Source: Dehalococcoidia bacterium (lineage in GTDB: Bacteria; Chloroflexota; Dehalococcoidia; UBA2979). Taken from it: a DNA stretch of 64,000 nucleotides. The notes beneath the pieces are model-generated. The model searched no databases. It was not told the DNA's origin and was given only the letters and a program-made list of their open reading frames with translations. The DNA lies in contig CAXXDN010000002.1 in assembly GCA_963667465.2 (NCBI GenBank), positions 1,408,001 to 1,472,000 of the forward strand, given 5' to 3'. Within the stretch, counting starts at the first letter, position 1. Each line of letters starts with the position of its first letter. Below are positions 1-64,000 of the stretch, one piece after another. Position numbers and translations under genes: made by a program.

Positions 1-495
1 TTCGGCTACCGCCGCTCCTCGCTGCGCGGGGCGGGCGTCATGGTCCTTGGCGCGACGCTGCGGCTGCGCCCACGCCCGAGCGAGGAGATCGAGGCGGATC
101 TGCGCGAGCTGCTCGCGCACCGCCAGGCCACGCAGCCGACCGCCGGGCCGAACGCCGGCTCGGTCTTCACCAACCCCGAGGGCGACTACGCCGGACGGCT
201 GATCGAGGCGGCCGGTTGCAAGGGCCTCGCCGTCGGCGAGGCGCGGGTCAGCGAGCTGCACGCCAACTTCTTCGTCCACGACGGCGGGGCGAGCGTCGCC
301 GAGATGGTCCAGCTGATGGCCGAGGTGCAGCGTCGCGTCCTCGATCACTCCGGCGTGCGGCTGCAGCCGGAGATCGAGTGGTGGGGCGACGGCCCCCTGC
401 CCGAGGTATTCGTGGAGCCGGAGGCGGACCTTCCGGAGGAGCCGGAGCCGCACGGCGAACCGGATAGCGCGAACGGCGAGCGCGCAGTCTTCTGA
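1..495 (+). CDS. murB: UDP-N-acetylenolpyruvoylglucosamine reductase, C-terminal part (5' truncated by window)
   Basis: Frame 1 reads FGYRRSSL...TQP..PNAGSVFTNPEGDYAGRLIEAAGCKG...VSELHANFFV...LQPEI, the MurB C-terminal motifs. Confidence 0.93.
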   Translation, partial: FGYRRSSLRGAGVMVLGATLRLRPRPSEEIEADLRELLAHRQATQPTAGPNAGSVFTNPEGDYAGRLIEAAGCKGLAVGEARVSELHANFFVHDGGASVAEMVQLMAEVQRRVLDHSGVRLQPEIEWWGDGPLPEVFVEPEADLPEEPEPHGEPDSANGERAVF

Positions 496-563
496 GGCCC
501 GCCGCGCCGCCGGCAGCACGTCGCGCCGCGCGAGGCGCTAGGCTGCGCGCGAAGGAGCAAGCC

Positions 564-1364
564 ATGAGCGAACGACATGTCCTCGACGAGCAGAACGGCG
601 CGGTGTTGACGCTGACGCTCAACCGGGCGGAGAAGCGAAACGCCCTCGGCAACCAGTTGCGCGGCGAGCTGGACGAGTGCCTGGCGCGCGCCGGCGAGGA
701 CGACTCGATCGCCGTGATCGTGATCAAGGCGGACGGGCCGGACTTCTCGGCGGGCATGGACGTGAAGGCGAACATCGGCATCAACGACGACCTGGCGGCG
801 GCGCAGCGCGGCGTCACGGGACTGCAGGACTTCATGCTGCGCGTGCGCGACGTGCCGAAGGCGACGATCGCGCAGGTACACGGGCACTGCGTCGGCCTCG
901 CCACACAGCTCGCGATCTGCTGCGACATCGTCGTCGCCGCCGAGGACGCGCGGATCGGCGTACCCGGCTGGCCGAACGACTGGATCGCGGACTGGTGGGT
1001 CTTCCGCGTCGGCGCGCAGCGCGCGAAGTTGATGAACTTCACCAGCGGCAGCCTGCTCAGCGGCCTCGAGGCCGTCGAGTGGGGCTTCGCGGCGAAGGCC
1101 TACCCGGCCGAGCGGCTCGACGCCGAGACGCAGCGGCTGGCCGCCTGGATCGCGAAGACGCCAGTGCAGCTGCTGCGGCTCAAGAAGCACGCCATCAACC
1201 AGGCCGAGGACCAGCTGGGCTTCCGCACGGTGGCGCGCTACACCGCCACGCAGAACACCCTGATCTCACGCTCGGAGGGCGGGCACACCGGCGGCGACTA
1301 CGCGCGCGCCCACGGCTTCGCCGCCGCGCGCGAGCGCTACGGCCCGCCGCCGCCCGTCGAGTAG
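564..1364 (+). CDS. Enoyl-CoA hydratase/isomerase (crotonase) family protein
   Basis: LTLNRAEKRNAL, FSAGMD, PKATIAQVHGHCVG; AAGGAG RBS. Confidence 0.9.
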   Translation: MSERHVLDEQNGAVLTLTLNRAEKRNALGNQLRGELDECLARAGEDDSIAVIVIKADGPDFSAGMDVKANIGINDDLAAAQRGVTGLQDFMLRVRDVPKATIAQVHGHCVGLATQLAICCDIVVAAEDARIGVPGWPNDWIADWWVFRVGAQRAKLMNFTSGSLLSGLEAVEWGFAAKAYPAERLDAETQRLAAWIAKTPVQLLRLKKHAINQAEDQLGFRTVARYTATQNTLISRSEGGHTGGDYARAHGFAAARERYGPPPPVE

Positions 1365-1393
1365 CCCTCGAGGCCGCTACCAGGCCCAGGCGC

Positions 1394-1876
1394 CTACCAC
1401 GCCCACGCATCGTTGTCCTGCGCGAGGGCGCGCAGGTGGTTGATCTCGCCCGCGTGGTAGAGGTCGTGGCGCATCAGCACGTGCAGGATGTCGGCGAGCG
1501 GCATGGTTCCGCCCCATGGCGTCGCCTGCTCCTCCTCGAGCTCGGCGTCGTCGAGGACCGCGAGGGCGGCGCGCAGGCCCTCGTGCGCCTCGCGCAGCCA
1601 CTTGGCCCCGCCCTCGGGGGTGCCGAGCGCTCCCTCACCCTGCACGAGCGGGTCGTCCATCGCGAGGGAGCCGTCGCCAAAGGCGCGATCGCCGTACATC
1701 AGCTTCGCGGCGCCGGCGTGCTGCACGATCGCGCGGATCGAGCGCGCCCCGTTCGGCGGCAGCCAGTCCCAGTCCTCGCTGCGCACGGACGCGACGTTCG
1801 CAGCGAGCGAGTGCGTCGTGTCGCCCTCGAACGCGGCGTCGAGCTGCGCCAGCATCCGCTCGGCGCGTACGCCCAT
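1394..1876 (-). CDS. DinB family protein
   Basis: RSIRAIVQH and HDLYHAGEI His motifs; ATG at 1876 follows an AAGGAGG RBS. Confidence 0.8.
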   Translation of the reverse strand: MGVRAERMLAQLDAAFEGDTTHSLAANVASVRSEDWDWLPPNGARSIRAIVQHAGAAKLMYGDRAFGDGSLAMDDPLVQGEGALGTPEGGAKWLREAHEGLRAALAVLDDAELEEEQATPWGGTMPLADILHVLMRHDLYHAGEINHLRALAQDNDAWAW

Positions 1877-1994
1877 GGGGAGCCTCCTTCGGGTTTGGCC
1901 TCGGGCCTCGGGAGAAGGCCCCGGACTCTCCTTCACCCGATCCGTCTCCCTCGGACCGGAGGGCTCTCCCGCAAGAGGCGAGAGGACCGGAGGG

Positions 1995-2807
1995 CTAGCG
2001 CCCCTTGAAGACGGGCTTGCGCTTCTCCGAGAAGGCCTTCGGGCCCTCGGCCGCGTCGTCCGAGGTCTGGACGATGGTCATCGCCGCCTGGGCGGCCTCG
2101 AGCGCCTCGGTGAACGAGCTGCTCTGGCCGCGGTAGACCAGCCGTTTCGCCATCTGCATCGTGATCGGCGGGCCGGAGGCGAGCTTCGCGGCGTACGCGT
2201 AGACCTCGTCCATCAGCGATTCGTGCGGGACGACGCGCGAGACGTAGCCGATCTCGAGCGCCTCCTCTGCGCTGAACAGATCGCCGCTCCAGATCAGCTC
2301 GAGCGCCTTCTGCAGGCCGACCAGCCGGGGCAGCAGCCAGGCCCCGCCGTCGCCGGGAATCAGCCCGACGTTGACGTAGGCCATCCCGAAGCGCGCCTGA
2401 TCCGAGGCGATGCGGATATCCGCCATCGAGCACATGTCCATGCCGGCGCCGACCGCCGCGCCGTTGATCGCGACGAGGTAGGGCTTGTCCAGGTACTGCA
2501 GCGCCTGCGGCACGCGCTGCACGCTGTAGCGCAGCGAGTTGCGGCGCATCGCCGGCGTCCAGCTCTCGTCCGAGGCGAGGATCGCGTTCTCCTCGGCGCG
2601 CGCCTTCACATCGGCGCCAGCGCAGAAGGCGCGCCCCGCGCCGGTCACGACAACGACGCGCACGCTCTCGTCCTCGGCGGCCTCCGTGATGGCGGCAGCC
2701 CAGCTCGCCAACAGTTGCTCGCTGAACGAGTTCATCCGCTCGGGCCGGTTGAGCGTGATCGTCGCGATGCCGTCGTGCACCTCGTAGCTGATGTCCTGGT
2801 ACTCCAC
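1995..2807 (-). CDS. Enoyl-CoA hydratase/isomerase family protein
   Basis: GTG start VEYQDISYEV; ITLNRPERMN, FCAGAD, C-terminal AFSEKRKPVFKGR. Confidence 0.9.
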   Translation of the reverse strand: MEYQDISYEVHDGIATITLNRPERMNSFSEQLLASWAAAITEAAEDESVRVVVVTGAGRAFCAGADVKARAEENAILASDESWTPAMRRNSLRYSVQRVPQALQYLDKPYLVAINGAAVGAGMDMCSMADIRIASDQARFGMAYVNVGLIPGDGGAWLLPRLVGLQKALELIWSGDLFSAEEALEIGYVSRVVPHESLMDEVYAYAAKLASGPPITMQMAKRLVYRGQSSSFTEALEAAQAAMTIVQTSDDAAEGPKAFSEKRKPVFKGR

Positions 2808-2869
2808 GCCAACCGCCTTTCCGCTGGTCGCGCCTGCTGTGTCGCTGCTCGTTGCTCCGGATCCCCGGG

Positions 2870-3634
2870 CTAGCGGCCCTTGAACACTGGCGTGCGCTTC
2901 TCCGCGAAGGCGACCGCCGCCTCCATCGTGTCGTCGAGGTCGTTGAGGTGCGTGCGCGCCTCGACCTCGCGGTCGAGCATCGGCGCGTCCGGCATGTTGC
3001 GCATCGAGCGCATCAGCGCCTTCGTGCGGTAGACGTGCTGGGGCGGGAGCGCGAGCACGCGGTCGGCCCAGCTCTGCGCTGTCTCCAGCAACTGATCGTC
3101 GGCGACGACCTCGTTGACGAGGCCGTGCTGGTAGGCGCGCCGCGCGTCGATGCGGTCGCCGATCAGCGTCAGCTCCGCGCCGATGCACCACGGCAGCGAC
3201 TCGACGGCGGAGAACCAGTACGGGCCCATCAGCCCGGTCGGGATCTCGGCCATCCCGAACTGCGCGGACTCGGCCGCGATGCGGAAGTCGCAGCCCACGG
3301 TGATGTACCAGCCGAGGCCGATCGCGAATCCGTTCACCGCCGCGATCATCGGCTTGTCCGTGTCCACGACACCGAAGATGTTGTACTCGTAGGAGTAGCG
3401 CGGCAGGGTCGCCTCGCCGGCCTCGACCTGCGCCTTGATGTCGCGTCCGGCGCAAAATGAGCGGCCGGTGCCGGTGATGATCGCCACCCAGGCATCGTCG
3501 TTCTCGTCGAAGTCGAGCAGCGCCTGGCGGAACTCGTTGCCCATCTGCTGGTTGAACGCGTTCAGCCGCTCGGGCCGGTTGAACGTGATCGTGGCCACGT
3601 GGTTCTCGACCTCATATCCGACGAACTCACCCAC
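2870..3634 (-). CDS. Enoyl-CoA hydratase/isomerase family protein
   Basis: FNRPERLNAF, FCAGRD, KPMIAAVNGFAIG, AFAEKRTPVFKGR. Confidence 0.9.
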   Translation of the reverse strand: MGEFVGYEVENHVATITFNRPERLNAFNQQMGNEFRQALLDFDENDDAWVAIITGTGRSFCAGRDIKAQVEAGEATLPRYSYEYNIFGVVDTDKPMIAAVNGFAIGLGWYITVGCDFRIAAESAQFGMAEIPTGLMGPYWFSAVESLPWCIGAELTLIGDRIDARRAYQHGLVNEVVADDQLLETAQSWADRVLALPPQHVYRTKALMRSMRNMPDAPMLDREVEARTHLNDLDDTMEAAVAFAEKRTPVFKGR

Positions 3635-3664
3635 GTATCTCCTCCTCCTCAGCGCCCTCCGGCG

Positions 3665-4579
3665 CTACAGCTGCGCATGCTCCGCGACGCTCGCGAGCAC
3701 GCGCATCGTCTCCTCGGCCGGCGGCCGTCCTCCCGCGAGGGCGGCCGCGCGCACCTCTCCCCAGCGCTCGTACGGCAGCGGCGTGCCCGGGTGGTTGTAG
3801 ACCCCGACGACCAGCCGGTCCGCGCCCGCCGACTCGTACGCGCGCTGCGTCTCCGGCGTGGCGTCCATCGCGAAGACGGTGATCTCCATCTTCGAGGCGT
3901 CGCGCCCCAGCTCGGCACACCAGCGCTCGATCTCGCGCCGCCCGCTCTCGCACTCCTCGGGCGACGCCATCACCGGCAGCCAGCCGTCGCCAACGCGCGC
4001 GATGCGCCGGAACGTGCGCTCCGAGGCCGGCGCGCCGATCAGCACGGGCGGATGCGGGCGCTGCTTCGGGATCGGGTCGCAGCGCACCTCGCCGAAGCGG
4101 ATGCGCTTGCCCTCGAAGCTGGCGCTGCCGTGCTCCCAGAGCTTCTTCATCGCGAGGATCGACTCGTTGGCGTAACCCCAGCGGTCGGCGAAGTCCGTGC
4201 CGTAGAGCTCGATCTCCTCACGCAGCCAGCCGGCCCCGACGCCGAGCGTGACGCGCCCGTTCGAGAAGTTGTCGAGGGTGCCGACGGTGTTCGCCAGCGT
4301 CAGCGGGTGGCGCTCCGGTAGCAGCGTCACACCCGTCCCCAGCCGCACCTTCGAGGTGACGGCCGCGATGAACGAGAGCAGCACGAAGGGGTCCGCCATC
4401 TCCCCGTAGAGCTGCGGGATCGCCTGCCCCGGGCGGCGGTACGGCGTCTCGGGATCGACCGGCAGCACCGGGTGGTCCGGTACCCAGATCGACTCGAAGC
4501 CGTGATCCTCGGCGGCGCGCGCGAACGTCACGGCATCGACCGTGTAGCCGGTCACGAACATCCCGACGCCGATCTTCAT
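3665..4579 (-). CDS. LLM class (probably F420-dependent) oxidoreductase
   Basis: AEDHGFESIWVPDHPV, DPFVLLSFIAAVT, LGVGAGWLREE, PKQRPHPPVLIG. Confidence 0.88.
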   Translation of the reverse strand: MKIGVGMFVTGYTVDAVTFARAAEDHGFESIWVPDHPVLPVDPETPYRRPGQAIPQLYGEMADPFVLLSFIAAVTSKVRLGTGVTLLPERHPLTLANTVGTLDNFSNGRVTLGVGAGWLREEIELYGTDFADRWGYANESILAMKKLWEHGSASFEGKRIRFGEVRCDPIPKQRPHPPVLIGAPASERTFRRIARVGDGWLPVMASPEECESGRREIERWCAELGRDASKMEITVFAMDATPETQRAYESAGADRLVVGVYNHPGTPLPYERWGEVRAAALAGGRPPAEETMRVLASVAEHAQL

Positions 4580-4639
4580 CCCAGACCTCCGAACTCGCGC
4601 GAGCGGCGCTGAGTATACGGGAGTGCGGAGGGCGACCGG

Positions 4640-5590
4640 TCAGGCCTGCTGGAAGGCCCTCGTCAGCTGGCGCGCCGCCTCGGCAACCGCGCGTTCCGCC
4701 TCGTCGATCATCCCGAGGGCGATCCAGTAGTCGTGCGGCTGGTCGTCGGCGAGGGATAGCGTGACGTCCACGCCGGCGTCCTCGAGGCGCGCCGCGTAGG
4801 CCAACCCCTCGTCGCGCAGCACGTCGTAGCCAGAGATCACCATGTGCGCGGCGGGCAGGCCCTCGAGGCTCTCCGCACGCAGTGGCGCGACGCGCGGGTC
4901 GGTCATGTCGCCGTCGCCGACGTAGTGGCGCCAGAACCACTTCATCATCTCGCTGGAGAGCAGGTACCTGGGGTCGCCGAACTCGTGGTAGGAGTCACGC
5001 TCGAAGTCGCTGTCGGTGACGGGGCAGACCAGCAACTGGAATCCGATCGCCGGGCCGTCCTCGTCGCGCGCCTTCTGGGCGACGACCGCCGCGAGGTTCC
5101 CGCCCGCGCTGTCACCGCCGACGGCCAACCGGCCCGCGTCGGCGCCGAGGTCCGCGGCGTTGGCCACCGCCCACTCCAGCGCCGCCCAGCAGTCATCGAG
5201 CGGCGCGGGATAGGGATGCTCGGGCGCCAGCCGGTAGTCGACCGAGACGATCACGCAGTTGGCGACGTTCGCGAGGAGGCGCAGCGCCTCGACGCCGCTG
5301 TCGAGCCCGCCGATCACCCAGCCGCCGCCGTGGTACCAGACCAGCAGCGGGTATGAGTCACCAGGCCCTGGCTTCATGATGCGGACCGGGATCTCGCCCC
5401 CCGGGCCGGAAATCGTGCGGTCCTCCTCGGCGTGAACCGCCGGGCCCATGCCCGCCGCGGCCGCCTCGGCCTGCATCGCCGCGAGGCCGTCCCGCCAGGG
5501 CGCCGGTGGCCGCTCCGGGATCGGCGGGAATGCCGAGTCCCACTCGATGAACGCGTTGAGAAACTCCTGAGCCTGGGGGTGCAGCGGGAT
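4640..5590 (-). CDS. Alpha/beta hydrolase, HSL-family esterase/lipase
   Basis: HGGGW, VDYRLAPEHPYP, GDSAGG nucleophile motif; probable start is ATC at 5590 after GAGGAGG (alternative TTG at 5605). Confidence 0.88.
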   Translation of the reverse strand: MPLHPQAQEFLNAFIEWDSAFPPIPERPPAPWRDGLAAMQAEAAAAGMGPAVHAEEDRTISGPGGEIPVRIMKPGPGDSYPLLVWYHGGGWVIGGLDSGVEALRLLANVANCVIVSVDYRLAPEHPYPAPLDDCWAALEWAVANAADLGADAGRLAVGGDSAGGNLAAVVAQKARDEDGPAIGFQLLVCPVTDSDFERDSYHEFGDPRYLLSSEMMKWFWRHYVGDGDMTDPRVAPLRAESLEGLPAAHMVISGYDVLRDEGLAYAARLEDAGVDVTLSLADDQPHDYWIALGMIDEAERAVAEAARQLTRAFQQA

Positions 5591-5704
5591 GGCGCGCCTC
5601 CTCAATCCTGCGGGTGGGCTGCGGCGTCAGCGCCGCGACTCGTTCAGCCGCGGCTCACCGTACGGAGGGCGCCTCAGGGCGTCAACGCGCGGTAGCGCGA
5701 GGCG

Positions 5705-6448
5705 CTACGGACGCTGCCCGCCGACCGAGATCACCTCGCCGGTGATGTACTCGGACTCCTTGCTGCAGAGGTAGCGTACGAGGCCCGCCAGCTCGTCTGG
5801 CATCGCCGAGCGGTTCAGCGGGTGCTCGTCGCTGCCCTCGGGGACAGTGCCCATCGTGCGGCCCATCCACTCGTTCCAGACCGAGCTGGGGGCAACGGTG
5901 TTCGCGCGGATGTTGTGCTCGCCCAGCTCGAGGGCGATCACGCGCGTGAAGGCGATGATCCCCGCCTTCGCCGCCGCGTACTGCGCGCGGCCCTGCCCGC
6001 CCCGCCACGTCACCACCGAGGCGAAGTTGACGATGTTGCCGCCGCCCTGCTCGATCATGTGTGGCACCGCCGCCTTCGTGCAGTAGTAGGTGCCGTGCAG
6101 GCAGACGTTGATCGGCGTGTGCCAGGTGTCGTCGTCCATCTCCAGGAACGGCGTTTCCATGTCGCGGTAGGCGTTGTTGATCAGGTGGTCGATCCGCCCG
6201 TAGCGCTCGATCGTCTTCCCGATCAGCTCGGCGACCGACTCCTGGTTGGAGACATCGCAGGAGATCGCGAGGAAGTCGCGGTCATGCTCCCCGGCGAGCG
6301 ACTCGCCGACGGCGAGCGTGCGCTTCTCGTTCAGGTCGCTGACGACGACCTCGGCGCCCTCTGCTGCGAAGCGGCGAGCCGTCGCCTGCCCGACTCCGGC
6401 GCCCGCGGAACCGGTGACGATCACCACCTGACCCTCGAACTCGCTCAT
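5705..6448 (-). CDS. SDR family oxidoreductase
   Basis: TGSAGAGVG, NNA, YAAAK catalytic motif; ATG at 6448 after a GAGGGGG RBS. Confidence 0.9.
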   Translation of the reverse strand: MSEFEGQVVIVTGSAGAGVGQATARRFAAEGAEVVVSDLNEKRTLAVGESLAGEHDRDFLAISCDVSNQESVAELIGKTIERYGRIDHLINNAYRDMETPFLEMDDDTWHTPINVCLHGTYYCTKAAVPHMIEQGGGNIVNFASVVTWRGGQGRAQYAAAKAGIIAFTRVIALELGEHNIRANTVAPSSVWNEWMGRTMGTVPEGSDEHPLNRSAMPDELAGLVRYLCSKESEYITGEVISVGGQRP

Positions 6449-6515
6449 CGCGTCCCCCTCGTCGCTCCGCGCCAACGCCGGGCGCGCCCGCGTCGAGGAG
6501 CATAGCGGGCGCGCC

Positions 6516-6600
6516 CTGGCCGCGTCGTCACTGGCCGCGTCGTCACTGGCCGCGTCGCCACTGGCCGCGTCGTCACTGACCGCGTCGTCGCTGGCCGCGC
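6516..6600. repeat. 15-bp tandem repeat (CTGGCCGCGTCGTCA), about 5.6 copies
   Basis: Units start at 6516, 6531, 6546, 6561, 6576, with a partial unit at 6591. Confidence 0.95.
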
Positions 6601-6641
6601 CGGGAGGGGCGGCGCGGTAGACTGTCGCGCGGAGGCTGCGG

Positions 6642-7100
6642 ATGAGTGCAGACGACCGGCTCGCAATCCTCGATCAGATCGGACGCTACTCGTACGCCTG
6701 GGACGGGAAGGACTCCGACGTGTACGCCGCCCTCTTCACCGAGGACGCGGTGTTCGAGGTCTTCACCCGCGGCGACGAGCCGGTGATCCACAACGAGGGC
6801 CGCGAGGCGATCCGACGCTGGGCGCGCGCCACCCACAGCGGCGAGCGGCCCGGCCTGCGCCCCCACCCGCCGGACGAGCAAACCCGCCACAACCAGAGCG
6901 GGACCGTCTTCGACGAGCTCGGCGAGGACGCCGCGCGCACCCGCACCATACTGCTCTCCGCCCGGCAGGGCCCCGGCGACGTGATCCCGATCCCCTCGAC
7001 CACCGGCGTCTACCGCGACGAGTGGCGCCGCACCTCCGAGGGCTGGCGCATCGCCCGCCGCAGCCTGCGGATCGACACCCCGACCCCGCGCGTCCGTTAG
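6642..7100 (+). CDS. SnoaL-like / NTF2-fold protein
   Basis: DRLAILDQIGRYSYAWD..YAALFTEDA..RH...G.YRDEWRRT..GWRIARR pattern. Confidence 0.85.
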   Translation: MSADDRLAILDQIGRYSYAWDGKDSDVYAALFTEDAVFEVFTRGDEPVIHNEGREAIRRWARATHSGERPGLRPHPPDEQTRHNQSGTVFDELGEDAARTRTILLSARQGPGDVIPIPSTTGVYRDEWRRTSEGWRIARRSLRIDTPTPRVR

Positions 7101-7109
7101 GCGGCGCGC

Positions 7110-10100
7110 TCACTCCACGACGACGGCGAACTCCTGACGGGCGCTCCCGCCCTCATTCGAGGCCGTCACGGCGACCATGGCGACGCCCGCGGCCAGCGGC
7201 GTGAGCCGCAGCCGTCCCTCCGACACCCAAGCGTGCACGACTCCGGCCGGGTCCGCCGAGACGCGGTAGCGCGCGATCGCGCCGCTGAAGTAGTCCGCGA
7301 GCTCGATTTCGTGCGACTCCCCCGCCTCGTTGAGCGTGCTGCCCTCGAGGCGGCCGAGCGCCTCCGGAGCAGCGGCGCCGACCGTGACGATGAAGGGCTG
7401 CTCGGCGCTGCCGGCGGAGTTTGTCGCCGTCACGACGACCGTCGCGACGCCTGCAGCCAGCGGGGTGAGCGTCAGCCGGCCAGCCGACTCCCAGCCGTGG
7501 ACCACGCCGCCGCGGTCCGCCGTGAGGTGGTAGCGAGCGGCCTCGCCGCCGAAGTAGTCCCCGAGGTCGATCTCACGCACGGCCCCACCCTCGGCGAGCG
7601 CGATGCGCTCTGCGCGGCCGGGCGTCTGCGGCGCGGCGGGAGCGACCGCCACGGCGAAGATCTGACTGGCGCTCCCGCTACCGTTGCTCACCGTCACCGT
7701 GACAGTCGCGACACCGGCCGAGAGCGGCGTGAGCCTCAGCCGCCCGCCGGACTCCCAGAGATGCAGGATGCCGTCGGGCCGCGACACCACCTCGTAATGG
7801 GCCACCTCGCCATCGAAGTAGTCTGCGAGGGCGATCTCCTGCCCGGCGCCTCCCGCCGCGAGCGGGGCCGCCACGATCCGGCCCAGCGCCGTCGGCGGGG
7901 CGGGTTGCACCACGACCGTGAACTGCTGCTCGGCGCTGCCGCCCGCGTTCAGCGCCGTCACCTCCAGCGTCGCCAGCCCCGCCGCGAGGGGCGTCAACGT
8001 CAGGAGCCCGCCCGACTCCCAGCGGTGGACAACCCCGCCCGGAGTCGCCGCCAGCGCGTAGCGCTCGACATTGCCACCAAAGTAGTTCGCGAGCTCGACG
8101 CTCAGCGGCCGTCCGTCCATCGACAGCGTCAGGAGCGTGCTGGAGGCCAGCGCCCGTGGCGCGCGCGGTCTCACGCTCACATCGAAGGTCTGGCTCGCCG
8201 TGCCTCCGGTGTTCGCCGACCAGACGGTGACGGTCGAGGAGCCGGCGGCCAGCGGCGTGAACGTCAGCCGCCCAGCCGATTCCCAGAGGTGCACGATGCC
8301 GGTCCGCTCCGCGATCGCTCCGAACCGCGTGAGGGATCCACTGAAGTGAATCGAGAGGTCGATGGTCCGTGCCGCGCCTCCGCTGGTGAGGGTGAGGGCC
8401 TCGATGCCGTCCCGCACCTTTGGGGCGCGCCTCGAGACGACCACGACGAGCTCCTGCGCGGCGCTCCCGGCTTCGTTCGTCGCGGTTACGGTCACGAGCG
8501 CAATACCCACGGCGAGCCCCGAGACCACGGTGGTCTCGCCATGCGCCTCGACCGCCACGACGCCGGGCCTCGATGACTCCGCCGCGAACGTGACGCCTTC
8601 GCCCTCGAAGTACGAAGAAACGCCGATGATCGAGTGGTCGCCCTCGACGATCTCCACGAGAGGTGTGGTTCCCAGTGCCCGGGGCGCACCGTCGCGGACG
8701 GTGGACAGGAAGGCCTGCTGCGCCACACCCCCCGCGTTCGTCGCCGCCACCGTCACGACGGCGACGCCCGAGGCGAGCGGCGTGAGCGTCAGCCGCCCAC
8801 CCGATTCCCAGACGTGCACGACACCGGCAGGCGTCGCGGACGCGTCGTAGCCCTCGACGACGCCGCCGAATTGGTCCGCCAGTTCGATTTCGCGAGCAAC
8901 CCCATCCTCGCGCAGCGCTATGTCCGCGATCGCTCCGATCGCCAGCGGCGCAGCCAATCGCACCTCGACGACGAACTCCTGCTGCTCACTCCCGCTCATA
9001 TTCGTCGCCGTCACCGTCACCGTCGCGCTGCCCGCCGCGACCGCTGTCACGGTGACCTCCGACCCATCCACCTCGACCGTCGCCACCTCCGTGTCCGAGG
9101 ACATAGCGCCGTAGGTGACCCCCTCGCCCTCGAAGTAGCTCGCTACGTCCTCGGCGTGCGTTGCGTCCTCGATGATCGTGACTGCCTCGATGCTCCCGAC
9201 GGCGACCGGCGCGGGCGACACGACCGTGACGAGGAAACCCTGCTCGGCGCTGCCCCCGCCGTTCGTCGCCGTCACCGTCACTGTGGCGCTGCCCGCCGCG
9301 ACCGCTGTCACGGTGACCTCCGACCCCTCCACCGCGACCGTCGCCACTTCCGTGTCCGAGGACACAGCGCCGTAGGTGACCCCCTCGCCCTCGAAGTAGC
9401 TCGCTACGTCCTCGGTGTGCGTTGCGTCCTCGATGATCGTGACTGCCTCGATGCTCCCGACGGCGACCGGCGCGGGCGACACGACCGTGACGAGGAAACC
9501 CTGCTCGGCGCTGCCCCCGCCGTTCGTCGCCGTCACCGTCACTGTGGCGCTGCCCGCCGCGACCGCTGTCACGGTGACCTCCGACCCCTCCACCTCGACC
9601 GTCGCCACTTCCGTGTCCGAGGACATAGCGCCGTAGGTGACCCCCTCGCCCTCGAAGTAGCTCGCTGCGTCCTCGGCGTGCGTTGCGTCCTCGATGATCG
9701 TGACTGCCTCGATGCTCCCGACGGCGACCGGCGCGGGCGACACGACCGTGACGAGGAAACCCTGCTCGGCGCTGCCCCCGCCGTTCGTCGCCGTCACCGT
9801 CACCGTCGCGCTGCCCGCCGCGACCGCTGTCACGGTGACCTCCGACCCCTCCACCTCGACCGTCGCCACTTCCGTGTCCGAGGACATAGCGCCGTAGGTG
9901 ACCCCCTCGCCCTCGAAGTAGCTCGATGCGTCCTCGGCGTGCGTTGCGTCCTCGATGATCGTGACTGCCTCGATGCTCCCGACAGTCCCGGGCGCGGGCG
10001 GGACCACGGTGACGGCGAACCCTTGCTCGGCGCGCCCTCCGGGGCTCGTCGCCGTCACCGTCACTGTCGCGCTGCCCGCCGCGACCGCTGTCACGGTGAC

Positions 10101-12011
10101 CTCCGACCCATCCACCTCGACCGTCGCCACCGCTTCATCCGAGGACACAGCACCGTAGGTGACCCCCTCGCCCTCGAAGTAGCTCGCTACGTCCTCGGCG
10201 TGCGTTGCGTCCTCGATGATCGTGACTGCCTCGATGCTGCCGACAGTCCCGGGCGCGGGCGGGACCACGGTGACGGCGAACCCTTGCTCTGCGCGCCCTC
10301 CGGGGCTCGTCGCCGTCACCGTCACCGTCGCGCTGCCCGCCGCGACGGCCGTGAGCGTGAGCTGCGATCCCGATCGCGAGGCGTGGACGATGCCGCTCGG
10401 GGAGACCGCCACCTCGTAGCCGGTGACATCGGCGCCGAAGTAGTCGGCGAGCTCGATCGTCCGCGTTCCGTCCTCCGCCAGGATGATCGAGGGGAGCTGG
10501 ACGGTGACGGAGAAGGACTGCCCGACGCTCCCGCCTGCGTTTGTCGCGGTCAGCGTCACCGTCGCGTCGCCCGCGCCGACCGCCGTGACCGTGACCGTCG
10601 TGCCCTCCACAGCCACGGTGGCGACCGCCGCTTTCGAGGACTCCGCCGTGTAGGTGATCCCCTCGCCGTTGAAGTGGGCCGCGGCGTCCTCCATGTGCGT
10701 CTCGCGCTCGGCGAGGATCACGGCCTCGATGCTGCCGACGGCCGCCGGCGCGGGCGGCAGCACCGTGACGGCCAAGCTATGCTCCGCAGTACCGTCCGCG
10801 CTCGTCACCTCGAGGGTGACCGTCGCGTTGCCAGAGGCGAGGGCGGTGAGCGTCAGCTGCGAGCCGGTCAGCGCGAGCCCGACGATGCCTGCCGGAGCGA
10901 CCGCTGCGCCGTAGCCCGTCGCCTCCTCTCCAAAATGGTCCGCGAGCTCGAGTGTCCGCGCGTCCCCTCGAGTGAGCGTCACGGCTGGGAGCTGGACAGT
11001 GACGGCGAATGACTGCCCGGCGCTGCCGCCGGCATTGGTGGCCGTCACCGTCACCGTCGCGTCGCCCGGCGCAACCGCCTTGACCGTGACCGCAGCGGCC
11101 TCCGTCGCCACGGTGGCGACCGCCACGTTCGAGGACTCTGCCGTGTAGGTGATCCCCTCGCCGCTGAAGTGGGCCGAAACATCCTCCACGTGCGTCTCGC
11201 CCTCGGCGAGGGTCACGGCCCCGATGCTGCCGACGGTCGCCGGAGCGGGCGGCAGCACTGTGACGGCGAAGCGCTGCTCCGCGCTTCCGCCCGAGTTGGT
11301 CGCAGTCACGGTGACCGTCGCGCTCCCGGCGGCGACCGCCTTCACTGTTACGTCCGCGCCCGCGACCTCGACCGTCGCGGCCGCCGTGTCCGAGGACGCT
11401 GCCGTGTAGGTGATCCCCGCGCCCTCGAAGTAGTCGGAGGCCGTCACGGCGTGGGTAACGCCCTCGGTGAGGGTGAGGGCGGCGATGCTGCCGGTTGCGG
11501 TGGGGGCAGCGACCATGGCCACCACAGTGACGGCGAAGCGCTTGCGCTCGCTGCCACGCAGCTTCCGGCCCCTGACTGTGACGGTCGCCGAGCCCACCGC
11601 AACCGGCTCGAGGGTGACCTCGGTCCCCGACCGCGAGATGCGGACGATGCCGTTGGGAGCTGCCGTTACCTCGTAGCCATGCACGGCATCGCTGAAGTAG
11701 CCCGCCACGTCGACCGTGTGAGAGGCGCCACCGAGCGTCAGCGAGACGTCCGGGAGGTCGTCTTCGGGCGTCGGCGTCTGCTGCGCCCGAACGCCATCGA
11801 GGGCGCCGAGCGGGTCACCGGCCAGGAGGCTCCGTGGGTGCAAGCGACTGTCTCGCGGCGCACTTGCCGCCTCGTCGGCAGCCTGGACTGTGGGAGCGGT
11901 GGATAGCAGGACGCACAAGCCGACGATCACGACAGCCGTGCACGCGCCACGCCAGCCCACAGCCAGCGGGACACCGAAGAGAGCGTGCGCGAGCCAGGCG
12001 CCCCTGGGCAC
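7110..12011 (-). CDS. Large secreted Ig-like (cadherin/Big-type) repeat protein, about 18 domains
   Basis: N-terminal hydrophobic segment ending VQA; about 87-aa repeats YF.G..ITY.A.SS...VATV...GSATVTVTATN.GGSA.Q.F.VTV; start uncertain (12011 GTG, or ATG at 12038/12068). Confidence 0.85.
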   Translation of the reverse strand: MPRGAWLAHALFGVPLAVGWRGACTAVVIVGLCVLLSTAPTVQAADEAASAPRDSRLHPRSLLAGDPLGALDGVRAQQTPTPEDDLPDVSLTLGGASHTVDVAGYFSDAVHGYEVTAAPNGIVRISRSGTEVTLEPVAVGSATVTVRGRKLRGSERKRFAVTVVAMVAAPTATGSIAALTLTEGVTHAVTASDYFEGAGITYTAASSDTAAATVEVAGADVTVKAVAAGSATVTVTATNSGGSAEQRFAVTVLPPAPATVGSIGAVTLAEGETHVEDVSAHFSGEGITYTAESSNVAVATVATEAAAVTVKAVAPGDATVTVTATNAGGSAGQSFAVTVQLPAVTLTRGDARTLELADHFGEEATGYGAAVAPAGIVGLALTGSQLTLTALASGNATVTLEVTSADGTAEHSLAVTVLPPAPAAVGSIEAVILAERETHMEDAAAHFNGEGITYTAESSKAAVATVAVEGTTVTVTAVGAGDATVTLTATNAGGSVGQSFSVTVQLPSIILAEDGTRTIELADYFGADVTGYEVAVSPSGIVHASRSGSQLTLTAVAAGSATVTVTATSPGGRAEQGFAVTVVPPAPGTVGSIEAVTIIEDATHAEDVASYFEGEGVTYGAVSSDEAVATVEVDGSEVTVTAVAAGSATVTVTATSPGGRAEQGFAVTVVPPAPGTVGSIEAVTIIEDATHAEDASSYFEGEGVTYGAMSSDTEVATVEVEGSEVTVTAVAAGSATVTVTATNGGGSAEQGFLVTVVSPAPVAVGSIEAVTIIEDATHAEDAASYFEGEGVTYGAMSSDTEVATVEVEGSEVTVTAVAAGSATVTVTATNGGGSAEQGFLVTVVSPAPVAVGSIEAVTIIEDATHTEDVASYFEGEGVTYGAVSSDTEVATVAVEGSEVTVTAVAAGSATVTVTATNGGGSAEQGFLVTVVSPAPVAVGSIEAVTIIEDATHAEDVASYFEGEGVTYGAMSSDTEVATVEVDGSEVTVTAVAAGSATVTVTATNMSGSEQQEFVVEVRLAAPLAIGAIADIALREDGVAREIELADQFGGVVEGYDASATPAGVVHVWESGGRLTLTPLASGVAVVTVAATNAGGVAQQAFLSTVRDGAPRALGTTPLVEIVEGDHSIIGVSSYFEGEGVTFAAESSRPGVVAVEAHGETTVVSGLAVGIALVTVTATNEAGSAAQELVVVVSRRAPKVRDGIEALTLTSGGAARTIDLSIHFSGSLTRFGAIAERTGIVHLWESAGRLTFTPLAAGSSTVTVWSANTGGTASQTFDVSVRPRAPRALASSTLLTLSMDGRPLSVELANYFGGNVERYALAATPGGVVHRWESGGLLTLTPLAAGLATLEVTALNAGGSAEQQFTVVVQPAPPTALGRIVAAPLAAGGAGQEIALADYFDGEVAHYEVVSRPDGILHLWESGGRLRLTPLSAGVATVTVTVSNGSGSASQIFAVAVAPAAPQTPGRAERIALAEGGAVREIDLGDYFGGEAARYHLTADRGGVVHGWESAGRLTLTPLAAGVATVVVTATNSAGSAEQPFIVTVGAAAPEALGRLEGSTLNEAGESHEIELADYFSGAIARYRVSADPAGVVHAWVSEGRLRLTPLAAGVAMVAVTASNEGGSARQEFAVVVE
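9003..10345. repeat. Intragenic near-identical 261-bp tandem repeats, about 5 copies
   Basis: The same blocks recur with a 261-bp period (shadow-ORF stops at 9114, 9375, 9636, 9897, 10158). Confidence 0.92.
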
Positions 12012-12149
12012 TGCTGAATCCCCCTGCGTCAGCAACATTTTCTTGCTAACACTAGTTGGTCTCAACATGAATGTGTGATACCGATTAGCTGCGCGGGACC
12101 ATTGGCGGGGGCCTCGTTCTCTCGCCAGCGCACAGGCAGGGGAATCGGA

Positions 12150-15100
12150 TTGCGGCGTTCCGCAACGCTCGCGCTGCTCGTCGGCGCGCTCGCACTCGCG
12201 GCCCTCAGCACCACCGGCAGCCACGCGCAGTCCCCGGCGGATCCGCAGAACCTCCTGCCCAACGGCGGCTTCGAGGACGGGCTGGACGGCTGGGTGCAGC
12301 CAGCCGGAGCAGTCCTCGAGGCTGTCGGCGAGCCCGTTCAGTCAGGCGCCGCCGCAGCGAAGGTCACTACGAGCGGGCCGGGCCGCGTGACGGTGATGAC
12401 CCAATACTGGGACGTGCGAGTCGCGCCGGGGGCCGCGCATACGCTCCGCGTGTGGCTTCGCAGCGACGCCCCCGCTGATCCCGCGGGCCCAAACGTCCTC
12501 CGGATGGAGGTGAGCCTCGAGTTCGTCGGCGCGGACGGAACCCGTGTCGGCGTTCCGACTACGCAGCGGATCGAGACTCCGACGGCGGGCTGGCAGCGCG
12601 TTGAGATCGCTCCAGTCGCGGCGCCGACCGACGCCACGTACGCTCGTCTGCGGGTGACCGCTGAGGTCTCCGCGAGCGGGGCCGTGTTCTACCTGGACTC
12701 GGCGGAACTCACGGCCGCCCCGCCGCCGCCCACGCCGACCCCGACCGAAACGCCGACGCCGACCGCTACTCCGACCCCGACCGAAACGCCGACCGTTACC
12801 CCGACCGCGACTACCGCAGCTGAGCCCACCTTCTTCGCCTCACTCACCAACGGCGACTTCGAACTGCCAGGCGCGACACCATACGGCTGGGGCGCGCACG
12901 CCGCCGAGGCCATCGTCACGCCCGCGGGCGGCTCGCGAACCGTCACGCTCACCTCGCGCGGGAGCGCGACGGCCTGGCTGCACCAGTCCTTCGCCGTCGA
13001 GGGCGGACACTGGTACGAGGCGTCCGGCCTGCTTCGGCCCGTGTCCAACGCCGCGCTCGCGCGCATCCGCATCGCCTGGTACGCCTCGGAAGACGCGAGC
13101 GGCGCGCAGCTCTCCACGGCCGACGCCGACGAGGTCCTCGGCGTCGGCGACTCCTCCACGACCGTCTCCACAGGCCCGATCCGTGCGCCCGACAACGCGC
13201 GGAGCGCGCAACTGCGAGTCATGCTCCGGCCCGCAAGCGTGGCGCCCGCCGTGCTGCGCGCGGACGACGTGCGCTTCGAACGCACCGCGCCGCCGCCGAG
13301 CACAACCGTCGTGAGGACTCCCGTGCCCGTGCCCACACCCGAGGCGATGCCAACATTCTTCGTCGCGCTGACGAACGGCGACTTCGAGCTGCCGGGCGAC
13401 ACGCCCTACGGCTGGCGCGCCCACGCGGGCTCGGCCCTCGTCGCCTCCAACGGGGGCTCACGCAGCGTCACGCTTACCTCGCGAGGGAGTTCCACAGCCT
13501 GGCTGCACCAGTCCTTCGCCATCGAGGGCGGACGCTGGTACGAGGTCAGTGGGCGGCTGCGCGCGGTCTCCAACGCCTCCCTCACCCGCATCCGCGTCGC
13601 CTGGTACGCCTCGGACGACGCGAGCGGCGCGCAGCTCTCCACGGACGACTCCGCCGAGCTCAGCGGCGTCGGCGACTCGTTCACGCCCGTCTCCACCGGC
13701 GCGATCCGCGCGCCCGACGAGGCTCGCAGCGCGGAGCTGCGGGTGATGGTCCGGCCGGCGAGCGCGGCTCCGGCCGTCCTGCGCGCCGACGACGTGTCCT
13801 TTGCCCGCACCGCTCCGCCGCCGCCGGACGTGACCTCCGAGGCTCCGCCCACGCAACGGTTGCGGCCGCCCGAGGCGGCGCCCTCGTTCTTCGTCGCCCT
13901 CACCAACGGCGACTTCGAGCTGCCGGGCGATACACCCTACGGCTGGCGCGCCCACGCCGGGAACGCCCTCGTCACTTCCGAGGGCGGCTCGCGCGCCGCC
14001 CTGCTCACGTCGGAGGGCGCGGCGATTGCCTGGCTGCACCAGTCGTGCGCCGTCGAGGGCGGGCGCTGGTACGAGGTAGCCGGGAGGCTCCAGCCCGGCG
14101 CGGGCGCGGACCTCGCCCGCATTCGCGTCGCCTGGTACGCCTCGGAAGACGCGAGCGGGCCGCAGCTCTCCATCGCGGACTCCGGGGAACTCGAGGGCGC
14201 GGGCGACTCCCTCGCCACCGTCACCACCGGCGCAATCCGCGCACCCGACGAGGCGCGCAGCGCACAACTCCGCATCATGCTGCGCCCCGCCGCTGAAGCC
14301 CCGGCAACCCTCGTCACCGATGACGTGTCCTTCACCCGCACCGCGCCTCCTGCACCCGCGACGCCCGACACGCCGCCGGAAGCCGCCTCCCTCGCTCCCG
14401 AGGAGGCGCCAGCGTTCTTCGCCTCCCTCACCAACGGCGACTTCGAGCTGCCCGGCGAGACGCCCTACGGCTGGCGCGCCCACGCCGGAGATGCCCTCGT
14501 GGTCTCCGAGGGCGCCTCGCGGGCTGCCGCGCTCACCGCACGCAGCGACACGACGGCCTGGCTGCACCAGCCCTTCGCCGTCGAGGGCGGCCGCTGGTAC
14601 GAGGCCACGGGTTCGCTGCGGCTCGGCGACAATGCCGCGCTCGCCCGCCTCCGCGTGGCCTGGTACGCCTCTGAAGACGCGAGCGGGCCACAGCTCTCCG
14701 TCGCCGACTCGGATGCCCTCGAGGGCGTTGGCGACTCCTTTGCCGCGGTCTCGACCGGCGCGATCCGCGCGCCCGACGAGGCTCGCAGTGCGCAACTGCG
14801 CGTCATGCTGCGTCCTGCGGGCGAGACTCCCGCCGTCCTGCACGCCGACGATGTCGCCTTTACGCCCGCCGCCCCGCCAGCGCCCGCCCCGACACCGCCT
14901 GCCCCCGCTGAGAGCCCCGCGTCGCCGTCGCCGGAAGCGGCGGCTCGGACGTCCCCTCCCCCCGCGGCGACCTCGGGCGAGGGCGCGCTGCCGGCGCTGG
15001 AGCCGTACCACCTGCGCAGCGCCTCGGCGGTGCTGCTGCGCATCACGGAACTGCTGCCCGATCCGGTCCAGAGCGGCCCCGATGCGGAGTACGAATGGAT

Positions 15101-15848
15101 CGAGGTCGCCAACGTGGGCGCGGCCGCCGTCCCGCTCGCGGGTCTGCTCCTCGCCGACAACCACGGCTGGATCGCCCTGCCCACGCTGACGCTGCCACCC
15201 GGCGGCGCGATCGTCGTCGCGGGGCCGCAGGCGGAGATCGGGGACGCCATCGCGCTGCGGCAGGGCAGCGGGCTGTTCAACGGCCTCGGCAACTCCGGTG
15301 ACCGCCTCGCACTCGCCACGACGGACGGCGCGATCATCGATGCGCTGTCCTACGGCAGCGACGGCAGCGTGGACGAGCCGCCGCTCAAGGCGCCGCCGGC
15401 CGGGCGCTCGCTGCAGCGCCGCTTCGACCCGGCCGGCCGGCTGATCGAGGCGGCCGTCGCCGAGCAGCCCTCCCCCGGACACCTCGAGGGGCCCGCCCCG
15501 CCGGATGGGATTGCAGCGCCGGAGGCGGGCGCGACATCGGCGGCACCGGCCGACGCTGCGGACGCCGGCGCCTACACGTCGCCCTCGAGTGTCGAGGCGC
15601 TGCGCAGGCAGCTCGACGCTGCTGCGAGCGCGGACCGGACGGCCTGGATCGTGCTCGCCTCAGTCGCCGCGGTCGCCCTCGTGGCCGCGGGCGCTCACCG
15701 CGCCCGCGAGCTGCTGCGCGCTGCCCCTCCCGCAGCAAGCGTCGCGCCCCCACGCCGTGGGCGGCGCTGGCGACGCTATGCGAGCGGAGAGCAGGTGCGA
15801 GGGCGCGCGCTCAGTCCTCGTCGTCGTCGTAGAACTCCTCCGGCATGA
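12150..15848 (+). CDS. Secreted/membrane-anchored protein with five CBM4/9-like domains, Pro/Thr linkers, a lamin-tail domain and a C-terminal TM helix
   Basis: Signal peptide (L)RRSATLALLVG...SHA; NLLPNGGFE plus four LTNGDFELPG repeats; LTD-like LRITELLPDP...EWIEVAN; AWIVLASVAAVALVAAG helix; TTG start after a GGGGAA RBS. Confidence 0.8.
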   Translation: MRRSATLALLVGALALAALSTTGSHAQSPADPQNLLPNGGFEDGLDGWVQPAGAVLEAVGEPVQSGAAAAKVTTSGPGRVTVMTQYWDVRVAPGAAHTLRVWLRSDAPADPAGPNVLRMEVSLEFVGADGTRVGVPTTQRIETPTAGWQRVEIAPVAAPTDATYARLRVTAEVSASGAVFYLDSAELTAAPPPPTPTPTETPTPTATPTPTETPTVTPTATTAAEPTFFASLTNGDFELPGATPYGWGAHAAEAIVTPAGGSRTVTLTSRGSATAWLHQSFAVEGGHWYEASGLLRPVSNAALARIRIAWYASEDASGAQLSTADADEVLGVGDSSTTVSTGPIRAPDNARSAQLRVMLRPASVAPAVLRADDVRFERTAPPPSTTVVRTPVPVPTPEAMPTFFVALTNGDFELPGDTPYGWRAHAGSALVASNGGSRSVTLTSRGSSTAWLHQSFAIEGGRWYEVSGRLRAVSNASLTRIRVAWYASDDASGAQLSTDDSAELSGVGDSFTPVSTGAIRAPDEARSAELRVMVRPASAAPAVLRADDVSFARTAPPPPDVTSEAPPTQRLRPPEAAPSFFVALTNGDFELPGDTPYGWRAHAGNALVTSEGGSRAALLTSEGAAIAWLHQSCAVEGGRWYEVAGRLQPGAGADLARIRVAWYASEDASGPQLSIADSGELEGAGDSLATVTTGAIRAPDEARSAQLRIMLRPAAEAPATLVTDDVSFTRTAPPAPATPDTPPEAASLAPEEAPAFFASLTNGDFELPGETPYGWRAHAGDALVVSEGASRAAALTARSDTTAWLHQPFAVEGGRWYEATGSLRLGDNAALARLRVAWYASEDASGPQLSVADSDALEGVGDSFAAVSTGAIRAPDEARSAQLRVMLRPAGETPAVLHADDVAFTPAAPPAPAPTPPAPAESPASPSPEAAARTSPPPAATSGEGALPALEPYHLRSASAVLLRITELLPDPVQSGPDAEYEWIEVANVGAAAVPLAGLLLADNHGWIALPTLTLPPGGAIVVAGPQAEIGDAIALRQGSGLFNGLGNSGDRLALATTDGAIIDALSYGSDGSVDEPPLKAPPAGRSLQRRFDPAGRLIEAAVAEQPSPGHLEGPAPPDGIAAPEAGATSAAPADAADAGAYTSPSSVEALRRQLDAAASADRTAWIVLASVAAVALVAAGAHRARELLRAAPPAASVAPPRRGRRWRRYASGEQVRGRALSPRRRRRTPPA

Positions 15849-17211
15849 GCACGAACTCGGGGTAGGCCTCGAGACCCAGCTCGCCCGCGTCCTGGCCGAG
15901 GCGCTCGACCTCGGGCGCTACGCGGACGCTCAGCGTCCTCGCCAGCACCTGCCAGAGCACCCAGGAGACCGTGAACACGAAGGCGCCTACCGAGAGCACG
16001 CCGACGATCTGCACGCCGAGGTCCGCCCCCGCCACGATCGAGGCGGCCAGCGTGCCCCAGATGCCGGCGAAGAGGTGGGCGGGCACCGCGCCCACCACGT
16101 CGTCGAGCTGGAGCTTCTCCATCAACCTCAACCCGGCGGTACAGATGATCCCGCCGATCGCGCCGATGATCACCGCCCAGTAGTGCTCGGTGATGTCCGG
16201 CCCGGCGGTGATCGAGACGAGCCCCGCAATCGCGCCGTTCAGGCCCGCGAAGAGGTCCATCCGCCCGAGAATGTAGCGAGAGAGACCGAGGGCGGCCATC
16301 ACGCCGGCCGCCGCCGCGAGGTTCGTGTTGACGAGCACGTGGCTCATCGCCACCGCGTCGGAGGCGCTGCCCAGCGCGAGCTGCGAGCCGCCGTTGAACC
16401 CGAACCAGCCGAACCAGAGGATGAAGACGCCCAGCGTCACCACCAGGATGTTCGAGGGCGGCGTCGACCGCGGCGTGCCGTCGCGACGGAACTTACCGAG
16501 CCTCGGACCGACCACGAGGATCCCGGCGAGGGCAGCCCAGCCGCCGACGCCGTGCACGATGGTGGAGCCGGCGAAGTCCTGGAACCCCAGCTCGGCCAGC
16601 CAGCCGCCGCCCCACGTCCACGCGCCGACGATCGGGTAGATCAGCGCCGTCAGCGCCAGCGTGAAGAGGAAGAACGTCCACATCTTGACGCGCTCGGCCA
16701 GCGCACCCGAGACAATCGAGGCCGCGGTCGCGACGAAGACCATCTGGAAGAACCAGTCGGACATCGTCGAGTAGCTGTTGTTCGCCACGATCGCGGCCGC
16801 GTCACCCTCCCCCGCCACGAGGGCGATCTCCTCGGAGGTCGGGCCGTAGAGCAGGTTGAAGGAGCCGATTACGCCGCCGACGATGTCGACGTACATCAGG
16901 TTGTAGCCGATGAAGAAGTAGGCCAGCCCCGCGATCGAGTAGAGGCCGATGTTCTTGAGGCAGATCATCGACGCGTTCTTGGTGCGCACCGAGCCCGACT
17001 CGAGCATCGTGAAGCCGGCGCACATCCACATCACGAGCGCGCCCCAGACGAGGAACGAGAAGGTGTTGAGGATGAACGCGGCCTCGGCCCCGATCTCGGC
17101 CTGCTGGGCCTGGGCCGTGCCGGAGAACAACAGGAAGAGCACGAGCGCGAGGACGCCCGAAGCCGCCAGGATGGCGGCGGGACGGCGCTTCGAGAGGATC
17201 GTGACGAGCAT
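15811..17211 (-). CDS. amtB: Ammonium transporter
   Basis: GFTMLESG, FFQMVF, DFAGSTIVH, LWFGWFGFNGGS, DDVVGAVPAH (both pore His present). Confidence 0.96.
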   Translation of the reverse strand: MLVTILSKRRPAAILAASGVLALVLFLLFSGTAQAQQAEIGAEAAFILNTFSFLVWGALVMWMCAGFTMLESGSVRTKNASMICLKNIGLYSIAGLAYFFIGYNLMYVDIVGGVIGSFNLLYGPTSEEIALVAGEGDAAAIVANNSYSTMSDWFFQMVFVATAASIVSGALAERVKMWTFFLFTLALTALIYPIVGAWTWGGGWLAELGFQDFAGSTIVHGVGGWAALAGILVVGPRLGKFRRDGTPRSTPPSNILVVTLGVFILWFGWFGFNGGSQLALGSASDAVAMSHVLVNTNLAAAAGVMAALGLSRYILGRMDLFAGLNGAIAGLVSITAGPDITEHYWAVIIGAIGGIICTAGLRLMEKLQLDDVVGAVPAHLFAGIWGTLAASIVAGADLGVQIVGVLSVGAFVFTVSWVLWQVLARTLSVRVAPEVERLGQDAGELGLEAYPEFVLMPEEFYDDDED

Positions 17212-17340
17212 GGCGGCCTCCTCAATTTGCTACGGCGCGCTGGGGAGGTGACAACGATCGGGGATCGGCTGCGGTCACGTCTCCGCGACGGCGGACATGA
17301 TAGCGGAATGGGATGAGGTACCAAGCGCCGCGCTGCGCCG

Positions 17341-18942
17341 CTACGCGGCGCCCGGCGTTCCCAGCCTCCGCAGCACCTCGTCGTGGAGCCGGCCGTTCGA
17401 GGCGATGCGCGGTCCCGCGCCCTCTGCTGCGGCGCCCGCGGCGTCCGTGATGCGGCCCCCGGCTTCCTCGACGATCGGGACCAGGGCGGCCACGTCCCAC
17501 GGGTGCAGATCGACGCCGTCCAGCATGACGTCGGCCGCGCCCTCGGCGACGAGGCAGAAGCCCCAGAAGTCGCCGAACCCGCGCACCCGCCAGGCCTCGC
17601 CGAGCAGCGCCCGCGCACCCGGCCAGCGCTCGAGGGTCGCGACCGTCTCGCCGTACACGACCTGCGCCGCTGACAGCGTCGCCGCGTCCGAGACGTGGAT
17701 GCGCTCGCCCGCGCCACGGGAGCCGGTCGCTCCCCGGTACGCCCCGAGGCCGTGGCCCGCCCACCAGCGCGTCCCGAGCGCCGGCGCGGAGACGACGCCG
17801 ACCTCGATGCTTCCGTCGCGCTCGCAGGCGATCAGCGTCCCCCACACGGGGATGCCGCGCATGTAGCTGTGAGTCCCGTCGATCGGGTCGAGGATCCAGC
17901 GCGCCTCGGCTTCCCCGGAGCCCTCGTCGTCGCCCTGCTCCTCGCCGAGGACGGCGTGCGCCGGGTAGCGCTCGGCGATGCGCTCGCGCAGCAACGCCTC
18001 GATCTCGCGGTCGGCAGGCGTCACGTACGTGCCGTCGGCCTTGCGCTCCACGGCGTGCTCGCCTCGATAGTCCCGCATCGCGATCGCGTCGGCGGCGTCC
18101 GCCAGCTCGAGGGCGAAGGCGAGGATGTCGGTGGTGGTGTCACTCGCCGCCTCGCGACCTGGCGCGGCCCGCCGAACGTCTTCCATCAATTCGAAGTGCG
18201 GAGTCTGGTAGCCCTGCTGCCGCTGTCCCCACGGGGAGTCGAGGAGAGTGCGCACCCGTGCAGCAAGCAGCTCGCCGTGGTCCTTCGACGGCAGGATCAC
18301 GAAGCACCGCGGGACTTTGCGACGCCAGCGCAGCACGATCGGATTGAGCGCTCGGCCGAAGCGGCCGCGGATGCCGTCGGTGAGCTCCGCGATCTGTTGA
18401 TCTATCGGCTGCCGCTTCGCGTGCTGGTAGATGACGATGCTCTGTCCTCGCTCCCAGCAGCGGGCGAGATCGTCGTGGTAGGCGTACTTCGGACCGTTTG
18501 ACGCTGTAGGGCTGGTACGGCGGGGTGCAAGACCATTGTCGGGATCGACGAAGACGACGTCCGCCTCTCGCACGGTGTCGAGCCCTCGCTGCAGCCAGCC
18601 GTCGCGCTTCAGCAAGCGATCGTTGGGCGACTCCCGGGCCTCAAAGCTCAGCGCTTCATCGAAGAATGCGGTCCCTTCCGGCAGGATTCGCCGTCTCTGC
18701 ACCGCGGCGACAGAGCGCTCGGCCGCGACAACATCTTGCAACTCGTCGAAGAGATCGGGGTCGCACCTGCGCAGGCCCGCTTCCGGCGAATCGAGGTAGT
18801 CCGTGATCCCACCGTCGCCGTCGCCCTCCTCGTCCGGCACGCGGTACCACAGCACGCCAAGGCGAAGATCGTCGCCGCAGAGGGCGCGCAGCAATCCGTA
18901 CTTGCCGAAGTCGCCGATGTCGCCCGCGTAGCGATCCTGCAT
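17341..18942 (-). CDS. hisN: Fusion: N-terminal uncharacterised Rossmann/RlmJ-like domain plus C-terminal inositol-monophosphatase-family histidinol-phosphatase
   Basis: C-terminal half: VTPADREIE, LGEE, WILDPIDGT, RGFGDFWG, HPWDVAA; N-terminal half: MQDRYAGDIGDFGKYGLLR...VFVDPDNG; single open frame. Confidence 0.8.
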   Translation of the reverse strand: MQDRYAGDIGDFGKYGLLRALCGDDLRLGVLWYRVPDEEGDGDGGITDYLDSPEAGLRRCDPDLFDELQDVVAAERSVAAVQRRRILPEGTAFFDEALSFEARESPNDRLLKRDGWLQRGLDTVREADVVFVDPDNGLAPRRTSPTASNGPKYAYHDDLARCWERGQSIVIYQHAKRQPIDQQIAELTDGIRGRFGRALNPIVLRWRRKVPRCFVILPSKDHGELLAARVRTLLDSPWGQRQQGYQTPHFELMEDVRRAAPGREAASDTTTDILAFALELADAADAIAMRDYRGEHAVERKADGTYVTPADREIEALLRERIAERYPAHAVLGEEQGDDEGSGEAEARWILDPIDGTHSYMRGIPVWGTLIACERDGSIEVGVVSAPALGTRWWAGHGLGAYRGATGSRGAGERIHVSDAATLSAAQVVYGETVATLERWPGARALLGEAWRVRGFGDFWGFCLVAEGAADVMLDGVDLHPWDVAALVPIVEEAGGRITDAAGAAAEGAGPRIASNGRLHDEVLRRLGTPGAA

Positions 18943-19874
18943 CAGGCCTCCCCCTTCGCCGGACCCTCACCCCCCGCCCTCTCCCGCAGGGGGAGAGGGG
19001 GCCGGATGTCCGCCTGCTCGCGAAACACGACGCCCTCGCACGACGCGAAGCGGCGGCGCATCACCGCGAACGCCTCCGGCGAGCTGTCGGCGAGGACGAA
19101 GCGGCGGCCGTGGCGCAGCGCCGCCTCGCCCGTCGTGCCGCTGCCCGCGACGAAGTCGCAGACCAGCCCGCCGGGCGGCGAGGAGGCGCGCACGATCCGC
19201 TCGAGGACACCGATCGGCTTCTGCGTCGGGTAGCCCAGCTTCTCCTTGCCCGTCGGGCTCACGATCGTGTGCCACCAGGTGTCCGTCGGCAGCTTGCCGC
19301 GCGCCGCCTTCTCGGGGCCCACGAGGCCGGGCGCCATGTAGGGGATGCGCTCGATGTCCTCGGCGTTGAAGCGGTTGCGCGCGGCGTCCTTCGCGTAGAA
19401 GAGGATGTTGTCGTGCTTCGCCGGCCAACGCCGCTTCGGCCGCGCGCCGTAGTCATAGGCCCAGATGATCTCGTTGACGAAGTTGACACGACCGAAGATC
19501 CCGTCCGCCAGCACCTTCGCGTAGTGCACCTCGCGGTAGTCGAGGTGCAGGTAGAGGCTGCCCGAGGGCGCGAGCACCCGCTGCGCCTCGACGAGGAACG
19601 GCTCGAGGAAGCCGAGGTAATCGTCGCGGTCGTCCTCGAAGGAGCGGCTGCCCAGCCGCTCGGTCTCGTAGCGACGCCCGCCGAAGCCGCTGCGGTCGCC
19701 CTCCCCGTCCGCGACCCGTCGCGTGCGCAGCTGCTCGCGCGTCTGCCGCCGGCCGGTGTTGAACGGCGGGTCGAGGTAGACGAGGTCGACGCTTTCGTCC
19801 TCGAGGGTGCGCGCGACCGCCACACCGTCAGCGCAGTGCACGACGCCGCGCGGCGCGGCAGTGCTGTCGCTCAC
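18942..19874 (-). CDS. Site-specific DNA methyltransferase (N6A/N4C, beta class), orphan
   Basis: Motif IV LVYLDPPF precedes YPTQKP and motif I DFVAGSGTT. Confidence 0.9.
   Translation of the reverse strand: MSDSTAAPRGVVHCADGVAVARTLEDESVDLVYLDPPFNTGRRQTREQLRTRRVADGEGDRSGFGGRRYETERLGSRSFEDDRDDYLGFLEPFLVEAQRVLAPSGSLYLHLDYREVHYAKVLADGIFGRVNFVNEIIWAYDYGARPKRRWPAKHDNILFYAKDAARNRFNAEDIERIPYMAPGLVGPEKAARGKLPTDTWWHTIVSPTGKEKLGYPTQKPIGVLERIVRASSPPGGLVCDFVAGSGTTGEAALRHGRRFVLADSSPEAFAVMRRRFASCEGVVFREQADIRPPLPLRERAGGEGPAKGEA
18964..19000. repeat. REP-like palindrome (CCCTCACCC..CCCTCTCCC..GGGAGAGGG family) inside the methyltransferase 3' end
   Basis: Similar to the intergenic copy at about 53454-53488; translated as PPLPLRERAGGEG. 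Confidence 0.7.
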
Positions 19875-19881
19875 GACGCCC

Positions 19882-20640
19882 TCACGCCGTCAGCGTGCCC
19901 TTGGTGCTCGGCACCTCGCCGGCGATGCGCGGATCGCGGCGAGTGGCGGCATCGAGGGCGCGCCCGAGCGCCTTGAAGGCGGCCTCGGCGATGTGGTGGT
20001 CGTTCGCGCCGGCGAGCTGGCGGACGTGCAGCGCGCAGCGCGCGCCCTGCGAGAACGATTGCAGGGCGTGGCCGATCATCTCCGTCGGCGCCTGGCCGAT
20101 TCGCTCGCTGCCCCAGTCGAAAGCGATCGCGGCGTAGGGACGGCCCGAACAGTCGACCACCGCCTGCACCAGCGCCTCGTCGAGCGGCACGGTCGCGTCG
20201 CCCATGCGCACGAGGCCGGAGCGGTCGCCCAGCGCCTCGTCGACGGCCGTGCCGAGCGCCAGCGCGCAGTCCTCCATCGTGTGGTGCTCGTCGACGTGCA
20301 GGTCGCCCTCGCAGCGCAGTTCGAGGTCGAAGCGGCCGTGCTTGGCGAACGCCTCGAGGACGTGGTCATAGAAGCCGACGCCGGTCGCGATCTCGGCGCG
20401 GCCGGTGCCGTCGATGTCGATCTCGACGTGGATGCGGGTCTCGGCGGTGCTGCGGTCGAGGGTGGCGCGGCGGGCGCCGCCATCGAGGTCGCGCTTGACG
20501 CGCTTGAGGTTGGTGTTGATCGCCTGGCGGGTCACGCCAAGCTCCTCGGCGAGCCGCGTCTGGCCGCCGAGCACGTCAAGCTCGCCCGCCTCGTAGGCCT
20601 CGCGGACGCGCAAATAGGTCTCGCTCTTGATCTCGACCAT
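19882..20640 (-). CDS. hisB: Imidazoleglycerol-phosphate dehydratase with an N-terminal helix-turn-helix extension
   Basis: IATGVGFYDHVL, GDLHVDEHHTMED, GANDHHIAEAAFKA, VPSTKGTL; extra about 55 aa containing QTRLAEELGVTRQAINTNLKR. Confidence 0.93.
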   Translation of the reverse strand: MVEIKSETYLRVREAYEAGELDVLGGQTRLAEELGVTRQAINTNLKRVKRDLDGGARRATLDRSTAETRIHVEIDIDGTGRAEIATGVGFYDHVLEAFAKHGRFDLELRCEGDLHVDEHHTMEDCALALGTAVDEALGDRSGLVRMGDATVPLDEALVQAVVDCSGRPYAAIAFDWGSERIGQAPTEMIGHALQSFSQGARCALHVRQLAGANDHHIAEAAFKALGRALDAATRRDPRIAGEVPSTKGTLTA

Positions 20641-20668
20641 GGGGCCGACCTTTCCGGTGCGCCCATCG

Positions 20669-20697
20669 AGCGTACGGCTTAAGTTAAGCTCTGTCTA
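20669..20697 (-). promoter_or_regulatory. Internal sigma70-type promoter TAGACA-N17-TACGCT with palindrome GCTTAA-C-TTAAGC in the spacer
   Basis: Exact 17-bp spacing in an AT-rich hisC-hisB intergenic patch; palindrome at 20677-20689. Confidence 0.7.
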
Positions 20698-20734
20698 CCA
20701 CAAACAAGGATCATGTGGTTGACGCTTGTTGACT

Positions 20735-21904
20735 TCAGCCACTTTTGCTACCTGGCTGCCCCTCAATGTCTTGACGCGCCTCGGACAGTGCCGCGAGCAG
20801 ACGCGCGCTGTCAGCGGGAGTGCCGACCGAGATGCGGACGTGGTCGCGCAGGCGCTCGTGGCCGAAGAAGCGCACGAAGACGCCGCGCCGCGCCAGCGCC
20901 TCGCGCAGCGCCGCCCCGCTGCCGGCGGTGAGGCGGCAGAGCAGGAAGTTGGCCTGCGAGGGCACGGGCTCCAGCCAGCCGCCCGCGCGCAGCTGCACCG
21001 CCAGGCGGTCACGCTCCCCGGCGATCTCGCAGGCGCGCTCGTCGAGCAGCGCCGCGTCCTCCAGCGAGGCGAGCGCGGCCGCCTCGGCGGCGGTGCTCAC
21101 GCCGTAGGGCTGCTTGCACTGCATCAGCAGCGCGGCGACCGAGGCCGGCATCACGCCGTAGCCGACACGCAGCCCGGCCAGACCGGCCCACTTGCTGAAC
21201 GTGCGCAGCACGATCAGCGGCGCGCCTCCCTCGCTCGTTGCGTCGGCCACGAGGCTCGGCGATCCGCTGTGCACTCCCCCGTAGCCGCTTGCGAACTCCA
21301 CGTAGGCCTCGTCGATGACAACGATCGCGCCGCTCGCGCGCAGGCGCTCGGCTGCGCCCTGCGGCAGCAGCCCGCCCGTCGGGTTGTTGGGCGAGGGCAG
21401 GAAGACGGCCTTCGCGCCCTCGCAGGCCGCGAGGAGCGCGTCGAGGTCCACCGACCAGTCGCCGCGCCTCGGCACGTCGACCAGCTCGGCACCCGCGATC
21501 TCCGCGCCGAAGGGATACATCCCGAACGTCGGCGAGGCGATCACGACACGGTCGCCCGCATCGACGAAGATGCGGAAGACGAGGTCGATGATCTCGTCGG
21601 CGCCCGCACCGGCGACGATGCACTCCGGCGGCACTTCATGGCGCGCGCCGAGGGCGTCACGCAGCCTTCGCTGCTCCGGGTCCGGGTAGCGGTGCGCGGC
21701 GTAGCCGCCCGCGAGCGCCGCCAGGGCTCGCGGGGAAGCGCCGTAGGGGTTCTCGTTGCCGTCGAGCTTGACGATCGCCTCCGGCGCGACGCCGTAGCGG
21801 GCGGCGAGCTGCGCGGGCGGGTCGATCGGCTCGTAGCCGCGCAGCGAGCGCAGCGGCGGGCGCAGCGCGCCCTCGAGGTCGAAGCTCGCGGAGTCCGTCA
21901 TCAC
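20735..21904 (-). CDS. hisC: Histidinol-phosphate aminotransferase
   Basis: KLDGNENP, YPDP, SPNNPTG, DEAYVEF, RTFSKWAGLAGLRVGY. Confidence 0.95.
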   Translation of the reverse strand: MMTDSASFDLEGALRPPLRSLRGYEPIDPPAQLAARYGVAPEAIVKLDGNENPYGASPRALAALAGGYAAHRYPDPEQRRLRDALGARHEVPPECIVAGAGADEIIDLVFRIFVDAGDRVVIASPTFGMYPFGAEIAGAELVDVPRRGDWSVDLDALLAACEGAKAVFLPSPNNPTGGLLPQGAAERLRASGAIVVIDEAYVEFASGYGGVHSGSPSLVADATSEGGAPLIVLRTFSKWAGLAGLRVGYGVMPASVAALLMQCKQPYGVSTAAEAAALASLEDAALLDERACEIAGERDRLAVQLRAGGWLEPVPSQANFLLCRLTAGSGAALREALARRGVFVRFFGHERLRDHVRISVGTPADSARLLAALSEARQDIEGQPGSKSG

Positions 21905-23244
21905 AGTCCCTCCAGCCTGCGCTCGATCGAGCGGGCGTGGCCGGTCAGTCCCTCGGCGCGGGCCAGCCGCGCGGCGTGCGGCCCGAGCTCGGCGAGTGCG
22001 CCTTCCGGCAGCGCGATCACGGAGCTGACCTTCAGGAAGTCGAGCACCGAGAGTGGCGAGGCGTAACGCGCCGAGCCGCCGGTGGGCATGACGTGGCTCG
22101 GCCCCGCGACGTAGTCGCCGAGCACCTCGGGCGAGTGGTCGCCGACGAAGACGCCGCCCGCCTGCGTGATCTGCGGCGCGATCGCCTCCGGCTCGCGCGT
22201 CAGCAGGCAGAGGTGCTCCGGCGCGAACTCGTTGGCGAGCGCCACCGCCTCGTCGAGGCTGCCCGCGACGACCGCCCCACCGCCCTCGACCGCCGCGCGC
22301 GCGATCGCGCCTCGCTCGAGATCTGCGAGCTGGCGCTCGACCTCGGCCTGCACCGCCTCGGCGTGCGCGCGCGTGGTCGTGATCAGCACCGGCCTCGCGA
22401 GGGCGTCGTGCTCCGCCTGCGCCAGCAGGTCTGCGGCGCAGAGGTCGGGCGCGGCCTCGTCGTCGGCGAGCACGAGCGTCTCGGTCGGGCCATAGATCGC
22501 GTCGATGCCGACCTCGCCGAAGAGCTGCTGCTTGGCGAGCGTCACGAAGACGTTGCCCGGCCCGAAGATCTTGTCGGCGCGCGGGATCGTCTCCGTGCCC
22601 AGCGCCAGCGCCGCGATCGCCTGCGCGCCCGAGGCGCGGAAGATGCGCTGCACCCCGGCGAGCTCGGCCGCCACCAGCTTCAGCGGGTGCACGCTGCCGT
22701 CCTCGCGCGCGGCCGTGACGCCGATGCGATCCGGCACGCCCGCGACGAGTCCGGGCAGCGCCGTGTGCAGCACCGAGGAGGGCAGCACCGCCACGCTGCC
22801 GGTCATATAGACGCCCGCCCTCACGATCGGCTGTACCGTCATGCCGACGCCGTCCTCGAGGAAGGAGCGCGGGCCGTGCGCCAACTGGCGCTCGTGGTAG
22901 TGGCGCACGCGGTCGGCGGCGAAGCGCAGCGAGTCGAGCAGCTCGTCGGGCGTCTCCGCGAACGCCGCCTCGATCTCCTCGCGGCCCACCTCGAGTGGCG
23001 CGTCCGCGGAGCCGTCGAAGCGCTGCGAGAAGGCGCGTACCGCTGCGTCGCCCTCCTCGCGCACTCGCGCGACGATCCGCGCGACCACCTCGGAGGCGCT
23101 CAGGTCCGCGCCGAACGTCTCGCGGATCGAGGCGCGCACGGGCGGCGGCAGCGCGGGGTCGCCAAGCGGGTCGCGCCGCAGCACGCCGGCGCGAGCGGCC
23201 GTGGCGCCCTCGACGATGCGCAGCGCGGGCGTGGTGGCAGCCAT
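21901..23244 (-). CDS. hisD: Histidinol dehydrogenase
   Basis: GAQAIAALALGTETIP, GPGNVFV, DLLAQAEHD, APEHL, GDYVAGPSHVMPTGG. Confidence 0.95.
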   Translation of the reverse strand: MAATTPALRIVEGATAARAGVLRRDPLGDPALPPPVRASIRETFGADLSASEVVARIVARVREEGDAAVRAFSQRFDGSADAPLEVGREEIEAAFAETPDELLDSLRFAADRVRHYHERQLAHGPRSFLEDGVGMTVQPIVRAGVYMTGSVAVLPSSVLHTALPGLVAGVPDRIGVTAAREDGSVHPLKLVAAELAGVQRIFRASGAQAIAALALGTETIPRADKIFGPGNVFVTLAKQQLFGEVGIDAIYGPTETLVLADDEAAPDLCAADLLAQAEHDALARPVLITTTRAHAEAVQAEVERQLADLERGAIARAAVEGGGAVVAGSLDEAVALANEFAPEHLCLLTREPEAIAPQITQAGGVFVGDHSPEVLGDYVAGPSHVMPTGGSARYASPLSVLDFLKVSSVIALPEGALAELGPHAARLARAEGLTGHARSIERRLEGL

Positions 23245-23999
23245 CAGCGCCGCGGCAGGTATTCGCGGAGGCGCTCGGCGGCCAGCTCGGTCGCCTCCTC
23301 GAGGTAGCGCGTGACCTCCTGCTCGGTGACGTGCGAGAGCGACTCCTGGATCAGCCCGCCCGGGTTCTGCGCGACCTCCTCGACCTCCTCCTCGCTGAAA
23401 CCGCCGCGCCGCAAGTGGATCTGCATCACGCGCGGGAAGCGCTCCCAGTCCGGGCGCTGGTAGGTGATGCCGCGTGTGAAGTCGCGCCACTCCGGCCACA
23501 GCCGTTCCTCGATGAAGCCGACGGCGATCGCCGCCTCGGTCGTGTCGATGGCGGTGCGAATCTCCGCGAGGGCGGCGTCGTTCTCCAGCTCGCGACGGTT
23601 CATCTCGTACTGCAGGGCGCGGTCGAGGATGTTGGCGCGCAGATCGCCGCCGAGCGACGAGCGCTCACCGAAGAAGCGGCGGTAGACGCTCTGGATGTAG
23701 TGCTCGTCCATCAGCAGGTGCGTGACGTAGCCCGCCACGAACGCCCTCGTGCTCTCGTTGAGGCCGGCGACGTTCCGGAGGTCCGGGTGCTCCTCGAACA
23801 TGCGCGCCACCGAGTCCTGCTGCTCGAAGTCGTCGAGCTCGAAGAAGTGCGTCAGACGGCGATCCACGCGCAGCAGCACGCGGATGTCCGGCGCCGTGGA
23901 GCCCAGGTAGTAGGACCCGCGATCGGCGTCGATGCACGGGTGGCCGAGACGGTCGGCCAGCCCGTAGGCACTGGCGAGGTGCGATCCCAGTGAGGGCAC
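23244..23999 (-). CDS. Zinc-dependent phospholipase C-like metal-dependent hydrolase
   Basis: N-terminal xPxxxSH, YYLGSTAPD, THF, GYVTHLLMD; its stop overlaps the hisD start. Confidence 0.7.
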   Translation of the reverse strand: MPSLGSHLASAYGLADRLGHPCIDADRGSYYLGSTAPDIRVLLRVDRRLTHFFELDDFEQQDSVARMFEEHPDLRNVAGLNESTRAFVAGYVTHLLMDEHYIQSVYRRFFGERSSLGGDLRANILDRALQYEMNRRELENDAALAEIRTAIDTTEAAIAVGFIEERLWPEWRDFTRGITYQRPDWERFPRVMQIHLRRGGFSEEEVEEVAQNPGGLIQESLSHVTEQEVTRYLEEATELAAERLREYLPRR

Positions 24000-24000
24000 G

Positions 24001-25440
24001 TCAGACCTCCGCGGCTCCCGCCCGCAGCCGCTCGACCAGATCGTCGCGCAGCTCGCCGCGCGCACCCGGCGGACGCTCCGTCGATCCGATCGCGCAGTTC
24101 GTCGACTCCATGATGACGTCGATCATACGGAGCCGGTTGGCGCGCAGGGTGGAGCCCGTCTCCGTGCCCTCGATCAGGATCTCGGCGTCGTCCGGCACGA
24201 AGCCCTCGGATGCCCCGGAGATCGGCAGCACCTGGTAGCGCCCGAGGTGCCGCTCGCGCGCGTAGTGGTCGGCCAGCGCAACGTACTCCGAGGCGACGCG
24301 GATCGGCCGCTTTGGGTCGTCGCGCCGCCACCACGCAATCGCCTCGGCGATCGTCTCGGCGGGCACGGCCTCGGGCACGACGGCTCCGAGGCGATAGCGG
24401 CTGCGGCGCAGGTCGCACAGCTCGGCGACCGGCGAGAGCGGGAACGCCGCGCGGTGCGCAGCCAGCCAGTCGCGCCCCGTCAGCGCGAGGTCGAAGCAGC
24501 CGAGCGCGACGGCCTGCGGCATGTCCTGCGGGCGGATCACCTTTACCTCGAAGCCCTCGATACCGGAGCGCGGGTGGCGGTCGGTGGCGCCGTCGCCGTA
24601 GCCCTCGAAGCGAAGTCCGGCGGAGGCAAGCGCCTCGACGGTGTGCCGCTGCGCGTGCCCGTCCGGCAGCGCAAGCCGGAAGACGCCACGATCGTTATCC
24701 GAGGTCCGCGAGGCGATGCCCTCAAGGCCGCCGGTGCGGCCGTTGCCGCGCGGCAGCGGGCGCGCCTCGGAGGCGTCCCGGTCGCCCGCCGGCAGCGCGA
24801 GCAGCGGCCCGAGCGCCTCCGCGAGATCGCGACTCGCGAGCGCGTCGCGGTTTGCGACGAGCGTGGCCGAGCCGCGCTGCACCTCGGCGACGACGGCCAG
24901 CCCCTCGCGGGCGAGGACGGCGCCGGCCGCCGCCGCGTCGAGCGGCACGCTGAGGATCGCGGCGTCGGCGTCCTCGGGTGGCCACGCCTCGGGCTGGCCC
25001 CAGACCTCGATCACGCGGTAGTCCGGCACGCGCAGGTAGTTGAGCGCACGCGCCGCCAGGTTCGGGTGCGTCGTCGTCACCCGCACGCCCGGCGTCGCCG
25101 CGAGGCGGTCGAGCGTGACGCCCTCGGGCGCCGCGAGCACGAGCCGCCGGCCTCCGAGGTCGAGCGGACGCAGCGGCGTCAGCGAGTCGAGCGGGTAGCG
25201 CGCGAGCAGTTCATCGATCCAGGCGCGGCTGGTGATGCCGAGATCGTACTGGCCGAGCGCGACCTGGATTGGAATGTCCTCCTCGGCGAAGACGCGCACG
25301 ACCACGCCCGGCCGGCCTTCGACAGGGAAGCGGTAGGCGCGCGATCCGCCCTCGTAGCCCTCGACGGCGAAGCCGGCCGCTCGCAGGCGCTCGGCGAGCG
25401 GCGCGCGCAGGTCGCCGCGCGGCAGCGCGACGCGGATCAC
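24001..25440 (-). CDS. hisG: ATP phosphoribosyltransferase with two tandem short-form HisG domains
   Basis: IRVALPRG...DIPIQVALGQYDLGIT and RLALPDG...IRPQDMPQAVALGCFDLALTG...ETGSTLRANRL. Confidence 0.88.
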   Translation of the reverse strand: MIRVALPRGDLRAPLAERLRAAGFAVEGYEGGSRAYRFPVEGRPGVVVRVFAEEDIPIQVALGQYDLGITSRAWIDELLARYPLDSLTPLRPLDLGGRRLVLAAPEGVTLDRLAATPGVRVTTTHPNLAARALNYLRVPDYRVIEVWGQPEAWPPEDADAAILSVPLDAAAAGAVLAREGLAVVAEVQRGSATLVANRDALASRDLAEALGPLLALPAGDRDASEARPLPRGNGRTGGLEGIASRTSDNDRGVFRLALPDGHAQRHTVEALASAGLRFEGYGDGATDRHPRSGIEGFEVKVIRPQDMPQAVALGCFDLALTGRDWLAAHRAAFPLSPVAELCDLRRSRYRLGAVVPEAVPAETIAEAIAWWRRDDPKRPIRVASEYVALADHYARERHLGRYQVLPISGASEGFVPDDAEILIEGTETGSTLRANRLRMIDVIMESTNCAIGSTERPPGARGELRDDLVERLRAGAAEV

Positions 25441-26468
25441 GACGCCGCCTCCGGCGCGAGCGCGGCGAGGCGCAGCAGGTCGGCGGCGAAGCCCGAGGCG
25501 GGCGCGGGCCGTCCGCCGATCGCCTCGGCCATGCGGTCGTAGCGGCCACCCAGCAGGCAGGCCTCGTTCCCCGCGAGGACGCGGAAGGTGAGGCCTGTGT
25601 AGTACTCGAAGCTGCCCCCGGCCGCCGGCGCCAGGTCGCAGGCAACCCCCGCTTCCTCGAGCGTGCTCACTGCTGCGCGGAGTTCCGCGATCGGCTGTGC
25701 CGCCTCCGGCAGCGCCGCCTCGACGTTGTCGAGGTAGCCCCCGGCCCCGCCGCGAATCTCCAGCAGCAGGCGCAGGCCGGTCGCCCGCTCCGGGCTCGCG
25801 GCCGCGAGCTCGCCGGCCACGGCCTCGACGGCGTCCTCGCCGCCCTCGATCACGCGGTCGAGCGCCTCGATCTGCCCGGCCGGGTCGAGCCCGGTCGCCG
25901 CCAGCGCAGCGCGCAACAGCCCGGCGTGGGCGAGCTCGAAGCGCAGCTCGCCAAGTCCGAGGGCGCTCAACAGCTCGCGCGCGAGGCCCAGCAGCTCCAC
26001 GTCGCCCTCGGGGGCGGCGAGACCGAACAGCTCCACGCCGCACTGCCACAGCTCGCGCTCGCCGTCCCCGGCGTCGAAGCGGTAGACGGGCTGCACGTAG
26101 CTCAGCCGCGCGGGCTCGCCCACGGAGGCGCCGGCCTGGCTCTCAAACCAGCGGACCGCCGGCAGTGTGCTGTCCGGCCGCAGCACCATCCGCTCGCCGC
26201 TCCAGCCGTCCCAGTCGAGGAAGGAGTAGACGCGGTCCAGCAACTGCGGCGAGAGCGCCCCGGCGCTGGTGAAGAGGTGCAGCGGCTCCACGGTGGGCGT
26301 ACGGATCTCCTGGTAGCCGGCCGCGGAGGTCACCTCGAGGAAGCGCGCCTCGGCGCGCCGGAAGCGGCGCATCTGGTCCGGTCCGATGTCGTGCATGCCG
26401 CGGCTGCGGAGGCCCTCGGTGCGGCCGGCGGAGGCGGGGTTGCTGGCTTCTGTTTCGGGTTCGGTCAC
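25437..26468 (-). CDS. hisZ: ATP phosphoribosyltransferase regulatory subunit (HisRS paralogue without anticodon-binding domain)
   Basis: RGMHDI, GYQEIRTPTVE, VLRPDST, QCGVEL, YYTG, GGRYD; 343 aa; overlaps hisG by GTGA. Confidence 0.9.
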   Translation of the reverse strand: MTEPETEASNPASAGRTEGLRSRGMHDIGPDQMRRFRRAEARFLEVTSAAGYQEIRTPTVEPLHLFTSAGALSPQLLDRVYSFLDWDGWSGERMVLRPDSTLPAVRWFESQAGASVGEPARLSYVQPVYRFDAGDGERELWQCGVELFGLAAPEGDVELLGLARELLSALGLGELRFELAHAGLLRAALAATGLDPAGQIEALDRVIEGGEDAVEAVAGELAAASPERATGLRLLLEIRGGAGGYLDNVEAALPEAAQPIAELRAAVSTLEEAGVACDLAPAAGGSFEYYTGLTFRVLAGNEACLLGGRYDRMAEAIGGRPAPASGFAADLLRLAALAPEAAS

Positions 26469-26542
26469 GCTCGTCTCACTCTCACGGTTCGTGCTGGTGG
26501 TCCGGTTTCGTGGGGAGCCGGGACGGCGACGCCTGTCTGCTC

Positions 26543-26578
26543 ACACAGAAACGCCGCGACGGGGTTCCGCCGCGGCGT
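26543..26578 (-). terminator. Attenuator terminator hairpin upstream of hisZ
   Basis: ACGCCGCGGCGG-AACC-CCGTCGCGGCGT 12-bp stem (one G-U) followed by TTCTGTGT. Confidence 0.75.
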
Positions 26579-26600
26579 GTCACTGGCATCAGCGTTCCGG

Positions 26601-26693
26601 CTATCGATGCAAGCGGCTTCGCGGCGGCGACTCCTCGCCCCGATGGCTATGCGCATGCGCGCGCCCGCCGCTGATCTCGTACGTACGCATCAT
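26601..26693 (-). CDS. hisL: Putative his leader peptide MMRTYEISGGRAHAHSHRGEESPPRSRLHR
   Basis: 30 codons with four His, all CAT; lies between the promoter and the terminator upstream of the his operon. Confidence 0.7.
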   Translation of the reverse strand: MMRTYEISGGRAHAHSHRGEESPPRSRLHR

Positions 26694-26697
26694 GCTG

Positions 26698-26726
26698 ATC
26701 GTAGGAGCACCGCCCTGCGAGGGCAA
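26698..26726 (-). promoter_or_regulatory. his operon promoter TTGCCC-N17-TACGAT
   Basis: Exact 17-bp spacer; the two leader ATGs lie 4 and 7 nt after the -10 box (leaderless). Confidence 0.7.
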
Positions 26727-26765
26727 GCGCGGCGCGTTCATGCCCTGGCGGAAACGCCGCCTGGG

Positions 26766-27011
26766 CTAGGCGAAAATCGGGAACGAATGTCCACTCTCGC
26801 CGATCAGTTGCTCCACCTGCTGAGCGAAAGGCATGTCGCTCAAGTCGATCCCGGTGCTCGCACCGATGAACTCAACACCGAGGACTCCTCCATCGGCGGA
26901 GTAGTCGAGGATTCGAAGGTCGTCAAGGAACGCCTGGCTCGCCGGGGACTCGCCATCCCGCAACCGCACGTACAGGATGTCCCCTTCGTGATCGTAGGTC
27001 GCCTCCGGCAT
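26766..27011 (-). CDS. DUF2283 domain protein (putative antitoxin)
   Basis: TYDHEGDILYVRL...LDYSADGGVLGVEFI pattern; 81 aa, acidic. Confidence 0.8.
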   Translation of the reverse strand: MPEATYDHEGDILYVRLRDGESPASQAFLDDLRILDYSADGGVLGVEFIGASTGIDLSDMPFAQQVEQLIGESGHSFPIFA

Positions 27012-27012
27012 G

Positions 27013-27261
27013 TCAGTTCTCCCAGGCCGCCGTCGTCACGAGGGGCGGGTCCGAATCCCGCTCGACATAGACGCGGAGGTCGCGTCCATTCCACTCTCCA
27101 ATATAGATCACCGCTGGCCTCGCCCCCGGACGGGGTCCCGCCGGACGGCTAGTGTGGTAATGCTCCAGGACCGCGTCAACTGCCCGAACGGGTATGCCCC
27201 GCTCTTGCATGCGCCAGCGCGCATGGGAGTTGATCCGCCTACGAGCAGCCCCTTCCGCCAA
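27013..27261 (-). CDS. DUF4258 domain protein (putative toxin)
   Basis: SHARWRMQERGI...LRVYV...LVTT; basic; directly upstream of DUF2283; start uncertain. Confidence 0.72.
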   Translation of the reverse strand: MAEGAARRRINSHARWRMQERGIPVRAVDAVLEHYHTSRPAGPRPGARPAVIYIGEWNGRDLRVYVERDSDPPLVTTAAWEN

Positions 27262-27455
27262 CGTGGAACGTACCGCCTAGCTGTAGTTCCCACGTAGGTT
27301 GTTGCAGGTGAGGGGCCCCGCCCTGTGCCTGGACGGTGGGCACAGCAGGTGCGGGCTTGGCTCGTTCATGGTTGCGGTCTCCCCGTTCTCTATAACGCAA
27401 TCGTACCATGACATGGGGAGAGGGCCGCCGATGCTGCGTGGCCGGGTATCGCCGC

Positions 27456-28268
27456 TCACAGTGTCGTCACGTCACCGGCGGCGAACCTGCGCTCCGAACC
27501 GTCGTCGAGGCGCAGCTTCAGCTCGCCCGTCGCGGTGACGCCAACGGCGACACCTTCGACGGCGTCTCCGCCGGCCTCGGGACCGGCGGGGGCGAGCTGC
27601 ACGGGCCGCCCGATCGTCTCGAGGCGCACGCTCCAGTCGGCGAGGAACGCCGCCGGGTCGCGCTCGATCTGCACGACGCGCCGCTCAAGCGCCCTCGACA
27701 GCTCGGCGAGCAGCGTCTCGGCGTCCGGCGGCGTAACGCCCGCGCCCTCGATGCTCGTCGCGCGCGCCCGCTCGTCGGGCGGCAGTCCTGCTGTCGCAGC
27801 CTCGCGCAGGTTCACGCCGATACCGAGGAACACCTCGACGTTCCCGCGCGCGGACCGCGCGTCGGCGAGGATGCCCGCCAGCTTGCGGCCCCCGGCCAGT
27901 ACGTCGTTCGGCCACTTGAGCGTCACGCCGAGGCCGCAAGCCGCCTCGACCGCCTCGGCGGTGGCGAGGCCGCCGGCGGCGCTGAGCAGCGGCGTGTGCG
28001 GTCCGGCGGCGGGGCAGAGGTGGAAGGTGACGAGCAGCGCGGCGCCAGGCGCCGCAACCCAGCGCCGCCCGAAACGCCCTCGGCCGGCGGTCTGCTCGCC
28101 CGCGAGGTAGGCGTCGCCGCATCCCGCCGTGCCGCGCCCGTCCGCGCCCGCACGCGCGTCGTCCATCGTCGAGGTCGTAGCGGCGACGGCGTGGACCCGC
28201 GCGCCGATGCGCCCGCCGCCGCGCAGCGCGGCAAAGCGCTCGTAATCGAAAGCTGCGTCGGCCACCAT
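27456..28268 (-). CDS. birA: Biotin--[acetyl-CoA-carboxylase] ligase (no HTH)
   Basis: STMD, EQTAGRGRFGRRW, LKWPNDV, RKLAGIL, GIGVN. Confidence 0.92.
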   Translation of the reverse strand: MVADAAFDYERFAALRGGGRIGARVHAVAATTSTMDDARAGADGRGTAGCGDAYLAGEQTAGRGRFGRRWVAAPGAALLVTFHLCPAAGPHTPLLSAAGGLATAEAVEAACGLGVTLKWPNDVLAGGRKLAGILADARSARGNVEVFLGIGVNLREAATAGLPPDERARATSIEGAGVTPPDAETLLAELSRALERRVVQIERDPAAFLADWSVRLETIGRPVQLAPAGPEAGGDAVEGVAVGVTATGELKLRLDDGSERRFAAGDVTTL

Positions 28269-28288
28269 CAGCGGAACCTCCCGGACGC

Positions 28289-28319
28289 AGAACACCCCGG
28301 CCGATGGCCGGGGTGTTCT
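28289..28319. terminator. Perfect 14-bp hairpin, probable intrinsic terminator
   Basis: AGAACACCCCGGCC-GAT-GGCCGGGGTGTTCT. Confidence 0.75.
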
Positions 28320-28341
28320 TCTCAGTCACACGGGCCCAGGA

Positions 28342-28413
28342 TCAGCCCGCAGACACCTCCGTGGAGATGTCCCACCGGTGGTCCTCGACCTCGTGACTAC
28401 GTTCATCATCCAT
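28342..28413 (-). CDS. Putative 23-aa small protein MDDERSHEVEDHRWDISTEVSAG (or sRNA)
   Basis: AAGGAGGTGA Shine-Dalgarno 7 nt upstream; own promoter and downstream hairpin. Confidence 0.5.
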   Translation of the reverse strand: MDDERSHEVEDHRWDISTEVSAG

Positions 28414-28441
28414 GTGGGCATCACCTCCTTCCTCGTGAACG

Positions 28442-28471
28442 ACGATAGGGCTGCGGCTTCGCAACCGTCAA
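28442..28471 (-). promoter_or_regulatory. Promoter TTGACG-N18-TATCGT for the small ORF unit
   Basis: Near-consensus -35 overlapping the MFS stop codon. Confidence 0.55.
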
Positions 28472-29904
28472 TCGGCGGGCGGCGCGGGCTGCTCCACCCG
28501 CTCTGACTCCCCGGCCGTCCGTTCGCCGAGCGTGTAGCCGCGGAAGGAGAGGAAGCCGATGAACACCAGCACCCCTGCGACCGGGCCGACGAGCCGCACG
28601 CCCAGCGGGTCGCTCGCGCTGTCGCCGGCGAGCAGCACAATCGCGAGCAGCAGCGGCGCGAAGGCCGAGGCGCTCTTCTCCAGCAGGTTCTGCGAGCCGT
28701 AGAACATCCCCTCGCGGCGCGTCGAGGTGCGCTGCGCGTCGTGGTCCACGATGTCGGCGATCAGGATGTTGGGCAGCATCAGGATGCCGGCCAGCGGTAT
28801 CCCGGTGACGAGGATCACCCCCGCCGCCTGCGCCACCCTGGAGATTCCCGGCATGAAGCCAGCGAAGAAGAGCAGGAAGAGCCCTCCCATGCCCCACAGC
28901 ATCGCCGTGCGGAAGGCGTACGCGTTGCCCCTGCGCCTCGCCAGTGGCGTGAAGATCGCGATCCCGATCAGCACGCCGAGGATCACGATGACCGTGAGAG
29001 CAAAGGTGAAGAGGCCCGCGTCGTCGGAGCCGTTGCGGCCGAACACTTCGCTCGTCGAGAGCGCCGCCGAGACGTAGAAGGGGAACAGCGCTGTCAGCAT
29101 CAGCTGGGCGATGCGGAAGAAGATGAAGCTCGGCAGGAACGCGACAAACTGCTTGTTGGAGAACGTCTCGCGGACCGACCGCTTGAAGCCCGGCGTCGAG
29201 GGCTGATCGTCGCTCTTCGCGTGGCTCCAGCACCCGAACAGCGCCGTATAGCGCGTCGCCAGCGCGACGGCGGCCATGATCGCCGCCATCGTCGTGAAGC
29301 CCACGATGTCCACCAGCAGCGAGCTGATCGAGAGCCCGATGAATGCGCCGAAGACCCCGAAACTCAACTGGTACGCCGCCACCGTCACCCGATGCTGGTG
29401 CGACTTCGCGATGTGCGGGAGCAGCGCCTCCAGCGGAGCTCCCGAGATGTTGCTGGACAGCCAGAAGATCTCGAGGATCACGACCAGCCAGAGCAGGTTC
29501 GCGAAGCTCTCGCCAGCAACCGGCGGTGCGAAGAGCAGCGCGAACAGCAGCGCCCACCAGGGCGTCCCCAGCAGGATCCAGGGAATCCGCCGCCCCCAGC
29601 GCGACCTCGTGCGATCGGTCAGGTAGCCAACGACCGGGTCGTCGATCGACTCGACGATGCGTGCGCCGGTCAGCATGAGGCCGAGCACGACGCGCGGCGC
29701 GAGCTCGTCCGGAAACGAGAACCCGCCGATATCGAGACCAGGCAGTCCGATCCCGGGGACACGGGTGGTCAGGTCGTCCCTGTCGGACGGCGGCGCGTAG
29801 AAGAAGATCAGCCACAGCGAGAAGGCCTGCGAGATGACGTTCCCGGAGACGGATCCGCTGGCGTAGAAGACCCTGGTGCGCAGCGGCCGCTCTTCGTCTG
29901 TCAC
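28468..29904 (-). CDS. MFS transporter, GPH (MelB-like) family
   Basis: IDDPVVGYLTDRTRSRWGRRIPW, LIADIVD...RREGMFYG; many TM segments. Confidence 0.88.
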   Translation of the reverse strand: MTDEERPLRTRVFYASGSVSGNVISQAFSLWLIFFYAPPSDRDDLTTRVPGIGLPGLDIGGFSFPDELAPRVVLGLMLTGARIVESIDDPVVGYLTDRTRSRWGRRIPWILLGTPWWALLFALLFAPPVAGESFANLLWLVVILEIFWLSSNISGAPLEALLPHIAKSHQHRVTVAAYQLSFGVFGAFIGLSISSLLVDIVGFTTMAAIMAAVALATRYTALFGCWSHAKSDDQPSTPGFKRSVRETFSNKQFVAFLPSFIFFRIAQLMLTALFPFYVSAALSTSEVFGRNGSDDAGLFTFALTVIVILGVLIGIAIFTPLARRRGNAYAFRTAMLWGMGGLFLLFFAGFMPGISRVAQAAGVILVTGIPLAGILMLPNILIADIVDHDAQRTSTRREGMFYGSQNLLEKSASAFAPLLLAIVLLAGDSASDPLGVRLVGPVAGVLVFIGFLSFRGYTLGERTAGESERVEQPAPPAD

Positions 29905-29954
29905 GCCGCCCTCCACCCGGCTCGCGCCGGTCCCGGCATGCTACGCGATCGCGC

Positions 29955-30716
29955 TCACGCCTCGCCGTAGACGCCCCGCAGCTCCCGGGGCAACAGCGCC
30001 GTGACGGCGCCCATCACCGCCCGCGCGCCGTCCTCGTCGCTCATTCGCTCCAGCGTGAACGGCTCGCCGAAGGTCGCGAGGAGCGCGCCGTCCTCGTCGT
30101 CGCGGACGGCCACCGGCACCAGCGGCGTGGTTCCCGCAGACAACCACGAGAGCGCCGCGCCGGACCCCGGCCAGGCAGCCGCCAGCTCCGGCCCGGACCC
30201 GCTCGCCGCCTCGGGCGTGATGCCCAGCACCGAGCCCGCACGCACGATCGCGCGCGCCTCGCGCAGCAGCGACGAGCGGGAGCGCACCTCGGCGTCTGGT
30301 CGCGCGACGAGCAGCAGCCCGTAGGCGTCGCCGATCTTGCCGAGCAGCCACGCCATCAGCCGGTCCGGCATCGGCAAACCAGCGAAGCGGAAGCCCTCGA
30401 AGCGGTCGGTGATCAGCCAGTGCAGAGGCGGATCGCCCCCGCGATGGCTCTCGAGCGCGGCGCCGACCAGCGCCGCGCACCACCAGACGCGCAGGCCCGG
30501 ACGCTCGTAGTGGTTCATCACCACGATGCACGGGCCCTCGACGGGCACGCGCTCGAGGCCCACGACGCGCGGGCGCGGCTGCGCGCCCCGCAGCAGCTCG
30601 CGTGAGTCCGGCCCGAGCCGCCGGCGGCGGCGCAGCACGGCGACGCTGAACAGCCAGCGCACGATGTAGCCGAGGCTGAAGTTGTACGACTGCGCGGTGG
30701 ACAGGTCGCGGTCCAT
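29955..30716 (-). CDS. Phospholipid/glycerol acyltransferase (PlsC-like)
   Basis: VVGLERVP..GPCIVVMNHY, GITPE, PLVPVAV, FGEP. Confidence 0.72.
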   Translation of the reverse strand: MDRDLSTAQSYNFSLGYIVRWLFSVAVLRRRRRLGPDSRELLRGAQPRPRVVGLERVPVEGPCIVVMNHYERPGLRVWWCAALVGAALESHRGGDPPLHWLITDRFEGFRFAGLPMPDRLMAWLLGKIGDAYGLLLVARPDAEVRSRSSLLREARAIVRAGSVLGITPEAASGSGPELAAAWPGSGAALSWLSAGTTPLVPVAVRDDEDGALLATFGEPFTLERMSDEDGARAVMGAVTALLPRELRGVYGEA

Positions 30717-30727
30717 CGGCTCGGCCC

Positions 30728-32017
30728 CTACGCGCCCTCCGCCGCAACGCCCGAGGCGACAAGCGCGTCGATCTCGTGCTCGGGCAGGCCGAACTCGCGC
30801 AGCAGTTCGCGCGTGTGGCGGCCGACCGGCGGGGCGGCGGCGCGGGCCTTCGCCGGCGTCTCCGAGAGCTCGATGATCGGGCCGACGACGCGCTGCGGGC
30901 CAGTCACTTCGTGTTCGAGGTCCGCCATGATGCCCTCGGCGGCGACCTGCGGGTCGTCGGACATTTCCTCCGGCAGGTTGACCGGCGAGACCGGCGTGCC
31001 CGCCGCCTCGAACGCCTCGACCCACTCGGCGACCGTGCGCTCGGCGATGCGATCGCGGATCACCTGCTTCCAGCGATCGGCCGCGGCGAGGTTGACCGGG
31101 TCGAGGGCGTCGTAGTCCGGGTCGTCGCAGTTCTCGCCCTCGAGGCCGAGCACCTCGCGCATCGCGTCGCGGTTCGCCTTGGTGAGCGCACCGAGGACGA
31201 CGCCGCCGTCCTTCGCCTGGTAGCCGTTGTAGTAGAGCGCGAACTGCGTCCCCAGCTCGCGGCCGGCCATGCGGATCTCGATCACTTCGCGGTAGTCGGC
31301 GCCCCGTGCGCGCGCCTCGTCGATCTTCGCCATCGTCGTGTCGCGCACGACGCTGTCCGACACCGGCTCGCGCATCGTGATGTGGCCCTGCCCGTACATC
31401 GCCGAGCGCAGCAGCGAGCCGGAGACCTTCTGGCCCTCGCCGGTTCGCTGGCGGTGGTAGAGGGCCGTGGCCACGCCCATCGCGGTGGCGATGCCGGTCA
31501 TGTAGTCGGCCCAGGCGCCGGCCTTGAGCGCCAGCGGCTCGCCGCCCGCGCCCACCTTGCCCTCGCCCGCCATCAACCCCGAGTAGGCCTGCGCGACGAT
31601 GTCCGAGGCCGGGAACCCGGCGAGCCGCCCGCGCGTCCCAAAGCCCGTGCTCTCCACGTAGATCAGGTCCGGGCGGATCGCCCGCAACGTCTCGTAGTCG
31701 ATGCCGAGGCGCTTCGCCACGCCGAGCCGGTAGTTCACGACGACTACGTCCGTCTGCGGCACGAGCCGGTGAATCAGCGCCCGCCCCTCCTCGCGGCCGA
31801 GGTCGACGACGAGGCTGCGCTTGCCACGGTTGAAGTTCTGGAAGAGCTTGCCCTCGTTCGGCACGACCGCGCGGTTGCGGCGGTGCGGCTCGCCGCCGGG
31901 CGGCTCCACCTTCACCACGTCCGCCCCGAGGTCGCCGAGGATCACGCCGCAGACGGGCCCGGCGACCACCACCGAGAACTCGAGCACCCGGATCCCATCA
32001 AGCGCGCCGGCACGCAT
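30728..32017 (-). CDS. CaiB/BaiF family III CoA transferase
   Basis: LDGIRVLEF, LGADVVKVEPPGG, NRGKRS, SDIVAQAYSGLM. Confidence 0.92.
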   Translation of the reverse strand: MRAGALDGIRVLEFSVVVAGPVCGVILGDLGADVVKVEPPGGEPHRRNRAVVPNEGKLFQNFNRGKRSLVVDLGREEGRALIHRLVPQTDVVVVNYRLGVAKRLGIDYETLRAIRPDLIYVESTGFGTRGRLAGFPASDIVAQAYSGLMAGEGKVGAGGEPLALKAGAWADYMTGIATAMGVATALYHRQRTGEGQKVSGSLLRSAMYGQGHITMREPVSDSVVRDTTMAKIDEARARGADYREVIEIRMAGRELGTQFALYYNGYQAKDGGVVLGALTKANRDAMREVLGLEGENCDDPDYDALDPVNLAAADRWKQVIRDRIAERTVAEWVEAFEAAGTPVSPVNLPEEMSDDPQVAAEGIMADLEHEVTGPQRVVGPIIELSETPAKARAAAPPVGRHTRELLREFGLPEHEIDALVASGVAAEGA

Positions 32018-32109
32018 CGCAGCCTCCCGTGCGGGCAGCATCGCGCCACTCCCGCACTCGCGCGCATGGTAGCGTGCGCCCGCAGCGAGGCGGGAGAGGA
32101 GCCGGCGCG

Positions 32110-32847
32110 GTGATCAAGGCAATCCTGGCGCTCTGGGCGGAGCGCGACCTCGAGCCACTGGACGTCCAGTGGGATGTGCTCGACCGCTGCGCGGAGACGG
32201 TGCTCGGCAGCGGCGCCGTGCCGCCGCCGCTCGGCCTCACGCTCAACCTCGCCGACCTCGCCAGCGGCGAGCGCTGGGACCGCGGCGGACCGGAAGGGCC
32301 GATGGCGGACGCGCTGGTCGCCATCTGGGCGAACGACGTCTGGGCTGAGGACGGAACGTTCGCAGCCTTCGCGAACGCCCTCGCGGGCATGGACGGCATC
32401 GCCCGCCTCCAGGGCTGGACGGTCGAGGAGCACTACCGGAAGCGCTACGAGCGCGACTGGGCGGACGGCGAGCTGACGCCGGGCGTGAAGATGATGACGC
32501 TGATGCGGATCGCGCCGGGACGCTCGCACGAGCAGTGCGCGCGCCACTGGCTGGACGTCCACACGCCGCTCGCGATGCGCATCCACGTCGGGATGCAGCA
32601 CTACGTGCAGAACGTCGTGCACGCCCCGCTGGCCGGCGCGGGCGCGGACCCGGACGTCTTCGGCATCGTCGAGCTGCACATGCGATCGCGCGAAGCCTTC
32701 CACGAGGAGCGCTACGACTCCGACGAGGGACGGCGCGAGATCTACGAAGACATCCCAAAGTTCATGGCGCTGGACCGCGCGACCGGCGGCTACTTCACCG
32801 AGCGCATCCTGCGCACCCCGCCCGGAGCCGCGCGGGGCTCCTCGTAA
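32110..32847 (+). CDS. EthD domain-containing protein
   Basis: GVKMMTLMR..PG.SHE..ARHWLDVHTPL...YVQN...GIVEL; GTG start after GGAG. Confidence 0.72.
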   Translation: MIKAILALWAERDLEPLDVQWDVLDRCAETVLGSGAVPPPLGLTLNLADLASGERWDRGGPEGPMADALVAIWANDVWAEDGTFAAFANALAGMDGIARLQGWTVEEHYRKRYERDWADGELTPGVKMMTLMRIAPGRSHEQCARHWLDVHTPLAMRIHVGMQHYVQNVVHAPLAGAGADPDVFGIVELHMRSREAFHEERYDSDEGRREIYEDIPKFMALDRATGGYFTERILRTPPGAARGSS

Positions 32848-32876
32848 CCGCCGGGCCTGGCGGAAGGGACGCCGCG

Positions 32877-33719
32877 ATGCAGCAGTTCAAGGGCCGCGTG
32901 GCCGTCGTCACCGGCGGGGCGAGCGGGATCGGCCGCGCCATGGCGGAGCGCTTCGCCGAGGCCGGCATGCGCGTCGTGCTCGCCGACGTCGAGCGCGACG
33001 CCCTCGATGCGACCGCGGGGGAGCTGCGCGACGGCGGCGCCGAGGTGCTCGGCGTCGAGACGGATGTCTCGAGCGCGGAGAGCGTGGACGCCCTCGCGGA
33101 CCGCGCCTGGGAGGCGTTCGGCGCGGTGCACGTGGTCTGCAACAACGCCGGGGTCGGCGGCGCGAACGTCGCCTCCTACCGGGCGACGCTTGCGGACTGG
33201 CAATGGACGCTGGGCGTCAACCTCTGGGGCGTGGTCCACGGCGTGCGCTCGTTCGTCCCCCGGATGATCGAGGGCGGCGAGGAAGGCCACGTCGTCAACA
33301 CCGCCTCGATCGCGGGGCTGACTCCGCTGCCCGGCAACGCCCCCTACGGCGTGAGCAAGGCCGGCGTCGTGGCCCTCACTGAGTCGCTGCAACTCGAGCT
33401 CGAACTCCGCGACGCGCCCGTGCGCGCCTCGGTGCTCTGTCCGGGCATCGTGCGCACAAACATCCTCGACTCCCAGCGCAACCGGCCCGAGGAACTACAG
33501 AATCCCGGCGCACCGCGCCCGGATCCGGTCCAGGAACGGCTGCGCGACGAGTTCGCGCGGAACGCGATCCAGCCCGCCACGGTCGCAGCGAAGGTCTTCG
33601 ACGCCATCCGTAAGCAGCGCTTCTGGATCCTCACCCACGACGACATCGACCCGTGGATACGCCGCCGCGCCGACGGCATCCTGGCGCGCGCGAACCCGCA
33701 GGTGAGGCCGCGCGGGTAG
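32877..33719 (+). CDS. SDR family oxidoreductase
   Basis: TGGASGIG, NNAG, VNTAS, YGVSK. Confidence 0.92.
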   Translation: MQQFKGRVAVVTGGASGIGRAMAERFAEAGMRVVLADVERDALDATAGELRDGGAEVLGVETDVSSAESVDALADRAWEAFGAVHVVCNNAGVGGANVASYRATLADWQWTLGVNLWGVVHGVRSFVPRMIEGGEEGHVVNTASIAGLTPLPGNAPYGVSKAGVVALTESLQLELELRDAPVRASVLCPGIVRTNILDSQRNRPEELQNPGAPRPDPVQERLRDEFARNAIQPATVAAKVFDAIRKQRFWILTHDDIDPWIRRRADGILARANPQVRPRG

Positions 33720-33750
33720 GCCGGAGCGGGCCGCGAGGAGGAATGAGCGA

Positions 33751-34593
33751 GTGCAGGACCTCGAGGGCCGCGTGGCGGTCGTCACCGGAGCGGGGAGCGG
33801 CATCGGGCGCGGGCTCGCCCGGCGCTTCGCCGGGGAGGGCATGCGCGTCGTGCTCGCCGATGTCGAGCGTGACGCCCTCGAAGCGGCCTCGGGCGAGCTG
33901 CGCGACACGGGCGCGGAGCTGCTCGCCGTCGAGACCGACGTCTCGATTGCGGCGAGCGTCGAGGCGCTCGCCGATCGCGCCTACGAGGCGTTCGGCGCGG
34001 TGCACGTGCTGTGCAACAACGCCGGCGTCGGCGGAGGCCGCGGCCCGACCCAGGACACGACCATCGCCGACTGGCAATGGATCCTCGGCGTCAACCTCTG
34101 GGGCGTCATCCATGGCGTGCGCTCGTTCGTTCCGAGGATGCTCGACAGCGGCGAGGAAGGCCACGTCGTCAACACTTCGTCGTTCGCGGGACTGGCCGCG
34201 ACGCCGTTCAACACCGTCTACGGCACGAGCAAGGCGGGCGTGGTCGCGTTGACCGAGTCGCTGCACCTGGAGCTGGAGCTGCGCGGAGCGCCCGTGCGCG
34301 CCTCGGTGCTCTGTCCCGGCCTGATCCGCACGAACATCCTGGACGCCGAGCGCAACCGGCCGGAGGCGCTGCGCAGCGCGGAGCAAGCGACCGAGGGCTC
34401 CGGGCGCGCCCGCCTGCGCGACGCCATGGAGAGCAGCGGCATGCTGCCCGCCGAGGTAGCCGAGTGGGTCGTCGGGGCGATCCGCGAGCAGCGCTTTTGG
34501 GTCCTGACGCACGATGATATTGATCCGTGGGTGCGGCAGCGGGCCGAGAGCGTCCTGACCCGCTCCAACCCGAGCGCGCGGCTCGGCGGCTGA
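33751..34593 (+). CDS. SDR family oxidoreductase (tandem paralogue of the preceding gene)
   Basis: TGAGSGIG, NNAG, YGTSK; long stretches identical to 32877-33719. Confidence 0.92.
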   Translation: MQDLEGRVAVVTGAGSGIGRGLARRFAGEGMRVVLADVERDALEAASGELRDTGAELLAVETDVSIAASVEALADRAYEAFGAVHVLCNNAGVGGGRGPTQDTTIADWQWILGVNLWGVIHGVRSFVPRMLDSGEEGHVVNTSSFAGLAATPFNTVYGTSKAGVVALTESLHLELELRGAPVRASVLCPGLIRTNILDAERNRPEALRSAEQATEGSGRARLRDAMESSGMLPAEVAEWVVGAIREQRFWVLTHDDIDPWVRQRAESVLTRSNPSARLGG

Positions 34594-34635
34594 GCACCCG
34601 CGCACGCATCGAGGACGCAGCAGAGGAGGCGGCCT

Positions 34636-35502
34636 GTGGAGCTTGGAGCGGGATTCCCGCAGCGTGCGATCGGAAGCGACAACGGGGCGCTGCGCGACTA
34701 CGTGCAGGGCGTCGAGCAGCTCGGCTACACGCACATCCGCGCCGCCGACCACGTGCTTGGCGCCGACGCGTCGCAGTACGAGTTGGAGGGGCCATACACG
34801 CACCACGCGATCTTCCGCGAGCCGCTCGTGATGTTCGGCTACGTCGCCGCGCTGACCTCGCGCATCAAGCTCATCACCAGCGTGCTGATCCTCTCGCAGC
34901 GCCAGACCGCGCTTGTCGCCAAGCAGGCGGCCGAGGTCGACCTCCTCTCCGGCGGACGGCTCGAGCTGGGCATCGGCAGCGGCTGGAACGAGGTCGAGTA
35001 CGAGGCGCTGGGCGTCGACTTCGCGACGCGCGGCTCACGCATCGAGGAGCAGATCGGACTGCTGCACCGGCTCTGGGAGGAGTCCCTCGTGACCTTCGAG
35101 GGCGAGCATCACGCCGTCCGCGCCGCCGGCATCAACCCGCTGCCCGGGCGCCGCATCCCGATCTGGATGGGCGGCTACGCGCGCGTGATGATGGAGCGCA
35201 CGGGACGCCTCGGCGATGGCTGGCTCGTGCCGCCGCGCTTCCACAGTCCCGAGGGTTTCCTGCCGCGCCGCGATCGCGTGCTCGCCGCCGCGGAGGCGGC
35301 CGGCCGCGACCCCTCGAAGCTGGGCTTCAACCTCAGCGTCAGCACGAAGGGCAAGGACCTCGACGAGCAGCTGCGGCGCGCCGAGCTGTGGCGCGGGATG
35401 GGCGCGACGCGCTTCACCGTGAGCACCAACACCTCCGGCATGGCCACCGTCGGCGAGCACCTCGCTGCGCTGCGCGCCTTCATCGAAGCGTACACGGAGT
35501 AG
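34636..35502 (+). CDS. LLM class F420-dependent oxidoreductase
   Basis: ADHVLG, EPLVMFGYVAALT, QRQTALVAKQAAEVDLLSGGRL. Confidence 0.88.
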   Translation: MELGAGFPQRAIGSDNGALRDYVQGVEQLGYTHIRAADHVLGADASQYELEGPYTHHAIFREPLVMFGYVAALTSRIKLITSVLILSQRQTALVAKQAAEVDLLSGGRLELGIGSGWNEVEYEALGVDFATRGSRIEEQIGLLHRLWEESLVTFEGEHHAVRAAGINPLPGRRIPIWMGGYARVMMERTGRLGDGWLVPPRFHSPEGFLPRRDRVLAAAEAAGRDPSKLGFNLSVSTKGKDLDEQLRRAELWRGMGATRFTVSTNTSGMATVGEHLAALRAFIEAYTE

Positions 35503-35530
35503 CGAGCGCGCAGGCCGGGAGGGCTGGCCC

Positions 35531-36115
35531 GTGAAGATCTACACACGCACCGGCGACGAGGGCGACACCGGGCTGTTCGGCGGGCCGCGCGTCCCCAAGG
35601 ACGACGCTCGCGTCGAGGCCTACGGCGCCGTCGACGAGCTGAACGCCGCCCTCGGCGTCGCCGCCGCAGGGCTCGACGGCGAGGCTTCGCCCGACCTCGG
35701 GGGGATGCTGCACGAGATCCAGTCGACGCTGTTCGACCTCGGCGGCGAGCTGGCCACACCGGACGCGCGCGAACGCGCGGCGAGCGGCAAGGTCACGCCG
35801 TTGCTCGCCGAGGGTGCGAGCGAGCGCCTCGAGGGCTGGATCGATGCGCTGGAGCAGGAGCTGGAGCCCCTGACGCAGTTCATCCTGCCCGGTGGCGCAC
35901 CGGTCGCCGCCGCGCTGCACCACGCGCGGACCGTCTGCCGCCGCGCCGAGCGGCGCGTGGTCTCGCTGACAACCCTGGAGGAGGTCGCGATCGAGCTGCT
36001 GGTCTACCTCAACCGGCTCTCGGACTTCCTGTTCGTCGCGGCGCGCGCCGTCAACCGGCGCGAGGGCGTCGAGGAGCCGCGCTGGGCCTCGCCGCGCGAG
36101 GCTTCGGAGCGCTGA
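35531..36115 (+). CDS. pduO: Cob(I)alamin adenosyltransferase, PduO type
   Basis: KIYTRTGDEGDT, AYGAVDELN, ARTVCRRAER, YLNRLSDFLF. Confidence 0.93.
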   Translation: MKIYTRTGDEGDTGLFGGPRVPKDDARVEAYGAVDELNAALGVAAAGLDGEASPDLGGMLHEIQSTLFDLGGELATPDARERAASGKVTPLLAEGASERLEGWIDALEQELEPLTQFILPGGAPVAAALHHARTVCRRAERRVVSLTTLEEVAIELLVYLNRLSDFLFVAARAVNRREGVEEPRWASPREASER

Positions 36116-36133
36116 GGCGATTGCGTCCGGGTG

Positions 36134-37210
36134 CTACGCGGTGGCGGCGACGGGCGCGAGCGCTACGGCGGCCTCGCGCAGCAGCTCGACCGTCTCGTCC
36201 CAGCCGATGCAGGCATCGGTGATCGAGACGCCGTAGCGGAGCGCGTTCGGGTCGTCGCCGAGGGACTGGTTGCCCTCGTTGAGGTGACTCTCGAGCATCA
36301 GGCCGATGATCCCGCGGTTGCCCTCCGCGCGCTGCGCGATCACGTCGCGGAAGGCGATCGACTGGCGGCGGTGGTCCTTGCCGGAGTTGGCGTGGCTGCA
36401 GTCGACGAGCACGGTCGGGGTGAGGCTGGCGGCCTCGAGTTGCTCGTGCGTCGCGCACACGGACTCAGCGTCGAAGTTCGTCCCGTCGCTCCCCCCGCGC
36501 AGCACGATGTGCCCGTAGGGGTTGCCACTCGTCTGCACCGTGCAGGTCCGACCCTCGCGGTCGATGCCCAGAAACGCGTGCGGCTCGCGCGCCGAGAGCA
36601 GCGCGTTCACGGCGACCTCGATGTTGCCGTCCGTGCTGTTCTTGAAGCCGACGGGCATGCTCAGGCCGCTCGCCATCTGGCGGTGCGTCTGGCTCTCCGT
36701 GGTGCGCGCGCCGACGGCGACCCAGGAGATGAGGTCCGCCAGGTACTGCGGTGCAATCGGGTCCAGGAACTCCGTGCCCATCGGCAGCCCGAGGCCCCCG
36801 ATGTCGATCAGCAGCTGGCGTGCGCGGCGGAGCCCGGCGTCGATGTTGAACGATCCATCGAGGTTCGGGTCGTAGATCAGGCCCTTCCAGCCGACGGTCG
36901 TGCGCGGCTTCTCGAAGTAGGCGCGCATCACGACCAGCACGCGGTCCTCGATCTCGCGGGCGAGGCTCGCGAGGCGCTGGGCGTACTCCATCGCGGAGCG
37001 CTCGTCGTGGATCGAGCAGGGGCCGGCGACGAACAGCATCCGGTCGTCGCGGCCGGACAGGATCTCCTCGATCTCGCGGCGACCCCGCACGACTGTCTCC
37101 AGCACGTCTGCGGGAATCGGCAACTCGGCCTCGAACTCCGAGGGCGTCGGCAGGGGGATCGTGCCGGCGATGTTGAGGTCAGAAACGGGACGGTCGAGGT
37201 AGTCGGCCAT
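36134..37210 (-). CDS. 3-deoxy-7-phosphoheptulonate (DAHP) synthase, type I-alpha
   Basis: GPCSIHD, MRAYFEKPRTTVGWKG, GARTTESQTHR, DCSHANS, YGVSITDACI. Confidence 0.94.
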   Translation of the reverse strand: MADYLDRPVSDLNIAGTIPLPTPSEFEAELPIPADVLETVVRGRREIEEILSGRDDRMLFVAGPCSIHDERSAMEYAQRLASLAREIEDRVLVVMRAYFEKPRTTVGWKGLIYDPNLDGSFNIDAGLRRARQLLIDIGGLGLPMGTEFLDPIAPQYLADLISWVAVGARTTESQTHRQMASGLSMPVGFKNSTDGNIEVAVNALLSAREPHAFLGIDREGRTCTVQTSGNPYGHIVLRGGSDGTNFDAESVCATHEQLEAASLTPTVLVDCSHANSGKDHRRQSIAFRDVIAQRAEGNRGIIGLMLESHLNEGNQSLGDDPNALRYGVSITDACIGWDETVELLREAAVALAPVAATA

Positions 37211-37684
37211 AGTGTCCTCCCGGGACGGGTGATGCGTGACGCAGTGCGCCGTATTGCCTCAAGTGACCGGGCGGCCGGACCGTCCGCGCTGGATGCCCGC
37301 GAACGTGGGGAGCCGTCGGCACGAATAATCGTAGCATCGCGATCGTTCTGCCGATAGCGCGTGCATCGCATCATTGGACCTGTTATCAGGATGGGCCGCA
37401 GCGCAGCGCAACCTGGTCGCGGCCAGCGTGGATGGCCGGGGCGTCTGTTGCAGGCAACCATCCGCAGTGGAGCGTCGCGACCTGGCGGCCGGACTCGAAC
37501 TCACGCCGCAGGATGGCGGCGCAACCCGCGGCCGTCGCTTCGGCGAGGCCCCGGCGCACCTTCTTGCCACATCTCGACCTGGGGCTCCGTCCTAGGGTCC
37601 GCCGGGTCCGAAACGAATGAAGGAAGGTCGTCTATGTTCGATTGGTGCGTGCTTCCTTCCCGGAGCCGAAGAGGCTGCATAGCA

Positions 37685-38422
37685 TTATTCATCTGCGAGT
37701 AGTGTCTCGATCACTGCGGGCAAACTGCGCCACGAGATGCCACCACCGTCGCCTTCGACCTGCGTGTCCGTAGCGCCTTCCTGGATCATCCCGACTACCG
37801 CGCCGCAGAGATCCACGATAGGCCCGCCGCTATCCCCTCGGTTCAGCGGCGCGTCGGTGCGCATCAGGTGCAGGTCTGGCTCCACGTAGTCAAAGAACCC
37901 CGCAGAGTAGATGCCCTGCGTGACCGTGGCGTAGTGCGTCCGTGCCTGGCTGTACCCGAATGCGAGCACCGTGTCGCCGAGACCGCCAAACTCTGAGAAG
38001 GCCAGCGCCAAGAGCACGTCCTCTCCTTCGGCATCAGTCATAGCCGGCGCGTGCAATACGGCCACGTCGGTGGGAAGACCGATGGCGCCGACGAGGCGTG
38101 CGTTCGGGACATCCACGATCGTGTTTTCGATGTGGATGCGCCGGGCGCCGTCCACCACATGGGCTGCCGTAGCCCAGTACCCGTCCCCAAGATAGAACGC
38201 CGTGCCCCATCCATCGCCTGATCGACGTACCGCGGTGACCTCGGCGACGCTCTCGATGACGCGATCTACCGCGTCCACCGCTGTGCATTCCCGGTCCGTG
38301 GAGAGGACGAGATCGAACAACTCGTCTGACAGAACATCGTCCGGGAGCCACGGCAAGAACGGGCTCAGGCTGAATCCAAGGTGGAGAGCGATCGCCAGAA
38401 CAACGGCAAGCACGAACTGCAA
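37685..38422 (-). CDS. Trypsin-like (S1) serine protease with N-terminal signal/anchor
   Basis: TAAHVV, DVAVL, NRGDSGGP; TTG start after GGAGG. Confidence 0.85.
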   Translation of the reverse strand: MQFVLAVVLAIALHLGFSLSPFLPWLPDDVLSDELFDLVLSTDRECTAVDAVDRVIESVAEVTAVRRSGDGWGTAFYLGDGYWATAAHVVDGARRIHIENTIVDVPNARLVGAIGLPTDVAVLHAPAMTDAEGEDVLLALAFSEFGGLGDTVLAFGYSQARTHYATVTQGIYSAGFFDYVEPDLHLMRTDAPLNRGDSGGPIVDLCGAVVGMIQEGATDTQVEGDGGGISWRSLPAVIETLLADE

Positions 38423-38935
38423 GGTGATGCCTCCCTACGGTGAACGGGATACCGCTCACCACAAGCAGGCATGACGCAGCACCGCAGGGAGACGCGCGAT
38501 CCCGTCTCGGCCACATCACCTATGCTTGTGATGAGGCGGGCTATCGTAGCACGGCGTAACCCGTATGGAGTGCGCTCGCGTCAGGAGGGACAGCCCTTGG
38601 CGAAGTCCGAGCGGCGCATCTTCTCGGAGCTGCCCTCGTGATGGTGGCTATCGGTTCTCAGAGCGCGAGTCACAGCACTTGGCCTAGTTAGCCGCTCGGG
38701 GAGATGCCGCGCCGGGTCAGGCGCGCGGATTTCGATGGCAATCCTGTTGTGCTGCGGCGAGCTGGTCCCGTGGGCCCGGTAACCGCTACTTCCGATGCAC
38801 GGCAGCGCGTGCTGTCAAAAGACCGTGAACGTTCGCCGCTCGCCGCAATCCCGCACTTGCGCCCTCGCGCCGCCGCCTCGCGGCGCGCTACCCTGCGCGC
38901 GGCGCATACGCAGCGCCCGGCGAGAGGCAGGCCCG

Positions 38936-40252
38936 ATGGCGGACGACGGCGCGTTCGCGCTCCACGTGCCGGTGCACTACCGGCGGCTCGGCAACGGGCT
39001 GCGCGTCGTCGTCTCGCCGGACGACTCGGCGCCGATCGTCGCCGTCGCCGTCTACTACGAGGTCGGCTTCCGGCTCGAGCCGCGAGGGCGCTCCGGTTTC
39101 GCGCACCTCTTCGAGCACCTGATGTTCCAGGGCTCGGGCCAGCTGGCGAAGATGGAGCTCGTGCAGCTCGTGCAGCAGAACGGCGGCGTGCTCAACGGCA
39201 CCACGCGCACCGACTACACCAACTACTTCGAGGTGCTCCCCAAGCCCGCGCTGGAGCTCGCGCTCTGGCTGGAGGCGGACCGCATGCGCGGGCCGCGCAT
39301 CACCCGGGAGGAGCTCGACAACCAGCGCGACGTGGTCAAGAACGAGGTCCGCGTCAACGTCCTCAACCGCCCCTACGGCGGCTTCCCCTGGATCGACATG
39401 GGCGAGCGCGCCTTCCGCAACTGGCACAACTCCCACAACGGCTACGGCGAGTTCGAGGACCTCGACGCCGCCAGCCTCGACGATGTGTGGGCCTTCTTCG
39501 GCGACTACTACTCGCCCCGGAACGCAGTGCTCGTGATCGTCGGCGACGTGGACGCCGGGGAGGCGTTCGCGCTGGCCGACCGGCACTTCGGATCGATCGA
39601 GGGCGCGCCCGCCCCGCCGCCGCCGGACCTCGCCGAGCCGCGGCAGGAGCGCGAGCAGGCGTTCACGAAGGCGGACCCGCTCGCCAGCCAGCCGGCCCTC
39701 GCCTTTGCCTACCACACGCCCGAGCGCGATACGCCCGAATACCTCGCGATGGGCGTGCTGCACCAGCTGCTCGCGGGAGGCGACGACTCGCTGCTACATC
39801 GCGAGTTGGTCAGCCGCCGCGGCTACTGCGGCGAGGTCGACGCGGGGATCAACTTCCTCGGCAACATGTTCAGCGCGCGCACGCCGCTGCTCTGGACCTG
39901 CTCGCTGATCCACGACGCGGAGACGCCGCCGGAGACAATCGTCGAGGCCGCCGAGGAGCTGATCGCCCCGCTACGCGAGACCGCGATCGACGCCGGGGCG
40001 TTCGAGCTCGCGCTCGTGAAGGCTCGCTCCGGCCTCTACTCCACGGTCGGCGGCGGGATGTACCCGGCGATCGGGCGCGCCGATCTGCTGGCCTCGTTCA
40101 CGCTGTTCGACGACGACCCGGAGCGCGTCAACCGCCTCGAGGCCGAACTGCGCGCCCTCAGCCCTGAGCTGGTCCTCGAGACCGCGCGCGAGTACCTGCG
40201 CCCCGAGGCGCGCACCGTGATCGCCGTCGAACCGGGAGCGAGCGCCCAATGA
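38936..40252 (+). CDS. M16 family zinc peptidase, catalytic subunit
   Basis: GFAHLFEHLMF (HxxEH), NGTT, VVKNE. Confidence 0.9.
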   Translation: MADDGAFALHVPVHYRRLGNGLRVVVSPDDSAPIVAVAVYYEVGFRLEPRGRSGFAHLFEHLMFQGSGQLAKMELVQLVQQNGGVLNGTTRTDYTNYFEVLPKPALELALWLEADRMRGPRITREELDNQRDVVKNEVRVNVLNRPYGGFPWIDMGERAFRNWHNSHNGYGEFEDLDAASLDDVWAFFGDYYSPRNAVLVIVGDVDAGEAFALADRHFGSIEGAPAPPPPDLAEPRQEREQAFTKADPLASQPALAFAYHTPERDTPEYLAMGVLHQLLAGGDDSLLHRELVSRRGYCGEVDAGINFLGNMFSARTPLLWTCSLIHDAETPPETIVEAAEELIAPLRETAIDAGAFELALVKARSGLYSTVGGGMYPAIGRADLLASFTLFDDDPERVNRLEAELRALSPELVLETAREYLRPEARTVIAVEPGASAQ

Positions 40253-41565
40253 GCGCGCGACCGACCGCGGGCGCCCCGGCCCCGTTCCGCCTGCCGGAGC
40301 GCACGGACCTCACGCTCGGCAACGGGCTGCGCGCCACCTTCATCGAGTACGGCGCGGTGCCGAAGGCGTTCGTGCGCGTGTCCCTGCGCGCCGGCGGCCT
40401 CGACGAGCGCGAGGGCGCCTCGGGGCTCGCCGAGCTCGCCTCGCGTTACCTCAAGGAAGGCGCGGGAGACCTCGACGCGGGCGAGCTGGCGGCACGAATC
40501 GCCCGCTGCGGCGGACGGCTCGATACGCATAGCGGCGACGACTCGACCACGCTCGACGTGCAGGTGCTGTCCGAGTCCACGCCCGAGGCACTGCGGCTGC
40601 TCGGCGAGGTCGCCACGCGGCCGCGCCTGCCCAAGGACGAGCTGGAGCGGCTGCGCGCGGAGCTGCTGCGCGAGCTGGCCGTCGCCGCGACGGAGCCCAG
40701 CGTGCTGGCGCTGGAGCGCTTCCACGCCGCGCTCTACGGCGATCACCCCTACGCGCGCGTGCTGCCCGCTCGCGCGGATGTCGAGACGCTGGGCAGCGAG
40801 GATGTACGCGGCTTCGTCGCCGACGAGTTCGGCGCGGCGCGCGCACACGTGTACGTAGCCGGCCGCTTCGACCTCGCAGCGACCGAGCAGGCGCTGCGCG
40901 ATGCCTTCGAGGGCTGGACTGCCGGGCCCGCGCCGCTGATCGCGCCGCCCTCGCCGGGCAGCGAGCGCGCGATCCACCTCATCGACCGCCCGGGCGCGGA
41001 GCAGTCGACGATCCGCCTGGGGCTGCCGGCGCCGGACCCCTCGCACGAGGACTACCTGCCGCTGACGGTGGTCGATACGCTGCTCGGCGGTGCGTTTATG
41101 TCGCGCATCACCCTCAACCTGCGCGAAGACAAGGGCTACACGTACTCGCCGCGCAGCACCATCGCCGTGCACTACCGCGACGCCTACTGGATGCACGCCT
41201 CGGACGTGACGAGCGCCCACACCGGCGACTCGCTGCACGAGATCTTCGCCGAGATCGAGCGCCTGCGCGCCGAGCCGCCCTCGACCGGGGAGCTCGAGGG
41301 CGTCCAGCGCTTCATGGCCGGCGGGATGCTGGTGCGCAACGCAACGCCCGCAGGCCTGCTCGGGCAGCTCGGCTTCCTCGACTTCCACGAGCTGGGCGCG
41401 AGCTATGCCGAGCAGTACGTCGATCGCGTCTACGCGGTGACGCCGGCGCAGGTCAGCGAACTTGCGACTGCGTACCTGCGCCCCGAGGAGCTGACGATCG
41501 CGATCGCCGGGGACGCCTCGGTGATCCGCGAGCAAATCGCGCCGTATGGTGCTATCACTACGTAG
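40249..41565 (+). CDS. M16 family peptidase, non-catalytic subunit
   Basis: No HxxEH; LGGAFMSRI..NLREDKGYTY; ATGA overlap with partner. Confidence 0.88.
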   Translation: MSARPTAGAPAPFRLPERTDLTLGNGLRATFIEYGAVPKAFVRVSLRAGGLDEREGASGLAELASRYLKEGAGDLDAGELAARIARCGGRLDTHSGDDSTTLDVQVLSESTPEALRLLGEVATRPRLPKDELERLRAELLRELAVAATEPSVLALERFHAALYGDHPYARVLPARADVETLGSEDVRGFVADEFGAARAHVYVAGRFDLAATEQALRDAFEGWTAGPAPLIAPPSPGSERAIHLIDRPGAEQSTIRLGLPAPDPSHEDYLPLTVVDTLLGGAFMSRITLNLREDKGYTYSPRSTIAVHYRDAYWMHASDVTSAHTGDSLHEIFAEIERLRAEPPSTGELEGVQRFMAGGMLVRNATPAGLLGQLGFLDFHELGASYAEQYVDRVYAVTPAQVSELATAYLRPEELTIAIAGDASVIREQIAPYGAITT

Positions 41566-41578
41566 CGAGGAACACCCT

Positions 41579-42316
41579 GTGTCAGGAGATAACAACCGCG
41601 CGCCGCAGATCGCCGATTTCGACCCGACGCTGCGGGTGAAGCGAAAGCCCTACCACGAACGGCTGCAGGAGTTGCAGCTCGAACTCCTGCACTTGCAGGT
41701 GCGGATGCGCGACGACGAGCACGCTGCCGCGGTGATCGTCTTCGAGGGCGTCGACGCCGGGGGCAAGGGGGGCACGATCGCGCGCCTCGCGGGACACCTC
41801 GATCCGCGCGGGGTGCGCGTCCACGGGATCGGAGCGCCCACGTCCCTCGAGCTGCTGGGGCACTACCTGCAGCGCTTCCACGCCCGCATGCCACGGCGCG
41901 GGCGGATCGCCGTCTTCGACCGCTCCTGGTACGGCCGCGTGCTCGTCGAGCGCGTCGAGGGCCTGACCCCGCGCTCGGACTGGGAACGCGGCTACCGCGA
42001 GATCTGCGAGTTCGAGCGCCTCTACCACGATGGCGGGACCGTCATCATCAAGTTCTGGATGCACATCTCCAGGGAGGAGCAGCTGCGCCGCTTCGAGCAG
42101 CGCGGCTCGGACCCGTTCAAGCGTTACAAGCTGACCCCGGACGACTGGCGCAACCGCGAGGCCTGGGACCTCTACATGCACGCGACCGACGAGATGTTCG
42201 AGCGTACCCACACCGACGTTGCGCCCTGGGTGCTCGTCAGCGCCGAGCAGAAGCGCTACGCCCGCCTCGTGGTCCTCAGCACGGTGGTCGACCGGCTCCG
42301 CGAGGCGTTCGGGTAG
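41579..42316 (+). CDS. ppk2: Polyphosphate kinase 2 family protein
   Basis: FEGVDAGGKGG, LDPRG, FDRSWYGRVLVERV, KFWMHIS. Confidence 0.92.
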   Translation: MSGDNNRAPQIADFDPTLRVKRKPYHERLQELQLELLHLQVRMRDDEHAAAVIVFEGVDAGGKGGTIARLAGHLDPRGVRVHGIGAPTSLELLGHYLQRFHARMPRRGRIAVFDRSWYGRVLVERVEGLTPRSDWERGYREICEFERLYHDGGTVIIKFWMHISREEQLRRFEQRGSDPFKRYKLTPDDWRNREAWDLYMHATDEMFERTHTDVAPWVLVSAEQKRYARLVVLSTVVDRLREAFG

Positions 42317-42500
42317 CCCGGCAGGACGCCCCCGGCGCCTGCTCGCGGACCAGCTCCCGGACCCCGGCCAGCGTTCTCTCGGCGCGCAGCCAGCGTTCCA
42401 GGTGCTCAGCGGTCTCCTCGGACGGGTCGAGGATCGCGCTGATGCGGCTCGCGAGCGGGGACCCCTCCGCGCAGATCCAGGCCAGGTCTTCCTGGTATCC

Positions 42501-42539
42501 GGGGCAGCTCGGCGGGGCAGCTCGGCGGGGCAGCTCGGC
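42501..42539. repeat. 13-bp tandem repeat GGGGCAGCTCGGC x3
   Basis: Three perfect copies. Confidence 0.9.
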
Positions 42540-42646
42540 AGGGTAGTGCGCGAGACCCTGCCAGTGCAGTCGTCTCCCGATCCCGCCCGGACCTGACAGC
42601 GGATCGGCACCCGTGACTGGTGATGAAGCGGAGCGACGGCGGGCGC

Positions 42647-43561
42647 TCAGTCGCTCGCGACGCCGCCGCCCGGCTGCCGCGGCGCGAGCGTGGCGCCGGC
42701 CTTGCGTGTGGCGGCGTACTCCCAGAGCGGCCAGGCGCCGCGCAGGCCCACGTCGTCACCGCCGCTCGCAGGCACCACCTGCGAGGGGTCCAGCAGCTGC
42801 GCGCTGTGCAGCTCGCCCAGCCGCTCGCGCAGCGGATCGAGCAGCAACGGACCCGCCGAGGCAACCCCGCCGCCAATCACGACGCGCTCCGGCATGTACG
42901 CCTCGATCGCGTTCGCGACGCCGACCGCGATCGCCACCGCGATCTCGCGGAACCAGCCGAGCGCCTTCTCGTCGCCCGCCTGCGCGCGCCGCGTGACCTC
43001 CGCCCCGCTCAGGCCGGAGAGCCGCTCGAGGGCGGGACCGGCGCCGAGTGATTCGAGGGTGCGCAGTTCGCGGTGGTCGATCGTCGACTGGCCGATTTCG
43101 GCGAGCGAACGCTTGGCGTGCAGCAGCTGCCCGCCGATCAGCACGCCGCCGCCGATGCCCGTGCTGATCGTGAGGTAGACCATGTCGTCGGCGCCGCGGC
43201 CCGCGCCGTAGCGGTGCTCGCCGACGGCGGCGAGGTCGGCGTCGTTCACGAGGACGGCGGACAGGCCGCAGGCGTCCGCGAGCGGTTGCGCGGCGAGGTG
43301 GCCCTCCCAGGCGGTCAGGTTCGGCATGCGCCCCGCCACGCCGTGCTCGTAGTCCACCACGGCCGGAACGCCGACGATGGCGCCGCGCAGGTTCTCGCTC
43401 GCAGCGTCCGCGACCTCGCGCATCAGGCGGGGCAGCGCCGCGGGGTCGTCCGGCGGCGTGGGCTGCGCAGAGCGGGCGACGATCCCGCCCTCGGGCGTGA
43501 CGACGGCGACGCGCAGATTCGTGCCGCCGAGGTCGGCTGCGAGGACCGCCTCGCGGGGCAT
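42647..43561 (-). CDS. ROK family sugar kinase (glucokinase-like)
   Basis: DLGGT, NDADLAAVGE, STGIGGG, GGGV. Confidence 0.88.
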   Translation of the reverse strand: MPREAVLAADLGGTNLRVAVVTPEGGIVARSAQPTPPDDPAALPRLMREVADAASENLRGAIVGVPAVVDYEHGVAGRMPNLTAWEGHLAAQPLADACGLSAVLVNDADLAAVGEHRYGAGRGADDMVYLTISTGIGGGVLIGGQLLHAKRSLAEIGQSTIDHRELRTLESLGAGPALERLSGLSGAEVTRRAQAGDEKALGWFREIAVAIAVGVANAIEAYMPERVVIGGGVASAGPLLLDPLRERLGELHSAQLLDPSQVVPASGGDDVGLRGAWPLWEYAATRKAGATLAPRQPGGGVASD

Positions 43562-44431
43562 CTAGGCCTCACGCACGGCGTGGCCGCCGAACTCGTTGCG
43601 CAGCGCGGCGAGCAGCCGCAGTGCGAAGGTGTGCTCACCGCGCGAGGCGAAGCGCGCCCACAGCGATCCCGCGATCACGTCCACCGGCACGCCCCGCTCG
43701 ACGCCCTCGATCACGGTCCAGCGGCCTTCGCCGGAGTCCTCGACGTAGGGCTGGATGCGGCTCAAATCGGGGTCGCCCTCCAGCGCGCGCTCCGCCAGCT
43801 CGAGCAGCCACGAGCGCACCACGGAGCCCCGCTGCCAGAGCCCGGCGATCGCCGCCAGGTCGAGCTCCTCGTCGTAAGCGTCGAGCAGCTCGAAGCCCTC
43901 GGCGTAGGCCTGCATCAGCCCGTACTCGATGCCGTTGTGGACCATCTTCACGTAGTGCCCCGACCCGCTCGGGCCGAGGTGCGCGTAGCCACCCTCGAGG
44001 GCGAGCGCCGCGAACAGCGGCTCGGCGTCGGCGAAGGCGTCCGCGGCGCCGCCGACCATGAGGCAGTACCCGTGTTCGAGGCCCCAGACACCGCCGGAGA
44101 CGCCGCAATCGAGGAAGCGCAACCCGCGTTCGGCTGCCTCCCCGGCCCGCCGGATCGAGTCCGTGTAGCGGCTGTTGCCGCCCTCGATCACGAGATCGCC
44201 CGCCGAGAGCAGACCGAGTAGCTCCTGGAAGGCGCTCTCCGTGGCCTCGCCGGAGGGGAGCATCAGCCAGACGGTGCGCGGCGGATCGAGCGTGGCGACC
44301 ATCGCCTCCAGCGAGTCGGCGTCACGCAGGTCGGCGGCGAGGTCGTAGCCGACGACCTCGTGCCCGGCGCGGCGGAGGCGTTCGCGGAGGCCGCCACCCA
44401 TGCGCCCGAGGCCGGCGAGCCCGATCTTCAC
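43562..44431 (-). CDS. gnd: Decarboxylating 6-phosphogluconate dehydrogenase (short form)
   Basis: GLGRMG, VSGG, GHYVKMVHNGIEYG, DSGEGRW, LRNEFGGH. Confidence 0.93.
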   Translation of the reverse strand: MKIGLAGLGRMGGGLRERLRRAGHEVVGYDLAADLRDADSLEAMVATLDPPRTVWLMLPSGEATESAFQELLGLLSAGDLVIEGGNSRYTDSIRRAGEAAERGLRFLDCGVSGGVWGLEHGYCLMVGGAADAFADAEPLFAALALEGGYAHLGPSGSGHYVKMVHNGIEYGLMQAYAEGFELLDAYDEELDLAAIAGLWQRGSVVRSWLLELAERALEGDPDLSRIQPYVEDSGEGRWTVIEGVERGVPVDVIAGSLWARFASRGEHTFALRLLAALRNEFGGHAVREA

Positions 44432-47070
44432 GCGCCCAGCTCCGCCAGCTCCTCGATCGTCACGCGCGCGACGCGGCGGCCGAGCACGTGCAGCGACTCG
44501 AGGTCGCCGAGCGCCTGCGCCCGCTGCAGCTCGCCGAAGCCGGCCGCCCGGCCGGGGATCGCGAGGTCGTCGTCCTCGTCGCGCACGACCTGGATACAGA
44601 TGGCGCTGTCCGGACCGCCCTTGTGCAGCTGGCCGGTCGAGTGCAGGAAGCGCGGGCCGAACCCGACTGTCGCGGCGGCGCGGTAGCGGTCGCGCAGGCG
44701 AACGCGCGCGGCCTGCAGCGCCTCGACGTTGGCCTCGCTGCGAGGCAGGAACGCCAGCAGCGCGATGTAGTCGCCGGGTCCCGCGCCCGCAAGCAGCTCG
44801 GCCGCGGCGGGCGTCGAGGGCGCCTCGACCGGCTCGCTGCTGCCGAGGATGCGGGCGGTCGCGTCCTTCGCCTGCTGGACGTTGGGTTCGTCGAAGGGCT
44901 GGACGCCGAGCAGGGAGGCGGCGACGGCGGTGGCGACCTCCCAGCGGTAGAACTCCGCGCCGAGGCCGGCTGCGTCGCCCAGCGGCAGCCGCGCGACGGG
45001 CTGGCCGGCCTGTTCGAGCGCCGCGAGGCCCTCGTGGTCGCCGTAGGCGACGAACAGCCGGTCGGCGCCGTAAACCTCGGGCGGACCGAGCGGCTCGCCC
45101 TCGACGGGCACGATGCCGCTGCCGTCCTTGCCGGTGGACTCGGCGACCAGTTGCTCGATCCACGCCCCGAGGGCGGCGAGCGGCGGCGGCAGCACGAGCG
45201 TCAGCTTGTCGCGCCCGCTCCCGGCAGCCGCACTGAGGATGGCGCCGAGCCGCACGCCGGGGTTGTCGGCGGGCGGCGCGCAGGCCCCACAGGCGCGTTG
45301 TAGCTCGACCGCGGGCGCGAGCAGGCCACGCAAATCGACCCCGAGCAGCGCCGCCGGCACGAGGCCGAAGTACGAGAGCGCGGAGTAGCGCCCGCCAATC
45401 TCCTGCGGGTTGAGGAAGACCTGCCGGAAGCCTCGCTCCTCCGCGAGTTCGGCGAGCGGCGTAGCCGGGTCCGTGATCGCGACGAAGCGCGCGCCGTCCG
45501 GGACGCGCGACCAGAAGTAGTCGAGCTGCGAGCGCGTCTCCACCGTTGTGCCCGACTTGCTGGCGACGACGAACAGCGTGCGCGAGAGATCGAGGCGCGC
45601 GTCGAGGGCGCGGATCTCCGCCGGGTCGGTCGTATCGAGGACGCTGAGCGCCGGGTGGCCGGGTGCGCTGCCGTGCGTGCCCGCGACGACTTCGGCAACG
45701 AGGCTGGAGCCGCCCATCCCGAGCAGCACGATGTCGTCGAGGCCCTCGGCGACCGCCTCGCGGGCGAACGCCTCGATCTCCTCGACGCGTCCTGCGAAGT
45801 CCTCCGGCGCCGTCAGCCAGCCGAGGCGATCGGCGATGCCCGCCGGCTCGTCTGCCCAGAGCGTGTGATCGCCCACCTGCAGGCGGCCGGCGGTGTCCTC
45901 GCGCGTGATCTGGTCGAGCGCCTCGCTCGTGGTGACCGCGATCGGGCCGAGGCTGCCCTCGATGCGGGCGCTGCCGGAGCGGATCGCGGTCAGCGCCTCG
46001 TCGATGCAGCGCAGCAGCGCAAGGAAGTCCGCCTCGAACGCGTCAAGCCCATCGATGAGCAGCTGGTCCGTCACCGCCTCGAGGTCCACGCCCGCCTCGC
46101 CGAGGGCGGCGAGCGTCGCCTCGGCCTCGGCCTCGTCCTCGCGCGTGATCGCGTGCGAGGCGTCGCCGTGGTCGGCGAAGGCGTTGAGCGTCGGCTCCGG
46201 CAGCGTGTTCACCGTGTGCGGCGCGACGAGGTTGTCGACGTAGAGCACGTCCGGGTAGGCGGCGTTTTTTGTGCCGGTCGAGGCCCAGAGCGGGCGCTGC
46301 ACGCGCGCCCCCGCGGCCGCGAGGCCGTCCCACATCCCGCCCGAGAAGACCTCGGCGAAGCGCGCGTAGGCGGCGCGCGCGTTGGCGACGCCTGCCTTCC
46401 CGCGCAGCGGCGAGTTGTCCGCCAGCCGCCCGTCCACCTGCGTATCGACGCGCGAGACGAAGAACGAGGCGACCGAGGCGATCGCGGAGAGGTCGCGCCC
46501 CGCCTCGAGCGCGCGTTCGAGCCCGGCGACATAGGCGCGCGCGACCGCCTCGTAGACGGCGATGTCGAAGAGCAGGGTGATGTTGACGTTGACGCCCTCG
46601 CCGATCAGGCGCTCAACGGTCTCAGGCGCGTTGGGCGTGCCGGGCACCTTGATCATCACGTTGGGCCGGCCGACCGCCTCGACGAGGCGGCGCGCCTCGG
46701 CGATCGAGCGCTGCGAGTCGTGCTCGACGCCCGGCGGCAGCTCGAAGGAGACGTAGCCGTCCGCGCCTCCGCCCGCCTCGTAGATCGGGCGCAGCGCGTC
46801 GGCGGCGCGGCGCAGGTCGGCGCCGGCGAGGCGCACGAAGGCGTCGTAGGGGTCGCTCACCCCGGCGTCGGCGAGGGCGCGCAGCTCGTCGTCGTAGTCG
46901 GATGAGCCGGCGATTGCCTTGCCGAAGATCGTCGGGTTGGAGGTCAGCCCGGAGACCCACTCGTCATCGATCAGGCGCTGCAACTCGCCGGAATCGAGGA
47001 AGCCGCGGCTGATGAAGTCGAGCCAGGTGCTCTGGCCCTGCTCGTGCAGGAGCGCAAGCGACTCGCTCAT
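44428..47070 (-). CDS. Bifunctional transaldolase/phosphoglucose isomerase
   Basis: GQSTWLD, TSNPTIF, MIKVP, WASTGTK, followed by GMGGSS, SKSG, GGRYS, ESTGK, HSTGQLHKGG. Confidence 0.92.
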   Translation of the reverse strand: MSESLALLHEQGQSTWLDFISRGFLDSGELQRLIDDEWVSGLTSNPTIFGKAIAGSSDYDDELRALADAGVSDPYDAFVRLAGADLRRAADALRPIYEAGGGADGYVSFELPPGVEHDSQRSIAEARRLVEAVGRPNVMIKVPGTPNAPETVERLIGEGVNVNITLLFDIAVYEAVARAYVAGLERALEAGRDLSAIASVASFFVSRVDTQVDGRLADNSPLRGKAGVANARAAYARFAEVFSGGMWDGLAAAGARVQRPLWASTGTKNAAYPDVLYVDNLVAPHTVNTLPEPTLNAFADHGDASHAITREDEAEAEATLAALGEAGVDLEAVTDQLLIDGLDAFEADFLALLRCIDEALTAIRSGSARIEGSLGPIAVTTSEALDQITREDTAGRLQVGDHTLWADEPAGIADRLGWLTAPEDFAGRVEEIEAFAREAVAEGLDDIVLLGMGGSSLVAEVVAGTHGSAPGHPALSVLDTTDPAEIRALDARLDLSRTLFVVASKSGTTVETRSQLDYFWSRVPDGARFVAITDPATPLAELAEERGFRQVFLNPQEIGGRYSALSYFGLVPAALLGVDLRGLLAPAVELQRACGACAPPADNPGVRLGAILSAAAGSGRDKLTLVLPPPLAALGAWIEQLVAESTGKDGSGIVPVEGEPLGPPEVYGADRLFVAYGDHEGLAALEQAGQPVARLPLGDAAGLGAEFYRWEVATAVAASLLGVQPFDEPNVQQAKDATARILGSSEPVEAPSTPAAAELLAGAGPGDYIALLAFLPRSEANVEALQAARVRLRDRYRAAATVGFGPRFLHSTGQLHKGGPDSAICIQVVRDEDDDLAIPGRAAGFGELQRAQALGDLESLHVLGRRVARVTIEELAELGA

Positions 47071-47215
47071 GGGTCGGGACCTCCTCGGACACGGGGAGCG
47101 GGCGCGCGGCCTTCTGCGCGCATCCTAATCGAGATTCGTCCGGGTGGCAGCGCCGGGAGTGGCAAGGCGCGGCCTCGCTATACTCCCCACGACGACGAGC
47201 GAGTGGAGGTGAGCG

Positions 47216-48019
47216 ATGGGCGAGTTCGTTGAGTACGAGGTGGAGGGCCGAATCGCGACAGCGACGCTGAACCGGCCCGAGCGGCTGAACGCGATGAACA
47301 CACCGCTGATCAACGAGCTGGTCGGCTACCTCGAGCAGGCCGCCGCCGACCCCGGCGTGCACGTCGCCATCGTGCAGGGCGCAGGCCGTGCCTTCTCAAC
47401 CGGCTACGAGATCGGCGAGCAGCGCGATCACGACCGGCCCTGGTCGCCGGCCCTCGACCGCGACCTGATCGAGACTCGCCTGCTGACCTGGCTGCGCATC
47501 CCCGAGATCCGGCTGCCGATCATCGCGAAGGTGCACGGCTACTGCATCGCCGGCGGCACGCAGCTGGCGAGCATCTGCGATGTGACCTTCGCCGCCGAGG
47601 ACACGCGCGTCGGCAGCGGGCCGCAGCTGCCCCTCGGCGCGGGCTTCGTGACGGCATTCTGGGCCTGGCATATCGGGCCGAAGAAGGCGAAGCGCTACGC
47701 CTTCCCCTCCGGCGAGTTCATCACGGGCACCGAGGCGGCGGAGCTCGGCCTCTTCAACGAGGCCGTCCCGGCGGACCAGCTCGACGCCTACGTCCTCGAC
47801 TACGCGCAGCGCATCGCGCTCGTCCCGAAGGACGTGCTCGTGATCCACAAGCTGACCGCGAACCGCATCCAGGAGATCCAGGGCTTCCGCTCCTCGCTCC
47901 GCGCAGGCGCCGAACTTGACGCCATCGCCCACTTCTCGCCCGAGGTCGACAAGCTGCGCGCCAGCGTCCGCGAACTCGGCGTGCGCGGCGCCATCGACGC
48001 CTGGAAGTCGCAGGTCTAG
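47216..48019 (+). CDS. Enoyl-CoA hydratase/isomerase family protein
   Basis: TLNRPERLNA, GRAFSTG, PIIAKVHGYCIAGG. Confidence 0.88.
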   Translation: MGEFVEYEVEGRIATATLNRPERLNAMNTPLINELVGYLEQAAADPGVHVAIVQGAGRAFSTGYEIGEQRDHDRPWSPALDRDLIETRLLTWLRIPEIRLPIIAKVHGYCIAGGTQLASICDVTFAAEDTRVGSGPQLPLGAGFVTAFWAWHIGPKKAKRYAFPSGEFITGTEAAELGLFNEAVPADQLDAYVLDYAQRIALVPKDVLVIHKLTANRIQEIQGFRSSLRAGAELDAIAHFSPEVDKLRASVRELGVRGAIDAWKSQV

Positions 48020-48053
48020 GCGCGGTCTTCCGGCCGCCGCTGAGGGCGTCCCG

Positions 48054-49049
48054 ATGGCGCGCAAAGAGACGCTGGTCGACGCCGAGGGCGTCGCGGTGCG
48101 GCTGTCCAGCCCGGACAAGGTGATGTTCCCCGAGCGGGGCTGGACGAAGCTCGACGTCGCCGAGCACTACCTGCGCTGCGCCGCGGGCGTGCTGCGCGCC
48201 ATCGGCGGGCGGCCCTGCCTGCTCAAGCGCTGGCCGCAAGGCGCGGGCGGCGAGCCCTTCTACCAGAAGCGCGCGCCGAAGGCGGCGCGCGAGACCGCCT
48301 GGATCACCTTCCCCTCCGCGCGGCCCGGCCGCATGGTCGTCGCGCGCGAGTTGCAGGACGTGATCTGGATGGTGCAGCTCAACTGCCTCGACCTGCACAG
48401 CTGGCCCGTCACCACCGAGGACCTCGACCACCCCGACGAGCTGCGGCTCGACCTCGATCCAGCCGAGGGCTCCGACTTCGAGCTGGCGCGCGCGGTCGCC
48501 GCGCTCTGCCGCGACGTGCTCATCGAGCACGGTCTGGAGGGCCGTCCCAAGACCTCGGGCTCGCGCGGCATCCACATCTACGTGCCAATCGAGCCGCGCT
48601 GGAGCTTCCACGAGGTGCGGCGCGCCTCGCTGGCGCTCGCCCGCGAGGTCGAGCGCCGCGAGCCCGGCCTCGCCACCACCGAGTGGTGGAAGGAGCAACG
48701 GCGCGGCGTCTTCATCGACTACAACCAGAACGCGCGCGACAAGACGATCGCCAGCGCCTACAGCGTGCGCCACACCGGCCTCGTCTCCGCCCCCTTCGCC
48801 TGGGACGAACTCGAAACGATCGACCCGCACGCACTCGACCTTGAGGCGTTCGCCGAGCGCTGGGACGCCCGCGGCGACGTCGCCGCGACGATCGAGGCGC
48901 CGCCGGGCCGCCTCGACGGCCTGCTGGCGCTCGCGGAGGCCGACGAGGCGCGCGGAATCGGCGACGCACCGTGGCCGCCGCACTACCCGAAGCAACCAGG
49001 CGAACGGCCGCGGGTCCAGCCCTCGAAGCGCGCGGCCCCGAAGGCGTAG
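48054..49049 (+). CDS. LigD-type primase-polymerase (Prim-PolC-like)
   Basis: SSPDKVMFP, FYQKR, DELRLDLDP, KTSGSRGIH, FIDYNQN, SAYSVR. Confidence 0.9.
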   Translation: MARKETLVDAEGVAVRLSSPDKVMFPERGWTKLDVAEHYLRCAAGVLRAIGGRPCLLKRWPQGAGGEPFYQKRAPKAARETAWITFPSARPGRMVVARELQDVIWMVQLNCLDLHSWPVTTEDLDHPDELRLDLDPAEGSDFELARAVAALCRDVLIEHGLEGRPKTSGSRGIHIYVPIEPRWSFHEVRRASLALAREVERREPGLATTEWWKEQRRGVFIDYNQNARDKTIASAYSVRHTGLVSAPFAWDELETIDPHALDLEAFAERWDARGDVAATIEAPPGRLDGLLALAEADEARGIGDAPWPPHYPKQPGERPRVQPSKRAAPKA

Positions 49050-49095
49050 CGCCCGCTCAGCCAGGCCCACTGGCGCCTGCTCCGCCCCCTCCCAT

Positions 49096-49124
49096 CCGTC
49101 ATTCCGGCGAAAGCCGGAATCCAG
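49096..49124 (+). repeat. REP-like palindrome CCGTCATTCCGGCGAAAGCCGGAATCCAG
   Basis: Hairpin ATTCCGGC-GAAA-GCCGGAAT; exact inverted copy at 53159-53187. Confidence 0.88.
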
Positions 49125-49160
49125 CACGCCCGAGAGAAAGTCCCGATCCGCTCCGAAATC

Positions 49161-49590
49161 CCGAAGGCGGGGCCGAGGGGTCCGGCCTGACCTCGAGGCG
49201 CTCGTGCGGGGGCGGCAGTTGCGGGGGCGGGCGCTCCGTGCGGGGCGTGGGGCACAGCCCCTACATGAAGAAGCTCCGAGGGCGGGGCCGAGGGGTCCGG
49301 TCTGACCTCGAGGCGCTCGTGCGGAGGCGGCAGTTGCAGGGCGGCCGCTCCGGGCGGGGCGTGGGGCGCAGCTCCCACATGAAGAAGCTCCGAGGGCGGA
49401 ACCGAGGGCCGCCGTGACCAGGGGGCGATCGGGTGGGGCGGCGGTCGCCGGGCAGGCGCTCCGCGTGGGGGCGTGGGGGCGCAGCCCCCACATGAAGAGA
49501 TTCCGAGGGTGGGTGGGTGGGCCGGAGCCGCGCGCAGCGCGTGCTCCTCCGGGATGGGGGCGTGGGGGGCGCAGCCCCCCACAACAGAGG
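49161..49590 (+). repeat. Degenerate 113-115-bp tandem G-rich repeat array (about 4 units)
   Basis: Units start at 49161, 49276, 49390 and 49503; shared core GGGGCGTGGGG(G)CGCAGCCCCCACATGAAGAAGCTCCGAGGG. Confidence 0.85.
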
Positions 49591-49649
49591 CGCGCGCCAC
49601 CCCCGAAGGCGTAGATCGCCCCTCAGCGCATCATCCGTCCGCCGTCGAC

Positions 49650-50045
49650 CTACGAGGTGTGCTGCGCGACGATCGCTCGCGCTTCGTCGCCGACGCCCGG
49701 CAACGCCGCCTGGAACGCGTCTTCATCCAGCGAAGCCGCAAGGTTTGGATAGCCCGCGCGCTCGATCATCGGTCGCAGGCGGCCGCGCTCGAAACGCTCC
49801 AACACCCAGTCGAGGGGATCACCGGCCGCCGTCGCGTCCAGCATCAGGCGCTCGTTACCCAGCTCCGGGCCGTAGTGGTAGTGGGGCGCCTCGGCGAAGC
49901 AATCGAAGCGCAGCAGCTCCGTGTCCTGTCCATCGATGTCCGCGTAGATTTGGATGCACAACCCGCCGTCGCCCGGGATGTCTCCCCGGTAACTCATGGC
50001 GACCTCGACCGCTCCGGCGGCGATTACCTTCGTACCCTTGTCCAC
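49650..50045 (-). CDS. Conserved hypothetical protein
   Basis: ELLRFDCF..APHYHYGP motif; normal codon usage; last gene of the thiolase cassette. Confidence 0.7.
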   Translation of the reverse strand: MDKGTKVIAAGAVEVAMSYRGDIPGDGGLCIQIYADIDGQDTELLRFDCFAEAPHYHYGPELGNERLMLDATAAGDPLDWVLERFERGRLRPMIERAGYPNLAASLDEDAFQAALPGVGDEARAIVAQHTS

Positions 50046-50144
50046 GCCGACCCCGCCCTCCGCCTCGACCCGCACCCCCGCTCGGGACGCTCGATCGAGG
50101 GCAGCAGTCTAACCGACGCGCGACGCCGGACAGCCGACCGTGCG

Positions 50145-51356
50145 TTAGCCGAAGACGCCGCGTTCCGCGAGCCGTGCCTGCTCGTCCTCACCGATGCCGA
50201 ACTCGCGCAGCACCTCGTGCGTGTGTTCTCCGCTCGCCGGCGCCGGTCCGCGTGGTCCGAGGTCGGTGGAGCGGATCTGGAAGGGCGTGCCGAGCGTCTG
50301 GTACGCGCCTGCCTCGGGATGCTCCACTTCCCGGATCCAGCCGTACTCGCGCACCTGCGGGTCGGCGATCACCTCCGGCAGCTCGGCGGCCGGCGCCCAG
50401 ATCACCCCGTGCTCGTCGAGACGGCCCGACCAGTAGGCGAGGTCCTGTGCGGCGAAGGTTTCCGAGATTGTCGCGGCCAGCTCGCGGCGCTCCTCGGCGA
50501 AGCGCTCCGCCGCGCTGCGTCCATCCAGCGCCAACTCCGGCCGCCCGATCGCGGCGCAGAACTGGTCCCAGTAGCGGTCCGGTTGCAGCATCACCAACAC
50601 GATCCAGCGCCCGTCCCTCGTCTGGTACGAGTTCCAGATCGGGTTCGGCGGCGCCTCGCGATCGTGCCGCGGGGCAGCCTGGCCGGCGACGAGCGCGGCG
50701 GAGAAGTCCGTGCCGACGCTCCACAGCCCGGTGCCCTGCAGGGTGACTTCCACGTACTGCCCCTCGCCGCTCTGGTCGCGCAGCCGGAGGGCGGCGAGCA
50801 CGGCGGCGAGCAGGGTGACGCTCGTCATGTGGTCGCCCTGGCCCGGCCGGTTGAGTGGCGGGGGCGAGCCTGGCGGCTGTTGCAGCGCCGCCATCACCCC
50901 GGCGCGCGCCCAGAACGCCGAGTAGTCGAAGCCCGCCCGCTCCGAATCCGGACCGCGCGTCCCGTAGCCGGTGAGGGACGCGTAGATGATCGAGGGGCGC
51001 ACGGCGCGCAGCGCGTCCTCGGTGAGTCCGTAGCGCTCGCGCCGGGGCTGCGTGAGGTTGGTCAGGAACACATCTGCGCGCTCGCAGAGCCGCCACACGA
51101 GGCCCGGGCCGCCCTCGCTCGTGAGGTCGACAGTGATCGACCGCTTCCCACGGTTGTCGAGCTCGAAGGCGTAGTTGAGCGCGAAGTCATGGTCGTAGCC
51201 GCTCGCGCGCTGGTCATAGCCGCGGAACGGGTCGCCGCCCGGCGGCTCCACCTTCACGACGTCCGCACCGAGGTCGGCCATCAGCGCACCGGTGCTCGGC
51301 GCGGCGAGCCAGTTGGCGGCCTCGATCACAACGATGCCGCTCAGCGGTCCGGACAC
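50145..51356 (-). CDS. CaiB/BaiF family III CoA transferase
   Basis: LGADVVKVEPPGGD, DNRGKRS, GFDYSAFWARAG. Confidence 0.92.
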   Translation of the reverse strand: MSGPLSGIVVIEAANWLAAPSTGALMADLGADVVKVEPPGGDPFRGYDQRASGYDHDFALNYAFELDNRGKRSITVDLTSEGGPGLVWRLCERADVFLTNLTQPRRERYGLTEDALRAVRPSIIYASLTGYGTRGPDSERAGFDYSAFWARAGVMAALQQPPGSPPPLNRPGQGDHMTSVTLLAAVLAALRLRDQSGEGQYVEVTLQGTGLWSVGTDFSAALVAGQAAPRHDREAPPNPIWNSYQTRDGRWIVLVMLQPDRYWDQFCAAIGRPELALDGRSAAERFAEERRELAATISETFAAQDLAYWSGRLDEHGVIWAPAAELPEVIADPQVREYGWIREVEHPEAGAYQTLGTPFQIRSTDLGPRGPAPASGEHTHEVLREFGIGEDEQARLAERGVFG

Positions 51357-51372
51357 GGCCCGACCTCCTCCG

Positions 51373-52560
51373 CTATTCGCGGGTGCAGATGAAGCTCGCC
51401 CCCATCGCGAACGGCCCAACCTCACAGAGCGCGACCTCGGCGTCCGCGATCTGGCGAGGACCGGCGGTGCCCATCATCTGGCGAGCGGTCTCCGCGACGT
51501 GGGCCATGCCGTGCAGGCGACCCTCACCGAGGTTGCCGCCGGAGGTGTTGAAGGGCTGGTCCCCGTCCAGCGCGAGGCGCTCGGCCGTCGCCCAGGCGTG
51601 GGCCTCGCCCTCGCCGCAGAAGCGGAAGGTCTCCATCCGCGTCCACATCATCGGGCTGAAGCCGTCGTAGAGGTGCAGGACGTCGACGTCCTCGGGGCCC
51701 AGGCCGGCGCTGCGATAGAGGTTCTCCGCGTGCAGCCCGTCCATCTCGTAGAGATCCTCGAGCGACTCGATGATCCCGCCGCGCTCGAGGTTGTGCGGCG
51801 TCATGGCGTGGCCGGCGATGTAGCCGCCGGGATGGGGCGTGCCACGTGCGCGATCCTCGGTTGTCATGATCACGGCGCCGGCGCCATCGACAGGCATGTC
51901 GTAGTCGAAGAGGCTCATCGGCCAGGAGATGATCCGGGCGTTGAGGTAGTCGTCGCGGGTGATCTCGCGCCCGTACCAGGCGGCGTTCTCGTTGAGCTGG
52001 GCGTGCGTGTGGGCGTTGAGCACGGCGTCCGCGAGCGCCTCGCGAGGCGCGCCGTACTTCTCGAGGTAGCGCTGGAAGTGGAGCGCCTGGCGCGGTCCGC
52101 CGCCGCCGTGGCCGTAAGGGACGGTGAACTGGTTCTCGCCGCCCGCGGTCGTCGCCGGGTTGTCGTGATAGCGGACGCCGGCGGGGTGGTGGAGCGCGCG
52201 GTAGACGAGGGCGTAGTCGCAGGCCCCGGCGGCGAGCGCGTTCGCGGCCTCGATCACGCTCGCGGCGATCATCGACCAGTTCGACTGGTTGAACCAGCGC
52301 ACGTTGGGGAGGCCGAGCATCCGCATCATGTAGGTCGCGGGGATGACGTCGTGGCCGACGATCCCGCGGTTGACCCCGAGCGGGTTCGGGTAGACGGCGA
52401 TGCCGTCGATCTGCGCCAGTTCGATGCCGGCGTCCGCCACCGCGTTCGTGACCGCCTCGTACGCGATGCTGCCGAGCGAACGAGGCGCATAGCGGTGGCA
52501 GGGGCTGTAGCCGACGCCGATAAAGCAGGGGCGCTTGCCAGGCGGGAATTCGATCGCCAT
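51373..52560 (-). CDS. Thiolase-superfamily protein (SCP-x/Ltp2-like)
   Basis: PVDGAGAVIM, LYDGFS, NTSGGNLGEGRLHG. Confidence 0.85.
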   Translation of the reverse strand: MAIEFPPGKRPCFIGVGYSPCHRYAPRSLGSIAYEAVTNAVADAGIELAQIDGIAVYPNPLGVNRGIVGHDVIPATYMMRMLGLPNVRWFNQSNWSMIAASVIEAANALAAGACDYALVYRALHHPAGVRYHDNPATTAGGENQFTVPYGHGGGGPRQALHFQRYLEKYGAPREALADAVLNAHTHAQLNENAAWYGREITRDDYLNARIISWPMSLFDYDMPVDGAGAVIMTTEDRARGTPHPGGYIAGHAMTPHNLERGGIIESLEDLYEMDGLHAENLYRSAGLGPEDVDVLHLYDGFSPMMWTRMETFRFCGEGEAHAWATAERLALDGDQPFNTSGGNLGEGRLHGMAHVAETARQMMGTAGPRQIADAEVALCEVGPFAMGASFICTRE

Positions 52561-52564
52561 GGCG

Positions 52565-52999
52565 CTACCCCGCCGAATCTTTGCGCGCGGGCCGGAACTG
52601 CGGGAACACGATCTCGTCGCTCGCCCGCTCGAACACGACCTCGACGCCCATTCCGGCAGCGATCTCAGCGTAGTCGCAGTCGAGCAGGTTCGCGAGGACG
52701 AACAGCCCCGCCTGCTCCTCCAGCTCCACCATCACCACCGGGTACGGCGTCTTCTCCCCGAAGGCGCGGATGTCGGAGTCCTCGTGGATGTAGTAGCTGT
52801 AGACGGCGCCCCGTCCGCTCACCTCGGCGAACGCGAGATCCGCAGCCTCGTCGTGGCAGTTCGTGCAGAAGTAGACGGGCGGGTGGTGGAAGCGCAGGCA
52901 GCCCTGGCATTGCTGGATCGCGAGCGCCTCGCGGCGCGCGGCCTCCCAGTAGGGCTCGGTCAGCGCGTCCGGGGCCGGGAGCACGCGATACGGCGCCAT
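52565..52999 (-). CDS. DUF35 Zn-ribbon/OB-fold protein
   Basis: CQGC...HPP..CTNC, VSGRGAVYSY, VELEE; alternative start at 53032. Confidence 0.88.
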   Translation of the reverse strand: MAPYRVLPAPDALTEPYWEAARREALAIQQCQGCLRFHHPPVYFCTNCHDEAADLAFAEVSGRGAVYSYYIHEDSDIRAFGEKTPYPVVMVELEEQAGLFVLANLLDCDYAEIAAGMGVEVVFERASDEIVFPQFRPARKDSAG

Positions 53000-53125
53000 C
53001 GTCTCCTTCTGCCCGCTCGGTCTGTCCACCATCGCCCGGCCCCTCATTGCCCCGCGCGGCGCACGATACCGCCCGCAGGGGGATTGCGCTCGCGGGATGC
53101 CGTCGCAGCGAGGCTACTCCACCGC

Positions 53126-53187
53126 CCCTGGATTCCGGCGCCCCTGGATTCCGGCGCCCTGGATTCCGGCTTTCGCCGGAATGACGG
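53126..53187 (-). repeat. Stuttered REP: two partial CCCTGGATTCCGGCG units followed by a full REP hairpin
   Basis: CCCTGGATTCCGGC occurs three times in tandem; the last extends into TTTCGCCGGAATGACGG. Confidence 0.85.
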
Positions 53188-53269
53188 TTCTGCAAGGGTC
53201 TCGCGAGGGGTGCGCGGGGGGCGTGAGCGGGGTGGATCCGGGCATCGGAGCGTCGTGCGCCCTCGACGG

Positions 53270-53490
53270 TCCGGGTGGGGGCGTGGGGGGCGCAGCCCCC
53301 ACAGCAAGAACATCCGAGGGCGGGCGGGTGGGCCAGAGCGGGGCGCAGCCCCCGCTTGTCCGGGCTGGGGGGGTGGGGTGTTGCGCTCCCCGCAGGCGAC
53401 GCGCGCATGCCCTCGCAGGGTCCGTTGCGCAACCGGCGGGCTGCGCCCGCACCCCCTCACCCTCACCCGCTCCCGCCGGGGGAGAGGGAA
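53270..53490. repeat. Further copy of the G-rich repeat core plus a CCCTCACCC...GGGAGAGGG palindrome
   Basis: GGGGCGTGGGGGGCGCAGCCCCCACAGCAAGAACATCCGAGGGCGGGCGGGTGGG resembles 49467-49521. Confidence 0.78.
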
Positions 53491-53510
53491 CAGCAGGATG
53501 CGCGGCGAGG

Positions 53511-54548
53511 CTAGCGCTCGATGATCTCGAGGAAGCCGGGGCCGTCGTCGCGCGCGAGCTGCCCGAACGTGCAGTCCCCGGGATCCTTGTCGGGGCGGAA
53601 GCGCTCGAAGCGGGTGGCGTGGCGGAAGCGCCCACCGCTGATCTGGTCGTAGCTGACCTCCACGACGATCTCCGGCCTTACTGGCGTCCACGAGGTGTCG
53701 CGACCGCCGCTCCAGCGGCTCTCCGCGCCGGGCCGGCGCGCCTCCTCGCCAAAGCTGTCCCCGGCGGCCAGCGCCGAGAACTCCTCCAGCAGCGCGACCC
53801 GCTGCTCGTCCGGGAAGCCCGAGGTGTGGCCGACGAAGTGCATCGCCCCGGCCTCGTCGTAGAGCCCGAGCAGCAGCGAGCCGAGGCGGTCGCCCCGCTT
53901 GTGCAGCCGGTAGCCGCCGACCACAGCGTCGACGCTGCGGCGGCGCTTGATCTTCAACAGCTCGCGCTTGCCCGCGACGTAGCGCCCGTCGAGGCGCTTC
54001 GCGACGATGCCGTCGCAGCCGGCCGCCTCGAACTCCTCGAACCAGTGGCGCGCGGTCTCCGCGTCCTCCGTCGAGGGCGTGAGCCGCCACAGCTCCTCGA
54101 GGCCGCCGAGCAGCGCGGCGAGGCGCGCTCGGCGCTCGGCGAAGGGCTGCTCGCGCAGGTCCTCGCCCTCGTGGGCCAGCAGGTCGAAGGCAACGAGGCA
54201 GGCGGGCGTCTCCTCCGCGAGCCTCGTGATGCGCGACGCGGCGGGGTGGACGCGCTGCTGGAGCGCGTCGAAGTCGCTCGCATCGCCGATCACGACCAAC
54301 ACCTCGGCGTCGACGATGGTGCCCGAGGGCAGGGCCTCGAGGGCGGGCGCAAGCTCCGGGAAGTAGCGCAGCAGCGGTTTCCGGTTGCGGCTGTCGAGGC
54401 GCGCCTCGTGCGTCCCGCTGTCGGACCAGGCGAGGGCGCGGAAGCCGTCCCACTTGGGCTCGTAGGCCCAGCCGGGCGGCTCCGGCATGCGCTCGCGGAC
54501 GCGCGCCTCCATCGGGCTGATCGGTGGTTCGAATGGCCAGTCGGGCAT
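53511..54548 (-). CDS. ligC: ATP-dependent DNA ligase, LigC-like
   Basis: YEPKWDGFR, SRN, AFDLL, DGIVAK, LGSLLLGLY, RFRH...RPDK. Confidence 0.88.
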   Translation of the reverse strand: MPDWPFEPPISPMEARVRERMPEPPGWAYEPKWDGFRALAWSDSGTHEARLDSRNRKPLLRYFPELAPALEALPSGTIVDAEVLVVIGDASDFDALQQRVHPAASRITRLAEETPACLVAFDLLAHEGEDLREQPFAERRARLAALLGGLEELWRLTPSTEDAETARHWFEEFEAAGCDGIVAKRLDGRYVAGKRELLKIKRRRSVDAVVGGYRLHKRGDRLGSLLLGLYDEAGAMHFVGHTSGFPDEQRVALLEEFSALAAGDSFGEEARRPGAESRWSGGRDTSWTPVRPEIVVEVSYDQISGGRFRHATRFERFRPDKDPGDCTFGQLARDDGPGFLEIIER

Positions 54549-54636
54549 GGCGGGACGGTAGCACGCTCGCGGGTGCTTGACGGGCGGGCGGCGGCCCTGT
54601 TCTATTGGAGTTGCAGGGAGCCGACGGGTTCCCGCG

Positions 54637-54780
54637 ACGCAGCCGAACCTCGTTCGCGGATGGGACGGGGGCGGGGGAACCAACCGCAGGGGTGAATCCG
54701 GTGGCAACGAGGCGCTGAGCGGCCTCGCGCCCCCGGTAGGCGACCTAAGCGCCGAACCCGTCAGCTAACCCCGCAGGCGC
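54637..54780 (+). ncRNA. c-di-AMP (ydaO/yuaA) riboswitch
   Basis: Conserved blocks GCCGAA, GGGGGAACCA, GGGGTGAAT, CCGAACCCGTCAGCTAACCCCG.AGGC in the expected order, upstream of a CDS. Confidence 0.85.
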
Positions 54781-54909
54781 ACTTGGGGCGGCCCCCGCAG
54801 GGCCTGTCCGGCGCACAGCGCCCGGCAGGCAATCACGGTCGTTCCGGTATCGCCAACCCAGCACGTCGTGCGGCGTACCGCCGCGCGCGCAGCGATAGAG
54901 GAGGCCGCA

Positions 54910-56349
54910 ATGGCTATCGAGTCCCCCACCCAGCTTTCAGCCGTCCTGCCCGGCAACGGCGCGGCAGCCGAGGCCGCGGAAATCCTCGAGGAGCCGTACG
55001 AGGCGATCAACATCCGCAACTTCGAGAAGGTGCCGCAGATCCAGGGCATCGCCGAGGAGCTGCGCCAGGACATCCGTGTCGTCGCCCAGGTGCTGCCGTT
55101 CAAGTCCAACCGCTACGTGATGGACCACCTGATCGACTGGGACCGCGTGCCGGAAGACCCGATGTTCCGGCTCACCTTCCCGCAGCGCGACATGCTCGAC
55201 CCGGAGCACTACGACCAGATGGCCTCGCTGCTGGCAAGCGGCGCGGACAACGCCGAGGTGCGGGCGGCCGCGAACGAGATCCGGCTGACGCTCAACCCGC
55301 ACCCTGCCGGGCAGATGGAGCACAACGTGCCCATGCTCAACGGCAAGCCGCTGCAAGGCATGCAGCACAAGTACCGCGAGACCGTGCTGTTCTTCCCCAG
55401 CCAGGGGCAGACCTGCCACGCCTACTGCACGTTCTGCTTCCGCTGGCCGCAGTTCGTCGGCATGGAGGGCCTCAAGTTCGCGATGCGCGAGGGCGAGTTG
55501 CTGCGCGACTATGTCGAGGAGCACCCCGAGATCAGCGACATCCTCTTCACCGGCGGTGACCCGCTGATCATGAAGACACGGATCCTGCGCGGCTACATCG
55601 AGCCGCTGCTGGAGCCCGGCCGCGCCCCGAACATCTCGACGATTCGCATCGGCTCGAAGGCGCTCGCCTACTGGCCGCACCGCCTGATCTCCGACGACGA
55701 CGCCGATGAGCTGCTGGAGCTGTTCCGCAAGGTGGTCGCCTCCGGCCGCCAGCTGGCGATGATGTCGCACTTCAACCACCCCGTTGAGGTCGAGGCGCCG
55801 CCCGCCCTCGAGGCGATCCGCGTGCTGCGCGAGACCGGAGCGCAGATTCGGACCCAGACGCCGCTGCTGAAGCACATCAACGACGACCCGGACGCGCTCG
55901 CCCGGATGTGGCGGCTGCAGGCCCAGACGGGCTGCATCCCCTACTACCTCTTCGTGGCGCGCGACACCGGCGCGAAGCGCTACTTCGAGCTGCCGCTCTG
56001 GCGCTGCTGGGAGATCTTCCGCGAGGCCTACTCGAAGGTCAGCGGAGTCGCCCGCACCGTGCGCGGGCCCAGCATGTCGGCCACGCCCGGCAAGGTGCAG
56101 GTGCTCGGCGTCACCAGAGCGGCAGGCGAGCGCGTGATGGTGCTGCGCATGCTGCAGGGCCGCAACCCGGACTGGGTCGGCCGCCCCTTCTTTGCCCGCT
56201 ACAGTGAGACCGCGAGTTGGCTCGATGAGCTCGAGCCGGCCTTCGGTGACAGCGAGTTCTTCTACGACCGCGAACTGAACGAGCTGCTCGGTGGCGGCGG
56301 CAGCCCCTGGTCCAAGGACGAACTCTCACTGCCGCTCGTCGGCGGCTAG
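54910..56349 (+). CDS. KamA-family radical SAM 2,3-aminomutase (lysine 2,3-aminomutase-like)
   Basis: HKYRETVL, CHAYCTFC (CxxxCxxC), FTGGDP, HFNHP, PYY, MSATPGK; GAGGAGG RBS. Confidence 0.88.
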   Translation: MAIESPTQLSAVLPGNGAAAEAAEILEEPYEAINIRNFEKVPQIQGIAEELRQDIRVVAQVLPFKSNRYVMDHLIDWDRVPEDPMFRLTFPQRDMLDPEHYDQMASLLASGADNAEVRAAANEIRLTLNPHPAGQMEHNVPMLNGKPLQGMQHKYRETVLFFPSQGQTCHAYCTFCFRWPQFVGMEGLKFAMREGELLRDYVEEHPEISDILFTGGDPLIMKTRILRGYIEPLLEPGRAPNISTIRIGSKALAYWPHRLISDDDADELLELFRKVVASGRQLAMMSHFNHPVEVEAPPALEAIRVLRETGAQIRTQTPLLKHINDDPDALARMWRLQAQTGCIPYYLFVARDTGAKRYFELPLWRCWEIFREAYSKVSGVARTVRGPSMSATPGKVQVLGVTRAAGERVMVLRMLQGRNPDWVGRPFFARYSETASWLDELEPAFGDSEFFYDRELNELLGGGGSPWSKDELSLPLVGG

Positions 56350-56379
56350 CAGCGAGGCGCGCGACAGGGCCGGGCGAGG

Positions 56380-56763
56380 CTAGACGGGCGCGGCCCCTTC
56401 GGGGCCGCTACCCTCGCCTGAGCCGGCGATCGCCTCCGGCAGCTCCAGTTCGATACCGGTCGAGCCCGAGCCGGGTCCGCGCGGCTCGTGGCGCTCGAAG
56501 CGGCCGATCGGGATCGCCGGCATCGTCGTGATGTGCGCGCCGGCGCGCACGCCCAGCTCGAGCGAGAAGTTCGCGATCGACTCGTTGTCGCCGGCCTCGA
56601 CGACGCTCACGAAGTCGTACTCCCCGAGCACACCGTAGAGACCGAGCGTCTCGACGCCCTCGGCCTGGATCTCCGCCTCGATGCGCAGCAGGCGCTCGGG
56701 ATCCTCGAGCGAAGCCGCCCGGCCCTCGGGCGTCATCGTCAGCAGCAGGAAGTACGTCGCCAT
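56380..56763 (-). CDS. GYD domain-containing protein
   Basis: MATYFLLLTMTPEG...LGEYDFVSVVEA...TTMPA. Confidence 0.75.
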   Translation of the reverse strand: MATYFLLLTMTPEGRAASLEDPERLLRIEAEIQAEGVETLGLYGVLGEYDFVSVVEAGDNESIANFSLELGVRAGAHITTMPAIPIGRFERHEPRGPGSGSTGIELELPEAIAGSGEGSGPEGAAPV

Positions 56764-56906
56764 CGCCAGCTCCTCGTCGCCGGGCGCATTCTGACACGTC
56801 GCCTGCAGCGTTGCCTACGAGACAACCCGACGAGCCGCGGGGGCGCGGTATCATCGCCACGCGTCACCGTCGGCGAGACCGGACGGGGCGCACGGAGGAG
56901 GCCCGG

Positions 56907-58025
56907 ATGCGCTTCGGCGGTTTCAGCTTCGGCTCCTGGCATGAGAGCGAGAGCCACGGCGAGGTCCTCGCGCAGCTGGTCGAGCTCGCGGTGCAGTCCG
57001 ACCGCCTCGGCCTCGACAGCTTCTGGCTCGGCGAGCACCACTTCTCGCGTCACGGCATCCTCGCCGACACGATGGTGATGGCCGCTCACATCGCCGCGCG
57101 CACGGAGCGCATTCGCATCGGCACGGCGGTGATCGTGCTGCCGCTGCACAATCCCGTGCGCGTCGCCGAGCAGGTGGCGATCGTCGATCACCTCAGCCGC
57201 GGTCGCGTCGACGTGGGCGTCGGCATCGGCTACCAGCAACGCGAGTTCGCCGGCCTCGGCGTCGACATCGACGAAGCGCGTGCGCGCTTCATCGAGAGCC
57301 TCGACGTGCTGGTGGGCGCCTGGACCGACGAGCCGCTGGTCTACGAGGGCGCGCACCTGCGCATCGCCGCCGAGGACGCGATCACGGTCTACCCGAAGCC
57401 GCTGCAGCAGCCACACCCGCCGATCTACCAGGCCGTCAGCACCACCCCGGCCAGCATCGACCTCGCGGCGAGCCGCGGGCTGCCCGTCATCGTCGGCGGC
57501 CCGACCGACGTCCTCGGCCGCGCGCCCGAGGTGATCGCACACTGGCGCGAGCGGATGCGCGCACATGGCCGCGACCCCGAGGGCCACGACCTGCCCTGCC
57601 TGCAAAACGTCTTCGTCGCCGAGAGCGACGAGGCCGCGCATGCCGAACTCGAGCGCGTCGACGCCTCGTGGAGCCTGCGCGTCCTGCGCGAGGTCGGCTC
57701 GCCGATCGGGCACGACGGCAAGGTGCCGGAGGGCTACGAGCACTGGGTGCAGCGCTGGCAGCAGCGCGAGCTCGCCAGCGGCGACGCCGCTCGCACCGAC
57801 GTCCCGCAGCTCTTCGGATCGCCAGACACGGTCGCGGGGCAGGTGCAGGCGCTGCGCGACCAGGGCGTCGAGCACATCTTTGGGCGCTTCACCATCCCCG
57901 GCGTCCCGTTCGAACGGGTCCAGCGCTCACTCGAGCTGTTCGCGACGGAGGTCGCGCCGCGCTTCCGCGACGGCCGGCCCGCTCCGGCGCCCGCAGCCAT
58001 CGAGGCCGGCGCGGCGCCCGGCTAG
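56907..58025 (+). CDS. LLM class flavin-dependent oxidoreductase
   Basis: WLGEHHF, IGTAVIVLPLHNPVRVAE, PKPLQQPHPP. Confidence 0.9.
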   Translation: MRFGGFSFGSWHESESHGEVLAQLVELAVQSDRLGLDSFWLGEHHFSRHGILADTMVMAAHIAARTERIRIGTAVIVLPLHNPVRVAEQVAIVDHLSRGRVDVGVGIGYQQREFAGLGVDIDEARARFIESLDVLVGAWTDEPLVYEGAHLRIAAEDAITVYPKPLQQPHPPIYQAVSTTPASIDLAASRGLPVIVGGPTDVLGRAPEVIAHWRERMRAHGRDPEGHDLPCLQNVFVAESDEAAHAELERVDASWSLRVLREVGSPIGHDGKVPEGYEHWVQRWQQRELASGDAARTDVPQLFGSPDTVAGQVQALRDQGVEHIFGRFTIPGVPFERVQRSLELFATEVAPRFRDGRPAPAPAAIEAGAAPG

Positions 58026-58083
58026 CGATGACCGGGTAGCGACGCCCGGCCAGGGGCGCCTGACCAGGAGAGGAGCGGCCTCG

Positions 58084-59049
58084 ATGCGTTACGTGGTCAC
58101 GGGAGGCACGGGCTTCGTTGGTGCGTACGTCGTGCGCGACCTGCTGAGGGCTGGGCACAACGTCACCGTCTACGACCTCCAGCCCAACCTCGCGTTCCTC
58201 GAGGATGTGCTCGGCGAGCCGCCGCACGACGTGCGCGTCGTCTCCGGCGACGTGCGCGACCTGCCGCTGCTGCTGCGCACCTTCCGCGAGGCGCAGCCGG
58301 AGCGCGTCGTGCACCTCGCCTCGACGCTCGGCGCGGGCAGCGAGTTCAACCCGCTGCGCACGGTGCAGGTCAACATCGAGGGCACGATCCACGTCTTCGA
58401 GGCGGCGCTCGAAGCAGGCGCGGAGAAGGTCGTGTGGGCCAGCTCGATCGCCGTCTTCGGGCCGACCAGCGTGCGCTCCGGCGAGGGCATCGCGAACGAC
58501 GACTACCACGCTCCGGTGCGCCTCTACGGCGCGTGCAAGACCTTCCTCGAGCAGCTCACCCTCAACTACCGGCGCGAGCGGCAGCTCGACGCGGTCGGCC
58601 TGCGCTTCTCGATCGTCTACGGCTACGGCAAGGCGCTGACGGTCGAGCGCGGCAGCCGCGCCGTACACCTCACGGAGCTGATCGAGAAGCCGGCGATGGA
58701 CGAGCCCGCCGAGGTGCCCTACGGCGACGACGTGCAGAACCTCGTCTACGTCGAGGACGTCGCGCGCGCCGCCGTGCTCGCGAGCCAGACGCTCGGCACC
58801 GAGCCGGCCGGGCTCACCGTCGGCGGCGAGGACGTGGTCGTGCGAGACGCCGCCGCGATCGTACAGAAGCTGATGCCGGACGCGCAGATCACGGTGCTGC
58901 CCGGCATGCGCGACGGCTCGGCGGGCTACGACCTCTCGACGACCAGGGAGCAGATCGGCTACGAGCCGGCGTTCTCGCTGCGCGAGGGGCTGCGCCGCAC
59001 GATCAACGCGCTGCGCCTCAAGGCGGGCCTCCCGCAGATCGAGGCGTAG
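58084..59049 (+). CDS. NAD-dependent epimerase/dehydratase family protein
   Basis: TGGTGFVG, HLA, ASS, YGACK, VEDVA. Confidence 0.9.
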   Translation: MRYVVTGGTGFVGAYVVRDLLRAGHNVTVYDLQPNLAFLEDVLGEPPHDVRVVSGDVRDLPLLLRTFREAQPERVVHLASTLGAGSEFNPLRTVQVNIEGTIHVFEAALEAGAEKVVWASSIAVFGPTSVRSGEGIANDDYHAPVRLYGACKTFLEQLTLNYRRERQLDAVGLRFSIVYGYGKALTVERGSRAVHLTELIEKPAMDEPAEVPYGDDVQNLVYVEDVARAAVLASQTLGTEPAGLTVGGEDVVVRDAAAIVQKLMPDAQITVLPGMRDGSAGYDLSTTREQIGYEPAFSLREGLRRTINALRLKAGLPQIEA

Positions 59050-59086
59050 CCAGCCTGCGACGAGCACGCGGAGACGGGAGGCGACC

Positions 59087-59767
59087 GTGGCAGCCGCCGA
59101 GTGGGGATACGCGGGGCCAATCGGGCCGGCGCACTGGGCGTCGCTGTCCGAGGCCTACGCAGCATGTGGCGGCGAGCAACAGTCGCCGGTGGACATCACC
59201 GGCTACGAGCGCGGCAACCGCGGTCCGCTCTCCTTCTCGTACGACGGTGACGCCTCCGCCGTGCGCAACGACGGCAAGGCCGTGCACGTGGACTTCGAGG
59301 CGGGGAACACCCTGACGTCGGGCGACCGCACCTACGAACTGGCGTCGCTGCACATGCACGCGCCCTCGGAGCACCGCGTCGAGGGGGCGGACTTCGCGGC
59401 CGAGCTGCACCTGGTCCACACCGACGCCGCCGACGACTTCGCGGTCGTGGCGCTGCTCTTCGAGCCAGGCGAGGCCAGCCCGATCGTGCAGGCGATCCTC
59501 GATGCCGCACCGGCGACGGGTGAGACCGTCAGCGGGGGCGTCGCCCTCAACGCGGCGGCCTTCGTCCCCGGGGGTGCGGCCTGCTACCACTACGACGGAT
59601 CGAAGACGACGCCGCCCTGCGACGAGGGCGTTGCCTGGCACGTCATGCACGACCCGCTGACAATCTCACAGGCGCAGGTCGACGCGCTGCTTGCCCTCGG
59701 TGGCGGGCCCACGAACCGCCCCATCCAGCCGCTCGGCGACCGCCGGATCGTGCTCGGGGACGCCTAA
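59087..59767 (+). CDS. Alpha-class carbonic anhydrase
   Basis: WGY, QSPVDI, HMHAPSEH, ELHLVH, GSKTTPPC, NRPIQP. Confidence 0.92.
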   Translation: MAAAEWGYAGPIGPAHWASLSEAYAACGGEQQSPVDITGYERGNRGPLSFSYDGDASAVRNDGKAVHVDFEAGNTLTSGDRTYELASLHMHAPSEHRVEGADFAAELHLVHTDAADDFAVVALLFEPGEASPIVQAILDAAPATGETVSGGVALNAAAFVPGGAACYHYDGSKTTPPCDEGVAWHVMHDPLTISQAQVDALLALGGGPTNRPIQPLGDRRIVLGDA

Positions 59768-60762
59768 CTCGCGGCCGCCGCCTTCTCCTCCTCGACCATG
59801 CGCTCGAGGTCCTCGAGGGTGAGCGCGCCCGGCTGCTTGTGCTCGCGCGCCATCCACGCCGAGGCGCGCTGGATCACGCGGTTGTAGGGCGTGGGTACGC
59901 CGGCGCCGATGCCGATCATCACGATCTCGCCGTTCAGGTAGTCCGTCTCGATCGTGCCTGTGGCGCGGATCAAGCTCTGCCAGCTCGAGTTGCCGAGCCG
60001 CGGGCTGTCGCCGATCGCCTCGGTCACGTAACCGTCCACGTCGCGGTGCTCCGCCTCCTCGGCCGGGCTGGCATAGTCGAGGTTTGCCGCGTCGTAGACC
60101 ATGAGCGCCTCCTTCACCAGCGCTCGCCGGAAGTCGTCCACGTCCACGTCGATACCGACGCAGCCGACGAGGCCGTTCGCGAGGTTGCGGATCAGCTTGG
60201 CGTACTTCCAGCGGGTGATCCGCGGCTCGACGCGCGAGGCGAAGTTGCAGCAGCGCAGGTCCTCGGAGACCTGCTCGATCAGTTCATCGCTGCCCTCCGG
60301 GTAGCGCCCGACGTCGAGCAGGCCACCGACAGGCCGGGCGTGGTTCTCGATCACGCCCGCCTCGAGGTAGGTGCCGGGCAGGCGGGCGACCATGCCGTAG
60401 ACGCGCGGGAAGCGGCGCAACGCACGGCGCTCGTTCTCGACGCCGTTCTGCGCGCAGATGATCGGCGGCTCGATCCCGCCCGTTGACGCCTCGAGGTCGA
60501 GCAGGGCGCCCTCGGTGTCCTGTGTCTTCATCCCGAGGATCACGACGTCGTCCCCGGTCCACTCGATCTCGTTCGGGTGGCCGACGGCGGGGATCTGCAG
60601 ATTGATCGTCCCGAGGTCGTGGGTGACGAACTCCAGGCCCCGCTCCTGGATCGCAGTCAGGTGGTCGCCGCGGCAGATCAGCACGGTGTCGTGCCCGCCG
60701 TGGAAGAGCCGGGCGCCAATCGTGGCGCCGACGCCTCCGGCGCCGTAGATGATGTAACGCAC
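59764..60762 (-). CDS. Ketopantoate reductase (PanE/ApbA) family protein
   Basis: GAGGVG, QNG, WKYAKL..N, SSWQS, ETDYLNGEIV. Confidence 0.82.
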   Translation of the reverse strand: MRYIIYGAGGVGATIGARLFHGGHDTVLICRGDHLTAIQERGLEFVTHDLGTINLQIPAVGHPNEIEWTGDDVVILGMKTQDTEGALLDLEASTGGIEPPIICAQNGVENERRALRRFPRVYGMVARLPGTYLEAGVIENHARPVGGLLDVGRYPEGSDELIEQVSEDLRCCNFASRVEPRITRWKYAKLIRNLANGLVGCVGIDVDVDDFRRALVKEALMVYDAANLDYASPAEEAEHRDVDGYVTEAIGDSPRLGNSSWQSLIRATGTIETDYLNGEIVMIGIGAGVPTPYNRVIQRASAWMAREHKQPGALTLEDLERMVEEEKAAAAS

Positions 60763-60785
60763 GCTTTCGCTCCCTTCCGTCGCCG

Positions 60786-63068
60786 CTAGCTGGCGACGAC
60801 GCCGTCGACGGCGATCACGCCCTCGGCCAGCAGGCGTTCGTAGTCCTCGGCGAGGCCGCGCGCCTCCAGTACCTCCCGCGCGTCCGAGCCCGGCTTGGAG
60901 GCCGGATCGCCGGGCTCCGGAGGCGTGCGCGAGAGCCGCGGTGAGGGGCCGTTGGTGGTGACGAGGCCGATCTCCGCGTGTTCGCGCGTGAGGCTCAGCC
61001 CGTGCTCCTGTACCCACTCGTCGGTCATCAGCTCGCGCACGGTCCGTACCGGCGCCGCGCCGGCGCCGACTGCCGTCAGCCGCTCCGTCCACTCATCCGC
61101 CGTCGCCTGCGCGATGCGCTTGGCGAGGAACTCGCGGAGCGCATCGCCATCGAGTCCCGCGGCGCCCTCGAGGCCTGCGACCTCGCCGATCGCGGGCAAC
61201 TGGCCGGCCGTCGCGCCGAGGAAGAGCCAACGGTCGCTGGCGCGGTAAAGGTGCTGGAGCGGGTTCCAGCCGAGCGCTTCCTGGCCGCGCGGCTCGTCCC
61301 AGACCTTGCCCTCGTAGTCCTGGAAGAACGGCGACTGGAGCGTGCAGGCCGTGTAGGCGAGCGCGGCCTTGACGTGCTGGCCTTCGCCGCTGCGCTGGCG
61401 ATGGAACAGAGCCAGCGCGACGCCGTAGGCGCCCATCAGCCCGGTGCCGTAGTCGTTGATCGGGAAGGGCTGGCGGTATGGCCGGTCGCTCGCGAAGCGC
61501 GCCTGCATCCCCGACGCCGCCTGCGCGAGCTGCTCCCAGCCGGGGCGCTCCTCCCACGGTCCCTCGTGCCCGTAGGCGTTGATCGAAGCGTAGACGACGT
61601 TCGGGTTGCGCCGGCGCAGCTCCTCATAGTCCAGGCCCAGCACCTCGATGCGGCCGCCGCGCAGGTTCTGGACGACCACGTCTGCTTCCTCGGCGAGCTT
61701 CCAGAACAGCTCGCGGCCCTCCCCGGTCTTGAGGTCCAGCAGCATGCTCTGCTTGCCGCGGTTGACGTCGTTGTGCATGCGCACGCCGCCGGCGCGGTTC
61801 GGGTCATCGATCTTCACGACCTCGGCCCCGAACTCGGCGAGCGTCCGCCCGCAGGTGGGCCCGGCGAGGATGATGCAGAGGTCGAGCACCTTGAGGCCCT
61901 CGAGGGCCTTGTGCAGCAGCCGCGTCTGCGGCGGGGACGCCGGCTCCGGCGCGGCCTCGAGCCAGGGGCCGAGCACCTCGTCGCGGTCCGCGTCGGGCGC
62001 CGGGGCGGCGCTCCGGACCTCGCCCGGCGATCCGTAGAGACGAGGGTTTACCCCCGGCTGCAGCATCGTGCCGTACCCGGGGTCCTCCACCTCGACGACC
62101 TGCTTCGAGGCGCGCGCGTGCTCCTCGCGCATCCACTCGCTGGCCTCGTAGATCACCGAGCAGCAGACGAGGGCGTCGTTGACGAACTGCTCCCACTCCT
62201 TCGCCGTGCGCGTCTTCATGAGCGCTTCCATGCGCCGCAGCAGCTCCGCGCTCTTCTCCGGGTCCTTCGCGACCTCCTCGCTGAGGTGCAGGCCTTCCTC
62301 GCGCCAGGCGCCGAGGCCGGCCTTGTCGATGAAGCGGTCGACGAAGCGCTGGTTGGCGGCGTGGAACTGGATCCAGCGGCCATCGCTGCACTCGTACTGC
62401 CGCACCCAGCCGGCGGAGCGCTCGGGCGCGCGCTTCGCGGGGTCGTGCACGCGCAGGCCGCTCGACCCGATCGCCGCGAAGGTCGCGTCGAAGAGCGGCG
62501 CCTCGATACGCTGCCCGGCGCCGTCGCGCTCGCGCGCGTTGAGCGCCATCGCAATCGAGACCACACCGAGGAAGGCGCCGTACGAGGACGAGATCGGGAT
62601 GGCCGTCACCACGGGGTTGTCAGCGCGCGCGAGGCCGTCGCCGGCATTCGTGTAGCTGGCGGTCGCCGCGCCGACCACGCCCTCCCAGGCGGCCACGCCG
62701 GCGCGCGGATCGTCGGCGGCGAAGCCGGGAATCGAGCAGTAGATCAGCCGCGGGTTGGCCTCGATCAGCGCGTCCGCGCCGAGGCCAAGGCGGTCCATGA
62801 CGCCGGGCCGGAAGTTCTCGATCAGCACGTCGGCGCTCGCCACGAGCCGCCGCGCGGTCTCGAGGTCCTCCGCGTCCTTGAGGTCGAGCGTGATGCTGCG
62901 CTTGGCGCGGTTCCAGGTAGCGTTGGCCGGGGTGTCCCAGCGCGGGCCGCCGGGCGGGTCGATCTTGACCACGTCGGCGCCCTGATCGGCGAGCAGCATC
63001 CCCGCGAGCGGTCCCGCGATGTAGTGCCCGAAGTCGACGACGCGAATGCCGTCCAGTGCCCCTGCCAT
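60786..63068 (-). CDS. Double-domain CaiB/BaiF CoA transferase
   Basis: Two repeats of L.G..V.D....AGP...GA.VVKID...NR.K. Confidence 0.9.
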   Translation of the reverse strand: MAGALDGIRVVDFGHYIAGPLAGMLLADQGADVVKIDPPGGPRWDTPANATWNRAKRSITLDLKDAEDLETARRLVASADVLIENFRPGVMDRLGLGADALIEANPRLIYCSIPGFAADDPRAGVAAWEGVVGAATASYTNAGDGLARADNPVVTAIPISSSYGAFLGVVSIAMALNARERDGAGQRIEAPLFDATFAAIGSSGLRVHDPAKRAPERSAGWVRQYECSDGRWIQFHAANQRFVDRFIDKAGLGAWREEGLHLSEEVAKDPEKSAELLRRMEALMKTRTAKEWEQFVNDALVCCSVIYEASEWMREEHARASKQVVEVEDPGYGTMLQPGVNPRLYGSPGEVRSAAPAPDADRDEVLGPWLEAAPEPASPPQTRLLHKALEGLKVLDLCIILAGPTCGRTLAEFGAEVVKIDDPNRAGGVRMHNDVNRGKQSMLLDLKTGEGRELFWKLAEEADVVVQNLRGGRIEVLGLDYEELRRRNPNVVYASINAYGHEGPWEERPGWEQLAQAASGMQARFASDRPYRQPFPINDYGTGLMGAYGVALALFHRQRSGEGQHVKAALAYTACTLQSPFFQDYEGKVWDEPRGQEALGWNPLQHLYRASDRWLFLGATAGQLPAIGEVAGLEGAAGLDGDALREFLAKRIAQATADEWTERLTAVGAGAAPVRTVRELMTDEWVQEHGLSLTREHAEIGLVTTNGPSPRLSRTPPEPGDPASKPGSDAREVLEARGLAEDYERLLAEGVIAVDGVVAS

Positions 63069-63174
63069 GGTGCTCCCCTCTCGCCGTTGCGAGCCCGCCG
63101 TGCCTCGCCCGCGCACTATAGCCCCCCCTGGCAGGCGCTTAGCGCAGCGGCGCAAAGTAGGACTCAGCGAGGCG

Positions 63175-64000
63175 TCAGCGCGGCTCCTGCGCGTGGACCC
63201 AGGGCAGCACCTCGGCGGCGAACAGCTCGAGGGCGCCGAGGCCGTCCTCGAGGGACATGCCCTCCGGGCGGATGCCCAGCGTCCAGCCGGTGAACGGGAT
63301 CGGGCCGGACAGCGCCTCGATGTCCGCTTGCAGCGCCTCGATCCACATCGCGGGCGTGCCGATCAGTTCGCCCTCGGTCGCGAACGAGGCGCCCGAGTCC
63401 GCCGCCACCTGCGTGACGTCGCGAGGGTACTCGTCGCGTCCGGCGAACTCGCCGGCGGCCATGTACTCGGTCCGGCCCTCGATGAACGGCGCGCCGATGC
63501 GCACCGCCTCGGCGGCGTCCGCCGCGATGTAGCCGTTGCGCACGATCGTGAAGTCGAGCGTCGCCGGGTCCACGCCGTGCTCCTCCGCGAGTTCGCAGTA
63601 GTCGGTGTAGACGCCGCGCCCGATCGCCTCGCGGTGCAACGTGTTCACGCCGAGGCCGAAGCGCACCGCGCGCGCGAGCGCGGGGCGGCTGCGGGCCGTG
63701 ACGTAGACCTTCGGGTGGGGCCGCTGGATCGGCGGCGGGAGCAGATCGACGCCGCTCGCGCTGTGGTAGCGGCCCGCGTGGCTGAACCCGCGCTCGCGCA
63801 GCGCGCCGAGCAGGATCGTCAGCGCCTCGTCCGTGCGGTCGCCGCGCTCGCGGCGCGGAACGCCGAACGCCTCGAAGTCGCCCTCGCGGTAGCCGACGCC
63901 GATGCCGAGCATCGCGCGCCCGTTCGAGAGCAGATCGAGGACGGCGAGTTGCTCGGCGACGTGCACGGGGTGGTAGAGCGGGAGCAGCAGCGGCTGCGTC
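63175..64000 (-). CDS. LLM class flavin-dependent oxidoreductase (5' truncated by window)
   Basis: LLPLYHPVHVAEQLAVLDLLSNGR, PPPIQRPHP. Confidence 0.88.
   Translation of the reverse strand, partial: TQPLLLPLYHPVHVAEQLAVLDLLSNGRAMLGIGVGYREGDFEAFGVPRRERGDRTDEALTILLGALRERGFSHAGRYHSASGVDLLPPPIQRPHPKVYVTARSRPALARAVRFGLGVNTLHREAIGRGVYTDYCELAEEHGVDPATLDFTIVRNGYIAADAAEAVRIGAPFIEGRTEYMAAGEFAGRDEYPRDVTQVAADSGASFATEGELIGTPAMWIEALQADIEALSGPIPFTGWTLGIRPEGMSLEDGLGALELFAAEVLPWVHAQEPR

What the first reader, a model, noticed from the sequence alone, without database searches (positions are those of the whole stretch)
17341..20735. Candidate new system: HTH, DNA methyltransferase and RlmJ-like module interleaved with his genes
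Seen: an internal promoter with a palindromic spacer, then HTH::HisB, an orphan beta-class DNA MTase, and (TGATG-coupled) an unknown domain fused in frame to HisN. Known: controller-HTH plus palindromic operator plus MTase is the layout of C-protein-regulated restriction-modification operons. Inference: an autoregulated modification or defence-like module has been tied to two histidine enzymes, which would hinder its loss or link histidine status to DNA methylation. The parts could also be independent insertions.
Basis: partly seen in the sequence, partly recalled or inferred. Interest (0 to 1): 0.8.

Follow-up and report, generated by a model that had tools for sequence, protein, structure and literature searches.

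The report
Histidine operon carrying inserted accessory genes
A histidine-biosynthesis operon in an uncultured Dehalococcoidia genus has picked up, at different times, a DNA adenine methyltransferase, a swappable gene of unknown function and a small DNA-binding domain, two of which are fused to histidine enzymes, and the parts do not behave as one defence system.

Summary
On the minus strand the order is hisC, a 94-nt regulatory gap, HTH::hisB, a beta-class N6-adenine DNA methyltransferase (MTase), then X::hisN, with a TGATG stop/start overlap between MTase and X. Independent contigs from 4 runs in 3 studies reproduce both fusion junctions with no differences.

The parts have different histories:
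- **MTase.** It sits in the his operon in 16 of 18 genus relatives. Between the two subclades it is better conserved (87-92% aa) than HisD, HisC, HisB or HisN (73-82%). No restriction enzyme lies beside it.
- **HTH.** It occurs in one subclade only (10 genomes). It comes with a conserved promoter-like element and four GTCAAC-type hexamers.
- **X.** It belongs to a large uncharacterised family with an RlmJ-like fold but without RlmJ's motifs. Its alleles are old and have been exchanged between lineages. It is broken in one relative, replaced in another, and kept without the MTase in a third. Outside this genus it never sits next to a DNA MTase.
- **X::HisN fusion.** It recurs in at least six lineages.

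Verdict: this is a mosaic operon built from independent insertions, not a C-protein-type restriction-modification or defence module. The HTH::IGPD fusion, the strongly constrained MTase and the X family are each moderately interesting.

The parts
20735..21904 (-). hisC (histidinol-phosphate aminotransferase), the last gene before the internal regulatory gap
   Evidence: PF00155, E 2.8e-53. The order hisD-hisC-hisB is conserved across the genus.
20641..20734 (-). Regulatory gap. Contains two direct GTCAAC boxes (20718-20733, 10-bp spacing), a -35-like TAGACA (20692-20697), a 17-nt spacer holding the window-specific palindrome GCTTAACTTAAGC (20677-20689), a -10-like TACGCT (20669-20674) and a Shine-Dalgarno-like GGAAAGG (20649-20655).
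   Evidence: Alignment A4 of 10 genomes shows these boxes invariant or nearly invariant while the sequence between them varies. Direct repeat D1 and a 27-nt, 70%-complementary inverted repeat I1 were found. GTCAAY-N4-7-GTCAAY occurs once in the window against 0.04 expected. The composite motif is unique in the genome. The strict sigma-70 scan did not call it.
20476..20640 (-). HTH domain (aa 1-55) fused to HisB. It is a tri-helical DNA-binding-type domain.
   Evidence: Sub-threshold YdaS/Cro/KorA/HTH_11 hits. The AF2 model has pLDDT 89.6 and three helices. The Foldseek top hits are all DNA-binding HTH domains, led by KorA at TM 0.60 and E 0.36, which is not significant. It is 89-98% identical to the window, and in frame with HisB, in all 9 relatives that have it.
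19882..20475 (-). IGPD (HisB) catalytic part, the only IGPD in the genome
   Evidence: PF00475 and NF002116 are above cut-off. A search of the whole genome gives a single PF00475 match. There is no in-frame ATG, GTG or TTG between codon 37 and the IGPD core (read), so it can only be made as the fusion.
18942..19874 (-). Solitary beta-class N6-adenine DNA methyltransferase, M.RsrI-like
   Evidence: PF01555 scores 144 bits. PADLOC MTase_II scores 425.6 bits. The nearest solved structure is M.RsrI 1eg2, E 1.2e-30. An orthologue of at least 85% identity sits in the his operon in 16 of 18 genus relatives.
18138..19023 (-). Variable cassette: the last ~26 codons of the MTase, all of X, and the X-HisN junction
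   Evidence: blastn against the closest relative G001 loses homology exactly over 18138-19023, with 92-94% identity on both sides. GC here is 0.68 against 0.70-0.75 in the adjoining 500-nt bins. Contig depth is flat over X but raised over the MTase.
18193..18942 (-). X domain (aa 1-250): RlmJ-like fold, function unknown
   Evidence: 1527 homologues at E <= 0.001. 455 loci in species-representative genomes. AF2 plus Foldseek results. No Pfam, NCBIfam or PADLOC family.
18139..18192 (-). Linker created where the X stop codon normally overlaps the hisN start
   Evidence: In relatives X ends ~5-9 residues after the conserved HF motif, and 9-10 of 14 have a GTGA/ATGA overlap with hisN. The window has no stop there. 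An 86%-identical full-length fusion, P0130, aligns with no gaps.
17341..18138 (-). HisN-type (IMPase-family) histidinol-phosphate phosphatase domain
   Evidence: PF00459, E 3e-45. TIGR02067 scores 243-246 bits, under the 275 cut-off. No PHP-type or HAD-type phosphatase scores above cut-off in the genome.

Best explanation
This is a mosaic histidine operon in an uncultured Dehalococcoidia genus. At least three unrelated pieces were inserted at different times and then welded into the operon.

(1) MTase. A solitary M.RsrI-like beta-class N6-adenine DNA methyltransferase entered between hisB and hisN in the genus ancestor. It has been inherited vertically since, under strong purifying selection. 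It most likely acts as an orphan 'housekeeping' or epigenetic methylase, not as half of a restriction system (inferred).

(2) X. The slot just downstream carries X, a ~250-aa protein with an RlmJ-like fold. X lacks RlmJ's glycine-rich SAM loop and DPPY motif, so its chemistry is unknown. My best guess is a nucleic-acid- or nucleotide-binding enzyme. X is dispensable. Its alleles are older than the flanks and are exchanged by recombination between the conserved MTase and hisN sequences. X is translationally coupled on both sides, by TGATG upstream and GTGA/ATGA downstream. Loss of its stop codon therefore readily gives X::HisN, as in this window and at least five other lineages.

(3) HTH. Later, in one subclade, a small KorA/Cro-like HTH gene arrived with its own promoter. 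The promoter is TAGACA-17/18-TAnnnT, with four GTCAAC-type hexamers in two inverted pairs. The gene landed between hisC and hisB and fused in frame to hisB, replacing hisB's own start. HTH::HisB is the only IGPD in the genome, so the fusion protein must be made. It probably binds the hexamers, two of which overlap the -35 box and the spacer, and so autoregulates hisB-MTase-X-hisN (inferred, not shown).
For: Different phyletic patterns:
- The MTase orthologue (85-96% identity) is in the his operon in 16 of 18 genus relatives.
- The HTH is in 9 of those, plus the window.
- X is intact in 14, broken in G017, replaced by a 121-aa ORF in G001, and relocated as X::HisN in G006. G006 keeps only a 28-aa MTase remnant after hisB.

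MTase constraint. In three pairs spanning the two subclades, the MTase is 87-92% identical. HisD is 77-79%, HisC 73-74%, HisB 79-82% and HisN 76-78%. MTase dN/dS is 0.14-0.21.

Orphan status:
- The MTase neighbours are hisB and X.
- PADLOC hits the MTase only.
- The 54-65% homologues found in 5 of the 22 relatives outside the genus lie among housekeeping genes in the three loci whose neighbours were scanned. In G022 the gene sits between argG and argH. In G029 it sits between a polyprenyl synthetase and a tetrapyrrole-type methylase.

X allele exchange:
- X dS is 0.65-1.35 where the flanks have 0.13-0.72 in the same genome pairs.
- X-tree clades with SH-aLRT 97-98 mix the two subclades.
- The homology break is sharp, at 18138-19023.

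X is not an MTase partner in general:
- 0 of 67 non-genus loci have this MTase nearby.
- No DNA-MTase family is among the 25 commonest Pfam families of 130 upstream or 125 downstream neighbour ORFs.
- PADLOC families hit at most 2 ORFs each.

Fusions are real:
- Contigs from 4 runs in 3 studies reproduce them.
- P0130 keeps the same fusion at 86% identity with no gap.
- P0131, P0132, P0134 and G006 carry X::HisN with different linkers.

HTH regulatory region:
- It is a conserved footprint in 10 of 10 genomes.
- The composite motif is unique in the genome.
- HTH dN/dS is 0.06-0.39.
Against: - No methylome, transcript or binding data exist, so the MTase role, promoter activity and HTH binding are all inferred.
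- The strict promoter scan did not call the site, because the -10 box matches only 3 of 6 positions.
- The HTH assignment rests on sub-threshold HMM hits and a non-significant Foldseek E-value.
- MTase-X coupling (TGATG) is invariant in 16 of 16 genomes despite 41-93% X divergence. The one replacement cargo, in G001, looks like a small PD-(D/E)XK nuclease, though this is only an Atlas lead scoring 0.94 with no alignment. Both facts are also what a functional MTase-partner pair would show.
- Recurrent X::HisN fusions, and X lying beside his genes in three more distant Chloroflexota (L055, L060, L090), could mean that X is functionally tied to histidine metabolism rather than being a passenger.
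- The X tree is a quick search, not the finished careful one. One origin of the genus alleles is not excluded.
Confidence: 0.6

Rival explanations
1. Under it, HTH, operator, MTase and X form one autoregulated restriction-modification-like or defence module. The HTH would act as a C-protein-type controller and X as the effector. The module would be anchored to essential his genes so that it cannot be lost.
For: - The gene order is HTH, then MTase, then an unknown gene, with tight coupling.
- Operator-like repeats are conserved.
- X alleles are diverse and exchanged, as in conflict genes.
- In G001 the slot holds a possible small nuclease, which is a lead only.
Against: - The HTH arrived after MTase and X: it is absent from 7 relatives and from G006.
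- X survives without the MTase in G006.
- The MTase survives without X in G001 and G017.
- X has a methyltransferase-like fold, not a nuclease fold.
- X has no PADLOC hit.
- X homologues are not in defence islands and not next to MTases.
- The palindrome is not conserved.
- The HTH is not an Xre-family member by HMM.
Confidence: 0.08
2. X is functionally linked to HisN or to histidine metabolism. It would be, for example, a regulatory or substrate-handling domain of the phosphatase. On this reading the repeated X::HisN fusions are Rosetta-stone evidence of a shared function.
For: - X::HisN fusions occur in the window, P0130, P0131, P0132, P0134 and G006, with different linkers.
- 9-10 of 14 separate X/hisN pairs have a 4-nt start/stop overlap.
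- X stays with HisN after the G006 rearrangement.
- X lies beside hisB, hisC or hisD in three more distant Chloroflexota.
Against: - X is lost in G001 and broken in G017 while HisN is intact.
- 63 of 67 non-genus X loci have no his gene within 5 kb by the tblastn. The exceptions are L055, L060, L090 and the G006 locus L031.
- The commonest neighbours elsewhere are dCTP-deaminase-like, PurA-like, tpiA and miaA genes.
- Adjacent, translationally coupled genes fuse easily without any shared function.
Confidence: 0.15
3. The conserved MTase and whatever sits in the downstream slot (X alleles or the G001 121-aa protein) form a modular pair. The MTase would supply DNA recognition or marking, and the swappable partner would supply a variable activity.
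For: - The TGATG coupling is invariant in 16 of 16 genomes.
- The cassette boundary lies inside the MTase C-terminal tail, so each cassette brings its own MTase tail.
- X alleles are old and exchanged.
- The Atlas lead points to a 'restriction endonuclease family' cluster for the G001 ORF.
Against: - G006 keeps X without the MTase.
- X homologues elsewhere stand alone.
- The G001 ORF has no Pfam, PADLOC or PDB match.
- The G001 ORF occurs in 1 of 41 genomes searched.
Confidence: 0.1
4. The fusions are sequencing or assembly artefacts, and the genes are really separate.
For: - In most relatives X and hisN are separate genes in different frames.
- One database 'MTase::X' protein, P0133, is clearly a frameshifted MTase read into X.
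Against: - Contigs from 4 runs in 3 studies match the window with 0 differences across both junctions.
- P0130 keeps the same open fusion at 86% identity without gaps.
- The HTH is in frame with HisB in all 9 relatives that have it.
- hisB has no start codon of its own.
Confidence: 0.02

Closest known systems
C-protein-controlled Type II restriction-modification operons (PvuII, AhdI and Esp1396I types; recalled, not from a call)
   Same: A small HTH lies upstream of a Type II-family MTase. Repeated operator-like boxes overlap a promoter. The genes are tightly coupled.
   Different: - There is no restriction gene.
- The HTH is fused to an essential enzyme, is KorA/Cro-like rather than Xre-type, and was acquired after the MTase.
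- The palindrome is not conserved.
- The MTase is inherited vertically and is more conserved than the housekeeping genes around it.
Solitary adenine methyltransferases such as CcrM and Dam; nearest solved relative M.RsrI (1eg2)
   Same: - It is a beta-class N6_N4 MTase with DPPF.
- It has no cognate nuclease nearby.
- It is fixed in a lineage and under strong purifying selection.
   Different: - It scores only 65.6 bits on the CcrM model (cut-off 830) and 93.4 bits on the YhdJ-type model (cut-off 292).
- Its target sequence is unknown.
- It is embedded in an amino-acid biosynthesis operon. A homologue in another genus sits between argG and argH.
E. coli RlmJ, 23S rRNA m6A2030 methyltransferase (PF04378)
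   Same: - It is the best structural match to X.
- The N-terminal motif AG(D/N)xxDxxK(Y/H) is shared (read).
- The motif IV position aligns DPDN with DPPY (not significant).
   Different: - There is no HMM or profile match.
- X has no DTHAGAG-type glycine loop and no aromatic residue in motif IV.
- X is patchily distributed, with signs of horizontal transfer.
Corynebacterium glutamicum hisDCB-cg2302-cg2301 operon (PMC3896937; passages read via 'find')
   Same: - Genes unrelated to histidine are interleaved in a hisD-hisC-hisB operon.
- An internal promoter sits in front of hisB.
- An IMPase-type HisN is used.
   Different: - The interleaved genes there are a permease and an unknown protein, not a DNA MTase or an RlmJ-fold protein.
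- No HTH fusion is present.
- hisN lies elsewhere in that genome.
Enzyme-repressor fusions ('trigger enzymes' such as BirA, PutA and NadR; recalled, not from a call)
   Same: A metabolic enzyme carries an N-terminal HTH and sits behind a promoter with repeated binding-site-like boxes.
   Different: - DNA binding by HTH::HisB is untested.
- The architecture is rare: one cluster among 1.84 billion representatives.
- IGPD has not been reported as such a fusion in the papers searched (5 papers hold the terms, only PMC3896937 was read, and only as passages).

Membership tests
C-protein-regulated Type II R-M system | A cognate restriction endonuclease gene next to the MTase | tested here: not met
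   The neighbours are hisB and X. X has an MTase-like fold. No nuclease family was found in Pfam or PADLOC for any of the three ORFs.
C-protein-regulated Type II R-M system | A small stand-alone Xre/HTH_3-type controller protein | tested here: not met
   The HTH is fused to IGPD. HTH_3 scores E 0.12. The best hits are YdaS (28.3 bits, cut-off 30) and KorA/Cro-like families.
C-protein-regulated Type II R-M system | A conserved palindromic C-box operator at the promoter | tested here: inconclusive
   The palindrome at 20677-20689 is found only in the window. However, four GTCAAC-type hexamers in two inverted pairs are conserved in 10 of 10 genomes.
Beta-class N6-adenine DNA MTase (PF01555) | Pfam model above its gathering score | tested here: met
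   144.2 bits against 26.7. M.RsrI matches at E 1.2e-30.
Beta-class N6-adenine DNA MTase (PF01555) | Motif IV (DPPY/F) lies N-terminal to motif I (FxGxG) | tested here: met
   DPPF is at aa 35-38 and FVAGSGTTG at about aa 241-249 (read). Reading 'D rather than S means N6-adenine' is recalled knowledge.
Beta-class N6-adenine DNA MTase (PF01555) | Methyl transfer to a defined DNA sequence | not testable with these tools
   This needs a methylome or an enzyme assay.
RlmJ family (PF04378) | Match to the family HMM | tested here: not met
   X matches no Pfam family even at E <= 10. hhalign against E. coli RlmJ gives E 0.28.
RlmJ family (PF04378) | RlmJ-type fold with a helical insertion after strand 1 | tested here: met
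   Ranks 1-10 of the Foldseek list are RlmJ entries (E 7.7e-5 to 2.7e-4, TM 0.44-0.51). They are followed by the DUF519 protein 2oo3.
RlmJ family (PF04378) | DPPY catalytic motif and glycine-rich SAM loop | tested here: not met
   X has an invariant DPD followed by N/T at motif IV. It has LWY where RlmJ has DTHAGAG.
HisN histidinol-phosphate phosphatase (TIGR02067) | Equivalog model above its cut-off | tested here: inconclusive
   243-246 bits against 275. It is the best of 3 IMPase-type matches in the genome. No PHP-type or HAD-type alternative scores above cut-off. It sits at the end of the his operon.
IGPD HisB | Equivalog and Pfam models above cut-off | tested here: met
   NF002116 scores 270.9 against 269. 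PF00475 scores 199 bits. It is the only copy in the genome.
Known anti-phage defence systems (PADLOC) | Model hits beyond a lone MTase | tested here: not met
   Only MTase models hit. X, the HTH, HisB and HisN have none.

The most novel reading that the evidence does not exclude
HTH::IGPD is a trigger enzyme. Under this reading, the sole imidazoleglycerol-phosphate dehydratase of these bacteria also binds the four GTCAAC-type hexamers at its own promoter. Expression of the distal half of the operon would then follow the state of the histidine pathway. That half includes a genus-fixed orphan adenine methyltransferase and the recombining RlmJ-fold gene X. The result would be a direct metabolic control of DNA methylation, with the accessory genes locked to two essential enzymes.
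Probability: 0.15. Interest if true: 0.7.

Novelty: new variant of a known kind. Interest (0 to 1): 0.45.

Why it matters
The finding shows how a core biosynthetic operon can act as a landing pad. Accessory genes inserted there become hard to lose, through translational coupling and in-frame fusion to essential enzymes.

Three pieces deserve bench work:
- **The methyltransferase.** It is more conserved than the his enzymes around it. It is a candidate lineage-wide epigenetic regulator in an uncultured group seen in runs labelled sponge metagenome.
- **The HTH::IGPD architecture.** It was seen in only one protein cluster among 1.84 billion representatives. It could be a new way of regulating histidine genes in a phylum where no known RNA leader was found here.
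- **The X family.** It is a large protein family without a name. It has 1527 or more homologues, in both bacteria and archaea, and an RlmJ-derived fold with a different active site.

Tried and rejected
- **Complex prediction** on the HisN domain plus the X domain (collected): no verdict (score 0.00). It is not used as evidence either way.
- **The look-up of sequencing runs**: no RNA holder listed, so expression could not be examined.
- **Literature.** 'RlmJ-like' gave 0 papers. 'histidine operon' + 'DNA methyltransferase' + 'Chloroflexi' gave 0. The adenylosuccinate synthetase / dCTP deaminase / RlmJ search gave 3 irrelevant papers, judged from the listing only. 'orphan methyltransferase' + 'Dehalococcoidia' gave 1 paper, seen in the listing only and not read. 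Supplements were not available.
- **Sequence-level links of X to solved structures.** There were none; the only hits were chance-level (E 0.22-1). hhalign against E. coli RlmJ was not significant. The viral structure library gave 0 hits at E <= 0.001.
- **Rfam** over 15000-28000 at E <= 0.1: nothing.
- **Sigma-70 scan.** It called no site in the hisC-hisB gap, only one before amtB.
- **Canonical RlmJ in the genome.** None scored above cut-off.
- **X as the cognate restriction enzyme: rejected.** The reasons are its fold, its survival without the MTase in G006, and its solitary homologues.
- **The database 'MTase::X' protein P0133: rejected** as a real fusion, because the C-terminal half of its MTase part is read out of frame.
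- **The G001 121-aa ORF.** It has no Pfam or PADLOC hit and no PDB sequence hit. The nuclease reading is an Atlas lead plus a motif seen by eye.
- **The X tree** is the quick IQ-TREE search. The careful search did not finish in the time allowed. L055, L087 and L090 were dropped from it because a motif anchor used for trimming failed on them.

Full report
**Anatomy.** The window has about 72% G+C. On the minus strand it carries a his cluster: hisZ-like (25437-26468), a long hisG ORF, a weak Zn-phospholipase-C-like gene (23244-24065), hisD, hisC (20735-21904), a 94-nt gap, a 252-aa HisB with a 55-aa N-terminal extension (19882-20640), a 310-aa DNA methyltransferase (18942-19874), a 533-aa ORF (17341-18942), and then amtB.
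- The HisB core is an IGPD above cut-off (PF00475; NF002116 270.9 against 269). The extension gives only sub-threshold HTH hits.
- The MTase matches PF01555 (144 bits) and a PADLOC Type II MTase model (425.6 bits). DPPF precedes FVAGSGTTG, which is the beta-class order. Its nearest solved relative is M.RsrI (E 1.2e-30).
- In the 533-aa ORF, residues 1-250 ('X') have no Pfam, NCBIfam or PADLOC family. The C-terminal half is an IMPase-type HisN (PF00459; TIGR02067 243 bits, under the 275 cut-off).
- MTase stop and X start overlap as TGATG.

**Are the fusions real?** Contigs assembled independently from four runs in three studies lie on 17200-20800 with no differing letters and no gaps. In three runs a single contig covers 17200-18925, which spans the X-HisN junction. 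Contigs covering 20284-20800 span the HTH-HisB junction.
- A database protein, P0130, has the same X::HisN architecture at 86% identity with no gap over 530 residues.
- The HTH is in frame with HisB in all 9 relatives that have it.
- There is no in-frame start codon between codon 37 and the IGPD core.
- This is the only IGPD in the genome.

The fusion protein must therefore be made.

**Comparative picture in the genus.** Eighteen genomes of the same genus were searched, and the loci were cut out.
- The order hisD-hisC-hisB-MTase-slot-hisN-amtB is found in 16 of them. The other two are G002, a fragmented genome with no hisB match, and G006.
- Flank identities split the genus into two subclades: about 93-96% HisD identity within a subclade and 77-80% between them.
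- The HTH occurs only in subclade A (the window plus 9 relatives). In the other 7, hisB follows hisC within about 15-50 nt.
- More distant Chloroflexota HisB genes also lack the HTH. The HTH is therefore a later gain than the MTase.
- X is intact at the slot in 14 relatives and broken into two frames in G017.
- In G001, the closest relative, X is replaced by about 840 nt holding a 121-aa ORF.
- In G006, hisB is followed by only a 28-aa MTase remnant. A 582-aa X::HisN lies about 300 kb away, and the best MTase homologue in that genome is 39% identical.

So each of the three 'parts' occurs without the others.

**The methyltransferase.** Across three pairs that span the subclades, it is the best-conserved gene of the locus. 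The MTase is 87-92% identical, against HisD 77-79%, HisC 73-74%, HisB 79-82%, HisN 76-78% and AmtB 87-88%. Its dN/dS is 0.14-0.21.
- No nuclease-like neighbour exists.
- Homologues of 54-65% identity occur in five of the 22 relatives outside the genus, and none is beside his genes. In the three loci whose neighbours were scanned they sit among housekeeping genes. One lies between argG and argH, and one between a polyprenyl synthetase and a tetrapyrrole-type methylase.

I read this as a solitary methylase that is inherited vertically and functionally important. Its target and role were not tested.

**X.** X belongs to a large unnamed family. There are 1527 proteins at E <= 0.001, nearly all about 250 aa and stand-alone. 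There are 455 loci in species-representative genomes, spanning many bacterial phyla and archaea.
- A confident model (pLDDT 90.9) matches E. coli RlmJ best (E 7.7e-5, TM 0.49), followed by a DUF519 protein.
- The N-terminal AGDxGDFGKY resembles RlmJ's AGNHADVLKH. The invariant DPD(N) aligns with RlmJ's DPPY.
- No HMM or profile match exists. The glycine-rich SAM loop is missing, and motif IV has no aromatic residue. X is therefore RlmJ-like in fold but not a member of that family, and SAM-dependent methylation is not assured.
- In 67 loci outside the genus, no copy of this MTase is nearby. No DNA-MTase family appears among the 25 commonest Pfam families of the neighbours. PADLOC families hit at most 2 neighbour ORFs each.
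- The commonest recurrent neighbours are a PurA-like gene (10 loci) and a dCTP-deaminase-like gene (9 loci), immediately upstream.

**X as a swappable cassette.**
- In the same genome pairs, X shows dS of 0.65-1.35 where the flanks show 0.13-0.72. Its dN/dS of 0.14-0.45 indicates a working gene.
- X-tree clades with 97-98 SH-aLRT support join members of both subclades. For example, G018 and G015 group with G012, G004 and G014 (quick search; three rows dropped).
- Against G001, DNA homology stops at 18138 and resumes at 19023. The cassette thus includes the MTase's last ~26 codons, X, and the junction with hisN.
- G+C dips to 0.68 there.
- Contig depth is raised over the MTase but flat over X. 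This fits co-occurring strains that share the MTase but not the X allele.

**Coupling and fusion.** The TGATG overlap of MTase and X is present in 16 of 16 genomes that carry X at this locus. In 9-10 of 14 relatives with separate X and hisN, the hisN start overlaps the X stop (GTGA, ATGA or TTGA). One has an 11-nt spacer, and three are unresolved.
- In the window the stop is gone, and an 18-residue linker joins X to HisN.
- A search for longer relatives found 14 proteins. Five are X::HisN, with different linkers. One 'MTase::X' is a frameshift artefact.
- Together with G006, this makes at least six fused lineages.
- No PHP-type or HAD-type histidinol-phosphate phosphatase scores above cut-off in the genome. 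The HisN half is therefore probably needed.

**The HTH and its promoter.** The 62-residue N-terminus has only 6 hits at E <= 0.001 among 1.84 billion cluster representatives. One is the orthologous HTH::HisB cluster. Four are small or repeated HTH proteins of 63-160 aa, and one is a repeat protein that looks unrelated.
- It folds as three helices (pLDDT 89.6).
- Its best structural neighbours are DNA-binding domains (KorA, DtxR, homeodomains), with non-significant E-values.
- Upstream, an alignment of the 10 HTH-bearing genomes shows a footprint-like pattern. It reads: GTCAAY-N4-GTCAAY, then about 20 variable bases, then GTAGACA, then N3 TTGAC, then TAnnnT, a Shine-Dalgarno-like GGAAGGG, and the start codon.
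- TAGACA and TAnnnT are 17-18 nt apart.
- The boxes form two pairs of direct hexamers with 10-bp spacing, arranged as a 27-nt imperfect inverted repeat.
- The palindrome GCTTAACTTAAGC arises because the window has TTAAC where 8 of the 9 relatives have TTGAC and one has TTTAC. It is not a conserved operator.
- The composite motif occurs once in the genome.
- In several relatives, a DUF4258/DUF2283 toxin-antitoxin-type pair or other small genes sit between hisC and this region. This marks the site as an insertion hot spot.
- No Rfam element was found.

Autoregulation by HTH::HisB is a reasonable inference, but it is untested.

**Verdict.** The locus is a mosaic operon assembled by separate insertions and consolidated by coupling and fusion. 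It is not a C-protein-type R-M operon or a recognisable defence system. Three readings cannot be excluded:
- a functional MTase-partner pair;
- a real X-HisN functional link;
- a trigger-enzyme role for HTH::IGPD.

Noticed in passing
L043, L048, L062, L068, L080 (X at ~5001-5760; upstream genes e.g. L043:2809-3951 and L043:3976-5001): In about 9-10 of 67 non-genus loci, X is the last gene of a three-gene string. The order is an adenylosuccinate-synthetase-like gene, a dCTP-deaminase-like gene, then X, with a stop/start overlap before X. The first two genes have no PADLOC hit. This may be an undescribed nucleotide-centred system.
   Followed up: partly
L117:5643-6008 (-), genome G001: In the closest relative, the slot between the MTase and hisN holds a 121-aa ORF instead of X. 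It has five 69-93% identical metagenomic homologues. It has a PD...E-x-E...K-like motif (by eye) and an Atlas lead to a 'restriction endonuclease family' cluster (score 0.94). It has no Pfam, PADLOC or PDB match. It occurs in 1 of 41 genomes searched.
   Followed up: partly
L121:5742-6728 (+), genome G022: A 56-65% identical homologue of the MTase lies between argininosuccinate synthase and argininosuccinate lyase in another genus of the same family. This is a second case of this methylase inside an amino-acid biosynthesis operon.
   Followed up: partly
L015:3713-4161, and likewise L016, L026 and L029 (between hisC and HTH::hisB in relatives): A DUF4258 (E 1e-10) plus DUF2283 (E 5e-17) toxin-antitoxin-type pair is inserted between hisC and the HTH promoter region in G005. 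Near-identical DNA is present in G010 and G012, and only the DUF2283 part in G017. G009 carries a different pair of small genes there.
   Followed up: partly
window 24001-26049 (-): The hisG ORF contains two HisG-like stretches in tandem (Pfam reports 2 stretches). It also has a long Arg-rich N-terminal extension that overlaps the hisZ-like ORF. The annotated start is probably too far upstream, and the gene may be a duplicated short-form HisG.
   Followed up: no
window 23244-24065 (-): A 273-aa gene with a weak Zn-dependent phospholipase C hit (23.6 bits, under the cut-off) sits between hisG and hisD. It is conserved at that position across the genus, and at 39% identity in L060.
   Followed up: no
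L077 (Bacteroidales MAG) and L083 (Methanosarcinales MAG), X at 5001-5760: The X proteins of a bacterial and an archaeal MAG are nearest neighbours, with branch lengths of about 0.09-0.10. This indicates either recent inter-domain transfer or a binning error.
   Followed up: no
window 17297-17324 (-): The only site passing the strict sigma-70 scan in 17200-21000 is TTGGTA-16-TATCAT, in the hisN-amtB gap. This suggests that amtB has its own promoter.
   Followed up: no
window 18942-19023 (-): The window and G005 have a 310-aa MTase with a Pro/Gly-rich tail of about 24 residues. Most relatives stop near residue 286-289. Alternative sequences at this spot also appear in the laid contigs.
   Followed up: no

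Follow-up and report, generated by a model that had tools for sequence, protein, structure and literature searches.

Gene Order and the HTH-hisB Fusion

In the window, by which we mean the whole 64-kb stretch of DNA that was analysed, a minus-strand gene encodes an HTH domain joined in frame to the IGPD (HisB) enzyme domain and lies between hisC and a gene for an N6/N4 DNA methyltransferase (MTase) (Table 1). The latter is followed by a gene in which an uncharacterised domain (DUF) is fused to an IMPase-type hisN, and the MTase and DUF-hisN genes are likely co-transcribed with HTH-hisB. A first-pass annotation of the sequence had named several motifs at this locus, and a direct check found all of them at their minus-strand positions; QTRLAEELGVTRQAINTNLKR makes up residues 27-47 of the ORF at 19882-20640.

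Table 1. Features of the HTH-hisB locus and of the operon head, with positions in the window.
Feature	Position	Strand	Basis
HTH-hisB fusion gene	19882..20640	-	ORF, 252 aa
N-terminal tri-helical HTH (predicted), residues 1-52	20485..20640	-	AlphaFold2; weak Pfam; PHROG 7061; structural neighbours
Short variable linker, residues 53-56	20473..20484	-	Sequence variation among fusions; coil in model
IGPD (HisB) domain, residues 57-252	19885..20472	-	PF00475; NCBIfam; fold
Weak Shine-Dalgarno-like GGAAAGG, short 5′ UTR	20649..20655	-	Duplex -4.8 kcal/mol
-10 hexamer TACGCT	20669..20674	-	6/6 in three genomes
-35 hexamer TAGACA, overlaps box 3	20692..20697	-	6/6 in window, L001, L002; lineage profile
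Box 1 GTCAAC	20728..20733	-	6/6 in L001, 3/6 in L002 (insertion upstream there)
Box 2 GTCAAC	20718..20723	-	6/6 in L001, 5/6 in L002
Box 3 GTAGAC, inverted copy on -35	20693..20698	-	6/6 in three genomes
Box 4 CTTAAC, inverted copy	20683..20688	-	5/6 in L001 (CTTGAC), 4/6 in L002 (TTTGAC)
GCTTAA-C-TTAAGC palindrome, not conserved	20677..20689	.	Symmetry; shuffles
ACCACA-N11-TGTGGT, inner part of dyad, lost in L002	20697..20719	.	Symmetry; shuffles
hisC, 94 nt upstream of HTH-hisB	20735..21904	-	PF00155
N6/N4 DNA methyltransferase gene, 7 nt downstream	18942..19874	-	PF01555; PADLOC MTase_II
~264-aa uncharacterised domain fused to IMPase-type hisN	17341..18942	-	PF00459; TIGR02067 below cut-off
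Operon head: candidate promoter, leader, terminator	26551..26726	-	-35 at 26726; ORF; hairpin

The Shine-Dalgarno (SD) duplex of HTH-hisB is weak (-4.8 kcal/mol) compared with those of hisC, DUF-hisN and amtB (-9.8 to -11.2). Codon 36 is an in-frame GTG whose SD-like match is stronger (-7.6) than the one at the ATG (-4.8 to -6.2), and chains that lack the HTH are possible from this codon. Beyond it, no in-frame ATG, GTG or TTG occurs up to codon 62, which leaves no start at the domain junction.

In related loci (designated L001 onward, of which L001 and L002 carry the fusion), the gap between hisB and hisN is filled by different genes in different relatives, and in L002 a DUF4258/DUF2283 pair lies between hisC and the promoter, directly before the latter. 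This pair and the variable hisB-hisN gap suggest that insertions are tolerated in this part of the operon. The MTase gene is also present in L003, without an HTH. Restriction-modification controller (C) proteins are defined by an HTH_3 domain in association with an MTase/REase pair; such an identity was rejected for the fusion on its HTH_3 score (13.2 vs 23), on the HTH-less MTase locus L003 and on PADLOC, which had no match for the fusion or for the downstream ~264-aa domain.

At the head of the operon, hisZ is preceded by a leader ORF that is rich in His (26601-26693), together with a terminator-type hairpin and T run (26551-26578). His-rich leader ORFs were found in the window and in 8/8 relatives whose sequence covers this region, which in L001 is truncated, and the hairpin and T run were called in the window, in L001 and in 6/8 relatives. 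By analogy with the enterobacterial his operon, the hisZ leader and terminator form a candidate histidine attenuator. Rfam has no family at the HTH-hisB locus, and its only match in the window is a c-di-AMP riboswitch.

Predicted Fold of the Two Domains

The HTH fold that the first-pass annotation had proposed for the N-terminal extension is backed by weak profile matches, AlphaFold2 models and structural neighbours. In the AlphaFold2 model, three helices (residues 7-17, 26-34 and 38-52) are followed by a coil of about 4-5 residues and then by the IGPD fold. With an alignment of 73 rows, the whole fusion reached pLDDT 92.5 and pTM 0.83, with block pLDDT of 85-92 at residues 11-60 and 74 at residues 1-10; 4 of the 73 rows, all standalone HTHs, were misaligned onto IGPD, which means that the HTH part of the model rests on five fusion rows. 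An earlier 5-row model gave identical HTH helices and a poor IGPD part (pLDDT 44). The predicted three-helix bundle, with its turn glycine (G35, invariant in 7 rows) and recognition helix, would place the domain in the tri-helical HTH superclass. Its nearest structures are sigma-4, KorA, AsnC and homeodomain-type HTHs at middling scores (Z 5-6.8), and its charge is neutral (9 K/R, 9 D/E). Pfam gathering cut-offs were missed by YdaS (28.6/30), Cro (16.8/32.7), KORA (16/26.7), HTH_11 (18.8/25) and HTH_3 (13.2/23), and the weak YdaS, Cro and HTH_11 matches fall on residues 22-51. The HTH also matched PHROG 7061 (E 1.9e-4). Pfam, taken to E 0.1, gave no TrpR-family match, and a viral fold search had no match under E 0.001.

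The enzyme domain appears intact in sequence. PF00475 matches residues 86-229 (E 4e-59, 199.2 bits against a cut-off of 27), the NCBIfam HisB equivalogs NF002116, NF002111 and NF002114 all score above cut-off, and the modelled fold matches 6fwh_A (TM 0.96, rmsd 1.6). All 15 conserved IGPD positions that were checked, which we take to be the metal and phosphate ligands including both HHxxE motifs, are intact in 5/5 fusions, as they are in each of the 118 plain relatives.

Distribution, Origin and Constraint

A search with the HTH region gave 4 clusters (90%) among 22 candidates, every one of them a HisB fusion. When 1.84 billion representatives were searched exhaustively, 7 matches came up, of which one was a fusion and five were small HTH proteins; the seventh, P0006 (E 6.7e-15, six stretches), is a repeat protein without an HTH and was dropped as spurious. 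A 4-row HTH profile matched 6/2242 short candidates, of which four, with 63-87 aa, are clearly related; these standalone proteins (P0007, P0008, P0011, P0012) carry the HTH signature of the fusion, and P0009, P0010, P0013 and P0014, which match the generic turn only, were kept out of the profile. Among the 80 GTDB loci listed, an HTH on HisB occurs in L001 and L002 only, both Dehalococcoidia. The top two of the 120 nearest IGPD clusters listed are fusions and the other 118 are plain, at 197-208 aa, with plain sister HisBs 79-85% identical. A quick tree was built from 61 rows, with P0003 and P0004 (frameshifted C-termini) excluded from it and from the counts; in it, the five fusion rows group at SH-aLRT 98 amid plain Chloroflexota HisBs. 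Judged from these sequences, the fusion is confined to one Dehalococcoidia clade and looks like a young enzyme-regulator fusion. A further cluster of 269-aa IGPDs in the Atlas has HTH_3 in 12% of its 67 members, mostly Chloroflexota where known, at a score of 0.80; both it and an unnamed 62-aa cluster fall below the 0.9 mark and are leads only, the former to the idea that HTH-HisB fusions may have arisen more than once.

The gene order hisZ-hisG-x-hisD-hisC-hisB is common to L001-L010 and L012. In 9 of the 11 non-fusion loci L003-L013 hisC and hisB overlap, the exceptions being L005 (short gap) and L010 (long gap). Since no HTH is present in sister HisBs, whose genes for the most part overlap hisC, the block of promoter and HTH is best read as a gain at the hisC-hisB junction. 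The junction in L002 resembles the common sister start MGERRA (6/118) shifted one base out of frame, which, coming from one genome, is only a hint.

The HTH is clearly under constraint, as judged by substitutions between fusions: these number 0-2/45 at HTH residues 6-50, 0-5/6 at residues 51-56 and 4-22/196 in IGPD. Over HTH codons 1-50, synonymous and non-synonymous changes stand at 5/1 between the window and L002, 4/0 between L001 and L002 and 1/1 between the window and L001. By these sequence counts the HTH appears at least as conserved as the enzyme; statistically, its lead over IGPD is borderline (p 0.067 and 0.046).

The Predicted Internal Promoter

The first-pass annotation had also pointed to a promoter, TAGACA-N17-TACGCT, before the fusion gene, a reading that is supported by sequence comparison: the element is unchanged in the window, L001 and L002 and ranks high on a lineage profile. 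From the hexamer spacing, the transcription start (TSS) is predicted near 20662. A promoter of equal quality arose in 10/1000 dinucleotide shuffles of the 94-nt hisC-hisB intergenic region. A generic sigma-70 scan returned 0 sites in 19500-21500, because TACGCT matches TATAAT at 3/6 positions only; TACGCT is, in addition, the -10 of the candidate hisZ promoter in L003. The hisZ promoters of 8 relatives follow the pattern TTG-n3, N17-18, TA-n3-T, and the lineage profile was trained on those 8 alone, in versions with an 8-nt or a 6-nt -10. With these, the hisB site ranked 2nd (8-nt) and 6th (6-nt) of 127,930 positions in the window, 25th and 2nd of 25,442 in L001, and 20th and 1st of 25,442 in L002. 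In the 200 nt before hisB, scores of the 6-nt profile stay at or below 4.6 in 9/10 non-fusion loci and reach 10.7 in L009, compared with 11.4 at the fusion promoter. A divergent promoter on the plus strand, formed from the TTGAC copies, was considered and rejected: by eye there is no suitably spaced -10 in the window or L002, and the profile scan of the window does not place such a site among its best 25. In L001, the top 5 of the scan include one minus-strand match at 5913, without TA at its -10.

The Candidate Operator

Upstream of the gene, GTCAAC-like boxes form two tandem pairs with a 10-bp period, which face each other around 20708 and overlap the -35. The consensus that persists is GTCAAC/T for box 2, GTAGAC for box 3 and YTTRAC for box 4, with box 1 found in the window and L001; the conservation of box 3 may reflect the -35 alone. 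Comparison of operator and promoter covers three sequences (window, L001 and L002). The extended 27-nt inverted repeat (20676-20702/20714-20740) was matched in 0/200 shuffles, at a length picked after the repeat had been seen. Between the window and L002, boxes 2 and 4 keep 9/12 positions and non-box DNA 10/30 (Fisher p 0.017), for boxes that were defined partly from the same three promoter sequences that test them; a less circular test, restricted to the positions that pair within the dyad of the window itself, had p values of 0.034, 0.14 and 0.19 for different choices of region. For the same pair of genomes, 125/143 fourfold sites of the gene are kept. A pattern scan found no second copy of the dyad in the 64-kb window and none at hisZ.

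The individual repeats that the first-pass annotation had singled out fared less well as operators. For the spacer palindrome GCTTAA-C-TTAAGC, the symmetric pairs kept are 6, 4 and 2 of 6 in the window, L001 and L002; dinucleotide shuffles of the 94-nt region produced a 6-bp palindrome in 56/1000 cases, which is chance level. The ACCACA/TGTGGT pair keeps 6, 5 and 1 of 6 pairs in the same order, and a 6-bp spaced inverted repeat appeared in 271/1000 shuffles, again chance level. The two GTTGAC direct repeats (plus strand, 20718 and 20728) do belong to the conserved element, but a 6-mer repeat as such occurred in 361/1000 shuffles.

A Model for the Fusion and Its Alternatives

We give about an even chance to the reading that HTH-HisB is an autorepressor-enzyme which limits its own promoter, and with it the hisB-MTase-hisN unit, and which was born by promoter capture. 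It builds on the fusion, the predicted fold, the constraint, the derived origin and the conserved promoter motif, which we regard as established. Gene comparison indicates that in the ancestor hisC and hisB overlapped within hisZ-hisG-x-hisD-hisC-hisB-(variable)-hisN, and that in one clade a module consisting of a promoter of sigma-70 type and a small gene for an HTH lodged between hisC and hisB, the HTH gene becoming fused in frame to hisB, so that HisB is produced with an HTH on it. This module would derive from a small HTH gene that regulated itself and was of phage or mobile type. From its internal position, the promoter would evade the hisZ histidine attenuator and drive hisB-MTase-hisN, the HTH would bind the GTCAAC-like boxes as a dyad centred on 20708, and occupied boxes 3 and 4 would cover the -35 and the spacer, blocking RNA polymerase. 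The IGPD oligomer, with its N-terminal sheet outward, would display several HTHs and so provide avidity for widely spaced half-sites. The outcome would be negative feedback on protein level, with no metabolite signal required. Autorepression was also among the readings that the first-pass annotation had offered.

An alternative that we hold to be unlikely, although several observations favor it, is that the HTH is kept for a role away from an operator, be it translation initiation, folding, non-specific nucleoid tethering or attachment to the conserved 5′ UTR, with a constitutive promoter and repeats that are remnants. The palindromes of the first-pass annotation are at chance level and decaying, and the boxes look like -35 hexamers; because GTCAA/TTGAC is also the -35 consensus, they may be promoter relics. 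HisB needs the start codon of the HTH, which holds the frame open, and fusions arise easily here (DUF and hisN form one gene in the window but two in L002 and L003). For each of the three genomes, a GGGC...GCCC stem is predicted to enclose the SD. However, upkeep of the frame alone would not hold 43-45/45 residues, including the recognition helix, while the linker drifts, and RNA of the region folds no better than shuffles (z -0.17 to -1.45). A reading of the dyad itself as RNA structure was rejected (z -1.45, -1.14 and -0.71), with no compensatory changes by eye and the long hairpin absent in L002.

It is decidedly unlikely, in our estimate, that HTH-HisB is a true trigger enzyme, in which Mn2+-dependent trimer-to-24-mer assembly, or binding of IGP or imidazole-acetol phosphate, switches DNA binding. 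The first-pass annotation had proposed such an enzyme, possibly sensing IGP or Mn, and the sequence data gave this specific reading no support. IGPD is a 24-mer with its N-terminal sheet on the outside, according to the available part of PMC10978614, and in some species it falls to inactive trimers without Mn2+ (as described in the accessible portions of PMC10978614 and PMC7284861). Precedents exist in RbkR, BirA, NadR and PutA (PMC5397151, in the part at hand), the linker is only about 4 residues long, and eight positions, seven of them in the IGPD domain, are fixed in 5/5 fusions and rare (<15%) in the 118 plain relatives. Yet the linker is the most variable segment of the protein, the scan showed no second site in the 64 kb or at hisZ, histidine would already be handled by the candidate attenuator, and the fusion appears to be recent, being restricted to a single clade. 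In Medicago, moreover, IGPD formed no trimers even in 40 mM EDTA, as far as the available text of PMC10978614 goes. An early stage of such an enzyme, with a captured mobile HTH on the outside of the IGPD cage and Mn2+- or substrate-driven trimer-to-24-mer assembly setting the number of HTHs at a four-box operator, strikes us as quite improbable too; if it were true, oligomer state would be the transcriptional switch.

We see little chance that the HTH acts mainly in trans outside the window, on mobile element, toxin-antitoxin or methyltransferase promoters or on hisH/A/F/I, with hisB as a carrier. Its closest relatives are small standalone phage-like HTH proteins, the DUF4258/DUF2283 pair of L002 lies directly before the promoter, and an MTase gene follows HTH-hisB. 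Nevertheless, the sole dyad seen is at the gene's own promoter, L003 has the MTase without the HTH, and a plasmid tblastn had no match while phage matches were weak and Cro-like (E 0.3-0.4). An assembly or frameshift artefact joining two genes has a negligible probability, even though the frameshifted C-terminal halves of P0003 and P0004 point to indel errors in some source records, as independent assemblies refute it: the in-frame fusion recurs in independent genomes with the same junction, at 252 aa in the window, L001, L002 and P0002 (76 members), and P0005 (7 members) shares the junction.

Relation to Known Systems

RbkR, BirA, NadR and PutA act as dimers or small oligomers, and RbkR combines a winged HTH with a regulon and ligand control. 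Against these trigger enzymes, HTH-HisB has a wingless three-helix HTH, as modelled, on a 24-mer-forming enzyme, one candidate site and a distribution in one young clade. Of the features that mark the class, it appears to share one, the fusion of a predicted DNA-binding domain to an intact enzyme. If the autorepressor reading is right, HTH-HisB works likewise to RbkR, BirA, NadR and PutA as portrayed in the available section of PMC5397151.

HisNB, in the portion of PMC1963479 at our disposal, resembles HTH-HisB in carrying an N-terminal domain on IGPD, but that domain is a HAD phosphatase rather than an HTH, and the phosphatase of the present operon is the separate IMPase-type hisN. Many HAD phosphatase-IGPD fusions occur among loci L035-L080. 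For HTH-HisB, Pfam gave no HAD match, and NF003937 scored 224 vs 443. KorA/TrfB, Cro/YdaS, YlxM and sigma-4-like HTHs share scaffold and recognition helix with the fusion HTH. In the alignment with KorA (Z 5.4 to 5clv), R38 of the fusion aligns with Arg48 and T43 stands at the position of Gln53, which is crucial in KorA according to what was accessible of PMC2665229; the C-terminal dimerisation module of KorA is missing from the fusion, where IGPD follows helix 3. HisR is likewise a DNA-binding regulator tied to his genes, but, as presented in the available part of PMC9413887, it is a standalone, histidine-binding TrpR-family protein whose 20-bp palindrome has a different consensus.

Searches of the open-access literature, supplements aside, turned up no account of an HTH-HisB fusion, which is apparently a real, narrow and undescribed variant of the enzyme-regulator fusion. 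Known fusions of this kind are old and their origins blurred. Here, the state before (overlapping hisC-hisB, plain HisB) and the state after (promoter, dyad, HTH fusion) coexist, which makes the locus a direct test case for the beginnings of enzyme-regulator fusions. As a repressor architecture, a 24-meric cage that bears a DNA-binding domain would be unusual; without specific binding, HTH-HisB would be a lineage-restricted curiosity.

The enterobacterial his operon has a primary promoter with leader-peptide attenuation plus internal promoters (PMC10138114, available part), as appears to be the case here. Unlike in that operon, the internal promoter of HTH-hisB occupies newly gained intergenic DNA and is accompanied by a candidate operator and by a candidate repressor that is part of a fusion. 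The candidate histidine attenuator common to these Chloroflexota is a separate small addition.

Candidate Attenuator and Gene Content of the his Region

The operon is headed, 5′ of hisZ, by a candidate promoter, a His-rich leader peptide and a terminator hairpin, a set that on sequence grounds may constitute a histidine attenuator. The arrangement is common to these Chloroflexota, being found also in eight loci from relatives without the HTH-hisB fusion (L003-L009 and L012; first 370 nt), with the terminator called in six of the eight, and an Rfam search of the window returned no match for the region.

Downstream of hisB, the domain of about 264 aa that is joined to hisN in the window is encoded by its own gene in L002, a relative carrying the HTH-hisB fusion, and in L003, which lacks that fusion, and a different gene takes its place in L001, the other HTH-hisB locus; it had no match in Pfam, PHROG or PADLOC. 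The hisG product (~479 aa) is apparently internally duplicated, in relatives as well as in the window. The phospholipase C-like gene between hisG and hisD is conserved across L001-L012.

Putative toxin-antitoxin cassettes, the DUF4258/DUF2283 pairs, occupy two distinct spots of the his region, one in the window and one in L002. Immediately past the DUF2283 gene of L002, a 7-bp inverted repeat (5895-5925) lies where box 1, the outermost candidate operator box before hisB, would stand.

Features of the his region and elsewhere in the window (L002 coordinates where indicated)
Feature	Position	Strand	Basis or remark
Candidate histidine attenuator	26551-26726	-	
DUF-hisN	17341-18942	-	
DUF4258/DUF2283 pair	26766-27261	-	
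DUF4258/DUF2283 pair	L002 5410-5858	+	
HisG	24001-25440	-	Pfam, two PF01634 stretches
Zinc-dependent phospholipase C-like gene	23244-24065	-	PF00882, under cut-off
Biotin protein ligase	27456-28295	-	Without N-terminal HTH; closely upstream of his operon
c-di-AMP riboswitch (RF00379)	54642-54778	+	Rfam, 60.9 bits
Large repeat protein, 1704 aa	7110-12224	-	Tandem beta-rich repeats, judged by eye
Large repeat protein, 1257 aa	12075-15848	+	Repeated carbohydrate-binding-like modules, judged by eye
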